From NCBI GenBank assembly GCA_002633005.1, contig NMRA01000079.1, forward strand, positions 919,148-983,147: a stretch of DNA of 64,000 bases, in the 5' to 3' direction. Under the pieces are notes generated by a model. It did not search any database. It was not told where the DNA came from and was given only the letters and a program-made list of their open reading frames with translations. This document shows positions 1-64,000 of the stretch, piece by piece. Within the stretch, counting starts at the first letter, position 1. Every line of letters starts with the position of its first letter. Both the position numbers and the translations under genes were made by a program. The DNA is from Phoronis australis. Taxonomy: Eukaryota; Animalia; Phoronida.

Positions 1-1224
1 TGTGCTAAGTTTCAAAAAAATCGGTGATTTTGGGTATAGACTCTACCTGTTGGTTTTTATATGGAGTCACTCTTAAATCGTCGAGTTTGCCCACTTCGAA
101 CTAGAAATAAGTTCTCAAAGCCACTACAATAACAGCCTCGCAGTGGGTGTTACATATGTATCATAGATATCTGTAGATGATGAAGTGGCCGTGAAATAAC
201 AGTGTTATCACACCGTGAAAGGCATCAACTACTTTTCCCTAATCGCTATCATCTCTAGAGAATATAACCTTGACAATGTCGTAAGGAATACGGTATTGTG
301 CTGGCTAAGTTGACAATTGAGGTAGTTAGATTAACTCATCTTTATGCAGTAGCGCTCACGTCTTAATGTACATTTCTGTTGTGGTTTTAGCGTCTCCAAT
401 ACTTGAAAAACATTTTGTAAATGACACCTGAAGCAAATTTATAGCACAAAATTAATCATAAACGTATTTGTCTCATACCGACTGAAATTTTAATGTCAGC
501 AAAACTTGATCAAAATTAAGGTGAAAGCAGGGTTTAAAGTATGCAAACTCGCAACCTAAATGATACAGCGACCTCGTTTGGCCAACTAGTCATGAACGAG
601 TCGTTGCTATGGTAAAGATATTGCTACGCCAAATACGGAAAGCACAGTCTCCGGGACCTATATGTATCGTGTTGAGTTTACTAAATGTAACAAGTTTTGT
701 ACTAGGACAATTTTTTTAATTCATTTAAATTTTACCAAGTAATTATCTTCTTTAACACAACGTCATGTTCTAATCTTCTGCTCAACATTTAGATTCAGAT
801 ATTGAGTTTATAATGGATATGGAATGCCATCAGAGTAGGGCGAAAAAGATACATGTATTAATTGTCAGTATTGTGGTCTGTAGCTTAGGCGCTGGTGTTG
901 ATTCATTGTCGAAAACAACATGACTTCTGAATATCCGCGAAGCTAATGTTTTAGTTGACGTCCACTGTCAGTGTCCCCTAGACTTAAAGAAGTGGAGCAA
1001 AGGACCTGATTCATCGCTTTACAAAAACGTTGACTACACTTGATTGACTTCAGGTCAACTTTTGATTGGTCTGTAAACCTCATAACGTCATCGAAAGCAA
1101 ACCTTACAGCTGAACAATCCGGTGAAATCAACATGGTCAACCAAGTGCAGCCAACGAGTTATTACTAACACGTGGACTGGTTAGCAATTCTATGATTATT
1201 AAATTTGCTCTCATCATTCTTCAG

Positions 1225-1445
1225 TAACGACGGCGCTTATGTTGCCATATTCGACACCAATAAGACTTGGGGTACCCACCTGCAAGAAGAACTTTTGTCA
1301 CAGGGTAAGAAAGCAAAATTTTATACTGTTGACGTCACCGACGAGGGCCGGTGTGCTGAGAGCGTCCAAGCAGTTGCAGATGACAACGACGGCGCCGTGA
1401 ACTACTTGGTTAACAGCGCCGCCTACTTCGGAGGCCTGAACACTC
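1225..1445 (+). CDS. SDR internal exon (beta2 to beta4, NSAA motif)
   Basis: Acceptor ttcttcag|t, donor actc|gtaagc; encodes NDGAYVAIFD...LVNSAAYFGGLNT. Confidence 0.88.
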
Positions 1446-4400
1446 GTAAGCAACGTCAATTCCTTCTGCACACAATTTTACCCTTGAACAAATTGCTTCT
1501 GCGCACTCACGCAGTTACATGTACATATGCACAGTACATAGTACGCACTGAACATTAACACCCCGGCGTATTCACATCAGCTGTTCATTGACATACGCAC
1601 AGCGAAAACCTCTTGCTTCCCCTACTTACGGGTATATATGTGTTGAGGCTCCCCTCAAAGTGGGACATGTAGCACTAGTGCAAAACGTTCTAGGGCAAGC
1701 CTGTGTGTGGACGGGATTCTAGAAGAAACGGGGACACGAACTTTGGTTTCCAACTCAGGCCTAGGCTTCGTTACACTCTTCTTTAGCTTGATGTTAATTA
1801 CTAAATAAACATGCATCCCAGTTAACCATCAGCTTCTAGTACGTACACTCTAGTCTAATTATCCGATAGGGTGCACTTCTGATGTTAAACTGGTACTAAA
1901 TAAACCCTGTTTTAGCATTGAAACTGTTCTAACACTAAATATGAAAAGCGTTCCACAGACTTAGTTCCTAACGAGAAAACCAGATTGATCAAAGTAATTG
2001 TCTTGTTAAAATTAAATTAAAGGAGCATGCCACCCAAAAAACAACCTTATTTGTATCAATTTAGATCGAGTAGTTCTAATCCATAACGACACGAACGGTT
2101 GCGTTACCTGACACCTGACAGCAGACGGAGGTGTTGAGATTGTCCAATGACGTCATCGGTTTCACACGCAGTCTGTTCAGCAGTTCACAACTCGGATTAC
2201 TTGTGTCAGCTTATCGCTTGAAGTCATCATTTAACACCAATAAATCATCAAACTTCGGTGTAGGACCCTTAAAATTACACCGAGTTCTTATAAAAACATG
2301 TTGTTATAATTCGCTCTTACGGATTTATTGGTACATGTAATTGGACACACCATAGCCTACAAAGTTCGGCAGGCCAATAAGTTCCGTAGCAGGAGTTTGG
2401 GGCCTGTTCGGAGATAATTTCGAAGTATTTTCCGTGAGATACAGACAGGAGAACCTAGATCTGTGTTGTTTAGACTTGTGAATTTTTTAGTTCTAAACAC
2501 AAAACGCTTTTTATCCTGGCCAGTGGCTCGAAGCCCGATCAGGCCCTTCGCGGCAGGCGGGATCGACTTGTTATCCCGGCGGCCAGTGGCTCGGAAACTG
2601 ATCAGACATCACAAACATAAACCAGCCAAAGTTCAGTGGAAACTAAACTTCCAGTGAAGAAAATATTATACAAGTGAGCCAAAGTAATGTGCGCGTGACT
2701 ATGTTGGTGAATTAGCCACGAAACTGCAAATGTACTTACTCGTCGGGGCCGCGAATTCAGGTCGTGTTCCGCTTTGGCTACAGCACCGTCAGGGCAGAAG
2801 TTTTACATTGGCAATCATTATTTGACTAATGTAAATGTAAATAAAGATTCCCCTAACACCTGGCCGTGGGATGGAAATCGAGTTGTTTCACAACAGTTTC
2901 TGCCAGCAAACACTAAATTAGCAAGAGCTCACACGGCCTCGGTGTCCCGTCAATTAGTTTTATTGCACCTAAAGCTGCGGTAACGCAGTGATTTATTCAT
3001 TGCTGGCTTCTCAAATCATTTGCACTCACGAACACTCCAAAGGCATTACAAATTGCATCTAATGAGACAGACTTTGTTTCAGTTTTATATAAGTACTGGT
3101 TAGGGTGAGAATAATTCATGTTGAAAAAGAACGCTCAGTAATAAACGCCAACATGGCAACTCGCAATCCCGACTTAGCACGAGCTAGAGCTCATCAGTCC
3201 CGACTTCGCAGGTGGATCGTTAAGTTTTACAAGCTATCAATTCGAACAGGAATACAGTGATGAAGAAATACTAGAGAGGCGCCCTGAACAAGCTCAGACA
3301 AAGGAACGTATGGAGTTATTTGGTAAGCCGGCATTCGTCAGGCACTGTCGACGTCTGCAGGCCACAGCCACGGAGATGTTTCACGGCCTCATACTTGCTA
3401 TATACATCGTATATTTCATTCTCCACTACCACGAGCCAATTCCTAAGCTTTTCGGACTCTCGAGGAAGTAAAAAAAAACGATATACCCGCTTTCCTCGCA
3501 ACTGCTTAGTTCGAACAAGCGGGAACGATGCACCGCAACATAGCGGCCATCACTCTGCATACATGTGTATGAACCACTGACGTCGCTAGCGTCGTTTCTC
3601 ACCTTCCTCACTGGTTAACGCGACACCTCTTGGCAAGGTAAGGTCGACCGTATGCGAGGCGATGTGGATATAGACCGATTAAGACGGCAAAAAAGACTAA
3701 TTAAATAGGGTGGCATTCTCCTTTAACTACATGTACGCCACTATATGGTGGACACATCTAAATATTCTATTTTGCAGCCTTTCTACAGACAAGCAGCGAC
3801 ACCTTGCGAAAATCTTTAGAAGTAAACGTAATTGGTGTATCTAATATGGTGAAAGCTTGTATGCCGTACATGACCAAAGGTAGTGTTAAGGAACCTGTCT
3901 AAAATGCTCATTGCACACTATTCACATATTTTACACACAGGTAAAGGAGCAATAACATGGGCGGCGCACCATAGGGCCTGGGGGGCTATAGCCCCACCTT
4001 TTTTCAGCGCTACGCCGCCCATGATCTATGGGCGGTTCGCCAGAGGGGGGCCTGGGGCCATGCGCCCCTCTTTCTTCAGTGCTGCACCGCCCATGAATAA
4101 TCGTTCGATGAAACAACCTCCGTTATTGGGACGTTACGATAGCAAGCGTGAAACGAAGAGCTGAGACTGAACCCTTCGATATTGTTCCAGTGCACTGAAG
4201 GCAGAGTCGAATAATACTACTGTCAACTACCACTCGCCGACTTCATTGTTGTCTTACTGTGACGTAATGCGAGATAACGTGACAATGTACACGAAATGCA
4301 TTTAAAAGCTAGGTAATCGTATCTTAATTAGAGTTAATGAACTCCAACGGCGATAATGCAGTGGAATTGACGTCGATGAGCGTGCAAGTAGCAAAAGTAT

Positions 4401-7400
4401 CTACTGTACATGTACACATACAAACCCACGTTCGCACAAAAAGCGACTTTCTTATTTAGACGTCTTGCCACTAAGAATTTGTTCTCAACGTGTTCGTCCA
4501 GTTCTTAGATGAGACGTTGTTTCAGGATTTGCTAGAACAGCAGTTTGTTATTGCCTGAGACCATGCTCCGGAGATAAAATTACACTGTCTGAGAAAGCAA
4601 CATGTGGGACCTTGTTTCACTAACAATAACCAACTGCCAACTCTTTCAAAGTCACGTGCACGGTTGCATGAACTAGGGACTCTCAACTAAGGTCCCTAAA
4701 TCTACTGCGCAATCGTAGATTTGTGAAAAGACTGATTCTCCTTTCGTGTGCTGTTTCATTGATTGTTCAATAATTTGCTTTGGTACAAATCTTGAGTGAA
4801 CTCTATGTAGAATTCTCAATATTATTGAACATAAATAGGGGTCTCTAATATTTAAGGACTAAGTTCCTAATGGTTTTCAGTGAATTAAGGGCTCAGTTTT
4901 TCTAGAAATGTCTTTAGTCAAAGACAAGCTCTGAATAAAGACATAGTTTACATGTAATGACAGAAAAATACTAGATTTATGAGCACAAGGACCTCACCCT
5001 CTGCAAGCATTTCTAACGCATTGGGCAAGTTTATCGACAACCGTGGGCAAGGCCGCCAACTTCGAACCACATAATTCTTCTTGTGTTAAAGGTTACTTGG
5101 GATCCTACGATGTAAAAACATGTCCACATTTGACTTTGAAACATTACATCTCAGAAATTTAAGTAAATTCTAATGAAACATTCAGATAGAATGATTTATG
5201 CATGATTCTCGAAACTTAAGGAATCTTTTTAAATGATCTGGTTTTTGCAAGAAGGGTTGTATCAAAAGTAGGAATTCGATGGTTTTGCCGAACAATTGGA
5301 TAGAATCGATCCAAGGTGGTAAATTAGAAAACAAAAACATAGTTTTTGAGATTGAACATTCGTATCTAATTATCAAATGAAATTTAGTCATTTTATTGAG
5401 GGCGTATTGCAATTACTCTGTGAGCAACAGTCCTAGTTACATGTATGACTACACTTTTTAACAATAATTTACATCAGAGAGTGTAGCACGTGACACAATA
5501 GCAGATTGCTAAAAAGTTAAAACTCAAAGTTTATAAGCTGTTTCAGAAATATATACTTCTCCTGAATTAAGTTTAAAACCTTTGCAGATATTTCGCTGAA
5601 TGCACAGATTTTCCGATAAGCTCATCCAAAACCTTTAGAGTATATTCTTGTCTTGCATGTACGGGTACCCAACCGCATACATGTAACAGTAAGAGGCAGT
5701 ACCAGGTTTGGGCGAAATCACCAAATGTTGACAAGTACAGTGTAGCTTGGTCTACAATTGTTTTTTCCGCCTAAAGATACTATTGCGACTATATACCTGG
5801 TGAGCATACATCGTCAAATTTTAATACATTTTCGGTAAAACAAAAATGCAAGATGTGATATTTGTCAGTGTACACGCAATACCCGTGACATTATATCAAA
5901 CGTGCGGGTTAACATTTCATTTCAAAATACCTACAATGGTTTCTGCAAGAGTTTATGTATCATATGCCTCATTTTACAATACTATATATACGGTTATTTG
6001 TATTAAAGGCTTCTGGCCCAAAGTACAATAAACAAAAAAATAATCCGGCAAATTTGCACACGCAGTCAACCCATTTTATAATACGCAACCAATGTTTCTA
6101 TGTTGACTTCTTTTGTAGAAAAACTTCAAACTGCTTGCTTAGCCACGCATTTCTAATCGGCTTCTTTGATTTCCAGAAAAACTGGACGCCTGTGTTGTAA
6201 ACGTCAATAGCATTCGCGCCCATGCTGCAGGGCCCAACACGTCATCGTACAGTACCTCGAAGGCAGCCCTGGGCATGCTCACAAAATGCATGGCGCTTGA
6301 CTTGTCCTCAGAAGGAATACGAGTAAACGCAGTCAGCCCTGGGTATGTGTGGACACCCCACATGGTGAGCCGCTTTACGGACCATTAGAAAATTTTCATT
6401 GATTTTTTTAATTATATTCACCACTAATTTTAATGCGTTGCTGTTTTTGAAATGTTTGTAACTACAACCAGGAAGAGATAACCCTTCCTGCTACAACTAA
6501 ATTATCATCAATGTAAAATATCTTGCGGTTGCAGTTACGCGTGAGTATACGTCTTGCGATATCCTAGTCGCTTTATGCTCTTCAACAGGGCTACAGTACA
6601 AGCCAACAGTAGNTGTGTGGACACCCCACATGGTGAGCCGCTTTACGGACCAACAGACAATTTTCATTGATTTTTTTAATTATATTCACCACTAATTTTA
6701 ATGCGTTGCTGTTTTTGAAATGTTTGTAACTACAACCAGGAAGAGATAACCCTTCCTGCTACAACTAAATTATCATCAATGTAAAATATCTTGCGGTTGC
6801 AGTTACGCGTGAGTATACGTCTTGCGATATCCTAGTCGCTTTATGCTCTTCAACAGGGCTACAGTACAAGCCAACAGTAGGCAGACGAAATGACCCGGAA
6901 TTTCCCGTCATGACGACTAGACAGAAGTCAAACTCATCGTCGGAGTAGCGTTCTCTTATGACTGTGATTTAAGGGGAGTTAACTGGAAATGTTAATAAAC
7001 CATTCTTTTCTTAAAATTTGGCCGACTTGATATAATTACATGTATTACCAATAATTTTACTGTAAAACAGTATTAGCCGTCATGACGGGAAAACAGTATG
7101 CTGTGTGATTAATTTAATGCACTGTGCCTGGAGCAGAAGCAAGGTACTGTTGATATCACATGGCGTGTCGATGGGTTTCAAAACGTATTTATTTTCTGCC
7201 AGTGCTATTGGCCAGAAGCTGGAAAACATGTTCAAGTAACTAAATCCATCAAAAGAGGTCGGAAATCGCCATTTACTATACAGTTATTGTCATGATTATT
7301 TTTGCTTTCGAGAGTATTGCATAGTACGATTAAAATTGAGATCTTATTTCGAACAAAAACACACGCTGTCATCATTTATTTAGATTTTAATTTATTTGCG

Positions 7401-9013
7401 GTAGTTAAATAGGGCTAGTTGTGAAAGCCTAATTCGCAAATGTTGAGTTAAACGCTTATAAAGCTCGTGGCATTGGCTACCTCTTGATACGTTTGAAAAA
7501 GCAAAACAACATGTAGCAAAAAACTGACAACTGAAAATCGATTCCTAGTGCTCTTCGAGTGGTCTTCTTTCAACCACGGCAATTTGCTGCATTTGCTTCG
7601 ACTACTGGTTAACTCTACATGTTCTGAACAAAATCGCGGTCCGTGGTAACACGACGTATAGCATTAACAGCAAAACAAAAAGTCTCAAATCCAATTGCTT
7701 GGTATTAATCCCCATCAGAGCCAGCGGAGTAACACCCGCACCTTCAACTCTGAGGTCAGCCGCGAAATACTAGGAATTTCTGATAATACATGTACTCCCG
7801 TTTGTGTAATATTGGTGGACCTGTTTTCGGAAATTCCGCAGACATTGGAATATCTGTGTGTGGCTGTGCTGGGAAAGACGATACCGACGTCTAAATCATT
7901 ACTCGTGAGTCAAGACAAAAGTCATACATGGCTGTATTTTTGACTCGATATTCGTACCTGTACGTCATTAGTTCTTCCTAAGATCATATGACTTGAATTC
8001 AGTTAGATCGAGGTTGGCAATATATATGCATGTGTCACAGGGACAATGCTAACAGCAGCATTCAGGTTAACGGCCATGCTCACGTAAGCGCCCACCCCAA
8101 TCCATTTTTGTTAAGCGCCAACTGCTCGGCTAAGCGTCCTTCCTTTGCTTACTACAGTTTTCGATTAAACGATAAGTGTTAGAATAAGCGGTCATTGTGC
8201 TTTGCTTCCTAATCCGGAAACGGGGTCAAACTTGAGTCGCTTTCGCACTGTCAAATTACTATGGGGAAGATTCCTTGTTGATTAGTGTATTTGTGATCGG
8301 ACTTGTGTGCTTTGTATTATCCGTATCGTTGAAAGTAACTCTAACACAGGTTGTAGCCAACCACGTACTCCAATTCTACGCTCCAATGAATTATTATTGA
8401 TCAAGAGAAGCCTTCCTTTCTCGAACTTTTATGAGTTAGATACTCAAAGAAACCATGATTGTCAGTTGGGTAGATTTCCTATGACAACCTGCTCTTCGGG
8501 CACTTGACTTGCGAAAAATCCATTAACTCCACTTTCTGACTAGATTTTTCGCAGGTAGTAGGCTACGTAGCCAAGAGGGTTATCGTGCGCAGGTTAAGCA
8601 TTTGATTTCTTGTGAACACTCCGTTATTTTCCGATTTAAGGACCTGCTTTTTATTGCTAGGCCCCCATTTTCCCGGCTCGACAATTTTAGCGCCTACTGA
8701 GAATGTTTAATCGAATGTTTACCTAATGCAATACTGAAATGATACACCAAATAAGACCGGAGTAAGGTTTTAGCATTACTTTATCTTCATCTTTCAGCTA
8801 GTGAACACTAGCGACCCACGCGGCGGAGAATTTGAGAAGAACGTAGTCGGACAACTTCACATGACTCCCAATGGATTCATCGAGGCCGCTGGTGTGGCGT
8901 CGCTCATTGCGTTTCTGTGCAGTAAAGATGCGATGTACATAGATGGCGTTGACATTCCAGTTGACTGTGGGTTTACGGCAATGGGACCAGAGGGTCACGG
9001 CACAGGGCATTAG
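1225..9013 (+). CDS. Classical short-chain dehydrogenase/reductase (SDR), spliced, 5'-partial: exons 1225-1445, 3778-3879, 6177-6364, 8798-9013 (about 241 aa in window)
   Basis: GT-AG exons join in frame: NDGAYVAIFD...VDVTD...LVNSAAYFGGLNT/PFLQTSSDTLRKSLEVNVIG...MTK/EKLDACVVNVNSI...YSTSK...GIRVNAVSPGYVWTPHM/LVN...IPVDCGFTAMGPEGHGTGH*. The catalytic S and YxxxK are intact. Asp at the end of beta2 suggests NAD(H). The TGxxxGxG exon was not found. Confidence 0.92.
2021..3722. mobile_element. Non-autonomous Kolobok-type DNA transposon, copy 1 (SDR intron)
   Basis: TTAA flanks at 2017-2020 and 3723-3726. Terminal inverted repeats AGGAGCATGCCACCC...GGGTGGCATTCTCCT give the RR...YY ends typical of Kolobok. 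Contains a decayed THAP domain on - (about 3350-3545) and a KolX-like 'YQFEQEYSDEE' fragment on + (about 3153-3322). Confidence 0.85.
3778..3879 (+). CDS. SDR exon (helix E, EVNVIG)
   Basis: Acceptor ttttgcag|, donor aaag|gtagtg; phase 1/1 matches the neighbouring exons; absent from the ORF track. Confidence 0.88.
3956..4095. repeat. Two tandem units (about 68 bp each) of a short GC-rich MITE-like element with CATGGGCGG...CCGCCCATG ends
   Basis: Units 3956-4023 and 4027-4095 each have inverted ends. Related fragments at about 10256-10276, 15304-15323 and 21010-21145. Confidence 0.6.
6177..6364 (+). CDS. SDR catalytic exon (VNSI, YSTSK, IRVNAVSPG)
   Basis: Acceptor tttccag|, donor catg|gtgagc; YxxxK motif. 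Confidence 0.92.
6346..6880 (+). repeat. 267-bp direct duplication around a single N (haplotype-overlap assembly artefact)
   Basis: 6346-6612 matches 6614-6880 except for about 3 clustered substitutions; N at 6613. Confidence 0.9.
6880..7110 (+). repeat. Dispersed repeat with an internal inverted repeat (second copy inverted at about 37152-37385)
   Basis: TTTCCCGTCATGACG (6901-6915) and CGTCATGACGGGAAA (7078-7092); 'cagacgaaatgacccggaatt' matches the reverse complement of about 37340-37385. Confidence 0.7.
8798..9013 (+). CDS. SDR terminal exon
   Basis: Acceptor ctttcag|; ...IAFLCSKDAMYIDGVDIPVDCGFTAMGPEG...TAG. Confidence 0.9.
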   Translation, partial: LVNTSDPRGGEFEKNVVGQLHMTPNGFIEAAGVASLIAFLCSKDAMYIDGVDIPVDCGFTAMGPEGHGTGH

Positions 9014-12000
9014 TTGACTGTTAGACTGTAGCCGCAGGCAGTTTAGGTTCTATGCACAAGTTCACATGCCAGGAAAACGTGAAAATGGGGCCACTTATGC
9101 AGGAACAAATGACCACAAAAATGATAATTATTCACTTGAAGTTAGATGACTGAGTCGGATTGCAAGCTTTTGAGTGCTGATCTGAGAAATCGCGAGTGCA
9201 AGTTTGCATGAGACAGTGCCCCAAAAAAAAGAAATAAGCTCAATTCATTGAATATACTGCTGAATTGCTTGTGAACTTGCAAAAATAAGGTTCTTCCTTT
9301 CTAATGCTGTTTTAGCTTAATCACTAAATCAATTTTTGACTTTAATACAAAACGAGAGTGAATTTTAGATTGAATTCTCAATCAAGTGGAACTCGTTTTA
9401 TGCAAGGTCCCTAATGCATGGACTAGGTCCTTTATATTTCTTTTGAGCTAAGGGATCGATGTTTAGATACATTGTTTGGAAATACCGGCCCAACGGGACC
9501 TCATAATGGAGATAAAATGTCAAGACAATATTACATCAGGGAGTGGTGAACGACACAATTACACAAAAGATTACGGAAGTTTACTTGAGTCCCAAATAGC
9601 AACCAGGCACCGGTTCCTCCACATAGGCGATCATCCACATTGCAACAGAAAACAGAGAGAGGTTTTTATATGTTGGCGAGACCGTTGCTCACGCTCTTGG
9701 GTAACACTGAGGAATCGACGTCATCATGTCGACGAGTCACGTCACTGACCAAGGCCAAGGTCAGAACAAGTCTGGCTAGCCTCCCTCCGCGTCCGCGAAC
9801 ATCTGAAATCGCTTCGGAGTTAAAAATCGGCATTTACTGAAGTTTCGGTAATTGGGAAAGTTTAACTCCGGCAGTTAATCTGCAAGCGAAACTTTGCTTT
9901 CAATAGTAGAATTTAAAAAAAGCTTCGGTACTCACCGAGACTTCGGTGAAGTGGGAACAGTCAAAGCGAAGCTTCGTCGAAGTTATAGGGTGGAGAACTT
10001 AAAAACCAGGCGGGCAGTTTTCAGTTAGCCTCGAACCCATTACTCAATATTCGCTTGAGGATAGGAATGTACTGTGTCTTCTCAAGTCATACGATAACTT
10101 CGATATCTAATCGAACTTAGGTAAGTGATGTAAACAGAAATTACCCTAATGGGAAAGCCACTTAAAAAGGCGAGGTGAACTACCTAGGATAAAAGACGGT
10201 GCCCAAACATGTGTGTCTCACCATAGGGGGCTTGAGTGCTATAACCCAAACTTATTTCAGTGCTGCGCATCCCATGCCAAATGGTCGCAAGGAATACGGA
10301 ATTCGTGTGAACTTTCCGTTTTATATTATAGATTACACCATTTCGCACACTGGTTCAAATTTAGAATGAAAAAATAACCCTAGTGTCAGGAATGCTAAAT
10401 GGTGACTATTTACGAATTACATTTATTTATCCTCAGTTTGGTTCTGCTGTCATACACCACTATAAACTCTTATGCAATTCGGTTGCAAAATCACGGAGAA
10501 GCTAAAATTTTAATGACAGTAAATTCTCATAGGAATAACCAACATCTGAACAGACAAACTGTAGCAAACAAATGCCCCGGATGCGCGGCACAACCTATGA
10601 AGCACGAGAGCAAAGTAGTTCACTGCTAAAGTTCTGTGTCAGTCATGTACGAATGAATACATGTAAATGCACGTTTTCAAGTGCGTTTAAAAAATTTTTG
10701 CTGCAAAATGGGGCCCGTAACGACAATTTCACAAAGGGTAAATCAACCACAAGCAGGCAGTTGACAAATTTTATCTTTAATTTTCTCTCTTCTCCATGTT
10801 TCGCTGTCTTTCTTTTCTCGACTGCTTTACCCCTGTGTCGGACGCCGGCAATAATGAATGCGTTTCGCTTGATGATAGGTGGGTCAAGCAGGCTGCCTTT
10901 AGGAAGTGGTATTCAAAAGTCAATTTACAACATGTTTAGACTGGATACATCATTTAAGAATATTGCCTATTGAAAAAAAATAGTCCGATGCCACCACAGA
11001 AAGGTTCGACTGGGTCTGGCGAGAGGGTATTAAAGTCAAGCTACTGTGTATGAGAATAGCGCATAACATGAATGAACATAAAAATCTTGAGGCTTCGTCA
11101 GTAGGGGGCAGTTACGTAGCCAAATTAATGTAGTGCACCATCATGAAGGGAACGATACGGGTGTCCCTCTGCCGTCTGTGAATGATTTGAAAAGTAATTA
11201 TAGATGTAAAAGGCTCGTGTTATATTTATTGCTATTTGTAGATGGCGTGCTTCTAGCACGAAATTTCTAATTGCAGAATTCGATATTGCCATGACAAATA
11301 ATAAATGTGCTATTAATGTTGGAGCGTAATGGGAGCTTCAAGTGATTATGTCAAAAACAAAATGGGAAGTCCTCCGAAAAGCATGCGCACTCGAGAAATT
11401 GAGAAGAAGTGGCTTTTCGAGAAAACTGTACAAACGACTCAATAATGTAATTAACAGTGTATTTACGAAAGCGCAAACAACTAACAAGACGACAATGGCA
11501 ATTTCTGTACTATAAATATGTACTGATATCGCTGTGCAAATGTGATTAAATGTTTGACACAAAATATAGCAATATGAATTGCGGTATGTTGTATGAATCT
11601 GGTAATTTTGGATTTCGTCCTGCAAAGACGTTAAATCGTGGACCACAATCGGCAAATGTGTATTGTGACTTGACCATTTAGTCTCAAACGGTGTAGTGAG
11701 AGGTGTCAGCTTGGTAGAGAGTACAAAGATATGCTTAATATTGGTTAAATATTACCGAAATGCCAAGCCATGTAGTGTATGCTGAAATGTGCGATGCCAG
11801 AACAAAATACTTGTATTCGTTGCTGGGTTCTAGTTGTCAAACGATTATGTTTGTGAACATGTATGGTCTCGGTGTTGTTTGGGTATAACAAAGGCTAAGA
11901 AGCCGTCGTTGCAATTATAATAATGTTAATTTCAACAATGGTGCCTACTTTGCTATTTACAAACAGGATCGGAGAATCGGTATACATGTATTTTCTTCAA

Positions 12001-12884
12001 TCATTTGACGTTCATAAAATTTTTACATAAGATGTTTACAAAAAATAATTTGCAACAGGTATCCCTCTCGCAAGATGTTCATGTTTATTAGCCCCAATGT
12101 GGATGCATGCCGCTTGTCAGCCGTGTATAAGTGGAAGTGTGGAATAAGAAACACGCTTTCTGCCCCAGACAAATCTACTATTCACATTTACGTGCGCAAC
12201 ATTTGCCTGGATGTAGGACCCTATAAAAGCGGCTAAATTAGGCCTGACTTTGGGACATATTTCATAAATGACTCATCGGATTTGTATGAAATTTTCAGAT
12301 AGTACATACACTGATCTAAAAGGCGCGATTACGAATTGTTCTTAGAATGTTCCATTAATATGATCCGTGGGCTATCAAAAACGCTACATTTAGCATTTTT
12401 ATGAAAGACATTTTAAGTCCCTTAAAGTGATAACGAAATGATATTAAAACTGTGACAGCCTTTTTGATGTCTCGCCCTAGTCAGTAATGCTTAATCGTGT
12501 TACTGATACCATGATTTTGATATCAATGTAAATGTACCTTACTTTTTACCAAGTTTAGTATTACTCGCTTAAGCGCAATTGGTAAAAAGTCAAAAATTAA
12601 AATCTCTAGACGTTCTTCTTTCAGAAAATGTACAATTTGATTGAGTTACTATGCATAATCACCTTCTAGATGTTTCGATGTGAAAAGAGTCGTTGTAATG
12701 ATTCTACATAACCATATTTTTTAAGAAAACATTATTGAATATGTATTTGATAAGTGTTGTGAAACGTATAGCAGATTAACTTTCGCGTAGATATCCTTTG
12801 TATCTATGTATTGTCTGTGGGTCGTAGGTATTATACATTTTCAATGTCCACTAGAGGACAGTTACGTGAAATAAAACCTATGTT

Positions 12885-12935
12885 TGTGTGCGTGCGTGCG
12901 TGCGTGCGTGCGCGCGTGCGTGCTTGCGTGTGTGT
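12885..12935 (+). repeat. (GCGT)n microsatellite, possibly the tail of a LINE 3' end
   Basis: tgcg repeats directly after AATAAA at about 12870. Confidence 0.75.
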
Positions 12936-15490
12936 TACTAGCAGATGAAATTTCAGAAGAAATTTTAGAAATAAGTATTAGCTAGGATCCCAACATATTC
13001 TGAATCCTAAGAACCGGTAACTGTCATTTATGTCCGAAAATCGCCCATTATTTTCTTTCCGCCTGAGAATTATATAAACGTGTCATATATGTAGCTTACA
13101 TAAGTTTCGGTCGTGACCCTGGATGTCTGAACTCAGCAGACGTACACAATGCCGCACCAGCACTTTACTACAGGCAGTCTCACAATGCTTTAGGAGAAAT
13201 TATACACCGCATTGTCTCGTATTTATATAATATTGACTCTCCCAGGTTGTGCGATCGACATTTCACTCGGACCTGAATACCGATAACTCGGACCTCGGCG
13301 GGTTATTTGGTTTCGATGGGAGATAGAACATTAACGTTTCTAGTAGCCAGCAACTGGTAGCCTCCAAAAGTGTTTTTGTTGGTTTGTAATCATGACAACC
13401 TCGAGCAAGTTTAAACATGCAATTAAGGCCGCCACTATGCAAAATTCATTTCTTCATTTGACATTATTTACTACAAGGTACTGTCGTCAGATTATTTTCA
13501 ACGTTTTTACCCGCGTTTCTGTGTTCAGTGAATTTAATAGAGCTAATTTTGGGGCAGATACAATGTACACCGAATTATGCAAATTCAGGCAGCCATTCTT
13601 AAAATGTATACATCTGCTTTTGCGTATAATTGCGATATGGGACATCATACATATTTATAATTGCAACCATGTTGTTGTGTCAATTATTTCAATGAAGTCA
13701 GTTTACAGGATTTTGAGGAATAACCACAATTTCGCCACACGAGCGCCCCCAGCCTAAAATGTAGGGATGCAGGGGACTTGAATATTTGGGTTTGTGGAAC
13801 TCATTACTAAAAAAAAACAGTAAACGGGGTTTGTTCAAGGCCTGTGCATTTTGAATTTGCCCCCCAAATGATATCTGGGAGAATTTTAGGGGGGGGGGGC
13901 ATGTCCCCTTTGTCCTCCTAAATCCGCCACTGGTTTACACTGGCAGGTTGTTACACGTTGCATTTGCATTGTTATAAAGATCGCCTTTTATGAAATTCAG
14001 TTCTGCTAATATCTTACAGAGGGGGATACGTGTAAATTATTTTGACATTTGCACCCAATCATGTTCATGGTAAAATATTAATGAAAATCAGCTTGCGGGT
14101 CATTACATCATAAGGTAAGCTGTCCACCAAGGTTCGGCTTATCGTCATGGTAATTGACTTCTGATGGTTCGATTAAGGTTGAGACAGCTTTGGACGACTG
14201 CACAAAGAAACTGAAACACTGTGTGCTGTTAATATGATGAGTAACCCGAATTCATCCACAAATATCACACACCAGGACCCTCATAAGCGTGATCCTCAGC
14301 CCAGATTTACCTTAAATACAGCAATATCAAGCTGAACAAACTGTAAAGGTTTGTATGGATCTTTACAAAGCATAAACGTACATGTACATGTACATGTATG
14401 CTATTATGGCTGGCGTACAAGTGCTCAATTACTGTAATCAGTGTTCTGTCATCACCGGTTTGCCCACGTCACTGTATCTAAGTCCAACGTGCATCAAAAG
14501 GTAATGACCAGGCCTAGAACTTAATTTCAAACTGCACTTCACCATGTAACTGTCTAAAAAGGACTCAGGCTTCTTTGCTCTCATCAAAACCACGTTTTAC
14601 CTTACATTGAACGGATTCTGTTTCCATAACCTTCAAGTAAACGGCAAATATTCCCATTGTGTTGATTTTTAGCAAGAATGCAAACCTAACACGATACAGA
14701 ATGCCATGGGATTGATTTTAAGACAGCAAAAAACCAGATTCGATCATTATTTTTGATAAGCTTAACTTTCAAAACTGATTAAACCATTAAAAATCAAAAA
14801 GCTTTGCAAACAAACTAAATTTGAATACTGATATCATGAGATTCCTTAATGACAAGCATTTGTATCAAGTGAAATTTGTTCACGTTACTAAAAGGTGGTT
14901 TTGCTATGAATATGATTTTCTTTTTCGCTAATTCACGTGACTTTGTATAATTTATGTACAACTCTGATGAACGCTATTAGTGATTGCTATTCAAATGGTT
15001 AATTTTTGGCTGACAAATACAGGATTCCTAGTATTTTTATAATGTCAAAGGTTACATAAAACGAAAACGAAAAGACGATTCAGTCAGGAGACTGTAAGAA
15101 CGTTTTCAGTTTGACGCTTGATGTTCAACATTCTTATCAAACGTAATTGAGCCCCCTATTCCTAACATGGTTTTGCTATAAACGTACATTTCTTTTTTAC
15201 TAAATTTTAAGGAAAATATATTTCCATGTGACCTAATTAACAAAGTACCGGTAAGGACAAAAATCAAATTCTATAGCATTCACAAACTACATATATTGAT
15301 AAATTCAGTGCTGCGCCGCCCATGTGGTTACAGGTGGAACAATGAGCTGCTAAAATAGCCCAATGAATGAAGGGATTACGGGATTACACAAGCACCACCA
15401 TTGAAAATGAGCACATGAGAACGCACTACGGGTAGCTTTTGACAACACACGGAACACCAGAGAGAAGTGTACAGAGGCAGCTGAAACAAC

Positions 15491-15808
15491 ATGAATGAAA
15501 TCGAGAATATTTACCACCAAATTGATGGCTTTGGATCCTATCAGATTAGAACTTTCATACTTGTTAACCTGTTGGAGTTTTGGGCAGCTATGGCCATGAT
15601 GTTGCTGGTATTCACGGGTGCCAAACCCGATATGGTCTGCGGTATGGAGGGAAACGAGCAGAATGTATCCGTGCGACATGGTGTCTGGGAGCCTTCATAC
15701 CTTCACCTAAACGCATCCAGGAACCTGACGAAGGACGTGTGTTGGGGACCAAATTCGATTTGCCCCGGTCTGCGGTATTCGGAAGAATTTTCATCGATTG
15801 TTACGGAG
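15491..15808 (+). CDS. SLC22 gene 1, first coding exon, variant 1a (TM1 + extracellular loop)
   Basis: ATG...SIVTE|gtaatt, phase 0, open frame, 3 Cys, sequons NVS/NAS/NLT. Confidence 0.8.
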
Positions 15809-18800
15809 GTAATTAACTGTGCTTCCACCTCGTTGTTGAAATAATTATTATAAAATTTGTTCTGTACACAGCACTCTCAGCTCATCACTAACTCTTGGCT
15901 GACATGCTTCACTCAAGTGACACTTTGGTATCGCAGTCATGCTTCAGTGTCACATAGAAAATTAAAGTCAAACATTTGTCTAGGGGCATTTCTGACATCA
16001 TTCTTACCAACGGTTTTTCTTTTCATTGTTGCACGAGATACATGTACATGTACATGTATGTAATCAATACCCTCACAAAGGTGTTTCTCTGCAGAGTCGG
16101 GATGTTTTCAGATCAGACTATGTAATGTATAGACTCTTGAGGTAAAAGTGTTATGTGTCTGAAATTAACATGTAGAGTTTGGTGTTTGAGTTCATGACGT
16201 GATACTTTTTATTCCTTAGGTGAAAAAAGAAGTGTACATGTCTAGGAAAAAGGTGGTATCAGTCACATGACCAAATTTTGCATCTAACACCTATTTTGAA
16301 AGGGCTTGGTGGAAAATAATTAAAAGCGCTTCCTAAGGAGAACTTTGCATACATCGTGGTATCTGGTTAGACATTTCTGAGTTACGTTGCTCCAAAGGTT
16401 GCCAAATTTAGATATTTTTGATGGTCTTAACATAACGGTTACCTCTTTGTGTTATTCTTACCGTACATACTCTATGATCTTATTGTTTGTTTGCTGATTT
16501 TAATGGCTAATACTGAGGCGTTGGCTATCAGAATCCATCACAGTATAAAACCAAATGCTATTACTTTTCCCTGACTCATTGGTTTGAAACACGTGAGGTT
16601 ATCGACAACAGACCAATTTAAACAGTTGTAAAATCACTGACACTCTTTCACTGTTGACGAGCAAGTTTGACATGTAATAGAACTGACCAATAGACTAGCT
16701 TTCTGCAATCTCGCAATGGCCAATTAAATTCCAAGAAGGCAAGTTGGAAGGTGGACTGTAGTAAAACCCCGCAACTCTGTAGGGTATATAGGGTAAGACA
16801 GCAGGGGACTCGAGTCGAGTTTCTGTAGTGCACTACAGACGTTAACTTTGGTGTTGGCTTAGTAACAAAGCTAAACGAAAGGCTGACGTTATCTTCGCGG
16901 TTTACGCCGACGCATCTCTAGTAACGGTTTAACTCGGTGGTCTTAGAACATCAGAAACAATTCGTATAAACAATACTTTCTCTCAAAGAGCCGAGAAAGG
17001 TAAAACTTAGATCCGGACAGCCAAATATTGGCGAGAAGTTAAACGCGGACCTTGGGAGTTCAAAAACACAGTGGAGATGATGAATGAAATTGAGAATATT
17101 TATTGCCAAATTGGTGGTTTTGGGCCCTATCAAATTCGGGCGTTTGCCCTAGTAAACTTTATGGAGTTCTGGGCTGCCATGACTATGATGTTGCCAGTAT
17201 TCACGGGTGCCACACCCAACATGGGCTGTAGCCTCGAGGAAAACAAGAAAAACGTTTCCCTGCAGCTGTTATCATACGTTAACTCGTCCAAGAACGAGAC
17301 GATCGGTGTGTGCTTGGGACCAAACTTCATTTGCCCCGGTCTATGGTACTCTCAAGAGTTCAACTCGATTGTTTCGGAGGTAATTGGATGTGCTAGCTTG
17401 CTATTCTGTTGCTGCTAATGAGTTGCTGGAAATGGAGTATTTGATGAATTTGGATATTTCCATTGGTACGTAATTATTCCCCCCACGACGTTGTAAACAC
17501 CGTACTCTTAATCTGCTAGTTAATACAAGGTGAGCAAAATACATGTAGCTTGTCAAAAACTCTCCCCAAAATAATCTCTTGAACGACTGAGTGACCTGGT
17601 TACTGGGAGATCGATGCTCGATGCTAACCTGTTCAAGTGGTACTACCCCGCAAAAGCCGAGTTTTTTGGTTATACTTACAGCCATGCTCCATCAACGTGT
17701 GCATGCGCTTTAAGGCTGAGATAAGGAGATCCGCTAACTTCTCACAATATGGACACGAACCAAAATGCTGTCGGCATACCTTTTTAGGGATTACGAGGGA
17801 ATTTAAATTCTGAAAACTCCGGTTGTCTCCACTCTCACGACATCCCAGATCCGCTCCTGAGTGTGGTTGTACTATTCGAAGCGTGGGTTAGAGGAATATG
17901 GAGGCAGCCCACTCCTGTTTTAAAAAGACGCCGTTTCAGGGCTGTTGTGGTCGATCAGCCTCGCGGTATGCTGCATATTTATGAGTTTATTAGTTTATTG
18001 GATGCCACGTCCTATTCTATATGACCTTTTGTTGTCGGTACAAACAAAATATATTCTACCCCTGTAAACATGTTTGACTATCTCACGTGAAATGCTACCT
18101 GTTCAGAAAGAGTACCTCTTCGGGGTCATACAGTGTAGTTCTTGACGATAACTAATGTACAATGTATCAAGAGGACAATAAATAACTAGGAAGATTATTG
18201 TCACGGCGTGACAATAATGGACTCTGCGCGTGCGTATTAAAGGAATTGTTATGGGAAGTTACTGACAGCAACCCGTTTACCAATATGAAAATTAATTCTT
18301 TAAAATTGTAGGAGAAATTACATGTTAATATTTTGAAGACCTTTCCAGTAATTGACCTCTTCCGGTGCATTATGAGCCCCGATGAGAGAATAATTGTAAA
18401 CTCGATTAAAAGTGTGGTTAATGCTAAAAATCACAGATGTTTTACTTTAAGCACTTCAGAATACAAGATGAATGAATTGGTCAAACTTTCAGAAGAAAAA
18501 TGCACCTAATGACCCCATGGGTGCACCAAATGACCTGAAAATTTAGAATGCAAACTCAATCGCACTTAGTAAACAGATATATAATTTTGAAGTCTCTAGC
18601 TTAAAATTTTTGTTTGCACCCAATGACCTTTGACCTATTGTTTCTGATTGGTTAGGCCTATTGCAAAGTAAAATAGGGTTTTCAATTGGCATGTTGACTT
18701 ACCCCAGTGTGCTAAAATTGAAAAGAATTCCTTGAAAAACGTAAGAGATATAACATTTTGACATAATTTCTATAAACAATTTATATGCTGTGATGTACAC

Positions 18801-21800
18801 AAAATACGTTGGTAAACCTTTATTCAGCGACTTTGAATTGGTTGCATCAAACGTTTGTCTGAAATCTTAGGTCACTATTCAAGAAACATATTCGAGATTT
18901 TGTTGTGTATAACAGATATTTACGTCTACATTTTTTCTTGACAATGTTATCGTCATGCGCATACTGAATAAATTAACCAAGCGCTCAAGAACAAAGTGAC
19001 GCGAAAAGACTTTGGGGTGTGTAACGATTTTTTAACAAGTCAAAAAGTCTTTTTGCGTGTCATTGTCTTTGAAAATGATGTCACCAAAGCTGATGGTCAA
19101 CAGCGTTCGAAATACACGCTGACCCGGTGTCCTATTCCAGCCAAATTGCGGCCGATCTAGGAACTTTTAAAAGTTAGCTTGGCACCTGGGCCAGTAAATT
19201 TTCAGACTAACTGACCCAGCGTGCACATTTATTCGCTGAGGTTCGATCACTGATAGTCAACGAACTTCAGGGCAGATTTCGTAAAATTGTAACTTTGACC
19301 GAGATTATAGATAGCAAAATCTTTTGTGAGTTGCTGATAAGTTGCGGATTCCTTGAAAGGTCAAAGGTTAAACATTCTTAGATTATGGTTTGAGTAGTCA
19401 CATACATGGGAGACAACTTTACCCAAACATTAGAACTCTCTGTAATAAGCACATTTTCGTAATTCTAGGCTACACAGAATTGTCGTGAGCACTTGACAGG
19501 GACCTCAGGGGTCTCACACTCCACTGAGTTATCCACATTATTTTGAAAGCACTTTACCCAGTCACACATTGTGTGTCATAAAAGAGATAATTAGGCATAC
19601 CAGTGGCTGACGCAGCAATATACTCTCGTTTATCACATTAGTGTAGACTCACAGTTGAACTGTGGTTTTCTGCTGACCCCAGACCGTCCGGAGTTGCACC
19701 ATATACCAACTCCGGACGGTCTCTCACGACGATTTAGCGTTATGAGCATTATGATAATATTTAGACTCGTGGGAAATCTGCAAAAAATATCTATACACAC
19801 TTTTAGTATCTGGCTTTTCACATATTTAAAACAAAGTCTATAATAATTAGGGCTCAACGGATTTAAAATTATCTCAAACCTCATTTAGTCACCTTCATCC
19901 TAAGTCATACATCAAAAATAGGCTATGCCAACTAGTATACATTTTGTGAAAGAAAAATGACCCGAGTTTATAAAGCTATGTTTACAATCATGTGTCAGTG
20001 TTATAATAACGCTGATAGCTTTTAAGTAAAATTTTCATTTTTTTAAGAAAAGTACATTCATAACAAAATAACTCATGGCCGATTTTAAGGAAACTCTTTT
20101 TTAAATTAAATCTTCACAATTTACCTGTTAAGAATTTTCAATTACTCGTTTAGTCTTGTTCCTATGCCAAATTGACTCGCAAAACGTAAGGTACTTTTTG
20201 TAAAAAGTAGCAGTCGTATTCGTCTATGTTACGGTACGCAAAAACTAAGCCCATGAAAGCAAAACCTTCAGAGCGTTTTTGAGATTGGTGAATATATAAA
20301 TTTTTATAATTGGGAAGCCGTTTTCGAGAACTCGTGTTCCTAAGTTCAAATTAAGTCGATTTGCCGAACCTTAGAGAAAAAGCGTTAAACGTTGCGAGTC
20401 CTCAAAATCTGACGGTTATTTTTTTAATTTACGGTGAAAAAAACTTGTATTTGGCAAATTTAACCTATAGAAGCCAAACCATATTCGCTATTTCAAAATT
20501 CACTCACAATGTCAGCTGGATTTGCCGTGCTTTATTAACTTAATCATCGCTAAAGCGTTGTAATTTTCTGAAATCAAGACGGGGTCAGCTATTAAGTAGT
20601 TCAACACTTCATTGTTCCACGTTACTACATGTACGTCTACCATACCAAACAAGTAGAAGTGGCTAGCAGCTAACAGATCATTTTTGATATTAAAAAATAA
20701 AGGAAACATGCTTTGACATCAGCAACAATTCAAAATCCTTGCGAACAATTAGTAAAAATCCCTGTTGACTGCCAGGGGTATGTATTTACAAAATGTTCTC
20801 CTAAAGCTTAGTTCTTAATGACAAACGTGTCGGTGGTGGCCGTACCCTTTTCTCCCAGTGCCACCAAACATGCTTCAATTGAACAGGATAATTTCACCAG
20901 ACACGTGCATGACGCACTACTAGCGTCATCTGTGTAGGTTCATTGGAGGGGGGGGGGGGGGGTNTAGGTAAGGTAGGCAAAACGGCGTGCCTGAGTTGCT
21001 TTTTCCATAGGCTGCTCAGCACTGAAAAACGTGGGCTAAAGCCCCCCTAGAACCTTTTGATATACTGCCCATAGACCATGGGCTCTGGAGCACTGGGAAA
21101 AGGGGAGGGCTATAGCCCCCAGCCCCTTATGGTTAGCCGCCCGTGATTTCTCGATCAAATTCAAATTGCTATGTTTTTTTTTTCATTTTGAGCTTGGAGG
21201 GTATAAGTACACATAGTGGCTGATAGTTGTAAATCATGGACGCCATTCATACACAATATACCTTGTGAAACTGACATTAGAGGTCAGTGAAAGCAATTTT
21301 TGAACCCTGTTAAAAGTCATGCAACTGCTCCAAAAGGGCTGTGTTCAACTAAATACATGTTAAAAAGGTTACATATACATATTATACTCCTGACTGAGAA
21401 GATAATTTTTATTTCCCCCTATGGGTTAGTGATTAGCCACGCCTGGATTGTACTCTCCCAAGTGATGAGGAGCGTAAAACTTGTGGTAATATGTTTGCGA
21501 GTAAGGCGATGGTCACGTGTTTCAACATCAAAGACGCAGGGCACTGGCTTTAAGATGTTTTTTGCAGATTAAAGCAAAGGAAAACATTCACGCAAGGAAA
21601 TCGATTTTTATGAAAACACTTCTACGGCAACTGTTTGAAAAAGGTATAAAAAGTTATACTCGTACAGCTCTTATCAACTCCGTACATTACATTTGTGTCT
21701 CGTTACTGTCGATTAGCTTATTCCACGATTTCCATGCAGATGTAGCGAGGTAGAAAACAAGACCAAATGACGATTTTAGTCCAAACGGACAAAACGACCT

Positions 21801-24800
21801 ATTATCAGAAAACGGTTTAACCCCTAAACTTAAAAGCTGTTACCAAATACCGAACAATTTTTACTTATAATTCTACGCACATCATTGGAGTGCCAATTAA
21901 TGAAACTCCGGTACCTGAGCTACAAAGGAGTATGGTGACCTGGTAGTTCAAGCTACACCTCAACGGTCGCCAGCTTTCACCTGCCATCCAGTTTTGACAG
22001 CACTTTAGTCTTTCAATTTTCCACGATGAGTGATACGTAGCGAGCAATTTTTACACGATAGTGTCACAACGCGGCATGAGTGAATGACGAAATAAGTCAC
22101 TAACTTACTGTGGATTTATTTTATTTACTTATTGTGATATTTAAAATGAGTGTGGCCTCTTCAGTGATACCACTGCTTTCCAAGAGGGCCCTCAACAAGA
22201 AAACCAGTAATACAATACAATAAAATAATAAAACACTAATTAAATACAAGAAATAGAGATAGAGTAAAACAGGTTGAGAGTTAAGATAATGAATAAATGA
22301 CGAAGGATGATGAAAATTGGATTAAGAGAGATGAAATAGACAAAGAGATATTATTAAACATTGGGAGTATTTACAACAATATACCTTCTTACGTGAATCA
22401 CAGACCCACTAGAAACAGTGCGAATTGTAAGAAGTCAAAGGTGACATTTTAGACATCCTATAGTAAACGCAAGGTTTCAAAAGAAATCACGCTTCTCATG
22501 TTTTTTCATCCAGATGCAGAATGAAACATTTCGGTCAAAAACGTTTTGATTTTAAGACATTGTTAAAAGCTATATTTCCTTTAATCTTTTAGTGGGACTT
22601 GATATGCGACTTGGGGTTTGTGAGTGACCTCATCACCACAATACAAATGGTTGGGGTTATGGTCGGTGCCTTCGTGTGCGGACAACTTGCTGATGTTTTT
22701 GGACGGAAGAAGACTCTCTTCGGTGTTTACATTCTCATGATAGTGTTTGGGTTCGTCTCGGGATTCTCATCCCATTGGCCAGTCTATGCCGCCATGAGGT
22801 TTCTTACAGGAGCCGCTCTGGGAGGTTTGTACTTCGAGAATACATTCTTGTGTGCTTAAAGCTCCGCTACTTTTTGATAAAACGTTTGCTGGTCGACAGG
22901 TCTCTGAAAAAATCTCAAACATAATATAACTACCGCTACTACAGCGCGAGATTTGTCGGTATTTAGCAAGCATTGAAATAGTTCTTAGACGAAAACAAAT
23001 GGGTACGTATTTAGCCAAGGTTTCCTGAGCCGAACCTAGTTTGTAGTAGTAAACTACATCGCAGCAAAATTTGGAAAAATTCAACCAGTTTAGTTCCCAA
23101 GTTTATTCTCCCATGTTTATTGCCTCTTTACATGTATTCGGAATCTAAGTTTAGCTTACCTTGTGTGACCTATTGTCCAGGTCATCAGAACATAACTGAC
23201 CTTCAGGTTACTACTTTCTCAGGTCAAGAGGTCATTCACAAGTGCTGCTACATGTATAATGGCGTGACAATAAACTTGCCCACTATCTATAAACGGTAGA
23301 GGATTGTAATTATAATGTGTGGGGCATAAACTCACCAACAAGCATGTGAATTTAGTCAAATTTTTGGCAAAATTCCAGAATTGAAGGTACATCTTTTCTG
23401 AATGTAGAAACTGTAGATTTTAACTGTCTACTTAACAAAAGTCTGTCTTCATATGGCCGTGTTATTAACTTTTACCAAAATTTAGCCTTGAAACAATGTT
23501 TCTGGAAAGATAAAGCAACATCAGCAAGGCCAAACTTCATTTCACATAAATATTCTTGTATAAATTCCGAAATCAGTTTTCAAAATGTCCTTTTTTATTC
23601 TATGCAGCTTTTAAGGTGAAAACAATCATTTAAGCCTCAATTTTTATCGGTTTCTTATTCAAAAGTAATCCTGTTTTAAAATCAGTGTGGAGAAGAACCT
23701 GGATTGCATACTGTCTGTTTCAGTTGAGTCCACTCAGCTGTTTTTGAGATACGGTTTGGCAAAATTGCAAAATTATCTTCACTCATAACAACAAAGCTAG
23801 ACATTAATTTTCAACTTGGAGATAATGGTTAATATCAAAAGTAAGTATAGGATGACCGTTAATAGGCAGATTGGATTTACAATTTCCCGCTTAAAAAATC
23901 GAAATAATGTAACATTCGATTGCCAATCACAAAAGAAAGACACGAAGTCGTTAGTTTTAAAACGGTTTATTTAAAATATGTTTTTACACACGTAACACTC
24001 TTCTTGAGTAAAACTGAGGATTGCAGACTAGTTTTATAAATAATGCAGCCAGAACATCACATTCAAAATCACTGTAAAGACAGGATATACAAAATGTGAT
24101 AAAATTGTAACATTGATTAAAATCCATTTTAATACGGACATACACAAAGACAGAAAAGTGTATATCGCTGGCTACATAAGCTGTCACAACGTGTCCACAA
24201 TGACCGGCTAACGTTGATCCCTACTAAAGGTGCTACCCGGTTAATCACTACTGTGTATCACACTATGTAGTTCACATGGAAACTTGCATGTCTATCATTA
24301 TATATCTATGAAATAAAAGTAAAATACCTACAAAAATACTACAGAGCACAACTGCATGTAAGCGGCAGGCATCCAGTCTTTCTGCAAATAATCTACCGCA
24401 AAATGTCATATACAATGTAAAACGTCGAGTACACAAATCGGGTAACCTAGGTTAATAGTATACAAAACATGACTGTCATTAAGAAGGCTTAAGTCAGCAC
24501 CATATCAAAGTTGCTCATCAAATCTCCTGTAGCAAATCAAAAGGACACGTAACATTTTTGTCTGCGATGTCAGGAAACGGTGGATACACATCTGCTCAGT
24601 AAATGCATTTAAAGGCCCTTTCACACTGATTTATCTCCGGTCTGAGCGGAGTGATGACGTATACTGCACAGTTACATGTAACTGCAACGTTCATACTGAC
24701 TTCAGTAGTTAACGGACATCGAAGGAAACGGTACATGTAGGTGACGCTGTTGTTATCGAAGTAATCGCAAGGTAGCGCTGATGCATCTCGTGCACGCCAA

Positions 24801-27800
24801 GACAATATGGGAGCATAATCTTGTGTTACAATAATTCATACCCTACAGGTAAACTGAAATAATCTATACAACTAAACGTACAGAATTACCCTCACTGATG
24901 TTACAGTGAGACGCTTTCTAAAACGACTCAGTCATACTAGTAACTAGAAGTCCGAGTGTGGTAGCCTCGGGTTCCAGAGCCAAACGACCCTTCTGTTCCT
25001 AACCAGCGAGTGACAATTGTTTGAGTTACTGGTTTAGATTACACGGCACTAAAATAAACAATAAGTATACTAAGGTAGTAACAAACAGCTTACGCCTTTC
25101 TTGTTCCTGCCGTGGAGGCACTCGAACGTGGATTTTGCTCGACCAAATTGTATTTGCCAACGAGCCGACTAGGAAGCTGACAACATAGCCATCAGATCAC
25201 TTGACATCCCCCCATATGCCGCAGCTGGACCACTGCCTGCACCTTCTTGCTGAGCTTAAACACCGCCAAAATAGCCGCTTATTCTTAGATCATCTTTCTT
25301 GGAAGTGCCCTACCACGTTCTTGCACGACGAAGTTAAACTTTCGTTGAGTCACTACCGTAATTAATGCGCGGTTGAAATAGTCAGTAACAAAATATACCA
25401 ACGCAGCAAAATGTGATATATTATGTGATACTAATCGACAAGAATTTTTCAAAGGTCTTTAAACACACGTTTTGCTCAATTTGCGAACTTGTTGAACTGA
25501 ATGTCCTAAACGAATCGAAAAGCGTAGACAAATATTAACACGCTCTGAAGTCCAAAGCCGAAGTGTTTGAAGAACGCCTCAACAAACAACAAATTCAAAA
25601 GTGTAAAGTATAATTGCAGTTTTTTTCGTCACAAATTCAAATAAAATACCAAAAGTGATCTCCGTCTAAAAGTAAGAAGTGTTTTAACAATTGAAACAAC
25701 TAGGCTGAGGTAATAGGGTTTTATGACCGTACTGTGTTCACAGACCATACAATGGGGCTAGTTACATGTACGTATAGAGGTCTTATGCTGAAACATCCAT
25801 TTCGAGGATGTCTGTAGATACGCTACCGTAATCAAACTTAAAACTTTTGAAAAATGCCATTTGAATATTGAAAAGGGTCCAATAATGCACTCCAGTGGTA
25901 TTAATAGAAGTGTAATTTCGACGAATACAGAAGCACTTATTGTAGTTCGGGTGTCATGTAGCGTGTTTAACAGTCACGCAAAATCGAGAGGGGTCAATGA
26001 TACAATGGATAGCTACACTGTAGGTTCTATTGACCGAGAAAGGCCATAGGCAGAATTGACCTATCACCAGGATTTTGAGTAATGGCTTGACTTCATAAGG
26101 CGCCATTTTACCCGTCAAACCACACCTTGCCGGGTAAAACTTATTGTTTGTTTGTCGACTTTTCGCAAGGAGGCGGAGATTGTGATAGGTCAATTTTAAA
26201 GGTTTTGCCAATGTTACAACAAAAATACTATTATGGTTTCCTTTCGTGGCAGGGTTACTCGTTGTATCGTTTATTGTTCCCATGGAAATCATATCGCCTG
26301 GGTGGCGGAACCTGTGTGGTTGTCTCGGTGTATGGGGCCTTGGAGTTGCTTGCTTGGCCCTTCTGGCGTACCTATTGCGGGATTGGCGACATCTATCGAT
26401 GGCTTCTACAGCACCAGGTTTGATCGTCCTATTGTCGTGGTGGTAAGTATATGCGTAACGCAACAAACGACAATCGTAAAGCACGCCTTATTACTATGTT
26501 ACTGGGGGATTTTGCTGAAGTAGAGAAGAGGCGAATGAATATGTAGGACGCAAATTGTGGTCCAAGAAGACAAGGGGGCATTTTAATTTATTTTTAAACG
26601 CGCTATGTCTAATCATTGCACATTAAAAGGGTCTTTTCTCGAAGTCAACATGTTTTCCAATGCAAGCGGCCACGAAGAAGACGTGCCTCCTGGAACAGCT
26701 TGGTGGGCCTTAGTCTCTGGTCCCACGTGATTAGCCGCCATTACTTTTTGAAAGGCTTGCATTTTTCATTCTATTTTTGCGAACAAGTGAATTTAAATTG
26801 ACCAATCTAGAGTTGTTTCTTTGTGTTCCCAACCGGAACATCTTATAAATAGACACGTATATCACATCTGAAGAGCGATTGACTTTGAAGAATCAAAGTA
26901 GCACAAAAGCTTAAGGTTATGTGAGACACTAGAATAATTTCAGATTTGACTATTTTCGGAATATCTAATCTCAAAAATGGCCTCTTTTTAGAAGCCATGC
27001 TTTGTGCGCTGTTCTACAAAAGGATGTTTGAATTTGTTTTTAAAATTGTTATTTCATCTCGAACATATACTTTTAGCCAACGAAATGTGACCATTTTATT
27101 GATGTGTTTTGCTATGAATATATCGCAAATTCTCTGGAGATGTCCCGAAAGTTGCAAATGGGACCTTTGTCAGAACGCACGATAGAGCAGTCGGATATGC
27201 TGTTTGACGGTCAGTTATGCACCTAACTTTCAGAAACCCCTTTGGACGCAGTTACTACGCACGCATTACAATGACCTGAAAACACATATGTTGATTCATT
27301 GTTAAAGTGGTATAGTGGAAAATGTTTCTGTACATCAACCGGTGTCTCCGTCTTCCCTTGGTGTCATGACTTTTGATCTAAACTCCTATTGTAATGCACA
27401 AGGAAAATATCACATTTCCAATGTCTCCACGACAATAAAGTAATGACCGAAAGATATTGTTAAGGACAGAGGCTGGTAATTTGTTAAAGTGTTTGGCTTC
27501 TGAAAATTGAATTCCTCGTGAAAAGTAAATGTTGATTAATTCTTCCGCCGACTAAATACTGTACGAGAAACGTTAGCGAAAACGCTGTGCTGGGTTATAC
27601 ATGTATTTCTCCACGCCAGTTTTCAGTCAATGCGTGCACATTGAGATGCATTCATTCAATGTGGTAATTGGCATTTGTGTTGCGACAAACGGAAACAAGA
27701 CTGAGCCTGGCTACTAACGAAAGAATGGTCGATATCAGGCCTCTAAAAACCGGTAACATCTGGAGTACTGAATATACGGGAGACTCCAAAATTTAGCCTT

Positions 27801-30800
27801 TGTGTCCTTATTTTCGCTGTCATTGATAATTTGTTTCTTCAGGTGGATTCCCGAAAGCCCGCGATGGCTTGTCATGCAAAATCGAATGCAGGAAGCTTGC
27901 GACGTCATTAGAGCCATGGCAAAATGCAATAAAAAACCTGTGCCAGATCTGTCCGGCCTATCCGCGTATGCCAAGGTCTGTATAAAAACGATAACGCCAT
28001 GTGAGGTTGTGCTCCTAAATTTGTCATTGATGCTTAACTAGACTTGTATCGGATCTTAGTATTGGCATTAGTGTAGAAGACATTGATATTCCGACCTGTT
28101 TACGTAGGATCTCCGTGAGACCCTAACCACAGCCTACAGTGTATGCCTACTACATTGAAATATACGTGTGAGATTGTGACGGTTAGAAAAACATGTACGA
28201 CAAGAAGCCATATGGGACAACGTTCTCAAGTGATTTGGTCTGACGTCAGATGTCTGTCCAATCTTTTTCCGGGTCAAACAGTTTGAGAGGATTTCTTATT
28301 AAAGGCACATAGAAAATCAGAGGATTTACATTCAGGAATTTGTTTTGACCCTGTTTTCTCATTTTCCAAAAGATACACGCATTCTAAAGTGCAAATGTTT
28401 GGAAAAACTCCTCCCAGTTGCAACGTTGAGATACAGTGTACATGTACATGTATGAACGTGTTCTAGACATTTTCTATAGAGAGTCTACAAACCGTCCTTG
28501 ACCGGGACTAAAACCCCAGTCTCTACATGTCCTTCAAAAAGGTTATACAAAGTTACTCTGTATTACACTGTAGATGGACGCAATTTCTACATGTAACATT
28601 TGCTAACGACAAATTGCTCTTTCTCCAGAAAGAAAGAGAGCATCAAAAAGCCATTCGAGCCTACAGTTACTGGCATTTATTCAAAACAAGGAAAATGGCG
28701 AAGATAACTTTGCTGGCTATGTACGCATGGTAAGAGTTCCGTATTAATTTTGTGAGTGAAACACTGATAACGTTTTGGATACACAAGTATTCAATTATTG
28801 AACGATGCCAAAACCTTCATTCATTAACGAATACATGATTTGAAATGGCGTGGTGTCAATGTTAAAGGAGAATACCACCCGGTATATTTCGTTTTTTACC
28901 GTCTTAATCGGGCTATATCCACATAACCTCGTATACTGCCGATCTCATATCTGTGAGGAGTACACGACGCAGCGACGTCAGTGGTTCTGCAGCTGTGTAT
29001 GTGCCGCCATGACGTGGCGTATCGTTCCCTCTAGTACGAACCGTGAAGCTGTGACGAAAGCGGGTATATCGTAATTTTCGATTTTCTCGGGAACTTGAAG
29101 TGCTTCAAGAGTGGTTCGCGGCAGTAAAAAATGAAAAGCATGCCGTTGTCACCAGGTACATGCATGAGTCGGTGAAATATTTCCGTACCTGTGGCCGTCA
29201 TTGCTTTGTTTCAAAATTAATTATTTATTCTCACCCTAACCAACGTTTATTAAAGCTGAAACAAAGTGTCTCGAAAGACAGGCTCAGCAGACAATTTGTA
29301 ATGCCTTTTTAGTGTTTGTGAGTGCAAATGTTTTGAGAAACCAACACTGAATGAATCATATGGTGTTTCCAACTTCATATGCAATAAATGTAACTGACCG
29401 GGCACCGAGGCCGTGTGAGTGCATGCTGATTCAGTGTTTGCTGACAGTAAGCTGTTGTGAAACAATAACCGTATTTTACATGCTATAGTCAGACATTAAG
29501 GGAATCTTTTCTTAAATATATATCTACATCATTCGAGTCATTGTTATTGTACACCTTTTGCCCTTTACGGTTCTGTGGAAGGGCAATCTGGCTTCGGGTC
29601 TCCTGATAGTTATGTAAGTAGATTTGCAATTTTCCGACGTTTTTGCCAAAATATTCACATACACATTAGTTCTTTGGTTCACTAGTCTATTCGTGACCGG
29701 AAATTCTAATGTTTAACTTTGGTAGCCGACTAAACCGGTTGGTTTATGTTAAACTTCGTGATGTCTCCAGATTTGCCGCCGGCGACAGGCCTACTCGGGT
29801 TCCGAGCCAGTGGTTTATAACGAGTGTTTTGAACTAAAAAATTCGTAAGTCTAAAATTACAACACACGGATATGCTCTCCTGTCTGAAAGTTTCACGGAA
29901 GAGTAATTTCAATTTCTAACCGAACAGATCCAAACTTCCCGTGATGGACCACTGTAAGCTGGTCTACAGAACTACGTAGGCTACGATATGTTCAAAATGT
30001 CTATAAATCCGTAACAGCGACATGAAAAAACTCGTTTGATTAAAAATTCAATGTATTTTTAATGGCTTCGCATCGATTTTTGATGATTTCTTGGTGTAAA
30101 GCGATAAAGTAAAGCGCTAAACTGACACCACCAAGCGTGCTGTGAACCGCTGAACAGACCGCGTTAAAACCAATGACGTCATTGCTTAATTTCAGTACCT
30201 CTGTCGGCCGTTTGGTGTCAGGTAAAAGAACTGAACCTGCTGTTATCGAGTGGAACTAGGCTATATAAATTGATACAAACTACGATGTTTTTTCCCGGCA
30301 TTCTCTACTCTAATGCGTAGACCTAATGTCGTAACTACATGTACAAATAACGTGATCGGCACTGAGCGTGCTAAGCATTTTATTTATGAGATACAAAGAC
30401 TGCAACTGCCGCAAATTAAACACAATTCGTAATCGCTCATAGTGGAAACGCTTCCTAGACTATAAAACGGAAGCACTCTGAGAGAACGAAATTTGGTTAT
30501 ATCGACTAAGGAAGCCAGTATCAAGACGATGTCAGTGTCGATCAACAGGCGCCAACGCCGAAACACCAACGGCGATTCAGAAGATGACCTTGAAGACCAC
30601 GACGTGCATGTAGCCGCCGTCATTTTTTTTAAACACAGACAATGCCACCAGAATCACAGATAACAGTATGGACGAAGGCGAAAGCTGAAGCCAAAGCACG
30701 AAGCCAAATTTGAAACCACCACCAACGCTGATAAACGACATCTCATCATCGTTGTCGTCAGCAGCATCAAAAAACGGTGATGACAAACGGTGATGAAACA

Positions 30801-33800
30801 TGCTTGTACAGTAGAATGGAGATAAATCGACAACCGAAGCCACAAAAAGAACGCTTGTCAAAGCCACGTACCGAATTCATTACGTACTATTCTCATGGAG
30901 TGAAAAATCAAGACATCCCCGCTATCACGATCTAATCTAGAATCACGCTCAATTAAACGTGTCAAGCACGCTTTTTGTGTCGGAACACAATATTGTGGTT
31001 AAGCTGGCCAGAGCTTACAGTCACCCAAAGGAATCAACAGGTGAAAGTTAAGTCTATTTTCCCTTAAAGTCAACCGTTTCCTCCATTCGAAGTTTTTTGG
31101 TGAAAGAATTCATCATTCCGTGTTCGGTGTCCGTAAGTTGGGTAAGGTTTTTGAGGATGGCAACTTTACGTGTGTGCAGCAGTTCGTTTACGTTAACAGC
31201 GTCGCATTTGATTTACTGCAGTGGTAATCCCTATAGCTGTGTGTAAGTGGAAGGTTCTTGAATATTCGGTTATATCATTTTGTTGCATTTTTCTCATACG
31301 ATTTTGATACTTAATTTTGAATAATCATATGACCACAACGTTTTGTTTTTGGTCCAAATCGATTCACATATGCCAAAGATACGCCTACATATCCACATTA
31401 AAAGAAGGTAAACATTTTCATGGAATTGTATAAATGCGCATAAAGTTAATGTTATTACACTTCGTTTAATTGCCGTGGGCTTTAGAGTGATCTTTTAAAT
31501 TGCCACAAGAAGACTTTACTGTGTAACCATCTGCTTTCCAGAAAAACTTAGGCAAAATCGACCTCCCGAATAAAGAAGTACAAGAGTCCTTCAATACTTG
31601 GCCCCCTTGATACTGGAATAAATTAAATTGTACCACCAAAAATCACTATACCAAGAAAAAAAGCTAGCGTTACAGATGTGCCAGACACTATCTGCACACT
31701 TTACAATTGTTCCATTGAAGAAAACTGTCTGTGACCAAATGTTTTCTTGCTGGGTCTTAGTCCATAGGTGTGTAAACAACCAACCCTAGTGGACTGAGCT
31801 CAGACCTTGAGCGAAATGATTTGAAACACATCTGTTTCACATCCGTTGAATGTCATTTGCAAGTAGTACTTTTAAATAGCGGTTACCGTTAGGCGACCTG
31901 CTTACAACATAATTGCTGGATTACTTGAGCATCAAATGAAAATAGACAATAAGAGAACTGGACTATGTAAACATTTGTTTGCCTCTGTCAAACTGATGAC
32001 AACAAGGCTGTTTCCCGACTGGCCGACCAGGCAGATGATGCCAGCGCAGTAGTAATGATTATAAAAAAATAACCAGTAACTCATCTACAACGAGTCGCAC
32101 CTAGAAGCGGATGGCACACTTCAGTACCCCTTGAGGTTTAGATATACCTACTTAGACACTTTTAAAAGAATACATCTAAGCACTGCCGAGCAAGAGCTAC
32201 AGTAGAACAAACATTGAGTCCCGGCGTTGTTAAAGTCATTTGCCTCTGATTTTCGTCCAAATTTAACAGCCTTTTACGAGTTATTTGGACAATTCATGAA
32301 GACAGAACTATGAATGCAACATGTAGCGCGCGATTTAATAGCTGAGTTCGAGTTCTTTGTCAACCTTACTTGCAAATGACAGGAGAGGTCCATGGAACAC
32401 AAGTTACACGTAGCTTGAGACGAACACTGAAATACAATTTTGGAAACGTTTCACCCTAATCATCAGTAAATCTTGAAAAACTGGTAGGGCACAGTTTTTG
32501 AAGCTCTTGATGGTATCTATGAATATGACATCGGCATCATCTCGACAGGTGCTCTCCACGCCCTTTGATGCAGTGGTAAACCTATTCCAAAATAACCAAT
32601 ACAAATCTTGGTGCAGTGAAGTTTCATTAAACTCTGACCAATTTTCCACTAGCATACTTCTTTATTGAGACGAAAATTTGAGTTCTGAATGAAGACTGTT
32701 GGTTAAATATTGGTGTGCTAATCCTGTATCACATTAAGGATTTAGATAACCAGAAAAAGAAATTTGATTACCAATTCCAAAATCATTTGCCTCCAGATGT
32801 TCAATTTTGATAAACTGTATATTGGTACATTCTGGTGTGTCCTTTCACTGGTTTAAAACTTGATGTCGCCTGTTACTTTAGGTTCACGTGCACGGCAGTG
32901 TATTATGGGATCAACTTAAACATGAAGAATCTTTCAGGAGATCGCTACGTCAACATTTTTCTGACTGGCATCGTGGAAATTCCAGCGCTTTTGTTCGTGT
33001 TTTTCATCAATAACAAGTAAGGATGGACGTACTATATATTATTCTGTTTACAAACATTTTTGTATAATTTTTAGACCTTAACTTAAGCCGACTGATTTGC
33101 GTAGGAGTGCTGGCTACTTTGATTGTTAATCCATAGCCGTTCGTGCAGGTACGTTGGCACTTGAGACTTATAACTGGGAGAATTTATCTGCCAAAAAAAC
33201 GAGAAATTAATCAAGCCACTTAGGCTCATAAAACATCGCCGGCACAGGACTTGACTTCTGCTGTCAACAAGATAGCAGAAATCGTCATCGACTCGAAAAA
33301 GCACTCCGTTGCGAGTCCATAAATGTGACAGTTACGCATTCGCTGTCACTTGTCTTGCCGACTCATTCAGCAACAATAAAGATAGATTAGGGATTTTTTT
33401 AAACTGAGCTCGGATTCGGAGTTCAACCTTATCTATTGAAGTGTTTAAAAAGACAGAGGACATTTTCAACGCACACTTGCTTTTTGATCACGTGACTCGT
33501 TTAGCTCCTAACTGCGGCGTAATTTCTCATGATATTGTCCAATCGTACACCAGTTCTTGTGACCTATTTATTAATCTTTATCCCACAGAGCAGGACGGAG
33601 GTACACATCTTCCGGACTTATGTTGACTGGAACAGCCGCCATGTTCACAATTCTTGCCCTTGACATTTCAGGTAATGTAATACTAATATTACTTCTACTC
33701 CTCCATCTACTAGTACTACTATTACTACTGCCAGTGCTAACACTACCAATACCAATACCATTAGCATTACCGCACCACGTACTATCCCTATTATTACAAC

Positions 33801-36800
33801 TACAATCGCTGCTTCTACTGTAACTGCTACCATCACTAACACTACCAATATCATTACCATTACCGCAACACGTACTATCCCAACTATTACAACCATCGCT
33901 GCTACTACTGGTACTACTACTATTGTGGTAATATATTTACTGCTACTACTACTACGACTACTGCTGCTGCTGCTGCTTCTGCGTCTGCTGCTGCTGCTAC
34001 TTCTGCTACAACAACTGCTACCAGTAATGATACTGCTGTTGTCCCTGCTACGACTAAAGAGTTTCTAGTAGTTGAAGCACTTTATTTCCTATTGTTATTC
34101 CTACGATTATTGCAATTATGAACAGCCGCCATAATTCCGTTGCTTTATTACATATTATGTAATAAAGCAACGGAATTATGGCGGCTGTTCATAATTGCAA
34201 TAATCGTAGGAATAATAATAGGAATTAAACAAAGCTATTACTATTACTTCTACTGTAACTGTTACTATTACTATTGCTATCATTATTACTATAATTTCAC
34301 TATTATTACCTTACAAAAAATTACTGTTATTCATACTACTTTGTTTTATCAACTTGGAATCAAGCTGAGATTACTACGTTCCTACAAGCGAGGGACTTGT
34401 TTATTTCCAGGAAAGCTAAATGAACTACCAGGCCTTACAATCGCCATCGTTATATTTGGTAAAGGTGCCATATCAGGAGGCTGGGCAGCTACGATGATTT
34501 TTTCAGCAGAAAGTTTTCCCACTGTAGCTAGGTAAGTGTTAATAATAATCTTTGGCCATTTCGGATCGGTTAACATATATTCATACAAAGTTTAATTTTT
34601 TGCGACCCATAATTTCGGCTTAAAGAAAATATATTGTGTATTTTAAGCTCAAAAGGCGAGACCTGAAATTCCAAACAGATATTGGCTATTGTCTTGCACT
34701 CCCACAAACCATACAAAAACGACGATTAGTGTGAAAGCTGGAATGGGGCTTGGAGACACAAGATTTCAGGGGCCATTCATATATTCACGAGGTTCAGGCA
34801 CAGTAGTGTGGGCATGGTAGGGTATTTCCCTCCTGGACACAAGTTGCCATTTGTCCTGCAAGATTGAAAAAGGTCTTGGAGAAATAGAGAATAATAACGA
34901 TGCATCTTGTACTGAAACCTATTCCACAGAGGAAAGTAAGACACCTCTGGATATTGCACGAATCTGTAAAAAAGTAGGTATCAGCATTGATCTACTGTAT
35001 TGAATCCCAAGGTCCATCCCAAAGACACAAATTTGAACATTAGCAGTGACGGGGCTGTTACTCTAGCAGTAAATGAGACAATAAGCATTGGACAGGCAAT
35101 GCTATCAGACTTCGAGAAAGGCTAGCAGTACGCAAGGAACACAAGTAGGTAATCACTGATGGGAATCTCTTTCCCTTGATGTAGAACAAGAACATTGTCA
35201 CTAGGTATTATTTGGGGACATCCCACGAAGAAGCCGGCTCCATTTTCTGCATCAGGACGTGAAATGTGTTTTTCGGTTGTTACGGATGACATATACACTG
35301 TATGTATTCGTGCTTCGTGTGCATTACTATGACAAGGTGCAGCTTTAAATACCACAACCACGAAATCACCTTGTAAGCGTAGAACTGTCACAGACATAAA
35401 AGTTGACAGTAGAAACGTGTAGTGGTATTGTGAAGGTCTCATCCTGCCGCTCGATGCACTGTAGGGATGCCGTAACAGGGTGGCATGGCACTATGGAGTT
35501 GGAAAGGGGTCCATCGTCAAAATAATGAAGGCAGAACATGAACTGTCTGCCCTAGGCACTATTAATGCGCATTTTTGTGATGTCACAAAACAGGACACTA
35601 AATGTATGTGTGTCTGTTATGGAATGATAAGGAACCTGTGTACAGTGTACTTGTATGGGGAAGAAATAACGGCAGGGGATATATATGAACGTCCGTCGGC
35701 CACCAAACTGTGTACTCTTTGGGTGGGAGAAAGGTGTTATAAACAAATAGCACTCACCATTTTCAATTCCGGAAGGTGTCCAACTCGCCCCTATTAGATA
35801 CTGGAGATGATTAGGTGTGTAGCAAAGGTCACATTCCATGTAATTCAAGCAGATTCAGTAGGATCGTCAATTGTCTCCCCTGCACAACATTTCGGGCATG
35901 TTACACAGCAGTGTGGTTACTTTCTGAGTCTTCAGTTGAATTAGCATTTGGAACTTTTTGTAACAGTGCTCTATACGATAAGGTATATTGTATTGAGTTT
36001 ATGCAGTTAAACATTTTGGTCATCCATTAGATCTACCCTGAGTATCAGACAATTCCAGAATTTGTAATGAGTGTTATACATTACACACAGTGCACTGTTT
36101 TTATTTGATGTAATCAGAAACGAGATTAAGTTCATCCGTACAAATACCAAAATAGTATAAACATATTGCCCCCCCCGTAAGAAAGTTACCAGCAGAAACA
36201 GAATTTTTAATTATGGCGCCTTTGTTTGCATAAATTATGCAAATTTATCATGCAACTTGTTAACTGATATCGTTAACCTTATTGACCATGTAGGAACATA
36301 CAGCCTGTAGGTTCGAATATCATGATTCACCTGTTGTACTGGGTACCGCAGTTGTAAACACAAGTAGCCTTAATTTGAATCAATTGTGCAAATTTGCATG
36401 AAGCATGCAATTTTTCATTCAAAAACATGCAAACTGATTTCAGTAAACTAACTTTCCATCAAAATGGAGGTGCAAATAGGATCTTTGGTTCCTGATACCG
36501 TAGCTATAAGTACATGAAGAATTTGAATAGACGCAGCCTTAATTTGCCTAAATTATGCAAATTGACGATGTATCCACCAAAAAAATTGCAACATAAAATT
36601 CTCGGACCGTGGAAACAGCGGTGAAAACTTCAAAGTCATGTGCCTGCAGTGCCTTTTGAATAAAGTAGAAGCAAATATAGAATTTTGCATAATGGATACC
36701 TTAATTTGCATATTTAAAAGATTCCAAGGGTTGCGATCGGTCTCCCCTTAAATTTTGGTTACTTAACCTTAAGGTACATGAAACAGCAAAGAAAAAACTT

Positions 36801-38070
36801 TATCTGGCAAACCCACTATCAGTCGCCTGGCTGATACATGTAGATGGTTATTTTGTATTAGCATGAATTTATGATAAAGTTGAGAATCGCTTGGGAGATC
36901 AGTATTTTAGACAATATCACCTCCTGATTTCAGAAACATTGGATATGCGGCTTGCTCGGTGTCTGGTCGAATCGGAGGTATCCTTGCCCCGCAGATAGTG
37001 TTTCTGGTAAGTTTGGTTCAAAGCACCATCTACGTGTGAAGCGCAGACTACAGCTGTACAATGGCAAGCAAACTCCTACATTAAAAGGAGGACATGATTA
37101 ACGAACGGGGTATAAAATCTTCAACAGCAGGCGCGTGCAACTGACACCAAATAATCACAAAAACAGTTTTCCCGTCATGCCGGCTAACTCCGTTAACATC
37201 AACATTACTGGTAATCATACTGATCATAGGGTGGCGAAGATTTACATGTACGGTATGTACAAAATGAATACCCCATCATACAAAATTCCTGTTAAAACCC
37301 CTTCAATTATTGTTGAAGACTAAATGACAAGTTTGGCTTCCGTCCAGCCGCCATGACGGGGAATTCCGGGTCATTTTGTCTGAATACTTTTTGTTTGTAC
37401 ATGTACTGTACTGTTAACTACATATGTATAACGTCGAACACAAGTTTGATATGATAATGGCCTGGCAAAACGGCGATTGGTTTAAATTTTTCGGTGCGAA
37501 TGAAGCGAACAGGGTGCACTGAAGTTTGACCCAGAGGACCCACTTCTGAATCAACGCCCGGACAGTATAATTCATTTTACCGTGCTGTCGGAAAGTGTGG
37601 TGACGTCGTCATCCGTGATTGCGCTTTTTTATTCCAACGCTTGCCACTTCCCTAAAGGAAATAACAATGGCTGAAAAAAGGTGTAACCAGAAAAATTACT
37701 AGTTAATGTCTACTTTAGGAAATACGTGGCTAACAGGCTGACGAAATAATTTTGTTTTAACAATAGGCCACCGCTATATTGTTTGTTCCCAATCCGGTGT
37801 AGCTGTTAGGGATGTGACGGAGTTATTTTGCTCCTAAATTGTTCACAACGCTCACGAAAGTAAACTCTGAAGGTACTTTTCCTTTGTTTTCAGAACGAGG
37901 TGCACACCGCCCTACCGTACATCCTGTTTGGCTGCCTTGGAGTGTTCTGCTGTGTAGGAGTGTTGTTTATACCGGAAACTAATAAAACGCCATTGGCGGA
38001 CGCATTTAAGCATGATGACTCCGAAAACAGAACGGTTGAGATGGAAGCCTTGAAGAACTCTGAGATTTGA
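15491..38070 (+). CDS. SLC22-family (SLC22A15/OCTN-like) organic ion transporter, gene 1, complete. Exon 1a 15491-15808 OR exon 1b 17077-17379; then 22593-22824, 26253-26442, 27843-27975, 28629-28729, 32882-33016, 33589-33671, 34411-34531, 36934-37006, 37894-38070 (520 or 515 aa)
   Basis: All introns are GT-AG and phase-compatible. SLC22/MFS signatures: GFGxYQ, SIVTEWDLIC, GQLADVFGRK, PESPRW, YYGINL, VEIP, AESFPTVARN, GRIGGILAP, PET. The short first extracellular loop resembles SLC22A15. Confidence 0.95.
17077..17379 (+). CDS. SLC22 gene 1, first coding exon, variant 1b (TM1 + extracellular loop)
   Basis: ATGATG...SIVSE|gtaatt, phase 0, open frame, the same 3 loop Cys, sequons NVS/NSS/NET. 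Confidence 0.87.
22113..22320 (-). mobile_element. Probable 3' end of an L2/CR1-group LINE
   Basis: The minus strand reads T-rich UTR, then the stem-loop-like gggccctcttggaaagcagtggtatcactgaagaggcc, then a (TAAAA)-type tail. Confidence 0.45.
22593..22824 (+). CDS. SLC22 gene 1 exon 2
   Basis: ttttag|TGG; WDLICD...GQLADVFGRKK...GAALG|gtttgt; 232 nt, same as the paralogue. Confidence 0.93.
26253..26442 (+). CDS. SLC22 gene 1 exon 3
   Basis: gcag|GG; LLVVSFIVPMEIISPGWR...RDWRHL...|gtaagt; 190 nt. Confidence 0.93.
27843..27975 (+). CDS. SLC22 gene 1 exon 4
   Basis: ttcag|G; WIPESPRWL...YAK|gtctgt; 133 nt. Confidence 0.92.
28629..28729 (+). CDS. SLC22 gene 1 exon 5
   Basis: ctccag|; KEREHQ...YSYWHLF...MYA|gtaaga; 101 nt. 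Confidence 0.92.
28866..30309. mobile_element. Non-autonomous Kolobok-type element, copy 2 (inverted relative to copy 1; gene 1 intron 5)
   Basis: TTAA-AGGAGAATACCACCC at 28862 matches the reverse complement of copy 1's right end. About 29700-30306 matches the reverse complement of copy 1's left part. THAP remnant on + (MTWRIVPSSTN...AGIS*F...EWFAAVKNE...FRTCGRH). Confidence 0.82.
31105..31805. repeat. Dispersed repeat family B, copy 1 (others at about 48905-49255 and 60645-61340)
   Basis: Shared blocks: ccgtaagttg, gtgcagcagtt..ttaacagc, tgttgcatttttctcat, gccaaagatacgcc, cagatgtgccaga, gactgagctcag. Confidence 0.8.
32882..33016 (+). CDS. SLC22 gene 1 exon 6
   Basis: ctttag|G; FTCTAVYYGINL...VEIPA...|gtaagg; 135 nt. 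Confidence 0.93.
33589..33671 (+). CDS. SLC22 gene 1 exon 7
   Basis: cccacag|A; AGRRYTSSGLM...LDIS|gtaatg; 83 nt. Confidence 0.9.
33676..34345 (+). repeat. Low-complexity (ACT/GCT/ATT)n trinucleotide tract in intron 7
   Basis: Degenerate actact, gctgct and tattac runs that produce spurious poly-L/V/Y ORFs. Confidence 0.85.
34081..34229. repeat. 149-bp near-perfect palindrome (74-bp arms, 1-nt spacer at 34155)
   Basis: Arms pair base for base except 34094/34216 and 34085/34225. Confidence 0.92.
34411..34531 (+). CDS. SLC22 gene 1 exon 8
   Basis: ttccag|GA; FGKGAISGGW...AESFPTVA|gtaagt; 121 nt. Confidence 0.93.
34640..36835 (+). mobile_element. Decayed Academ-like DNA transposon (transposase pseudogene fragments plus right subterminal region); boundaries approximate
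   Basis: Fragments 'LNPKVHPKD..NI..G....VNETISIGQAMLSDFEKG', XPG-like 'LDAL*GC..VAWHYGVGKG...L..LG...V.KQ...CYG' and Cys-rich 'ILEMIRC..PCNSSR...LPCTTF.AC'. Repeated TTTGCAT/ATGCAAAT motifs at 36220-36715. Confidence 0.65.
36934..37006 (+). CDS. SLC22 gene 1 exon 9
   Basis: tttcag|A; RNIGYAACSVSGRIGGILAPQIVFL|gtaagt. Confidence 0.92.
37152..37385 (-). repeat. Inverted copy of the 6880-7110 repeat
   Basis: ttttcccgtcatgccgg...ccgccatgacggggaattccgggtcattttgtctg. Confidence 0.7.
37894..38070 (+). CDS. SLC22 gene 1 exon 10 (terminal)
   Basis: ttttcag|; NEVHTALPYILFG...IPETNKTPL...NSEI TGA. Confidence 0.92.
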   Translation, partial: NEVHTALPYILFGCLGVFCCVGVLFIPETNKTPLADAFKHDDSENRTVEMEALKNSEI

Positions 38071-38593
38071 TGCTGACGACATTGGCCAGTAGTCTCTTAC
38101 AGAGTCTCAGCTTTTGACGATCACCAGTTAATGGAGAAAGTTGGGTCTCAAAATGCGGGGCCCTGTTGTTGATTACTTTGGAAATGTACATATTATTCTT
38201 CTGAGCTATGAATATCTGTATACTCAAAGCTGTGCCTACATGTGCGTTTGAAGGTCAATTACTGAATATAGTAACATGACCTTGTGTGTATTGTCACTAG
38301 ATGATTAGTCATAATTTATCAAAACTATTTCACCACAGCTGCTTCTCACGTGACCACTTAGATGATGACGTGTCATTTTTCAAAGTTTTTTATGATAGCA
38401 ATCTTAGCGTGTTGTATTTGGAACTTATATAGGACTTGTGACCAGAAGGCAAATCAAAGGCTCAAAGTGATCTTTAGTGAAGGTTTTCTACGATTCATGT
38501 GTGTTGTAGGTGCTGGGATACAAGTATATAGCATTAGTACGCAAAATTATTATATTCTGGCAAATCACGTGATCACGACGGGCTCACTAATCA

Positions 38594-39157
38594 CTCGCTG
38601 GTTCCTGCCTGCCGCTAGGTGGTAGCCAGCAGGCAATAGCAATCGCTTTATCATTGGTTGATGTAACCTCGCCAGTCATTGGTTAGCTTTACAACAAAGT
38701 GAGAAAATGGCGGACTATGAACGATTTTCAGTTTTGTCATGCAAGTGGCGCATAGCGGCAACTACATGTACTTCGTTTCTGCAGTGATATTTTTAAAGCA
38801 CATGCATACACAATAAACACGCAGTAATCTGGCCGATTTAACTTGTACTGAACTTACACTGTATGAATAGAGGACAAAAGTCTGCTACAGTAGATGAGAA
38901 AAGTGCACTGCGAAAAGGCGCAACCATAATTATTTTATTCACATTTCTTGAACATGAATTTTAAGCACCGATTTGTCTGTATTACAGGTCACATTTACAC
39001 CACCTTCATCAGTTATTTCAGTTTGTTTGCGTAAATCGCTGCCTGTTTAGAATTCGACCAGCCAATCAGAAACACCTGTATAAAAATTCCCGAGGAAAAA
39101 TAATTAGTGATACTTGCGTGTTGGCTACCACCTAGTGGCACGCGGGGAACCAGCGAG
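38594..39157. mobile_element. MITE with terminal inverted repeats of about 35 bp
   Basis: CTCGCTGGTTCCTGCCTGCCGCTAGGTGGTAGCCA (38594-38628) versus TGGCTACCACCTAGTGGCACGCGGGGAACCAGCGAG (39122-39157); non-coding interior. Confidence 0.8.
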
Positions 39158-42100
39158 AGCTTAATCACAGATTATGTCAATATAGCGTTCGTTTGGCGTC
39201 TGATCAGAAAAAGATGGCCGGACGTCTGATCTGCCGTATGAAAAAAAAAAATCTCACGTGAACGCATATCAAACGTTGGGTTTGTCTACATATCATCTGA
39301 ACCGATATCAGATGGTAGGTCAGAAATCTCCATTTCGACACATGATTTGTAGTCAGGCTCTATCAACCCACGGTGATCACACATCACATCGGGGTCGAGT
39401 TCAATGTCTCGCAGTGAGAAAAATCGAGCTAAAATCACGTCCTCTTCTTGAAAGCACACGGCGATGTCTCGCGGAATCTCACGAAACTAACTTTTTCTAA
39501 TGAGACACTGGCGTTATTGTACTCGACCGTGATCTGAACGTCATAAGTGGCCAACTGAGTAAGGACATCAGGGATAGGACAATGGCTGGGATGGGGACGC
39601 CCAACGTCAGAGGCAACTACTGACTGCGACAAAAAAAATTAACAGTCAAATGAGGAAAACACAAACAGGACTGAAATTTACGAAATGTTTATCTTTTTAG
39701 GAAATGTTTTGACTGATAAAACTCGTTTGTTGTCCTCAACTAGTGAATGTAAAGAGAAAAGTATTTTTAAATAAAACTATACTAATAATACCTTGTAGAA
39801 ATTGTTCATTAATCTATAGTTATTATTTTAACGAATGGTACTCTTGTCGAAACAATTGCCGGCCTGCTCTATGTCGGACTTGGTAATAGAAAAAAATGAA
39901 GGACCACGCGATATGTTGCGAATCGTGAGGTTCTTGTTATTTACATGTATTTATGTTGGCGATACACGTAGTAACGCATTGCATAGAAGCAACGGATAAC
40001 TACGATGCTTAACTCAAACTTCTCGACCGAATACTCACGTGAGCGCGACAACTCGTTGCAGCTTGTGTAGGTGGATGGCACGACGCATGATTCGCGAATA
40101 TAGCGATCGACAAGCAGTCTCACTCACTCTTGCCATCTGTCTTCCCTATCATGAGAATTTTACCTTCAGATTTTTCATTCATGTCGGCACCAAAATCATA
40201 AGAATTTAGTGTTGAATACATGTAGCTATTGGGACATCGTCTGTAATTTGCCAAGATGGCCGGAAGATATTCATTTTTGCCACGACTTCAGAATGAAGAG
40301 ATTCGACATGTCGTCTTAATTTTGCATTTTTTCATTGGTCTAATAATCGATAGAATCTATATGGGCTTGGAAAAGAAATCGATTTCCATCATTTTCAGTA
40401 TGGCCTCAAATATTTAGGGCTGGAAAACTTCGCTTCGGGTGTTCCTTATGAAAATAACTTGTTCATCTGGGTTCCTCGTGTAATACTTTCAGATCGCAGT
40501 CTTACCGACTTCTGCATTTCCTTACCAGGTATGGTCAGCAGGTCCAAATGGAATATTTCAGACTGTGGGTCTGGTGAACACGTGTGTTTTTAAGACAAAG
40601 GAGTGAATTGTGTGCTGTATTGCAGGTATTTACACCTTCATCTTCCATCTCCAGTAGACGTGAAAGAAGCTGCAGATTGTAAACTCAGCAGTTTTGCAGT
40701 TGCGATAAGAGGGAAAGTCCACACATTACATGCGCTCACCAGCTTTTAATATCATAATGGGGGTCTCGAATCCCTGATGAAATGGACCTTTTGTAAAAAA
40801 GAGAAAGGACTAAAAAACAGGGTACCACCTTCAGGTCTGTGAACTGTGCGTCTGCACCTTTTTAGTGGACTTTTGTCTCGTTTTCTCAGACTTTTTGTTT
40901 CTCTGAGGCAGACCTTTTACACCCACTTCGCTCCCTCCGCCCTCCGCACGCATGCATTTAATCAACTGAACATGAACTGCTGGGCATAACAGCAGTTTTT
41001 TTCAAATGCAGCCGAGCACACAGAGACGAACTTTTTGGGAAATGCACCCGCACTTACATAATCACCCGCGGTTTTCCGTTTGCAAACGGCTACACGTAAC
41101 GCTGCTGCTGCTTCATTTGGACGGCTGCTTGAGACGGTCCCAATAGGGTTTGAACTATGTTCCATGAACTTTAAGCGCATTTTTGGACGGCGAGAAAAAA
41201 CAACAAGTTGATTTTTAAATAATAACACAAATGCACAAGGAGGTTTACATGCAACATTCTTAGTTTAGTGCATTGAAATCATTTACTTTCACTAAAGTAC
41301 TACAATTATTTTTATATGCACGCATTTTAAAACCAAGCTTAAATTCACGAGTCCTCTAAATTTACTATACTGCAAAAATACTCGAAGTGTTACCAAGTCC
41401 TTGATAAAAACCGGTGTCAGCAAATTTGTAATGACATCTGTCGAAGCAACTCTGTGGAGTGTTAGCTGCAGGTAAGGTACACTGTAGTTTTTAAAATATA
41501 CAGAGTACAAGGTCCAAATTCAGCATAAACCTGATTAGGACCACTTAGCTGTTAAAATGTTGGTTTAAAATACATTTGGTCCTTAGTCGAAATGGATATC
41601 ATTTTGGGCTTGAAAGAATTGACGTTTCTTTATTTTTATAGATTATTGTTTGAGGCAATCGCCTACAAGTACGTACAATGTAGATTTGTCAGGGCGCGTG
41701 ACATTTTATACGTATACACCAAGGATGTTCTGTGCAATACCGAGCTGCCAGTTCTTCGACTGAGTCTCAACTCACTTCTGACCGGAGGGTAAACGGAGAA
41801 CAAATTGAGATCAATTTTAAATCGGTAAGTTGTCTAAATCAGTAAATCAGTTTCTTCAACAGAAACCGGTCTTATAGACGACTTAACCTACAATTTAGCA
41901 TACACGTGTTTTACATGAAATAACTTAGTACGCAAACACTGGCAAAGTATTTTAACTTTTAAACGAATAATATGGTGCAAAATAGAAATCATAAAATTGT
42001 CAATTTAATCTACTTGCAAGCACACAGGTGGCGCTCGATAAAGAACAGACAAATGTGCAGCGCCAGCAAAGTGACGCAGACGACGGGCGAGAGATCACGT

Positions 42101-45100
42101 GTTAGTTGTGTGGACAGACCTGTAACTTGCACGTAACGCATGTCAGTTTCAGACAACATGGGAAACTGATATTGAAAATATTTTCGTACCAACTGAAGAG
42201 GTCGTCTTGGAATTTGTTATCCATTTCATTCTCTGGAATCAGGAATGTAATAAAACTAACGCAAATTGGGATTGAGGGCGAATCCGTGGACTATCTTATT
42301 GTGTTTGTCGATATACCGTAAATGTATTCGAAGTCTGCCATTGTGATTTGTTATGATTATTATATCTGAGCAGTATTGCTTATTTTGCTGCGACGTACTT
42401 GTTTGTTTTGGAGTGATGTAAGTACCTGCAGGTATCCCAAGTCATGTTTCCTTGTTTGCTTAGGAGTTTATACCCACTTTCTTCATTTCTGTCAATCATA
42501 ACAATCAAATCTAATTTTTGGTGCTTTCAATATGCATTGTACCATTATATTTTGAGAAATAGCCTGGGGTAAGTTTGATCAAAACGCTCACACAAGATGC
42601 TGCTGTGTGCCTTAGCAATTGTTGTCTGCTAATACAGTTGCCGCCGCCTTCAGTTGGACATGTGCTGAACGGTTATTAAGTTATGTGAAAATAAATAACG
42701 TTATTGACCAAATTAACACAGTTTTTATCAGGTGATCTGTGCAGTCTCTTACTGGAATCAGTTTTGTCCTACTTATCGTTAACTTTAAAAGGCATTTGCC
42801 ACTAAACGAATTTGAAACTCAGCGTTTCAAATTTTCCCCTTGGTGTCACCATGATTTCCAAATAAATCGACGCATTGAAAAAAACTTGCATTTTTCACTC
42901 CTCCATTTACCTCACGTTACGCAATGATTAACGTATTTCATTTTTAACTTATGGTTAGCAACAACTTTGCGTAGATCATATTTTTTCTAATGGATAGACT
43001 GTCCACTTTCATTCACTATTATAGACGTGAAGTTTAATTACATACCAATCTCACTGAAGATATAGCCTCTGCGTGTTTCGATGTTTATGTTGTCTGTTAG
43101 TCGGTTTATTTTCAATTATATCTTTCAATAGCCCATGTATTAAGTTCTATAGCATAAAGATGGTCTTTTGTAACTTTTATATGTTTTTGTTATCGTATTT
43201 GTTCTTATTCTGCCCGCATGTACTGTAATGTTTTCGATACGTCGACACGGAATTGTATCATTTCTTGTGTTATTCTTAAAATGGATATAGCAGTTGGAGA
43301 AAAGACGATTTGTTCTCATCTTCTCGAAATTGTTTTTGTTAGTTACATTTTACTGCTGAACTTTCAGCGATTTACTTTACATGTATGCCAAGATATAGAT
43401 CCACGCACAACAATACAGGCAAGCTATCGTTTGATAATGCCTTTAACCTCGAGTCAAAATTTTGCGAGGAATTCGTTGGGTGGTGTTAACTAAGTAACGT
43501 GGGTTTTGCGCACCTAGAAACTAACTTCAAAAAGGGAGAGTGCACGCTGGGACAGACAGTGTTTTTGAAAACGGGGAGAAATGAACAGAGTGTGTAGTTC
43601 TCAATGGAGGCGGCTCTAATTAAAAGTCACCTGTACAGTACTTTTGTTTAAAAAAATAATTTACGACTGGGCAATTGAATAGTCCTGTCGTAAATTTAGC
43701 CCCTCAAACTTGTAAATGTATTTATCCAACAAGATTTTGGGAATCTTATGCTGACAACAAAAAAGGGCCGGCTTGACCCGGGAATTAAGTACCTCAGGTT
43801 ATACACAAAACAAATTGCACTCGGTAACATTCTGGGAAGAAAAAAGTAATACCCTGTGACATCATCTTAAAAGGGAATGTTTACTCTCAGCGACAAAAGG
43901 TAAATTGTCCAGACTTATGGAATTAATTCTTTCACTCGCATTCCCAGTTAGTCACAAAGCTGTGTATAGCTCCACCTTGTGCCAAGGATAATAGTTCGTG
44001 GGAGTAAATTCTTACACAACTTGGTCTCTGTGTGAGACTTGCATAAGTTTGAACTTGCATAAGTGTTAAAAGCCGAGTTGGCACAAAACGTTGGATGTCT
44101 TTCATTGAAACATTTTTTTCTTCACAAAGCGCATAGGCACAATAACAACAAAGAACCTATCAACGTGGAATGCGTTTACTCGGATTACTTCGTGATAAAA
44201 ACATGTGGGTGGTGTGTAAACTCAATTTTATAGCGTGTTATGAATCAGGCTGTGCAGGCAACTTTGAGCTCTGACCTGCAAACATACCAGGCGCAGACCA
44301 CGTCTGTACCCGCACACGAGTTTTTTCAAGCGGGGGAAATGATCCCCGATGATTTGCAGGGGTCTTGATGAAACGTTTGCGACCGCTACAGGCGTAGGGC
44401 TGGCTACAGTCGAGGAAATAAAAACACTCTGAAACATGTACACTAACAGTAGGGAAATTAAAAAATACTAAACGTAAAAATCTCACCTACGTGTACTTGT
44501 ACATGAATCGCTACTTGGCTCTTGCCAGGAAATTTATGTTGGGGAGCCCAGTTCACTGGTTTAAACAATACATCACATATACCCGAAAAAAAAACGCGAA
44601 ACTTGTTACCCTGTATGCATGAATTTTCAAGAGCAAGATGATGTTAAAAAAGGCAATTTTAGGGAATGTCACGAATAGTGCCTTTGTCAGGAATGTTCCG
44701 CCCTCTCACGTGAAAGTCGCTGCTCCCTTATTTTCGTTTTCGTCGAATCTATATTTCAGTTAATTTAAATTGGGAACCTATACACACGTTCACATTGGAG
44801 CACCTCAGCCCTAGGGTGCATCTAACCGATCTCCATATCCGTTTCTGATCCCAGAGGGAGGCCCCGACAGTCAATTAAATATGACTTATTAATAAATGCT
44901 TTCTGAACATAGATACAAGCAAGGGGACTTTGAAAAATATTTTTCTCGCAATACATGTACGGTTAACCGGATCAGTTATTATCCAGGTATCCTCACACAG
45001 CAGACTGAGCCAACGAAGTCTGTTTTTAAACAGGACTTCGTGTCTGGCATTACTCGAATAATAATCAACAATACACGAATACTGTATATGTATGTAATAC

Positions 45101-46880
45101 AATTCGAACCCATATTGGTCAGAAATTATGCGGCGAGGCGGTCCGCGTAAAGAAAGAGAATTCACCGGCTAGAGCTGGTGAAAATATCGAAACTTAGAAC
45201 ACCTAAAAGTGTCCGATTAAGATTTGCCACGTAAATGTATTTGAAACTATCAAAAACGTCCCAAGTAAATTGCATACTTGGAGCATAAATCACACCTTAA
45301 AATAAATAATTTGATACAAATCTGTGACTAATATAGTCTGAGACAACAATGTACATTTATTAAACGAACTTAAACAGTATATTTTGTTCAACTGCATTCC
45401 ATTTGATTTGAACGGCATTATTATATTCAGTTTCTCCAATAGAGACTTCCTGCAGCATCAATGTACCTACACTGTAAGTGTCGCGGGCAAAATTGCTATT
45501 CAGAGGTCCAATTGGCAAGTAGTAACCTGTCTATATTTTTTGCCGCACACGACCGCCGATGCTTCTTTCCTCTGGCTTTTCGACTCATGGGTTGTATGGT
45601 TTCCACAAAGCATGACTTTATGGTCATATTGCGCTTAGCGAAATTTGACGTCTTTGCGGGATGGGTCCATAATAAAATGTATAAGCCACTCATGGAGAGA
45701 CAAATGATTGTTACTGGTTGCTCCGAAATTGCCAGTTCAAGCCCTGTTACGTTAACGAAGCTAAGGCAAATACGTAGTTGGTTCTGCTCTGTGTTTTTTT
45801 GAAAGTTAGGCAGGTCGTGGGATATTTTTAGTTGCTCATTTTTTTCAAAAAAACTAAATTAATTGCCTGCCAAATTACTAATTGTTTGACAAATTACGGC
45901 CTTTAAACCTTGCTTACAGTTGCTCATGTGCCTTTCAACCAATATCCCAGAAAAAAGAAAGACAAAAAGAAATTGATGCGGGCCGCCGTTTTTTTGATTT
46001 TTGTCCGGGAGCGCAGGTCTCACAGCCATTGTGCTTTTTGGCCGCAGGCAACGGTAGTTGACACGACATTGAATAGGTCATTGAGTCTTGCTTATGCTCA
46101 TAATGACCTGGGACCAGCCTACAGTTACATAAATCTAACTGAAAGCACTCCTTACTCGTTGTAGTCTCACATACAATAATTAGTGTCATGGGAAGACATT
46201 AAATAGGATCCTTGAAATCCGGTTATTTCAGCCGATTGTTCTGTCACCTTCTACTGCACCATTGGCGTCTCAATGGAGTGAAGGTATACAACTTGAACTC
46301 ATGCTTTCTTTGTCACAGATATGACATTATAGCCCTTGGTGAGCAGGTATTTGCCCACAGTTGTCCCGTCACTTGCCTTAAGTCTACAATAGGTCACGCT
46401 TGCATGTTTAACAGAATTTGCAAGTTTTCAAGTTTTGCTCGAAACTTTTGAGAGTTGAGTCAGTGGAGGATTACGGAGCATTACTTTTGTTTAGAACACG
46501 GCGGGAAATTCGTTTTCAACATCAGTTAATAGGGCAAGTCCGGGTTAATTGGTACCCTTTTAATGAAATATGGCCGTACATTTGACGAGTGCAATGTACA
46601 TTCATATGTTGAATAACCAGCTTTACACGCAGAGGAATACTAGTTTATGAACTCAACGGACTCGTCACAAGGTGGCGCACACTTCCAACTGGGGCGTCAG
46701 AAGGTGATAGGAAGGACCGTCGTACAATGTAACCTGGCGACGAGGGTTACATTTTGAGGCTTTATTCGACACAGCATCAAACGTACAGAGTGTGTAGGCC
46801 ATCACCGAAAAACACGGCTAGAGATAACGCCAGACCAGATATAACGCACTGTGGAAAATTTGAATAAGGTGGAAAATACT

Positions 46881-47204
46881 ATGAATGAAATCGAAAATGT
46901 GTACAGTCACATCGGTGGCTTTGGACCCTATCAAATACGGGTGTTTTTCCTAGTACGCCTTATGGAGTTCTGGGCTGCTATAGCCATGATGTTACCAGTA
47001 TTTATAGGTGCCAAACCCGGCATGGGTTGTTTCACCGAGGGAAACAAACACAACGTCTCCACGCATATTGGCCGTGACCAACTATACGTGTACAACCTTC
47101 ACGTTAACTTGTCGACTAATGAAAATAAGAATGTCTGCCGGGGACTGGACGCGATTTGCCCCGGTCTGTGGTACTCGGGCGAATTCACTTCGATAGTTAC
47201 CGAG
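46881..47204 (+). CDS. SLC22 gene 2 exon 1
   Basis: MNEIENVYSHIGGFGPYQ...SIVTE|gtaagt; in-frame TAA upstream at 46842. Confidence 0.9.
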
Positions 47205-50200
47205 GTAAGTTATGTTCATAGCGCATAATTTATCCACAAGGGACAATTAGAACAGTTTAACAAATATTCGGTGTTTATAAAATGAGACGGTTGGCCCTGA
47301 ACCCCTTTGTGAAATCTAAACCTGACACCGTGGATCCGTGGAAACTGCACTCAGTTGACGATATCTCAGTGTTATTTTTTTCATTTGGTAAACTATCAAG
47401 TTTCTTTTATATAATATCTGATTGCTCCCGGCTACAAAAATTTCTGGTGCGGATCATCTAATGAAGATTAGCATTCTATTAAAATGTAAACTGTAAGGTG
47501 ATAATGGCGATGGCATGGCGATCAGGTCGACAACCAAGTTTCCTCAGTATCTCGAGTTTAGACGAGAATCGGAAATTGACTATGCGTTTCGAATAAATTT
47601 GAGCTCGAATCAAGAAATGCAAATGGTTAATTATGGAGGGTCTTCATGGAGTTCGTTTTTAGATCCTGGGCCCTCTGGCTCGTAGCAGCTAGAGCCACCC
47701 GCATGTACATTTATCACACGCCAGCTACGAGGCATGTGATTCGTTTAGGCCACTGTCGGCCGGGTGTTGGGCACGTCCATCAAAGTCTACAATTACTTCA
47801 GAATGAAAACATTAATCGGCAGAAATTTCGAACCTTATGGGACGACCAATACTTACTCTATAACTAGCACTTAAAATGGCTGTCAAGAAATCATTAATCC
47901 TACTATGTTTTTCTAAAATCTCGAGTGCTTGCATTTTGAAAAAATACTTTAAAATTCCAAGACTGTTCCTGTCCGTAGTAGCGTTCAGTGTACTTGAAAA
48001 AATAATAAGCGAATTCTGTTTGATATCTTAAGGTCACTATTCAGAACAGTATTATAAATTGTGGCCATAGGTATTGGAATTGTGGTGACCCAAAATAGCA
48101 TTTGATACTCAAAGTATATAGCCTGGCTTTTGTAACAATGTGCAGAAGACAGATGTCTTCATCATGCCTTTTTCACTGGTTACTTCAAATTCGTTGAATG
48201 GTCACTGGAGAAACTATGGTAGGTTTGAAATTTATTGGTCTTGTTTTATCGCCCCAAAGACCTCCGTGGCAACTCGAGAGGTACATTGCAGTAGCCGTTC
48301 TCGAGTCTGAAGATTCTTGATGTTGGGAAATGTTTGTGGTCGCCGTTTCTCGAGTAATACTCCAGGTCAAGAGCCCATGGGTGTGTATCTCGAAGAATCG
48401 TTTGCTCATAGTGGATATTTTTCTTTTGGCTTCGTTTTTAGCTCCTCTTGAGCAGGCTTCATATTACTGTGTTCCGGCCTCACGTTGTAGACATATTATC
48501 CGACTTTTAGCTGCAGGCTGATTTAGAGAAACACGCTAAGCCACCCAAAGAAGAATTTTTATACAAAAGTTAAGACTAGACACTATACCGGTCAAGAAGG
48601 AGACTTTCTGGTGCATGGTAGGAATAATTACTATTTTTATATGTGGAAACAACACGATAAGATACTCATTGACCCTAGGTGGTCAACATGTTGATAACGG
48701 CATTTTCGAGAGAACTGTGAATCACATTTTGAAACAGGTCCTAGTTTTTCGGAACAAACATTCAAAAATCAAGTGTAACACCGGATTTGCATGATAACTA
48801 AAGAATAATTGCATTTTGATCATTTTCGTCATTTGCAGTACTCGGAAATAGCAAAAAATCCGATCATATATGTATTGTTTGGTATTTCACTATTAGCTGA
48901 AATACGCCTTACGCTCAGTGTCTGAAGTCCAACTTCCGTAAGTTGGCGGATAGGTTATTGCGGATGGACACTTACCGAGTGTGCAGCAGTTTGTTTACAT
49001 GTAGTTAACAGCTTCGTTTTGTTTTACAACAGTTATAAGCCGTCTGGCGGTCTGTGAGTAGATTGTGCTTGAGTGAGCATTCAGTTATTTCAAGTGTTGC
49101 ATTTTTCTCATTTGACTTTGGAAGCTAATTATGAATTATTTTATGTGGACCACAACTGTATGTTTTTGGTCAAAATTGACTCACATTTGCCAAAGATACG
49201 CCAACATATCCATAAATAGTTCCATTGAAAAACAACACGGTCTGTGACCTGGCATACACTGATCGGTGTCATCAATCTGGGTCAAGTTACCAGTCGTAGA
49301 AACAGACTGGACTCTAGTATCCCAATTAAACTACCCCTGTGGGGTTTGCTCCTCTCCCGCCCAGGAAATTTTTCTGTTTTTTTCCTCTAAAAATTAAGCA
49401 TTTTCCTCGATTCGTGAAGTGTTATCCAAGAAAAAAGGCAAAAAAAAAACGTAGAACGTATCAAACAGGAAAACTACAAGATACCAGAGACTCGAACTCA
49501 CAACCTGGTGAATAGAGCGCGCATGCTTTAACACTACACCACCACGACTTAACTACTGATCGTATTCTCAGAGACCTACTTGTTTATGGTCCACAGCGTT
49601 TGCGCCCGAAACCTACTTCTTTTTGTAATGCTTATTACACGTTTTATATTTTGTGCAATCGGTTCTTAACAAATTTGTTGTATATAAAATAGTCTTCAAT
49701 TACCCAAAAGGCCAAATCCGTTTTTCGTGTTGGCAATTGCCTTGGAAATCGTCTTAAGTTAAGGTTTGACAAAGAGAGAATTAATGAGTTTTTGAGTGAT
49801 TCACTAAGGCTTCGATTAAAATTCACATCTTACCAGCAGCTTCTGTTTTTCATCGTCACTCAGGTTCCATTTTCTTTAAAAAATGAAGTAAATTTTCTTC
49901 ATTGCACAGTGGAGCAGACGACGGAAACGGAGTCGTAATGCGTAGCGCCACTCCCGGTCGCCTGGGATATCGCGGGAGAGCCTATACTTAGCCATACAGC
50001 CATACATGTAGTTCCGTTACGAATAAACCGTGTTCTGAATTTGACAATTGAAATTGGATCTGAGCCCCCCCCCAAACACTAAAACTGCACACATTTAAAT
50101 TTTGTTTCATCAGTATAATTTTAGTTACCGGGGTTAATTAATAAACTCAATATTTCCCTACGCTCTTGCTGTTTTATTTTTTTGCGGCAAGCAAGGGGGG

Positions 50201-51994
50201 GCGGGCCCCCTGGACCCCCCCCCCTAATTCCGCCTATGCTATTGGTGGGTCATATTGACTTTAGAAACATCAATTATGATTAGTTTCTTTTAAAAATAAT
50301 ACAAACGTTTTTACGCTATTAGAAACTTTCGGAAATTAGTGTCAATATTTTTGTTGCCGATGCTATGTTACCCGTTTCATGAATAGATAGTTCCCGACTA
50401 AATGTCTTCGATGGCAGCCGGTACATTATGCAGCGCGCGCTTCTTGGCCGCGTGCTAACACTAGTCGGGTTTTTTTAGTCTTCGATTCACGGTTTTCACC
50501 AGTACAAAGAAGGTTAGATTCCTGTTGAGGACAGAGATCTGTTCAGGAAAGATACAATGCAATCCCGCTGACAAGTATGCTGGGTCTGTTTTCAAAGTCC
50601 AGACCATAGTGAGGCTGATTCCTCGCAAGAGCAGCAATTAAAACTTTTGCGTTGTTTTTGAATCGCGGGGTTGGCCCTAAGTTTGAAGTGTATACTGACG
50701 TAACGGTGGGGCTCGTGGTCTACAAACTAAGGACTGTCGAATCTTTCGATTGATAAATTGGAGACTTTCATAGAATTTTAGAACTGCAGGTAAGGCATTT
50801 TTTTGCATATAGTTCTTGGGCTGGGCGCTTACTTTAGCGAAGTCTGGCAACGCGTGGGGGCATTTATAGGGGCCTGGGCGCTTATTAGGGCGAATAGCGG
50901 CAAAATTACATACAGCAGCGTAATTTAATGCACACAAATCACACGTCGTGCAAACCAATCGGCCATTTCACGGCGTTAATCAAACCTAATAGCCTTTGCG
51001 CACCCTGATTTCCGGACATGCGCAATCGTTAAATCGATCGGTTGCAACTTCGCTATTGGAAAAAGTGAAATTCAACCACGTAGGCCTAGGGAATCCCATG
51101 TCAGTTGTTAGCGCGTTTTTTTTCACGTTAACGCGTTTTCTCAGACTTCCTCGTAAGCCTACCACCTAACGCGTCAACTTCGCTTTTTAGGTGTGCCATG
51201 TCCTCTCTCTAGACATTGCTAGAGGCAGTCTAAGAATCTTTGGTTCCGCTAAACATTTAACTTGATCAGACTGGGACTCTAATGTTCTACATTAATATTT
51301 TTCTAATCGTTATTTATGTACGGTTTTTCACCGTAATTTAGCGGGCTTACTCCAATTTTTAACTTAATGAAAGATTTAGGCCACTGCACCTGTTTTTTAA
51401 CGAAACGCTATGACCCAAATACTTCTCAGTTTAAAGTACATTAATTCAGCCAAATGCCAATGAACCAACTGACAACACACTCCGAGATCATCCCCATTAC
51501 CTGGACAAGGCATCCTATTTTCATTATTGGTCTCAACAGGAATGCCAACCAGGTTGAAAGCGGTGTTAGTCCTTGCATTTAACTCCATCATCAACGGGTC
51601 AGCCTCACGCAGCCACACTGTTCTTCATTGGAGACATTTACAATTGCATCATGGTTGTTTGTGACTACATGTACTACCGGCCCACTCTAATGCATGTCGG
51701 CGAAAAAGCTACATGTACATGTATGTTTAATAACGGTTTCCATTGACTCTGGCGGAGCGGAGTCACATTCCACGCGTCAATAAATTTGTCAGGATTGTAT
51801 GTACACATTTCCGTTATACAAGTCTGTAATATTAATTGCAATTATTGTATTTTTAAGTATACATTTAGTCTGTAACGCGTATAGAAAGACACTGACACTG
51901 TTTCCGTCTGCAAGTGCATCATTGGAAAAAGACGTCTTTCCATTTTTTTAATTAACATCATCAGCACCATCCCCATCATCATCATCATCATCAA

Positions 51995-52056
<62 letters not shown>

Positions 52057-54401
52057 NCGACTTAACTACTGATCGTATTCTCAGAGACCTACTTGTTTAT
52101 GGTCCACAGCGTTTGCGCCCGAAACCTACTTCTTTTTGTAATGCTTATTACACGTTTTATATTTTGTGCAATCGGTTCTTAACAAATTTGTTGTATATAA
52201 AATAGTCTACAATTACCCAAAAGGCCAAATCCGTTTTTCGTGTTGGCAATAATGACGCGATTGCTTTGGAAATCGTCTTAAGTTAAGGTTTGACAAAGAG
52301 AGAATTAATGAGTTTCTGAGTGATTCACTAAGGCTTCGATTAAAATTCACATCTTATCAGCAGCTTCTGTTTTTTCATCGTCACTCAGGTTCCATGTTCT
52401 TTAAAAAATGAAGTAAATTTTCTTCATTGCACAGTGGAGCAGACGACGGAAACGGAGTCGTAATGCGTAGCGCCACTTCCGGTCGCCTGGGATATCGCGG
52501 GAGAGCCTATACTTAGCCATACAGCCATACATGTAGTTCCGTTACGAATAAGCCGTGTTCTGAATTTGACACTTGAAATTGGATCTGAGCCCCTCCCCCC
52601 CAAACACTAAAACTACACACATTTAAATTTTGTTTCATCAGTATAATTTTAGTTACCGGGGTTAATTAATAAACTCAACATTTCCCTACGCTCTTGCTGT
52701 TTTATTTTTTTGCGGCAAGCAAGGGGGGGACCCCTGGACCCCCCCCCCCTAATTCCGCCTATGCTATTGGTGGGTCATTTTGACTTTAGAAACATCAATT
52801 ATGATTAATTTCTTTAAAAAAAATACAAACGTTTTTACGCTATTAGAAACTTTCGGAAATTAGTGTCAATATTTTTGATGCCGATGCTATGCTACCCGTT
52901 TCATGAATAGATAGTTCCCGACTAAATGTCTTCGATGGCAGCCGGTACATTATGCAGCGCGCGCTTCTTGACCGCGTGCTAACACTAGTCGAGTTTTTTT
53001 AGTCTTCGATTCACGGTTTTCACCTGTACAAAGAAGTTTGGATTCCTGTTGAGGACAGAGAAGATCTGTACAGGAAAGATAATGCAATCCCGCTGACAAG
53101 TATGCTGGGTCTGTTTTCAAAGTCCAGACCATAGTGGGGCTGATTCCTCGCAAGAGCAGCTATTAAAACTTTTGCGTTGTTTTTGAATCGCGGCGTAGGC
53201 CTAAGTTTGAAGTGTATACTGACGTAACGGTGGGGCTCGAGGTCTACAAACTAAGGACTGTCGAATCTTTCAATTGATAAATTGGAGACTTTCATAGAAT
53301 TTTAGAACTGTAGGTAAGGCATTTTTTGCATATAGTTCTTGGGCTGGGCGCTTACTTTAGCGAAGTCTGACAATGCGTGGGGACATTTATAGGGGCCTGG
53401 GCGCTTATTAGGGCGAATAGCGGCAAAATTACATACAGTAGCGTAGTTTAATGCACACAAATCACACGTCGTGCAAACCAATCGGCCATTTCACGGCGTT
53501 AATCAAACCCAATAGACTTTGCGCACCCTGATTTCCGGACATGCGCAATCGTTAAATCGATCGGTTGCAACTTCGCTATTGGAAACAGTGTGAAATTCAA
53601 CCACGTAGGCCTAGGGAATCCCATGTCAGTTGTTAGCGCGTTTTTTTTTCACGTTAACGCGTTTTCTCAGACTTCCTCGTAAGCCTACCACCTAACGCGT
53701 CAACTTCGCTTTTTAGGTGTGCCATGTCCTCTCTCTAGACATTGTTAGAGGCAGTCTAAGAATCTAAACGTTTAACTTGATCAGACTGGGACTCTAATGT
53801 TCTACATTAATATTTTTCTAATCGTTATTTGTGCACGGTTTGTTCACCGTAATTTAGCTGGCTTACTCCAATTTTTAACTTAATGAAAGATTTAGGCCAC
53901 TGCACCTGTTTTTTAACGAAACGCTATGGCCCAAATACTTCTCAATTTAAGCCAAATGCCAAAAAGAACCAACTGACAACACACTCCGAGATCATCCCCA
54001 TTAGCTGGACAAGGCATTCTATTTTCATTATTGGTCTCAACAGGAATGCCAACCAGGTTGAAAGCGGTGTTAGTCCTTGCATTTAACTCCATCATCAACG
54101 GGTCAGTCTCACGCAGCCACAGTGTTCTTCATTGGAGACATTTACAATTGCATCATGGTTGTTTGTGACTACTACCGGCCCACTCTAATGCATGTCAGCG
54201 AAAAAACTACATGTACATGTATGTTTAATAACGGTTTCCATTGACTCTGGCGGAGCGGAGTCACATTCCACGCGTCAATAAATTTGTCAGAATTGTATGT
54301 ACACATTTCCTTCATGCAAGTCTGTAATATTAATTGCAGTTATTGTATGTTTAAGTATACATTTAGTCTGTAACGCGTATAGACATCGACATCACCATCC
54401 C

Positions 54402-54447
<46 letters not shown>

Positions 54448-57400
54448 GACATCCCCATCATCATCATCATCATCATCATCGTCGTCATCATCATCGTCAT
54501 CATCATCATTATCTTTATCATCACCACAACCATGATCACCACCATCATCAGCACCATAACATCATCATCACCATCATCATATCATCATCGTCATTGTTAT
54601 CACCATCACAACATCATCATCATCATCATCGCCATCCTCACCACCAATATTATTCAACAATCCAGACTCGTGTCATCCGACAGCTACAATGTAACGAGTA
54701 AAACCCCAACGTGTTAACGATGGACTGGCCTGGACTCCACTCGGTCCTAATATTTAACGGGCCTTTGACAGTCTCATATCTGTTGTAGTGGAACTTAATA
54801 TGCGACTTGGCATATGTCAGCGATCTCATCACCACAATCCAAATGGTCGGAGTTCTCGTTGGTGCTCTCTTGTGCGGACAGGTTGCTGACGTTTTTGGAC
54901 GAAAGAAAGTTTTGTTTGGAGTTTACAGCTCCTTGGTGGTGTTTGGGTTTGCGTCTGCATTTTCGTCCTCCTGGCCAGTATACGCCGTCATGCGCTTCAT
55001 TATAGGAGCTTCGCTCGGAGGTTCGTACTTTAATAAAGTTCCAATTTAAACCATTAAGACAAAACTGCCAACTTTAAGATTAAAATAGACATGCAGATCG
55101 AAAGAAAGAAACAGATGCAGCACATACTAAAATACAAACCACTTAAGAGTGACAAATGCATCATCAGAAATTGATTATGTGACGTGATTGCACCGCATGC
55201 ATTTGGACGAATTCGCAATGTGTTTGAAAACGAGGTGTTGTGTCCAAACTACAATGGTTCTGCATTTTTACAAATGATGATAATAGGGGGAATTCTGACG
55301 TAAAAAATCAGGTTTTGCAGTGCTACAAAGGTGCTAGTATTGAATGCAGGTATTTCCTTCCTGATCGACAGACCATTTTCGTTCACACGTGATCGCAACT
55401 CGTTTCTCGCCCTTTGCATTCCATCTACCCCAAAGCATGTCTTTAACAATATGCTTTTTTTTCTTTGGCTGTCCGTGACAAAAACGAATGTAGTTCGTAA
55501 GAAAAAAGGTGCTACGAAGGTTACGCTTATAGTGCCTTGAAAAAAGGCACGCTTAGAGTCGAGTATGAGACTTAGGGTCCGGGTATATTATTTTTATCAT
55601 TTTATTCTACTTTTGTGGGAACTCATTGTCGATTTAAATGACTACTATATGTTTATTATTCTGAGGTCGTGTACATATTGGCTTTGTAGCTAGCTTTCCG
55701 AACCTAGTTTGCACTTGAAAACCCCACAATAAAAATGAGCCTGGAATCGAAATTCCAAGTCTTAATAGAGCTTGTAGCAGGGGTATACATGTGTAGCGAT
55801 CAGCAGGCGCAAACTTGGATTAGAGGTCCATTTGGGTAAATCATGAGGTGCTCGGCTAAAGACTGATTGTCATTTATCTTGAGTTCGCACGAAAGTAAAA
55901 CGGAAAACGACAAGAATAATGTCGAGTTCGACTTCGAGTACAAAGATTTGTTCCTGGCCCTAGAGGTTCGGTACTTAGAATGTTGTTTTGGTTCAGCAAG
56001 CAGTGGAAATAACGTATCTCTAATGTGTACTTCACAAACTGTTTAAAGATCCGTTTTTAAGACGTATTTATGGTACATGACATATGGGTCTTTTACAGTG
56101 AAGCAAATCTAGTGTGATCAAGCGCTTTACTCGGGTATTGCTTTTCGATATCTCAATAAAACCTGCATCGACAGAGCGTCTACCTGAGCCATATTTGAAT
56201 TCATTCAAGTTTTTAGATAGACTGGGCAGATTCGGATGAAGAGTGGGGATCAGGAGCTTTACCCCTTCCCCTGGGACAGGGTCAGAACTGAAATAAAAAA
56301 CGTCGCCAGAAAAAAAAAACAAAATCTGCTACTAAAACAAAAAAAATCTTACACTAGAGGGGGAAAACCCTCCCGACCTTCCCCGCTCGGACTTACCGCC
56401 CCCTTACTCAACGAAAATCTGCCACTGCGGGGGTTATGCTAATCGTCTTCCCGTGTTATGCTGCGTCAATATGTATTCCTGAGCGCCACCTTTTTCTGAA
56501 ACAATATAGCGAACCAAAATTAGGATCAATACACCAACAACTGCGAAAAGGGAAAGTAGTTGGCACTATTAATTCTTTGCAATTTACTATAAACGGCAGT
56601 AACACAAAGGTATACTTTTTATAGGATTGCTTGTCGTATCGTATGTTGTTCCAATGGAAATCGTATCGCCTCGGTGGAGAAACCTTTGCGGCTGTATCAC
56701 GTTTTGGGGGCTTGGTGTCGCATTTCTGGCGTTTCTGGCATATCTAGTACGAGACTGGCGAAATCTAGTGATGGTTGCGACAGCGCCAGGATTGATCGTT
56801 TTATTGTCGTGGTGGTAAGTTTCTTTATTTACTTTTCGCGTAAATGCATACAAGCTGCCCAAATTAGTCGAGCTATACCGTTGAAAATGCATTTTGGGAT
56901 TGCTGTAAAGGCTAGACTTTTTGAAGTTATAAGGTTTGGGTTAAATTCATAACAGGTGCTTTAGAGATGTTAATATAAATTGCGAATTCTCGCCGAAATC
57001 ACGACTCCCACTCAACGCGCTGATGTTAGTCATTCATACATGTATCTCTGCTATTAGAGTTCGCTGTGACTCGGGAGCGGAGGCCTCCATGTTCGATATT
57101 ACCCTGATCCAAATCTCTAAAAATACCTTTCTCATCGATAATGTCCAGTTAATACCCTGGAAAGTCTCTTAACCTCGCTTTAAGCGTTTCGACTTAAGCT
57201 GGGCCTGCCTCATTGCGTTTTTGAATTAGTAATATTCTAATGTTCAGTGGAACAAGATAATGGAAATGCATTGAAATTGGCATACATGTACATTATCCTT
57301 CTTCGAACTTCTCCATTTACAAACCGATTTAATAGCATTCTTTTTTGGCTACAGTGACGTTAAGGAGATGGTTTTGAGTCAGTGAAGCGGTCGTGGTACG

Positions 57401-60400
57401 GTGGTCTAGGACGTTGTGGGGTTTTAGAACAATCCCCACACAGCCACTTGGTTTGCATAGTGGACGAATACTATGCTGAGCTCTGAATTAACCCACTGAA
57501 GTACATGACAACACAAACTCTCCAGCTTTGTTCATTGTCAGAAAAATACCGCGCATACAGTTTCCGTGAGTCCATATCCGCTGCTTAAGCGCTGTAACTG
57601 GCATTCTTTTAATATCTTGTGCAGGTGGATTCCTGAAAGCCCACGATGGTTACTCATGCACAATAGACTACAAGAAGCTCGCGATATCATCACAGCCATA
57701 GCTACTTGCAACAAGAAATCTGTGCCAGATCTGTCAAGATTGGCAGCATATGGCAAGGTCTGTTTCGAAACTGCTGGGAAGTCAATAGTAGCAGACGACA
57801 TATTAGTGAGCCTCTTCCAAGCACTGAGTCCTAAGTTAAAACAGTCTAGTAGTCAGTATACATACAGCGATAACATAACTCAGAAACGTGTTTATCTTAG
57901 TTATTTTCATTGTTTACTCATCCACAGTATACTTCCTCTCTAGCGTCTTCTCCAGTGTGCAACATCTCGATGCACTGGAACTGCGCAACTTTGTGTTTGG
58001 CACCACAATTGAAAACTGTTTGCTATCAGTCAACTGGGGCAAAATTTCCTGAAACCTCATCCTGGAACTCGTGCAAGTAGTTTAAGCAATCATGGGAAAC
58101 CGAGTCGCGTTAGGCGCGTAAGCGAAACTCAACCTGAACTGAAATTTTATTATGAAGACTTGAAATTTGAAACATGGCTTTCATGTGAACTATGTCTTAA
58201 CTTCACTTTTATGTTCTTCAGAAAGAAAGAGAAGGCCAAGCTGCTAATCGTGCTTACAGCTACTGGCATTTATTTGAAACTTGGAAAACGGCGAAGATAA
58301 CATTGCTGGCCATGTATGCTTGGTAAGGAAATAATCATATTTACTGCAACGCCCACCGAGAAGATGAGCTGCTTTTGACTCACCATAGCCCACCGTACGC
58401 TTGTTCACGACTAACTATACTGGGCTTCTCTCTGTCGCATTGCGTATGTTGTGTGCTAAACAACAAATTGGCGCCTATTCTCCATTTGAAGGATGAAAAA
58501 TAAACCTGTAGTGTAGGTTGTCTCCCAATATAAATATCTTGGGGTGTTTTTATGCCAATATTTGGTTGGTCCAAAGCGACTAAAACTCAGGCACGTCAAG
58601 GTATGTCAATCTCTAAATTTAGAAGGCGGTGCACGAAATTACAATTACTTGAACTGGCCAAAGATCGCTGTGCCAGCTATGTGCCATGGTGTGGAAATCT
58701 GGTGATTCATAGAAATACGAATGTCTTGAATATGTATATCTTAAATTCCGTAAAACTGCTCTTGGAGTTGGAAACTCTTGCTCAAACTCAGCTATATTTG
58801 GTGAATGTGGAATTCATCCGCTGTATGCAAAATACTCTGTCACATGTGTAAAATATTGGCTAAAATTATTTAAAATGCCACCTACTAGATACAAAGCGGC
58901 TTATGACATGTTAGCTGATTTAGATCGGAATGGAAGAAATGTGTATCTTCTGTTAGACAAGTGCTATCAAAATACGGTTCTTACGAATCAAGGTGTCACG
59001 TGCGAAGTCTCGTCAAATATTTTCGTGCAAAGCTTAAATGACTGCTTTGAGCAAGTTGGCGATAAGAAATTGAGCATAATGCAAAACTTAAGTTAAATAC
59101 TACTGCAATTTTAAGACTCTTTACTGCTTTGAAGTATATCTTAAGTTAGCGCGCTACATAACTCTCTTATTCAAGCGTTTACTCGGTTACGTTGCTCCAA
59201 CCATAGGCTACAAGCGGAAGCGGGTAGGCATGAGAAAGTGGAATATTACAATAGATTATGTTTGATTTGCAATCATGGTGTTGTAGAGGATGAAAACCAC
59301 TTCCTGTTGATTTGCAAAGAATATTAAAAACTTTAGTCGCGTATTTTTTAAAGACTTTCAATGGAAGCACCCAATTAGGTATATTTGTTATCAAATATGT
59401 GTATTCTGCCCTTAACAGAAGAGAACAACTCTTAAATGGATTGACTGCGTGTGCAAATGAGCCCGTTTAATTTACATGTATTGTACTTTGGGCCAGATAA
59501 TCATTACATGCATTGCTACACGTATGGCCCACATGTTACGGGTTACACTGTCATTATCTCCATTGTATTGCAGGATAATCCCAAACCATATATGCCCTGT
59601 AAGGTTTCTTAGTGGAGAGTATAGAGAATCAATTTACATTAATTTTTTTGATTTGCTCCATCTCAACAAATCATGACTTTTGTCCCGGTTCCGGTTTTTA
59701 ATAATATTTAAAACCGTGATGTAACAGTAATTGTTGACCGCGGAAAAATCTACGTCATAGACCTCCTTCTATGTCGTTTAAAAGAAATGTGCATGTAAAA
59801 TGTATTATAACTTTGCTGAAGCTCGGGCACTATTGGCAATTGTTTGTTACAAAACATTTCAAACCAACCAAACCGTTGGAAAATGTCACCAGATACCTTA
59901 AAGCAGCGGAGTTTTATGCACCGTCACAGTGTAGCAAATATATTTTTGCCATGTCGTGAAATTACGCCTTGAAAACGGTGAAGGATAATACATTTTGCAC
60001 AGTTCAGCTTTGAATGCTTTGTGAATCAACCGATTCCAGATTCACCTTGAATTTATATTTGATGTCGTGTATCAATTTAGGTTCACGTGCACGGCGGTGT
60101 ATTATGGGATCAACTTAAACATGAAGAATCTCACAGGAGATCGCTACGTCAACATTTTGCTGACGGGCATCACAGAAATCCCAGTGCTTTTGATCGCGTT
60201 TGTCACCAATAACAAGTAAGCATCAACTTTTCTAAGGATTGAGCAAGAGTTATATGTTTGCAATCCAGCGTACAGCCTCGTCACCGAACCTCTGAAGGGC
60301 CCTGATCGGTCAAGCTTATACCCAACAGAGCCATCTTCACACATGCATGGGTTGAAAACACATTCCAACAACACACGACCGTATATACTGTATGGCCTGT

Positions 60401-63400
60401 TCATGCACTTGTCTATGTAGTTGCAAAAACTTATGCGCGAGCTACTTATCGAGCAGTGTATTGTGGGATATCATTGTTTCCGCTAACCTTTCCGTTAGAA
60501 AATGCTCTTACAATTGTTAGTTAAGAGACCAGTAGTCCTTAAAACACTCCTGAACAGTTTACGATATTTTAAGTGGTGTGTCCACAGAAAGTTACATCTG
60601 CAATAAGACATATGAAAATTTGTTTGGTACTTGATACTCTATTGATTCATTCCGCTCAGTTTCTGAAGTCCAGCGCCCGTAAGTTTGTGTAGGTTACTGC
60701 GGGTGACCACTTACACTGTAACAAGTGTACAACAGTTTCTTTATATTAACAGCTTCGCCTTTGTTTTACCACAATCAAGCCGTCTGGTTGTCTGTGAGTG
60801 AAATGTGTCAGAGCATTCGGCTAGTTCAACTGTTGCATTTTTTCATTAAATTTTAATAGTTAATTTTGAATTATCTTATGCTACCACAACAGATACGCCT
60901 AAATATACAATGTACACATTCCCGTGGAATCGCAATAATGAGCGTAAAGTTACTTTTATTGCATTTTGTTTATGTGTCGTTGGCTTTAAAGTGATTTCTT
61001 AAATTGTCACAACAACACTTTGCTATGTAAGAATCTGCTTTCCAGAAAATCGACTTCCCAAATAAAGAAAGTAACGCAGTTTCTAAGATCAATACTTTTT
61101 GTTATGGAACCTTTTATAGTGGAATATATATAAAGTAACAACAAGCATAACTATACTTAGAGCTAGCAGTGCAGATGTGCCAGAATCTCTCTGCACACTT
61201 TAAGAAATGTTCTTCCATTGAAGAACACAACTGTCATACACCTGACATACCCATGCTTTCATGTCCGGTCTTACTTAACTCTAAGTTGTGTAAACAACCT
61301 ACATGTACGCCGTACGACTGAGCTCAGGCCCTGAGGGAAATGTTTCTACAGCTACATGGACATTCATTGAAGTTTGTCGGGTTTTCGGATGCCGTTTCTT
61401 GATTGCCTAAGTATGCCTGTAATTTGATGCTGCGATTATTTGTGAAGAAGTCGTGGAGAGAACATATTGATGTTTTAATACAGTATAGATATACATATCG
61501 GTCGTAACAACTTTGAAGATAGCATATTAAAAGTTTCATTTAAAACTTTCCCAACGAAATGATATTCCAAAGCCAACACGTTTGTGTACTACTGGTTTGA
61601 GAGTGGGGCCGTCACAGACAGATTGTTAGCCGCGTTGTGTACGAGGGACGTGCGACCTCTGTGCGACTTCAAGGAAAGCAGCACGCTCTGTCCAAGACTG
61701 TCAAAGTCTTTATTTTGCTGTCGAAAATATATCCAACACTAAACCGACTTATCATTGAAACTGAGCTTACTTAGACTCATTTTTCCCTTCTTCTCCCAGA
61801 GCAGGTCGCCGTTACACGTCATCCGGGTTCTTGGTGCTTGGAACAGCCGCCATGTTTATAACTCTTGCCTTGGACATTACAGGTACAAATTACACCTTTT
61901 TTGGGATCGGATTAGCAAATTCAAGACAGTTGATGATTTTGAGAATGTGTGAGGTCATGTAAACTGCCAAATGCTTTAATTAACTATGCTAAGATTCCTT
62001 TCAATTTTAAACATGGCAATTTACGCTTGTGCCTCTTGAGCTCAAGAACTTGAATGCATGGTGAAGAAAACCTGTTCTTGGCGCCCTTTTGAATTCAAGT
62101 TCTTCTATATTACTTCATTGCACGACCGTCAGTGACATTTTAGTGGCGTTAATTTAGCCCGTAATGTAAGTTTTTAAAGATACTTTCATGACGTTAAAAC
62201 TATGTCACCCAGAAATATACATCGTTTGTTTACCGATATGGCAACCCCTAATAGGCCTACTACCACTTGGTGTCAACCAACACTGCTAGTTCTGGTGACG
62301 TTTACTGTTTTACAACTGCTGGTGTTGCTTTTAATTGTGCTGTCAGTGCTAACAATCTTCTACTCAGGAGCCAACACTGCGCATGTGTCTTATTATCACA
62401 ACAACATTATACTTGCTTTTTACCTATTAACATTTATTATAGACGAACTTCCCACACAGTTCTCTGAAACAAAATAATGCTGTTTAATCCTCCACAAGCA
62501 TTAAGCACTGGGAGAAAAAAGTTGTAAATTGTTTTCTTAGTTTGCTATATGCCACGAATTGTACTGTTGCGCCTTGCTTACCTCAAACTCCAACTGCTCC
62601 CTATTGGTTTGGCAATTGGTTCAAGTAGTGTATGTTAAATGCCCAACAGAATTATTTGTGAACCTATTGTGGTAAATTTAAACAATCGTTTTGGATTGGA
62701 GAAATCACGTTCAAAATTCAAAAATCTATACACGTGCGTTATGATATTCACAAGCTTCCAAAAATTTGAAAGTACACGGTACACTTGTCGCCCCCAGTGT
62801 GTTAGTAGTGGTTCACTAATCCAAAGAACGATAAAAGTAACAGCTGAGGCGATTCAATTAACCAAAACACAAGCGTGTCTTTGATCTGAATCGACAAACC
62901 CTGTGATGCGCAAACCAATCTCGACCGGTAAAGGTGCCAACGTAGGATTTTTTCGTGAAATCGCTTTAGGCGACTAATACTACCACTGTAGGTAAAAAAA
63001 CTCACCAAGGACCATAATATCCAACCTGACAAAGATTGTCCGAGTTAAATCCTGCTTTTACCGTAGAAGTGGGACACCTCAGACGTAGCTGATGACAGAA
63101 ACACGAATGGTTGGAATTACCGAAACACGGTTTATTATACGTTTATGTTCCACTAACACCCTCCCTAAAACGTTGGTGGAATTTTCACTTCAAGGTCTTT
63201 AATCTCATGTATACCCATGCCCCTCACCACGTTTCACTCATGGTACAAGTTTGAAAAGACACGAGGTAGCCTCGCATTCAAGCAAAAGTGCGTTTATTAA
63301 ATTATCTTCCTATTCGCTGCACAATACAGCGTAATTAGGGTTTGTCTCTTCGCAGTTTAACATCTACGTTTTTGAACGCATGCTATTTAGATGCAGTGTG

Positions 63401-63648
63401 GACAAACTGAGCCGGTCTTAAACTTTCGGCAATGTTTATAACGTAGATTTTTTATTGTACTTGGGTTGTTTTCTTTTTTAAGCTGATGTGAGTATAATGA
63501 TGTGCGTGCGTCAATTTTTGTTTTCAGGAAAGATAGATGAACTGCAAGACCTAACGGTTGCCATCGTTATAGTTGGTCAAGGCGCTATCGCAGGAGGGTG
63601 GGCCACTACGATGCTGTTTTCAGCGGAAAGTTTTCCAACAGTTACTAG
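46881..63648 (+). CDS. SLC22-family transporter, gene 2 (tandem paralogue), 3'-partial: exons 46881-47204, 54789-55020, 56625-56814, 57625-57757, 58222-58322, 60081-60215, 61800-61882, 63528-63648; exons 9-10 expected beyond the window
   Basis: Exons 2-8 have exactly the same lengths and phases as gene 1 (232, 190, 133, 101, 135, 83, 121). No stops; GT-AG throughout. Confidence 0.94.
48185..48540 (-). mobile_element. Possible heavily decayed Tc1/mariner transposase N-terminal (HTH) fragment
   Basis: Minus-strand 'KSRIICLQREAG...' and 'IVSPVTIQRI' resemble paired-HTH segments; by-eye resemblance only. Confidence 0.3.
48905..49255. repeat. Dispersed repeat family B, copy 2
   Basis: Alignable by eye to 31105-31400 and 60645-60900. 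Confidence 0.78.
49480..49549 (-). pseudogene. Degenerate tRNA-like sequence (tRNA pseudogene or SINE head)
   Basis: Minus strand GTCGTGGTGGTGTAGTGTTAAAGCAT...GTGAGTTCGAGTCTC has A-box and B-box at tRNA spacing, but the acceptor and anticodon stems do not close. Confidence 0.55.
49545..54450 (+). repeat. Direct duplication of about 2.4-2.5 kb around a single N (haplotype-overlap artefact likely)
   Basis: 49545-52056 and 52058 to about 54450 are nearly identical with scattered SNPs and indels; N at 52057 ends a (CAT)n run. Confidence 0.9.
51955..52056 (+). repeat. (CAT)n microsatellite
   Basis: Near-pure cat repeats. Confidence 0.95.
54385..54645 (+). repeat. Compound (CAT/CAC)n microsatellite
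   Basis: cat/cac/cgt repeats that produce a spurious poly-His ORF. Confidence 0.95.
54789..55020 (+). CDS. SLC22 gene 2 exon 2
   Basis: ttgtag|TGG; WNLICD...GQVADVFGRKK...|gttcgt. Confidence 0.92.
56625..56814 (+). CDS. SLC22 gene 2 exon 3
   Basis: ttatag|GA; ...VRDWRNL...|gtaagt. Confidence 0.92.
57625..57757 (+). CDS. SLC22 gene 2 exon 4
   Basis: gtgcag|G; WIPESPRW...YGK|gtctgt. Confidence 0.92.
58222..58322 (+). CDS. SLC22 gene 2 exon 5
   Basis: cttcag|; KEREGQAANRAYSYWHLF...|gtaagg. Confidence 0.9.
58660..59450 (+). mobile_element. 5'-truncated, decayed non-LTR retrotransposon (RTEX-like ORF2 C-terminus)
   Basis: Translates across frameshifts to ...YLKFRKTALGV...AIFGECGIHPL...VKYWLKL...Y..FK...FTRLRCSNHRLQAEAGRH...RLCLICNHGVVEDENHFLLICKEY, a post-RT CCHC-like motif typical of RTEX-type ORF2. 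Confidence 0.78.
60081..60215 (+). CDS. SLC22 gene 2 exon 6
   Basis: atttag|G; FTCTAVYYGINL...TEIPV...|gtaagc. Confidence 0.92.
60645..61340. repeat. Dispersed repeat family B, copy 3
   Basis: Alignable by eye to 31105-31805 over most of its length. Confidence 0.8.
61800..61882 (+). CDS. SLC22 gene 2 exon 7
   Basis: ctcccag|A; AGRRYTSSGFL...LDIT|gtacaa. Confidence 0.9.
63528..63648 (+). CDS. SLC22 gene 2 exon 8
   Basis: ttttcag|GA; VGQGAIAGGW...AESFPTVT|gtaacg. Confidence 0.92.
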
Positions 63649-64000
63649 GTAACGTGAGGGATGAATAATTACTTCTAGACTTGGCTGAGCTGCCATCTCC
63701 TTTCCGGCGGCAGTATTTACGGTACCGCTCCAAATTTTTTAATTGAACTGAGAATGAGTTGTAACGGTATTGCCTTCAAGAATTTACGTGAATAATATTG
63801 CCTTCATTGTTCACTTGCAAATAATCCCCGCCCCCCAAAACCGTGTCTACATTTAATTGACTGGAGCTTCCGTCCAACTAATCAACCTGGGCTTGGAAGT
63901 TGGAATTAAAATACAATGTACAGTATTCACTTTTACACGTACGGTCCATCGGGAATGCTCGTAATCACAAGCAATCTCATTGGTCGCTGAAATTGACGTC

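What the first reader, a model, noticed from the sequence alone, without database searches (positions are those of the whole stretch)
15491..22824. SLC22 transporter with two duplicated, interchangeable first coding exons (variable-exon/constant-region design)
Seen: two homologous ATG-bearing exons 1.3 kb apart. Both are open and end SIV(T/S)E at a phase-0 GTAATT donor. Both keep the three loop cysteines and three N-glycosylation sequons. Only one set of exons 2-10 follows. By eye they are only about two-thirds identical in protein, so this is not a haplotype artefact, and the differences concentrate in the extracellular loop. Established: SLC22 exon 1 encodes TM1, which lines the substrate pocket, and the disulfide-bonded loop involved in trafficking and oligomerisation; variable first exons on a shared constant region are known from UGT1A and clustered protocadherins. 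Inference: one locus makes two transporters with swapped TM1/loop modules, by alternative promoters or mutually exclusive splicing. I do not know of this design in SLC22. Caveat: 1a has IDGFG in place of IGGFG and may be a decaying or orphan exon.
Basis: partly seen in the sequence, partly recalled or inferred. Interest (0 to 1): 0.85.

Follow-up and report, generated by a model that had tools for sequence, protein, structure and literature searches.

The report
SLC22 gene with two first exons
An invertebrate SLC22 transporter gene has two old, intact copies of its first coding exon in front of one shared gene body; RNA shows the upstream copy spliced over the second one, which is likely a minor alternative start, and the swap is predicted to change the outer loop and expression rather than the cargo pocket.

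Summary
The architecture is real. Exons 1a (15491-15808) and 1b (17077-17379) are open, end at phase-0 GT donors and precede one set of exons 2-10; a separate paralogue (1c plus its own body) follows. No 1b-to-exon-2 joint was listed; 1b has only a few sense reads, under a tenth of 1a's depth, though bin arithmetic fits two reads ending at its donor. 1b shows no decay: it scores as well as 1a on a homologue profile, but its own omega is unresolved. TM1 positions matching known pocket or gate residues are identical in 1a and 1b, except L/M28, so a specificity swap is not predicted. An N at 20964 marks a likely gap in intron 1. The design is known (UGT1A, GCNT2, 40 human N-terminal exon swaps, three of them in SLC genes). 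I found no SLC22 case in my paper searches or in this scan's notes.

The parts
15491..15808 (+). Exon 1a: major first coding exon of gene A (N-terminus, TM1, extracellular loop; 106 codons)
   Evidence: Open, phase-0 GT donor; 6+7 junction reads to exon 2; depth about 8-10 in X1 and X2; omega 0.13
17077..17379 (+). Exon 1b: second, intact first coding exon (100-101 codons) inside intron 1 of the 1a transcript; likely a minor alternative start
   Evidence: Open with ATG and GT donor; homologue-profile score equal to 1a; a few sense reads, no joint listed
16860..17076 (+). Sense-transcribed stretch running unspliced into the 1b ATG: 5' UTR of 1b or intron RNA of 1a (undecided; 5' border approximate)
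   Evidence: 3-4 reads deep in X1, 7 other letters and a 1-nt insertion just before the ATG
20964..20964 (.). Single N after a G run: likely assembly join of unknown size inside intron 1
   Evidence: the Ns at 6613 and 52057 are flanked by tandem near-duplicates
22593..22824 (+). Gene A exon 2 (first constant exon)
   Evidence: joint to exon 3 in 6/12/1 reads
26253..26442 (+). Gene A exon 3
   Evidence: joint to exon 4 in 9/5/2 reads
27843..27975 (+). Gene A exon 4
   Evidence: joint to exon 5 in 18/9/0 reads
28629..28729 (+). Gene A exon 5
32882..33016 (+). Gene A exon 6 (predicted)
   Evidence: AG/GT borders and open frame; no reads laid
33589..33671 (+). Gene A exon 7 (predicted)
   Evidence: no reads laid
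34411..34531 (+). Gene A exon 8 (predicted)
   Evidence: no reads laid
36934..37006 (+). Gene A exon 9 (predicted)
   Evidence: no reads laid
37894..38070 (+). Gene A exon 10, coding part to the stop codon (predicted)
   Evidence: no reads laid
46881..47204 (+). Exon 1c: single first exon of the tandem paralogue gene B
   Evidence: expression not tested
54789..63648 (+). Gene B exons 2-8 (same exon lengths as gene A, 77% protein identity); the rest lies beyond the window

Best explanation
One SLC22 gene body has two homologous first coding exons, of which 1a is spliced to exon 2 over 1b and 1b is likely a minor alternative first exon with its own predicted promoter. In transcripts that start before 1a, 1b lies in intron 1; it has no clear acceptor, so it is skipped (shown by 13 junction reads). 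Transcripts that start between 1a and 1b would use the 1b donor (inferred). Promoter choice would therefore give a 520 aa or a 514 aa transporter with the same TM2-TM12. The pocket- and gate-equivalent TM1 residues are the same, so the swap is predicted to change where the gene is expressed, and the glycosylated disulfide loop (folding, trafficking, perhaps affinity), rather than the cargo class. 1b is probably the original first exon of gene A, because its distance to 1c equals the distance between the two gene bodies; 1a is an equally old or older copy that now dominates (inferred).
For: 1a-to-exon-2 joint: 6 reads in X1, 7 in X2, 0 in X3, sense strand, GT..AG; the loose ends behind 15808 read as exon 2 with agreement 0.94 and 1.0. 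1a coverage starts just before the ATG, with no upstream loose end among the 14 of 17 rows shown. 1b keeps ATG, frame, donor, 3 Cys and 3 sequons although the pair is at dS 1.00 (0.69-1.58), omega 0.21, with unalignable flanks. In simulation a neutral 1b would stay intact in 2-22% of runs after 0.1 substitutions per site and 0-6% after 0.2. On a profile of 25 homologue exon-1 rows 1b scores 83.3 bits, the same as 1a; 0.1 of neutral drift costs about 24 bits, sd 9. X2 has exactly 140 nt in bin 17310-17449 and none beyond, which is what two reads ending at donor 17379 (70 nt each) would give. dS 1b-1c 0.74 against body A-B 0.72. Positions 29, 32, 36, 37, 40 are identical in all three copies; they align without gaps to OCTN2 N32, G36, L37, V40 and OCT1 F32 (roles from passages of PMC12780140 and PMC10940649).
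Against: No 17379-to-22593 joint among the 15 of 25 joints shown, and no loose end at 17379. 1b depth is about 0.3 (X1) and 0.9 (X2), against 7.7 and 9.9 for 1a, within the sense-strand intron background of introns 2-4 (about 0.2-2.8). Sense reads also lie at about 16330-16760, so the 1b reads may be 1a pre-mRNA. The 140-nt match is arithmetic on bins, not a seen junction. Omega on the 1b branch is unresolved: best value near 1, with 0.24 not rejected. No promoter was mapped. No relative with the same layout was found. The tree groups 1a with 1b only weakly (95/40), so the order of origin is open.
Confidence: 0.55

Rival explanations
1. Exon replacement in progress: 1a is the leftover head of a third tandem gene that lost its own body; it now splices onto gene A, and 1b, the old first exon, was recently silenced and survives as an intact intronic relic.
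For: All 13 junction reads at a first-exon donor come from 1a. 1b depth is at intron background. 1b-1c dS equals body A-B dS while 1a is further out (1.00 and 1.61). Best omega on the 1b branch is about 1. The region is a tandem cluster, and a partial tandem copy of exon 1 also occurs in a bivalve gene model (P0001).
Against: 1b has lost no profile score and would rarely survive 0.1 neutral substitutions per site, so silencing must be very recent, on the scale of allele differences (about 4%). No relic of a lost body between 1a and 1b (tblastn). The X2 bin arithmetic hints at use of the 1b donor.
Confidence: 0.3
2. 1a and 1b are internal mutually exclusive exons behind a shared non-coding leader, or are sometimes included together.
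For: Both donors are phase 0; the frame upstream of 1b is open from 17011; earlier notes report several mutually exclusive exon sets in this genome (unchecked).
Against: No upstream loose end at 1a. The DNA before both ATGs is purine-rich; the best YAG within 250 nt has 9 pyrimidines of 15 and lies 130-215 nt upstream. X1 reads run unspliced into the 1b ATG and carry a 1-nt insertion just before it, which would shift a read-through frame. No 1a-to-1b joint was listed.
Confidence: 0.08
3. The assembly misleads: the join at 20964 hides a further gene body, or a misjoin, so the two exons do not share exons 2-10 as drawn.
For: N at 20964; the other two Ns mark overlapping joins. Reads differ from the window's exon 2 at 3 of its first 30 letters in both runs, which could be a close paralogue.
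Against: 1a and 1b lie on the same side of the N with none between them, so two heads precede whatever body comes next. Junction reads cross the N and continue through exons 2-5 at the expected coordinates. The 1b-to-exon-2 distance (5.2 kb) matches gene B's intron 1 once the 2.5-kb duplicate is removed (about 5.1 kb).
Confidence: 0.07

Closest known systems
N-terminal tandem duplicated exon substitutions in human genes (40 of 236 events, PMC9741552 passages; SLC25A24, SLC41A3, SLC44A2 in the supplement table of PMC8373072)
   Same: Two homologous alternative 5' coding exons on one gene body, including in solute carriers
   Different: None of the 11 SLC rows in sheet 1 of that table is an SLC22; here use of the second exon is not shown and the pair looks lineage-specific
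Variable-first-exon clusters UGT1A, GCNT2, UGT2A and clustered protocadherins (PMC1885805, passages)
   Same: Homologous, same-frame first exons in tandem; the upstream one splices over the downstream one to constant exons; birth-and-death with relic exons
   Different: Only two exons; no conserved upstream promoter motif seen; the variable part is TM1 plus loop and does not change the pocket-equivalent residues, whereas the UGT variable exon holds the aglycone site; omega is about 0.2, with no sign of positive selection
Lophotrochozoan 'organic cation transporter protein-like' SLC22 group (Haliotis XP_067666322.1, Patella XP_050402198.1, Owenia, Lingula)
   Same: Body about 45-51% identical; homologue ORFs break at the same exon 1 end; conserved loop Cys
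   Different: No pair with the same body and a swapped exon 1 among the 44 proteins that could be split; 1a, 1b and 1c form their own clade (100/99)
Human OCTN2 (PDB 9pdq), OCT1-3, OAT1, URAT1
   Same: Best solved relatives of the family profile; TM1 aligns without gaps
   Different: OCTN2's sodium-site S28 and N32 are L/M and A here, so the cargo and coupling cannot be transferred

Membership tests
SLC22 (MFS) | MFS sugar-transporter-type body whose closest solved relatives are SLC22 | tested here: met
   Exon 2 hits PF00083 and PF07690 above cut-off and OAT1/URAT1 at 1e-12; family profile hits 25 SLC22 chains
SLC22 (MFS) | Glycosylated extracellular domain between TM1 and TM2 with conserved Cys | tested here: met
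   Three Cys and three sequons in each of 1a and 1b, one more Cys at the start of exon 2; C50 aligns with OCTN2 C50
SLC22 (MFS) | Transport activity and cargo | not testable with these tools
   Needs uptake assays
Variable-first-exon / constant-region gene | Tandem homologous first coding exons in the same frame before one constant region | tested here: met
Variable-first-exon / constant-region gene | Upstream variable exon splices to the constant region, skipping the downstream one | tested here: met
   13 junction reads
Variable-first-exon / constant-region gene | Each variable exon is separately spliced to the constant region | tested here: inconclusive
   No 1b joint listed; indirect hint of two reads ending at the 1b donor; 18-19% of three runs read
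Variable-first-exon / constant-region gene | Each variable exon has its own promoter | not testable with these tools
   No CAGE or 5' RACE; upstream regions do not align
Variable-first-exon / constant-region gene | Both exons under purifying selection | tested here: inconclusive
   1a omega 0.13, p 6e-6; 1b omega from about 0.2 upward; no profile decay in 1b
Variable-first-exon / constant-region gene | Variable exon changes ligand-binding residues (as in UGT1A) | tested here: not met
   Pocket- and gate-equivalent TM1 positions 32, 36, 37, 40 identical; 28 is L/M. By alignment only; no model was built
Mutually exclusive internal exons | Shared upstream exon and an acceptor before each copy | tested here: not met
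   No upstream loose end; no good acceptor; unspliced reads into the 1b ATG; low depth limits this

The most novel reading that the evidence does not exclude
A first SLC22 with a working variable-exon design: two promoters put two long-diverged extracellular domains (39% identical, 6-residue indel) on one translocation core in different tissues, a natural domain swap that tests what the SLC22 loop does for trafficking, partner binding and affinity.
Probability: 0.3. Interest if true: 0.55.

Novelty: new member of a known kind. Interest (0 to 1): 0.33.

Why it matters
If 1b is used, this extends the UGT1A/GCNT2 design to SLC22 and gives a natural swap of the extracellular domain on a fixed core; that domain's effect on transport is described as structurally unexplained (PMC12780140, passage). 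If 1b is silent, the locus is a snapshot of first-exon replacement in a tandem cluster, which is ordinary birth-and-death. Either way it is a two-exon, apparently lineage-specific case in a transporter of unknown cargo, and the pocket is not predicted to change, which limits the surprise.

Tried and rejected
No whole genome is held for this window, so the rest of the scaffold and sister genomes were not searched. The run search listed no indexed RNA holder; four runs came by species label; X4 contigs do not cover the exons and X3 barely expresses the gene. X3 depth over 1b appears only at 80% likeness and only as partial matches, so I discarded it as likely paralogue reads. Protein searches with 1b (longer; 0 of 40 candidates) and with the three-exon profile (near; 1 distant hit of 11) found no close relative; the representative search gave 118 hits, none at 1e-30; the metagenome scan gave 0 of 94. 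Same-name protein sets from a chiton, cuttlefish-like contigs and Lingula are not first-exon swaps. Of 79 full-length proteins, 44 could be split at the exon 1/2 motif and 35 were not tested; among 55 pairs with body over 90% alike, the lowest exon-1 identity was 0.78, between two oyster species. Clusters at 90% and 50% could hide swapped isoforms. Rejected: haplotype duplicate (dS 1.0); 1a decay from D12 (G in 22 of 25 homologues, but 1a is the expressed exon and no other letter was listed at that codon among 40 of 48 rows); loop-focused divergence as special (same for 1c); more hidden exon-1 copies. No fold or complex was run. Paper searches for an SLC22 precedent: (listings and abstract starts only), none found; subscription papers are not covered.
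Full report
What is there. The window holds two tandem SLC22 genes on the + strand. Gene A has two candidate first coding exons, 1a (15491-15808) and 1b (17077-17379), then exons 2-10 (22593-38070); either first exon gives an open protein of 520 or 514 residues. Gene B has one first exon, 1c (46881-47204), and exons 2-8 of the same lengths as in gene A before the window ends. DNA and protein profiles find no fourth copy. Family assignment rests on Pfam and PDB hits. The nearest named proteins are mollusc, annelid and brachiopod 'organic cation transporter-like' proteins at about 45-51% body identity, so the animal is likely a lophotrochozoan.

RNA. Three stranded raw-read runs and one contig set with the same species label were laid, 18-19% of each raw run. 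The joint from 15808 to 22593 is read 6 times in X1, 7 times in X2 and not in X3, where the gene is nearly silent. Exons 2-3, 3-4 and 4-5 join as modelled. So 1a is the working first exon and its transcript skips 1b. A joint from 17379 was not among the 15 of 25 joints shown, and listing needs three reads. On a finer lay 1a has depth 7.7 and 9.9 and starts just before its ATG. 1b has about 0.3 and 0.9. In X1 a few sense reads run unspliced from about 16860 into the first 60 coding bases. In X2 the bin 17310-17449 holds exactly 140 bases and the next bins none; 70 exonic bases lie in that bin, so two reads ending at the donor would give this. That is a hint from arithmetic, not a seen junction. 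Sense reads also occur at about 16330-16760 and in introns 2-4 at similar depth, so pre-mRNA explains the depth equally well.

Selection and age. Pairwise omega is 0.21 (1a-1b), 0.17 (1a-1c) and 0.34 (1b-1c), each below 1. On the three-branch tree 1a has omega 0.13 (p 6e-6 against 1) and 1c 0.23. The 1b branch is short and uninformative: best value near 1, 0.24 not rejected, below about 0.2 disfavoured; free ratios do not beat one ratio (p 0.11). Two other tests say 1b has not drifted for long. It scores 83.3 bits on a profile of 25 homologue rows, equal to 1a and near 1c (86.4), while 0.1 neutral substitutions per site cost about 24 bits. An unselected 1b would keep ATG, frame and donor in 2-22% of simulations at 0.1 and 0-6% at 0.2. 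Recent silencing, at 0.05 or less, is not excluded. dS between the gene bodies is 0.72 (0.61-0.83); 1b-1c is 0.74, 1a-1b 1.00 and 1a-1c 1.61, with overlapping intervals. This suggests that 1b is gene A's own head from the A/B duplication and 1a an equally old or older copy, perhaps left from a third gene. The protein tree joins 1a and 1b only at 95/40, so the order is open. RNA alleles of 1a differ at 6 non-synonymous and 5 synonymous codons among the rows shown; one gives the P39 found in 1b, 1c and 22 of 25 homologues, so the window's L39 is an allele.

What a swap would do. Residues 1-50 align without gaps to OCTN2 and OCT1. Passages of PMC12780140 name S28 and N32 (sodium site), G36, L37 and V40 (outer gate) on TM1; PMC10940649 names F32; PMC10643130 names N35 of OAT1 as gate and inhibitor contact (position 36 here by the one-residue offset, alignment not shown). 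The loop is 39% identical with a 6-residue indel, about the same as between separate paralogues. PMC12780140 links this domain to trafficking and notes effects on Km. The likely effect is on expression pattern and loop properties. No structure was predicted.

Mechanism and rivals. Best reading (0.55): alternative promoters, 1a major, 1b minor. Shown: layout, 1a splicing, skipping of 1b, intactness of 1b. Inferred: a 1b promoter, a 1b junction, any functional difference. Main rival (0.30): 1a replaced 1b recently and 1b is an intact relic. Internal mutually exclusive splicing (0.08) lacks an upstream exon and acceptors. An assembly problem at the N at 20964 (0.07) cannot separate 1a from 1b, and reads cross it.

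Comparison with what is known. Homologous alternative first exons are an established class: UGT1A, GCNT2, UGT2A and protocadherins (PMC1885805, passages), and 40 N-terminal events among 236 human tandem-exon substitutions (PMC9741552, passages), including SLC25A24, SLC41A3 and SLC44A2 (PMC8373072, supplement rows; first 30 of 58 places seen, covering all SLC rows of sheet 1). I found no SLC22 case (listings and abstract starts), in 44 split homologue proteins, or in this scan's notes. Those notes, unchecked, report several other tandem exon sets in the same genome, often with one copy dominant in RNA.

Verdict. A real two-headed SLC22 gene; one head proven, the other intact but unproven. New member of a known kind; interest 0.33.

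Noticed in passing
window 6346-6880 (N at 6613): 267-nt tandem duplicate, 98.9% alike, on both sides of a single N, overlapping the end of a short-chain dehydrogenase exon; likely an assembly overlap, not an exon duplication.
   Followed up: no
window 49545-54538 (N at 52057): 2.5-kb tandem duplicate, 93% alike, around a single N in intron 1 of gene B; likely two haplotypes joined end to end.
   Followed up: partly
window about 1196-9013, + strand: Exons of a short-chain dehydrogenase gene (PF13561, PF00106) upstream of the SLC22 pair.
   Followed up: no
window 2036-3727 and 28861-30293: Two copies, on opposite strands and 67% alike, of a 1.5-kb element, one inside intron 5 of gene A; looks like an old mobile element; no Pfam hit above cut-off.
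   Followed up: partly
window 31130-31821, 48909-49212, 60650-61345: Shared non-coding stretches (66-76% alike) in intron 5 of gene A and introns 1 and 6 of gene B; dispersed repeat.
   Followed up: no
P0001 (Tegillarca granosa KAJ8304585.1): A bivalve gene model made of an SLC22 exon 1 followed by a partial second copy of it, so tandem exon-1 copies may arise repeatedly in this family.
   Followed up: partly
window 15491-15650, 17080-17240, 46881-47040: All three copies replace the family's conserved F-E-T-P-x-x-W TM1 pattern (F28, T30, P31, W34) together, a lineage-specific TM1 change that predates the duplications.
   Followed up: no
window 18153-19750: Highly covered dispersed repeats inside intron 1, read on both strands from many other loci.
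   Followed up: no

What the first reader, a model, noticed from the sequence alone, without database searches (positions are those of the whole stretch)
51666..51673. TA to TACATGTA indel between haplotype copies: a transposon excision footprint caught segregating
Seen: one copy of the duplicated segment reads gtgac-TACATGTA-ctaccggcc (51666-51673); the other reads gtgac-TA-ctaccggcc (54170-54171). Established: Tc1/Tc3-type elements insert at TA and have CA...TG ends, and TACATGTA is their characteristic excision footprint in C. elegans. Inference: this is a filled/empty pair of a germline excision scar, implying recent cut-and-paste activity.
Basis: partly seen in the sequence, partly recalled or inferred. 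Interest (0 to 1): 0.75.

Follow-up and report, generated by a model that had tools for sequence, protein, structure and literature searches.

The report
Transposon excision scar segregating between alleles
The six extra letters are a real difference between two versions of the same DNA, likely two inherited alleles of a transporter-gene intron in an invertebrate animal, and they are likely the scar left when a cut-and-paste jumping gene hopped out, one of about forty such marks in this stretch, although the jumping gene itself was not found.

Summary
The indel is real. Both forms occur in independently assembled contigs of the likely source sample, and a second sample also seems to carry both (1 of 3 reads short). 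Depth fits two alleles falsely placed in tandem. TACATGTA occurs 50 times in the window (1.66 expected). Where sister repeats allow a check it is mostly a gain. Its flanks carry the -3A/+3T target bias of Tc1/mariner transposases (63 of 122 ends, background 30%). One scar holds a flank-copied insert like polymerase-theta repair products of Tc1 breaks. The best reading is a germline excision scar of a TA-targeting, CA...TG-ended element (about 0.75). Neither allele holds an element. 'Recent' means only within alleles 2.5% apart, and steady accumulation predicts about 0.4 such indels here. No element, transposase or outgroup was found. This scan has noted the same scars in urchin, coral and mollusc DNA (73 notes, at least 7 genomes). 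Ten literature searches found no paper describing them in natural animal genomes.

The parts
51666..51673 (.). Long allele: TA + CATG + TA, the likely excision scar (haplotype 1)
   Evidence: kept in X2 contig; 2 of 3 X5 reads do not show the deletion; lies in near single-copy DNA
54170..54171 (.). Short allele: single TA (haplotype 2); never occupied or precisely excised
   Evidence: 6 letters left out in X1 and X4 contigs and in 1 of 3 X5 reads
49545..52056 (+). Haplotype 1 copy of the falsely duplicated segment, ending in a (CAT)n array before the 1-bp gap at 52057
   Evidence: allele bubble depths 11.9 and 17.6 versus flank contigs mostly 40-48 in X1
52058..54447 (+). Haplotype 2 copy, starting right after the 1-bp gap
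   Evidence: 61 substitutions and 18 indels against copy 1
49995..50010 (.). Scar with a flank-copied 8-bp insert (GCCATACA) between TACA and TGTA, inside a high-copy repeat; present in both haplotypes (also 52520-52535)
   Evidence: 1,381 X5 reads of sister repeat copies break off at 49996 and continue with the sequence after the scar; exact 8-bp duplication ending at the scar centre, about 0.04 expected by chance
51710..51723 (.). Two stacked scars shared by both haplotypes (also 54208-54221)
48996..49003 (.). TACATGTA as a private 5-bp net gain in one of three old repeat copies
60712..60720 (.). TACACTGTA, the 7-bp sister scar, private to one of three old repeat copies
61300..61307 (.). TACATGTA at a 5-8 bp gap against the one sister copy that covers it
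28432..28452 (.). Mixed stack: one 7-bp scar followed by two 6-bp scars, which plain slippage of one unit does not give
46881..47208 (+). Likely first coding exon of the host SLC22-like MFS transporter gene
   Evidence: translation and paralogy to 15491-15823 and 17080-17394; no Pfam hit on its own; SLC22 label recalled, exon joining inferred
54789..55019 (+). Likely second coding exon of the host gene; the indel lies in the intron between the two
   Evidence: Pfam Sugar_tr E=1.8e-9, MFS_1 E=7.7e-8

Best explanation
The long allele is likely a germline excision scar: a cut-and-paste element of the IS630-Tc1-mariner group with CA...TG ends would have inserted at this TA, duplicated it, and later left, and repair likely kept both 2-nt overhangs, turning TA into TA-CA-TG-TA. 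Shown: the 6-bp difference, both forms in raw data, the 30-fold excess of the word, its gain in sister repeats and its flank bias. Inferred: the direction at this one site (gain, about 0.9), the element, and the repair route. Polymerase-theta end joining is favoured over Pol-mu-type NHEJ because one scar carries a flank-copied insert and because the worm's germline TACATGTA product persists without LIG-4 and falls without POLQ. The process has run for a long time and continued into the period in which today's alleles (2.5% apart) diverged. Each scar supplies half of the preferred target to both of its TAs, which likely explains stacked scars.
For: Motif excess 50 vs 1.66; 47 units in 41 clusters once second copies are removed; sister 9-mer TACAGTGTA/TACACTGTA 12 vs 0.94. 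Gains in repeats: 48996, 60712 and 61300 sit in gaps private to one copy; 3 of 22 distinct 4-8 bp gaps carry a motif, about 0.46 expected (the script used 21 gaps, P about 0.01); the 49995 scar is absent from 1,381 reads of sister copies. Flank bias: A at -3/T at +3 in 37 of 82 ends of 6-bp scars, 17 of 24 of TACA[GC]TGTA, 63 of 122 overall vs 30% background, P=8e-7; control TA-N4-TA words 30%. Sleeping Beauty consensus is ANNTANNT (PMC8934666 passages). The -3 signal for the 6-bp class was first seen, so the 9-mer class is the cleaner test. Tc1 breaks have non-complementary 2-nt 3' overhangs, and TACATGTA made up 24 of 103 wild-type, 10 of 36 lig-4 and 3 of 39 polq-1 germline revertants, with total events down more than 20-fold in polq-1; class WW there is a left-flank copy inserted between TACA and TGTA, the same build as 49995-50010 (PMC4490562 passages and Supplementary Data 3). 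Stacked units 6 vs at most 0.86. No motif in 3,176 bp of exon-like DNA, about 3 expected (weak). A third haplotype in X5 shares copy-2 letters at 51429, 51603 and 51618 and probably carries the one short read (weak).
Against: No element was found: no convincing TA-CA...TG-TA terminal repeat pair in the window (best 24 of 40 matching letters, at scar stacks) and no transposase domain in 129 stop-free frames of at least 72 aa. No whole genome was held. No outgroup run was served. The site itself lacks the -3A/+3T signature (G at -3, A at +3). TACATA/TATGTA are not enriched (58 vs 50.8) and TACAGTA/TACTGTA barely (19 vs 12.4), unlike the laboratory spectra. Not every motif in a repeat is a gain: 59473 aligns without a gap, 60906 (TACAATGTA) sits at a deletion in its own copy, 2332 shows a gap in blastn and MAFFT but not in the third aligner, and 48996 is a net +5 rather than +6. 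In the worm assay only in-frame products are seen, and the TG could be copied from that locus's flank. The 8-bp insert at 49995 could also be a later slippage duplication.
Confidence: 0.75

Rival explanations
1. The long form is ancestral at this site and the short allele is a 6-bp deletion between the two TAs (slippage or microhomology-mediated repair). The genome-wide motif may still be old scars.
For: 2-bp microhomology is present; the segment has other multi-base indels (11, 11, 14, 70 bp); no outgroup species was available.
Against: Only 3 of 1,712 possible 6-bp deletions, or 3 of 139 with microhomology, hit the motif, whereas steady gain predicts 0.37 events in the segment. The divergent third haplotype probably carries the short form (1 read).
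Confidence: 0.07
2. The scars are written at TA sites by a break-and-repair process with no element ever integrating, for example a domesticated or abortive DDE transposase or a polymerase adding a fixed CATG.
For: No element or transposase found in the window; one product dominates and the canonical 4-bp footprints are not enriched.
Against: The fixed CA and TG need a template, which element ends supply; the 7-bp sister fits a third terminal base (CAG); 64 kb is a small sample, so absence of an element means little.
Confidence: 0.07
3. TACATGTA is abundant because it is a selected transcription-factor site (Irx homeodomain or MYB type) or a hexamer microsatellite seed, and the indel is regulatory turnover.
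For: TACATGTA is the preferred Irx site as cited in PMC3520976, whose authors rejected the footprint reading for Phytophthora; PsMyb37 binds it (PMC11134190 passages).
Against: It occurs about every 1.5 kb throughout introns and inside repeats, arises in one step where no similar sequence is adjacent, has a 9-bp sister that would break such a site, and 37 of 41 clusters are single units. Binding may be a later use, not the origin.
Confidence: 0.05
4. The two copies are a true tandem duplication, so the indel is a paralog difference and is not segregating.
For: The tool warns that contig word depth is no copy number; X2 allele depths sum to 9.8 against flanks mostly 7.0-8.8; X5 also shows two forms, as a fixed duplication would.
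Against: Copy-specific contigs have less than flank depth (X1 11.9 and 17.6 vs mostly 40-48; X2 5.3 and 4.5 vs 7.0-8.8); the collapsed X1 contig is at 29, where the allelic model gives about 0.7 and the tandem model about 1.4 times flank. A 1-bp gap separates the copies, as at 6613. X5's second form has 8 private differences.
Confidence: 0.06

Closest known systems
Germline Tc1 excision product TA-CA-TG-TA of C. elegans (class L in PMC4490562 Supplementary Data 3, read whole; Eide and Anderson 1988 seen only as cited in PMC3520976)
   Same: Identical 6-bp gain at a TA; flank-copied inserts between TACA and TGTA occur in both.
   Different: In the worm it is one of 26 products in an in-frame-selected assay and is called rare elsewhere; here it is the dominant word by far in unselected natural DNA, and no element is known.
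Somatic Tc1/Tc3 footprints TACATA and TATGTA (bioRxiv 10.1101/2022.08.01.502254, PMC12632400 and 10.1101/659086, passages)
   Same: TA target, 2-nt CA/TG ends.
   Different: These 4-bp forms are 73-78% of somatic events in the worm but are not enriched here (58 vs 50.8).
Sleeping Beauty and ZB footprints and target preference (10.1101/659086, PMC8934666, PMC7913693, passages)
   Same: TA target with A at -3 and T at +3; CAG ends would explain the 7-bp sister scar.
   Different: SB leaves TACAGTA/TACTGTA, only weakly raised here (19 vs 12.4); TACATGTA is not among the eight SB footprints listed.
Excision footprints found by comparing rice genomes (PMC4423477, passages)
   Same: Natural excisions read from genome comparison.
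   Different: There the element is still present in the other genome and the footprints are varied (8 of 94 perfect); here a single fixed scar recurs and no element is seen.
Phytophthora motif-1/AM-20 TACATGTA (PMC3520976, PMC11134190, passages)
   Same: Same abundant palindrome.
   Different: Treated as a transcription-factor site in promoters and the footprint origin was dismissed; here it behaves as an insertion in introns and repeats.

Membership tests
Excision footprint of an IS630-Tc1-mariner element | Target TA duplicated around the added bases | tested here: met
   TA versus TA-CATG-TA at the same position
Excision footprint of an IS630-Tc1-mariner element | The long form is the derived state | tested here: inconclusive
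   No outgroup for this site; deletion null 3 of 1,712; one read on a divergent haplotype; gains at 48996, 60712, 61300 and 49995, no gain at 59473
Excision footprint of an IS630-Tc1-mariner element | Added bases equal the termini of an element present in the same genome | tested here: inconclusive
   No CA...TG terminal repeat pair in the 64-kb window; whole genome not held
Excision footprint of an IS630-Tc1-mariner element | DDE/D transposase source in the genome | not testable with these tools
Excision footprint of an IS630-Tc1-mariner element | Target-site bias A at -3 / T at +3 | tested here: met
   Met for the class, 63 of 122 ends vs 30%; not met at 51666 itself
C. elegans somatic Tc1/Tc3 footprint spectrum | TACATA and TATGTA dominate | tested here: not met
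   58 observed vs 50.8 expected; a small excess could hide in this background
Sleeping Beauty-type footprint | TACAGTA/TACTGTA dominate | tested here: not met
   19 vs 12.4 expected, against 47 vs 2.0 for TACATGTA
Polymerase-theta-mediated end joining of transposon breaks | Flank-templated inserts at the break | tested here: inconclusive
   One clear case (49995-50010, about 0.04 expected) and one ambiguous 5-bp case at 37401; slippage not excluded
Polymerase-theta-mediated end joining of transposon breaks | Genetic dependence on POLQ | not testable with these tools
   Needs a knock-down or mutant
Haplotype false duplication | Copy-specific depth about half, summed depth no more than single-copy flanks | tested here: met
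   X1 11.9+17.6 vs mostly 40-48; X2 5.3+4.5 vs 7.0-8.8; contig depth is a rough measure

The most novel reading that the evidence does not exclude
In this animal the germline converts most Tc1/pogo-type excisions into one fixed 6-bp scar by polymerase-theta-type repair. Such scars make up on the order of 1 in 80-200 sequence variants, re-attract the transposase by creating ANNTANNT targets, and mass-produce an Irx/MYB-type palindrome. Population resequencing would then give a direct, datable count of natural germline excisions without needing to see the elements.
Probability: 0.35. Interest if true: 0.7.

Novelty: new variant of a known kind. Interest (0 to 1): 0.45.

Why it matters
Germline excision rates of DNA transposons in nature are hard to measure, because homologous repair hides most events and footprints are usually varied. 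A single, countable scar that is both fixed at about one per 1.5 kb and still polymorphic would let excision be counted from ordinary resequencing data. It would also explain an abundant palindrome that motif finders can mistake for a transcription-factor site. The single indel on its own is modest: one intronic variant with no shown effect.

Tried and rejected
Whole-genome test of the indel class: no genome held. Outgroup: only runs of one organism were served. Metagenome scan with a 20-letter piece of the high-copy repeat gave 4 loci of 53-65% GC matching only 20-25 letters, so chance matches, dropped. Terminal-repeat scan of the window: nothing convincing (part of that output was cut, but the CA-ended list was complete). 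Pfam on 129 frames: only SDR and MFS exons plus sub-threshold hits. Rfam and ARAGORN: nothing. CpG decay of TACGCGTA as the source: rejected, since it cannot make an indel, the source word is absent and CpG observed/expected is 0.91. Local slippage or hairpin (P-nucleotide) origin at 51666: rejected, since CATG is not adjacent in the short allele. LINE-tail origin: unlikely, since 37 of 41 clusters are single units and the 51710 stack is in near single-copy DNA. The first read-laying run (15) was swamped by repeats and hid 59 indel rows, so it gave no survey of other polymorphic scars. Eide and Anderson 1988, Plasterk 1991 and a Tc1-in-human-cells paper were not held; PMC2289394 held only references. 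Search one search was uninformative. Supplements of bioRxiv preprints were closed and could hold further footprint tables.

Full report
Observation. The indel is exactly as described: TACATGTA at 51666-51673 and TA at 54170-54171. The two copies run 49545-52019 and 52058-54447, are separated by a single N at 52057, and differ by 61 substitutions and 18 indels. The site lies between two exon-like stretches of an MFS transporter gene (46881-47208 and 54789-55019; Pfam Sugar_tr E=1.8e-9 for the second). The SLC22 label is recalled and the exon joining is inferred. That the host is an invertebrate animal is inferred from gene structure and repeats; I did not test it.

Alleles or paralogs. Five runs of one organism were served: X1-X4 from one sample, probably the source of the assembly and so not independent, and X5 from a second sample. 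On 51385-51935 the 6 letters are left out in the X1 and X4 contigs, kept in the X2 contig, and left out in 1 of 3 X5 reads (how far the other two reads extend past the site is not shown). At 51763-51881 the two forms assemble separately at depths 11.9 and 17.6 in X1, 5.3 and 4.5 in X2, and 2 and 2 in X4. Flanking single-copy contigs are at 39.9-47.7 in X1 (one at 30.3) and 7.0-8.8 in X2 (one at 12.1). The collapsed X1 contig is at 29; k-mer sharing predicts about 0.7 times flank for alleles and 1.4 for a tandem pair. The tool warns that contig depth is no copy number, but the pattern fits alleles. X5 holds 13 reads at least 99% like copy 1 and a third haplotype with 8 private differences that shares copy-2 letters at 51429, 51603 and 51618. 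So the long allele is heritable and probably present in two samples.

The site is one of many. TACATGTA occurs 50 times against 1.66 expected: 47 units in 41 clusters after removing the second copies. Among all TA-N(1-7)-TA words the next strongest are TACAGTGTA/TACACTGTA (12 vs 0.94) and TACAATGTA (8 vs 1.28). TACATA/TATGTA (58 vs 50.8) and TACAGTA/TACTGTA (19 vs 12.4) are not clearly raised. One-mismatch variants are 67 vs 36, which points to long-running accumulation.

Direction. No outgroup was available. In a three-copy old repeat, motifs at 48996, 60712 and 61300 lie in 5-8 bp gaps private to one copy. Of 22 distinct 4-8 bp gaps in seven repeat alignments, 3 carry a motif, about 0.46 expected (the script used 21). 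Against this, 59473 aligns without a gap, 60906 sits at a deletion in its own copy, 2332 depends on the aligner, and 48996 is net +5. At 49995-50010, inside a repeat several hundred copies deep, 1,381 X5 reads break off after the first TA and continue with the sequence after the scar, so this scar is derived. For 51666, only 3 of 1,712 possible 6-bp deletions (3 of 139 with microhomology) would remove the motif, while steady-state gain predicts 0.37 events per 61 substitutions. I put gain at about 0.9.

Transposase signature. Around the motifs, A at -3/T at +3 is seen in 37 of 82 ends (6-bp class), 17 of 24 (TACA[GC]TGTA), 8 of 16 (TACA[AT]TGTA) and 63 of 122 overall, against 30% for other TA sites and for control TA-N4-TA words (P=8e-7). 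This is the ANNTANNT consensus of Sleeping Beauty (PMC8934666, passages). The site at 51666 does not itself fit (G at -3, A at +3). A scar gives each of its two TAs half of that consensus, and stacked units are in excess (6 vs at most 0.86), including a mixed 7+6+6 stack at 28432. The re-targeting idea was shown to me in earlier notes on diatoms before I ran this count; slippage could explain the pure stacks.

Mechanism. Tc1 excision leaves non-complementary 2-nt 3' overhangs (PMC4490562, passages). Keeping both gives TA-CA-TG-TA. In that paper's Supplementary Data 3 (read whole) this product is 24 of 103 wild-type, 10 of 36 lig-4 and 3 of 39 polq-1 germline revertants, with all events down more than 20-fold in polq-1; precise loss back to TA is 25 of 103. 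The assay sees only in-frame products, and the TG could be copied from that locus's flank. Its class WW, a copy of the left flank placed between TACA and TGTA, has the same build as 49995-50010, where the 8 letters ending the left side are repeated (about 0.04 expected by chance). This favours polymerase-theta repair; Pol-mu-type joining of non-complementary ends (PMC3526283, passages) is the alternative. Both are inferred. The 7-bp sister fits CAG-ended elements with one extra base kept.

What is missing. No convincing TA-CA...TG-TA terminal repeat pair exists in the window, no transposase domain was found in 129 stop-free frames of at least 72 aa (low-complexity frames skipped), and no genome was held. 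The element is therefore not identified, and Tc1, mariner or pogo cannot be told apart.

[quoted passage not shown] 'Characteristic' is too strong, though the product is well documented in the germline. Neither allele is 'filled'. 'Recent' holds only in the sense of younger than the split of alleles 2.5% apart.

Novelty. Ten searches of the held library (listings only, and for the top 40 of 425) showed no paper reporting genome-wide TACATGTA scars in natural animal genomes; most subscription journals are not held. The abundant Phytophthora TACATGTA is treated as a transcription-factor site. This scan has noted the same pattern in urchin, coral, bivalve and other mollusc DNA (73 notes in at least 7 genomes); these are unchecked notes and not counted as support. 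What this window adds is a scar seen as a likely allele pair in two samples, the flank bias, and a flank-templated scar.

Verdict. Real, likely a germline excision scar of a TA-targeting element (0.75); a new variant of a known kind; interest 0.45.

Noticed in passing
window 34081-34229: A 149-bp near-perfect palindrome (74-bp arms, 97%) in an intron, centred on TACATA-T-TATGTA at 34149-34161. It could be a fold-back duplication seeded at an excision break, or a palindromic MITE.
   Followed up: no
window 13559, 18158, 24411, 41674, 46723, 54685, 60906, 63912: TACAATGTA occurs 8 times on the + strand and its reverse complement 0 times, while the TACAGTGTA/TACACTGTA pair is balanced (5 and 7). 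The genes here are on +. Post hoc and unexplained.
   Followed up: partly
window 49290-49545 (- strand): A tRNA-like head with A-box and B-box look-alikes (motifs recalled) starts a high-copy repeat, possibly a SINE; ARAGORN and Rfam found nothing.
   Followed up: partly
window 49150-51381: A block of nested high-copy repeats, up to about 2,400 X5 depth against about 3 for single-copy DNA; not classified.
   Followed up: no
window 6346-6880: A second probable false duplication: 267-bp copies, 99% alike, on either side of a 1-bp N at 6613.
   Followed up: no
window 15491-63652: A tandem cluster of MFS transporter genes with exons 76-88% alike; three first-exon-like copies (15491, 17080, 46881) but only two sets of later exons in the window.
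   Followed up: no
window 1196-9010: Exons of a short-chain dehydrogenase gene (Pfam adh_short).
   Followed up: no
window 2036-3727 and 28861-30293: Two inverted copies, about 67% alike, of an old 1.5-kb repeat with no Pfam domain.
   Followed up: no
window 58713-59096: A 127-aa intronic frame that resembles the C-terminal end of a LINE reverse transcriptase (recalled resemblance; no Pfam hit).
   Followed up: no
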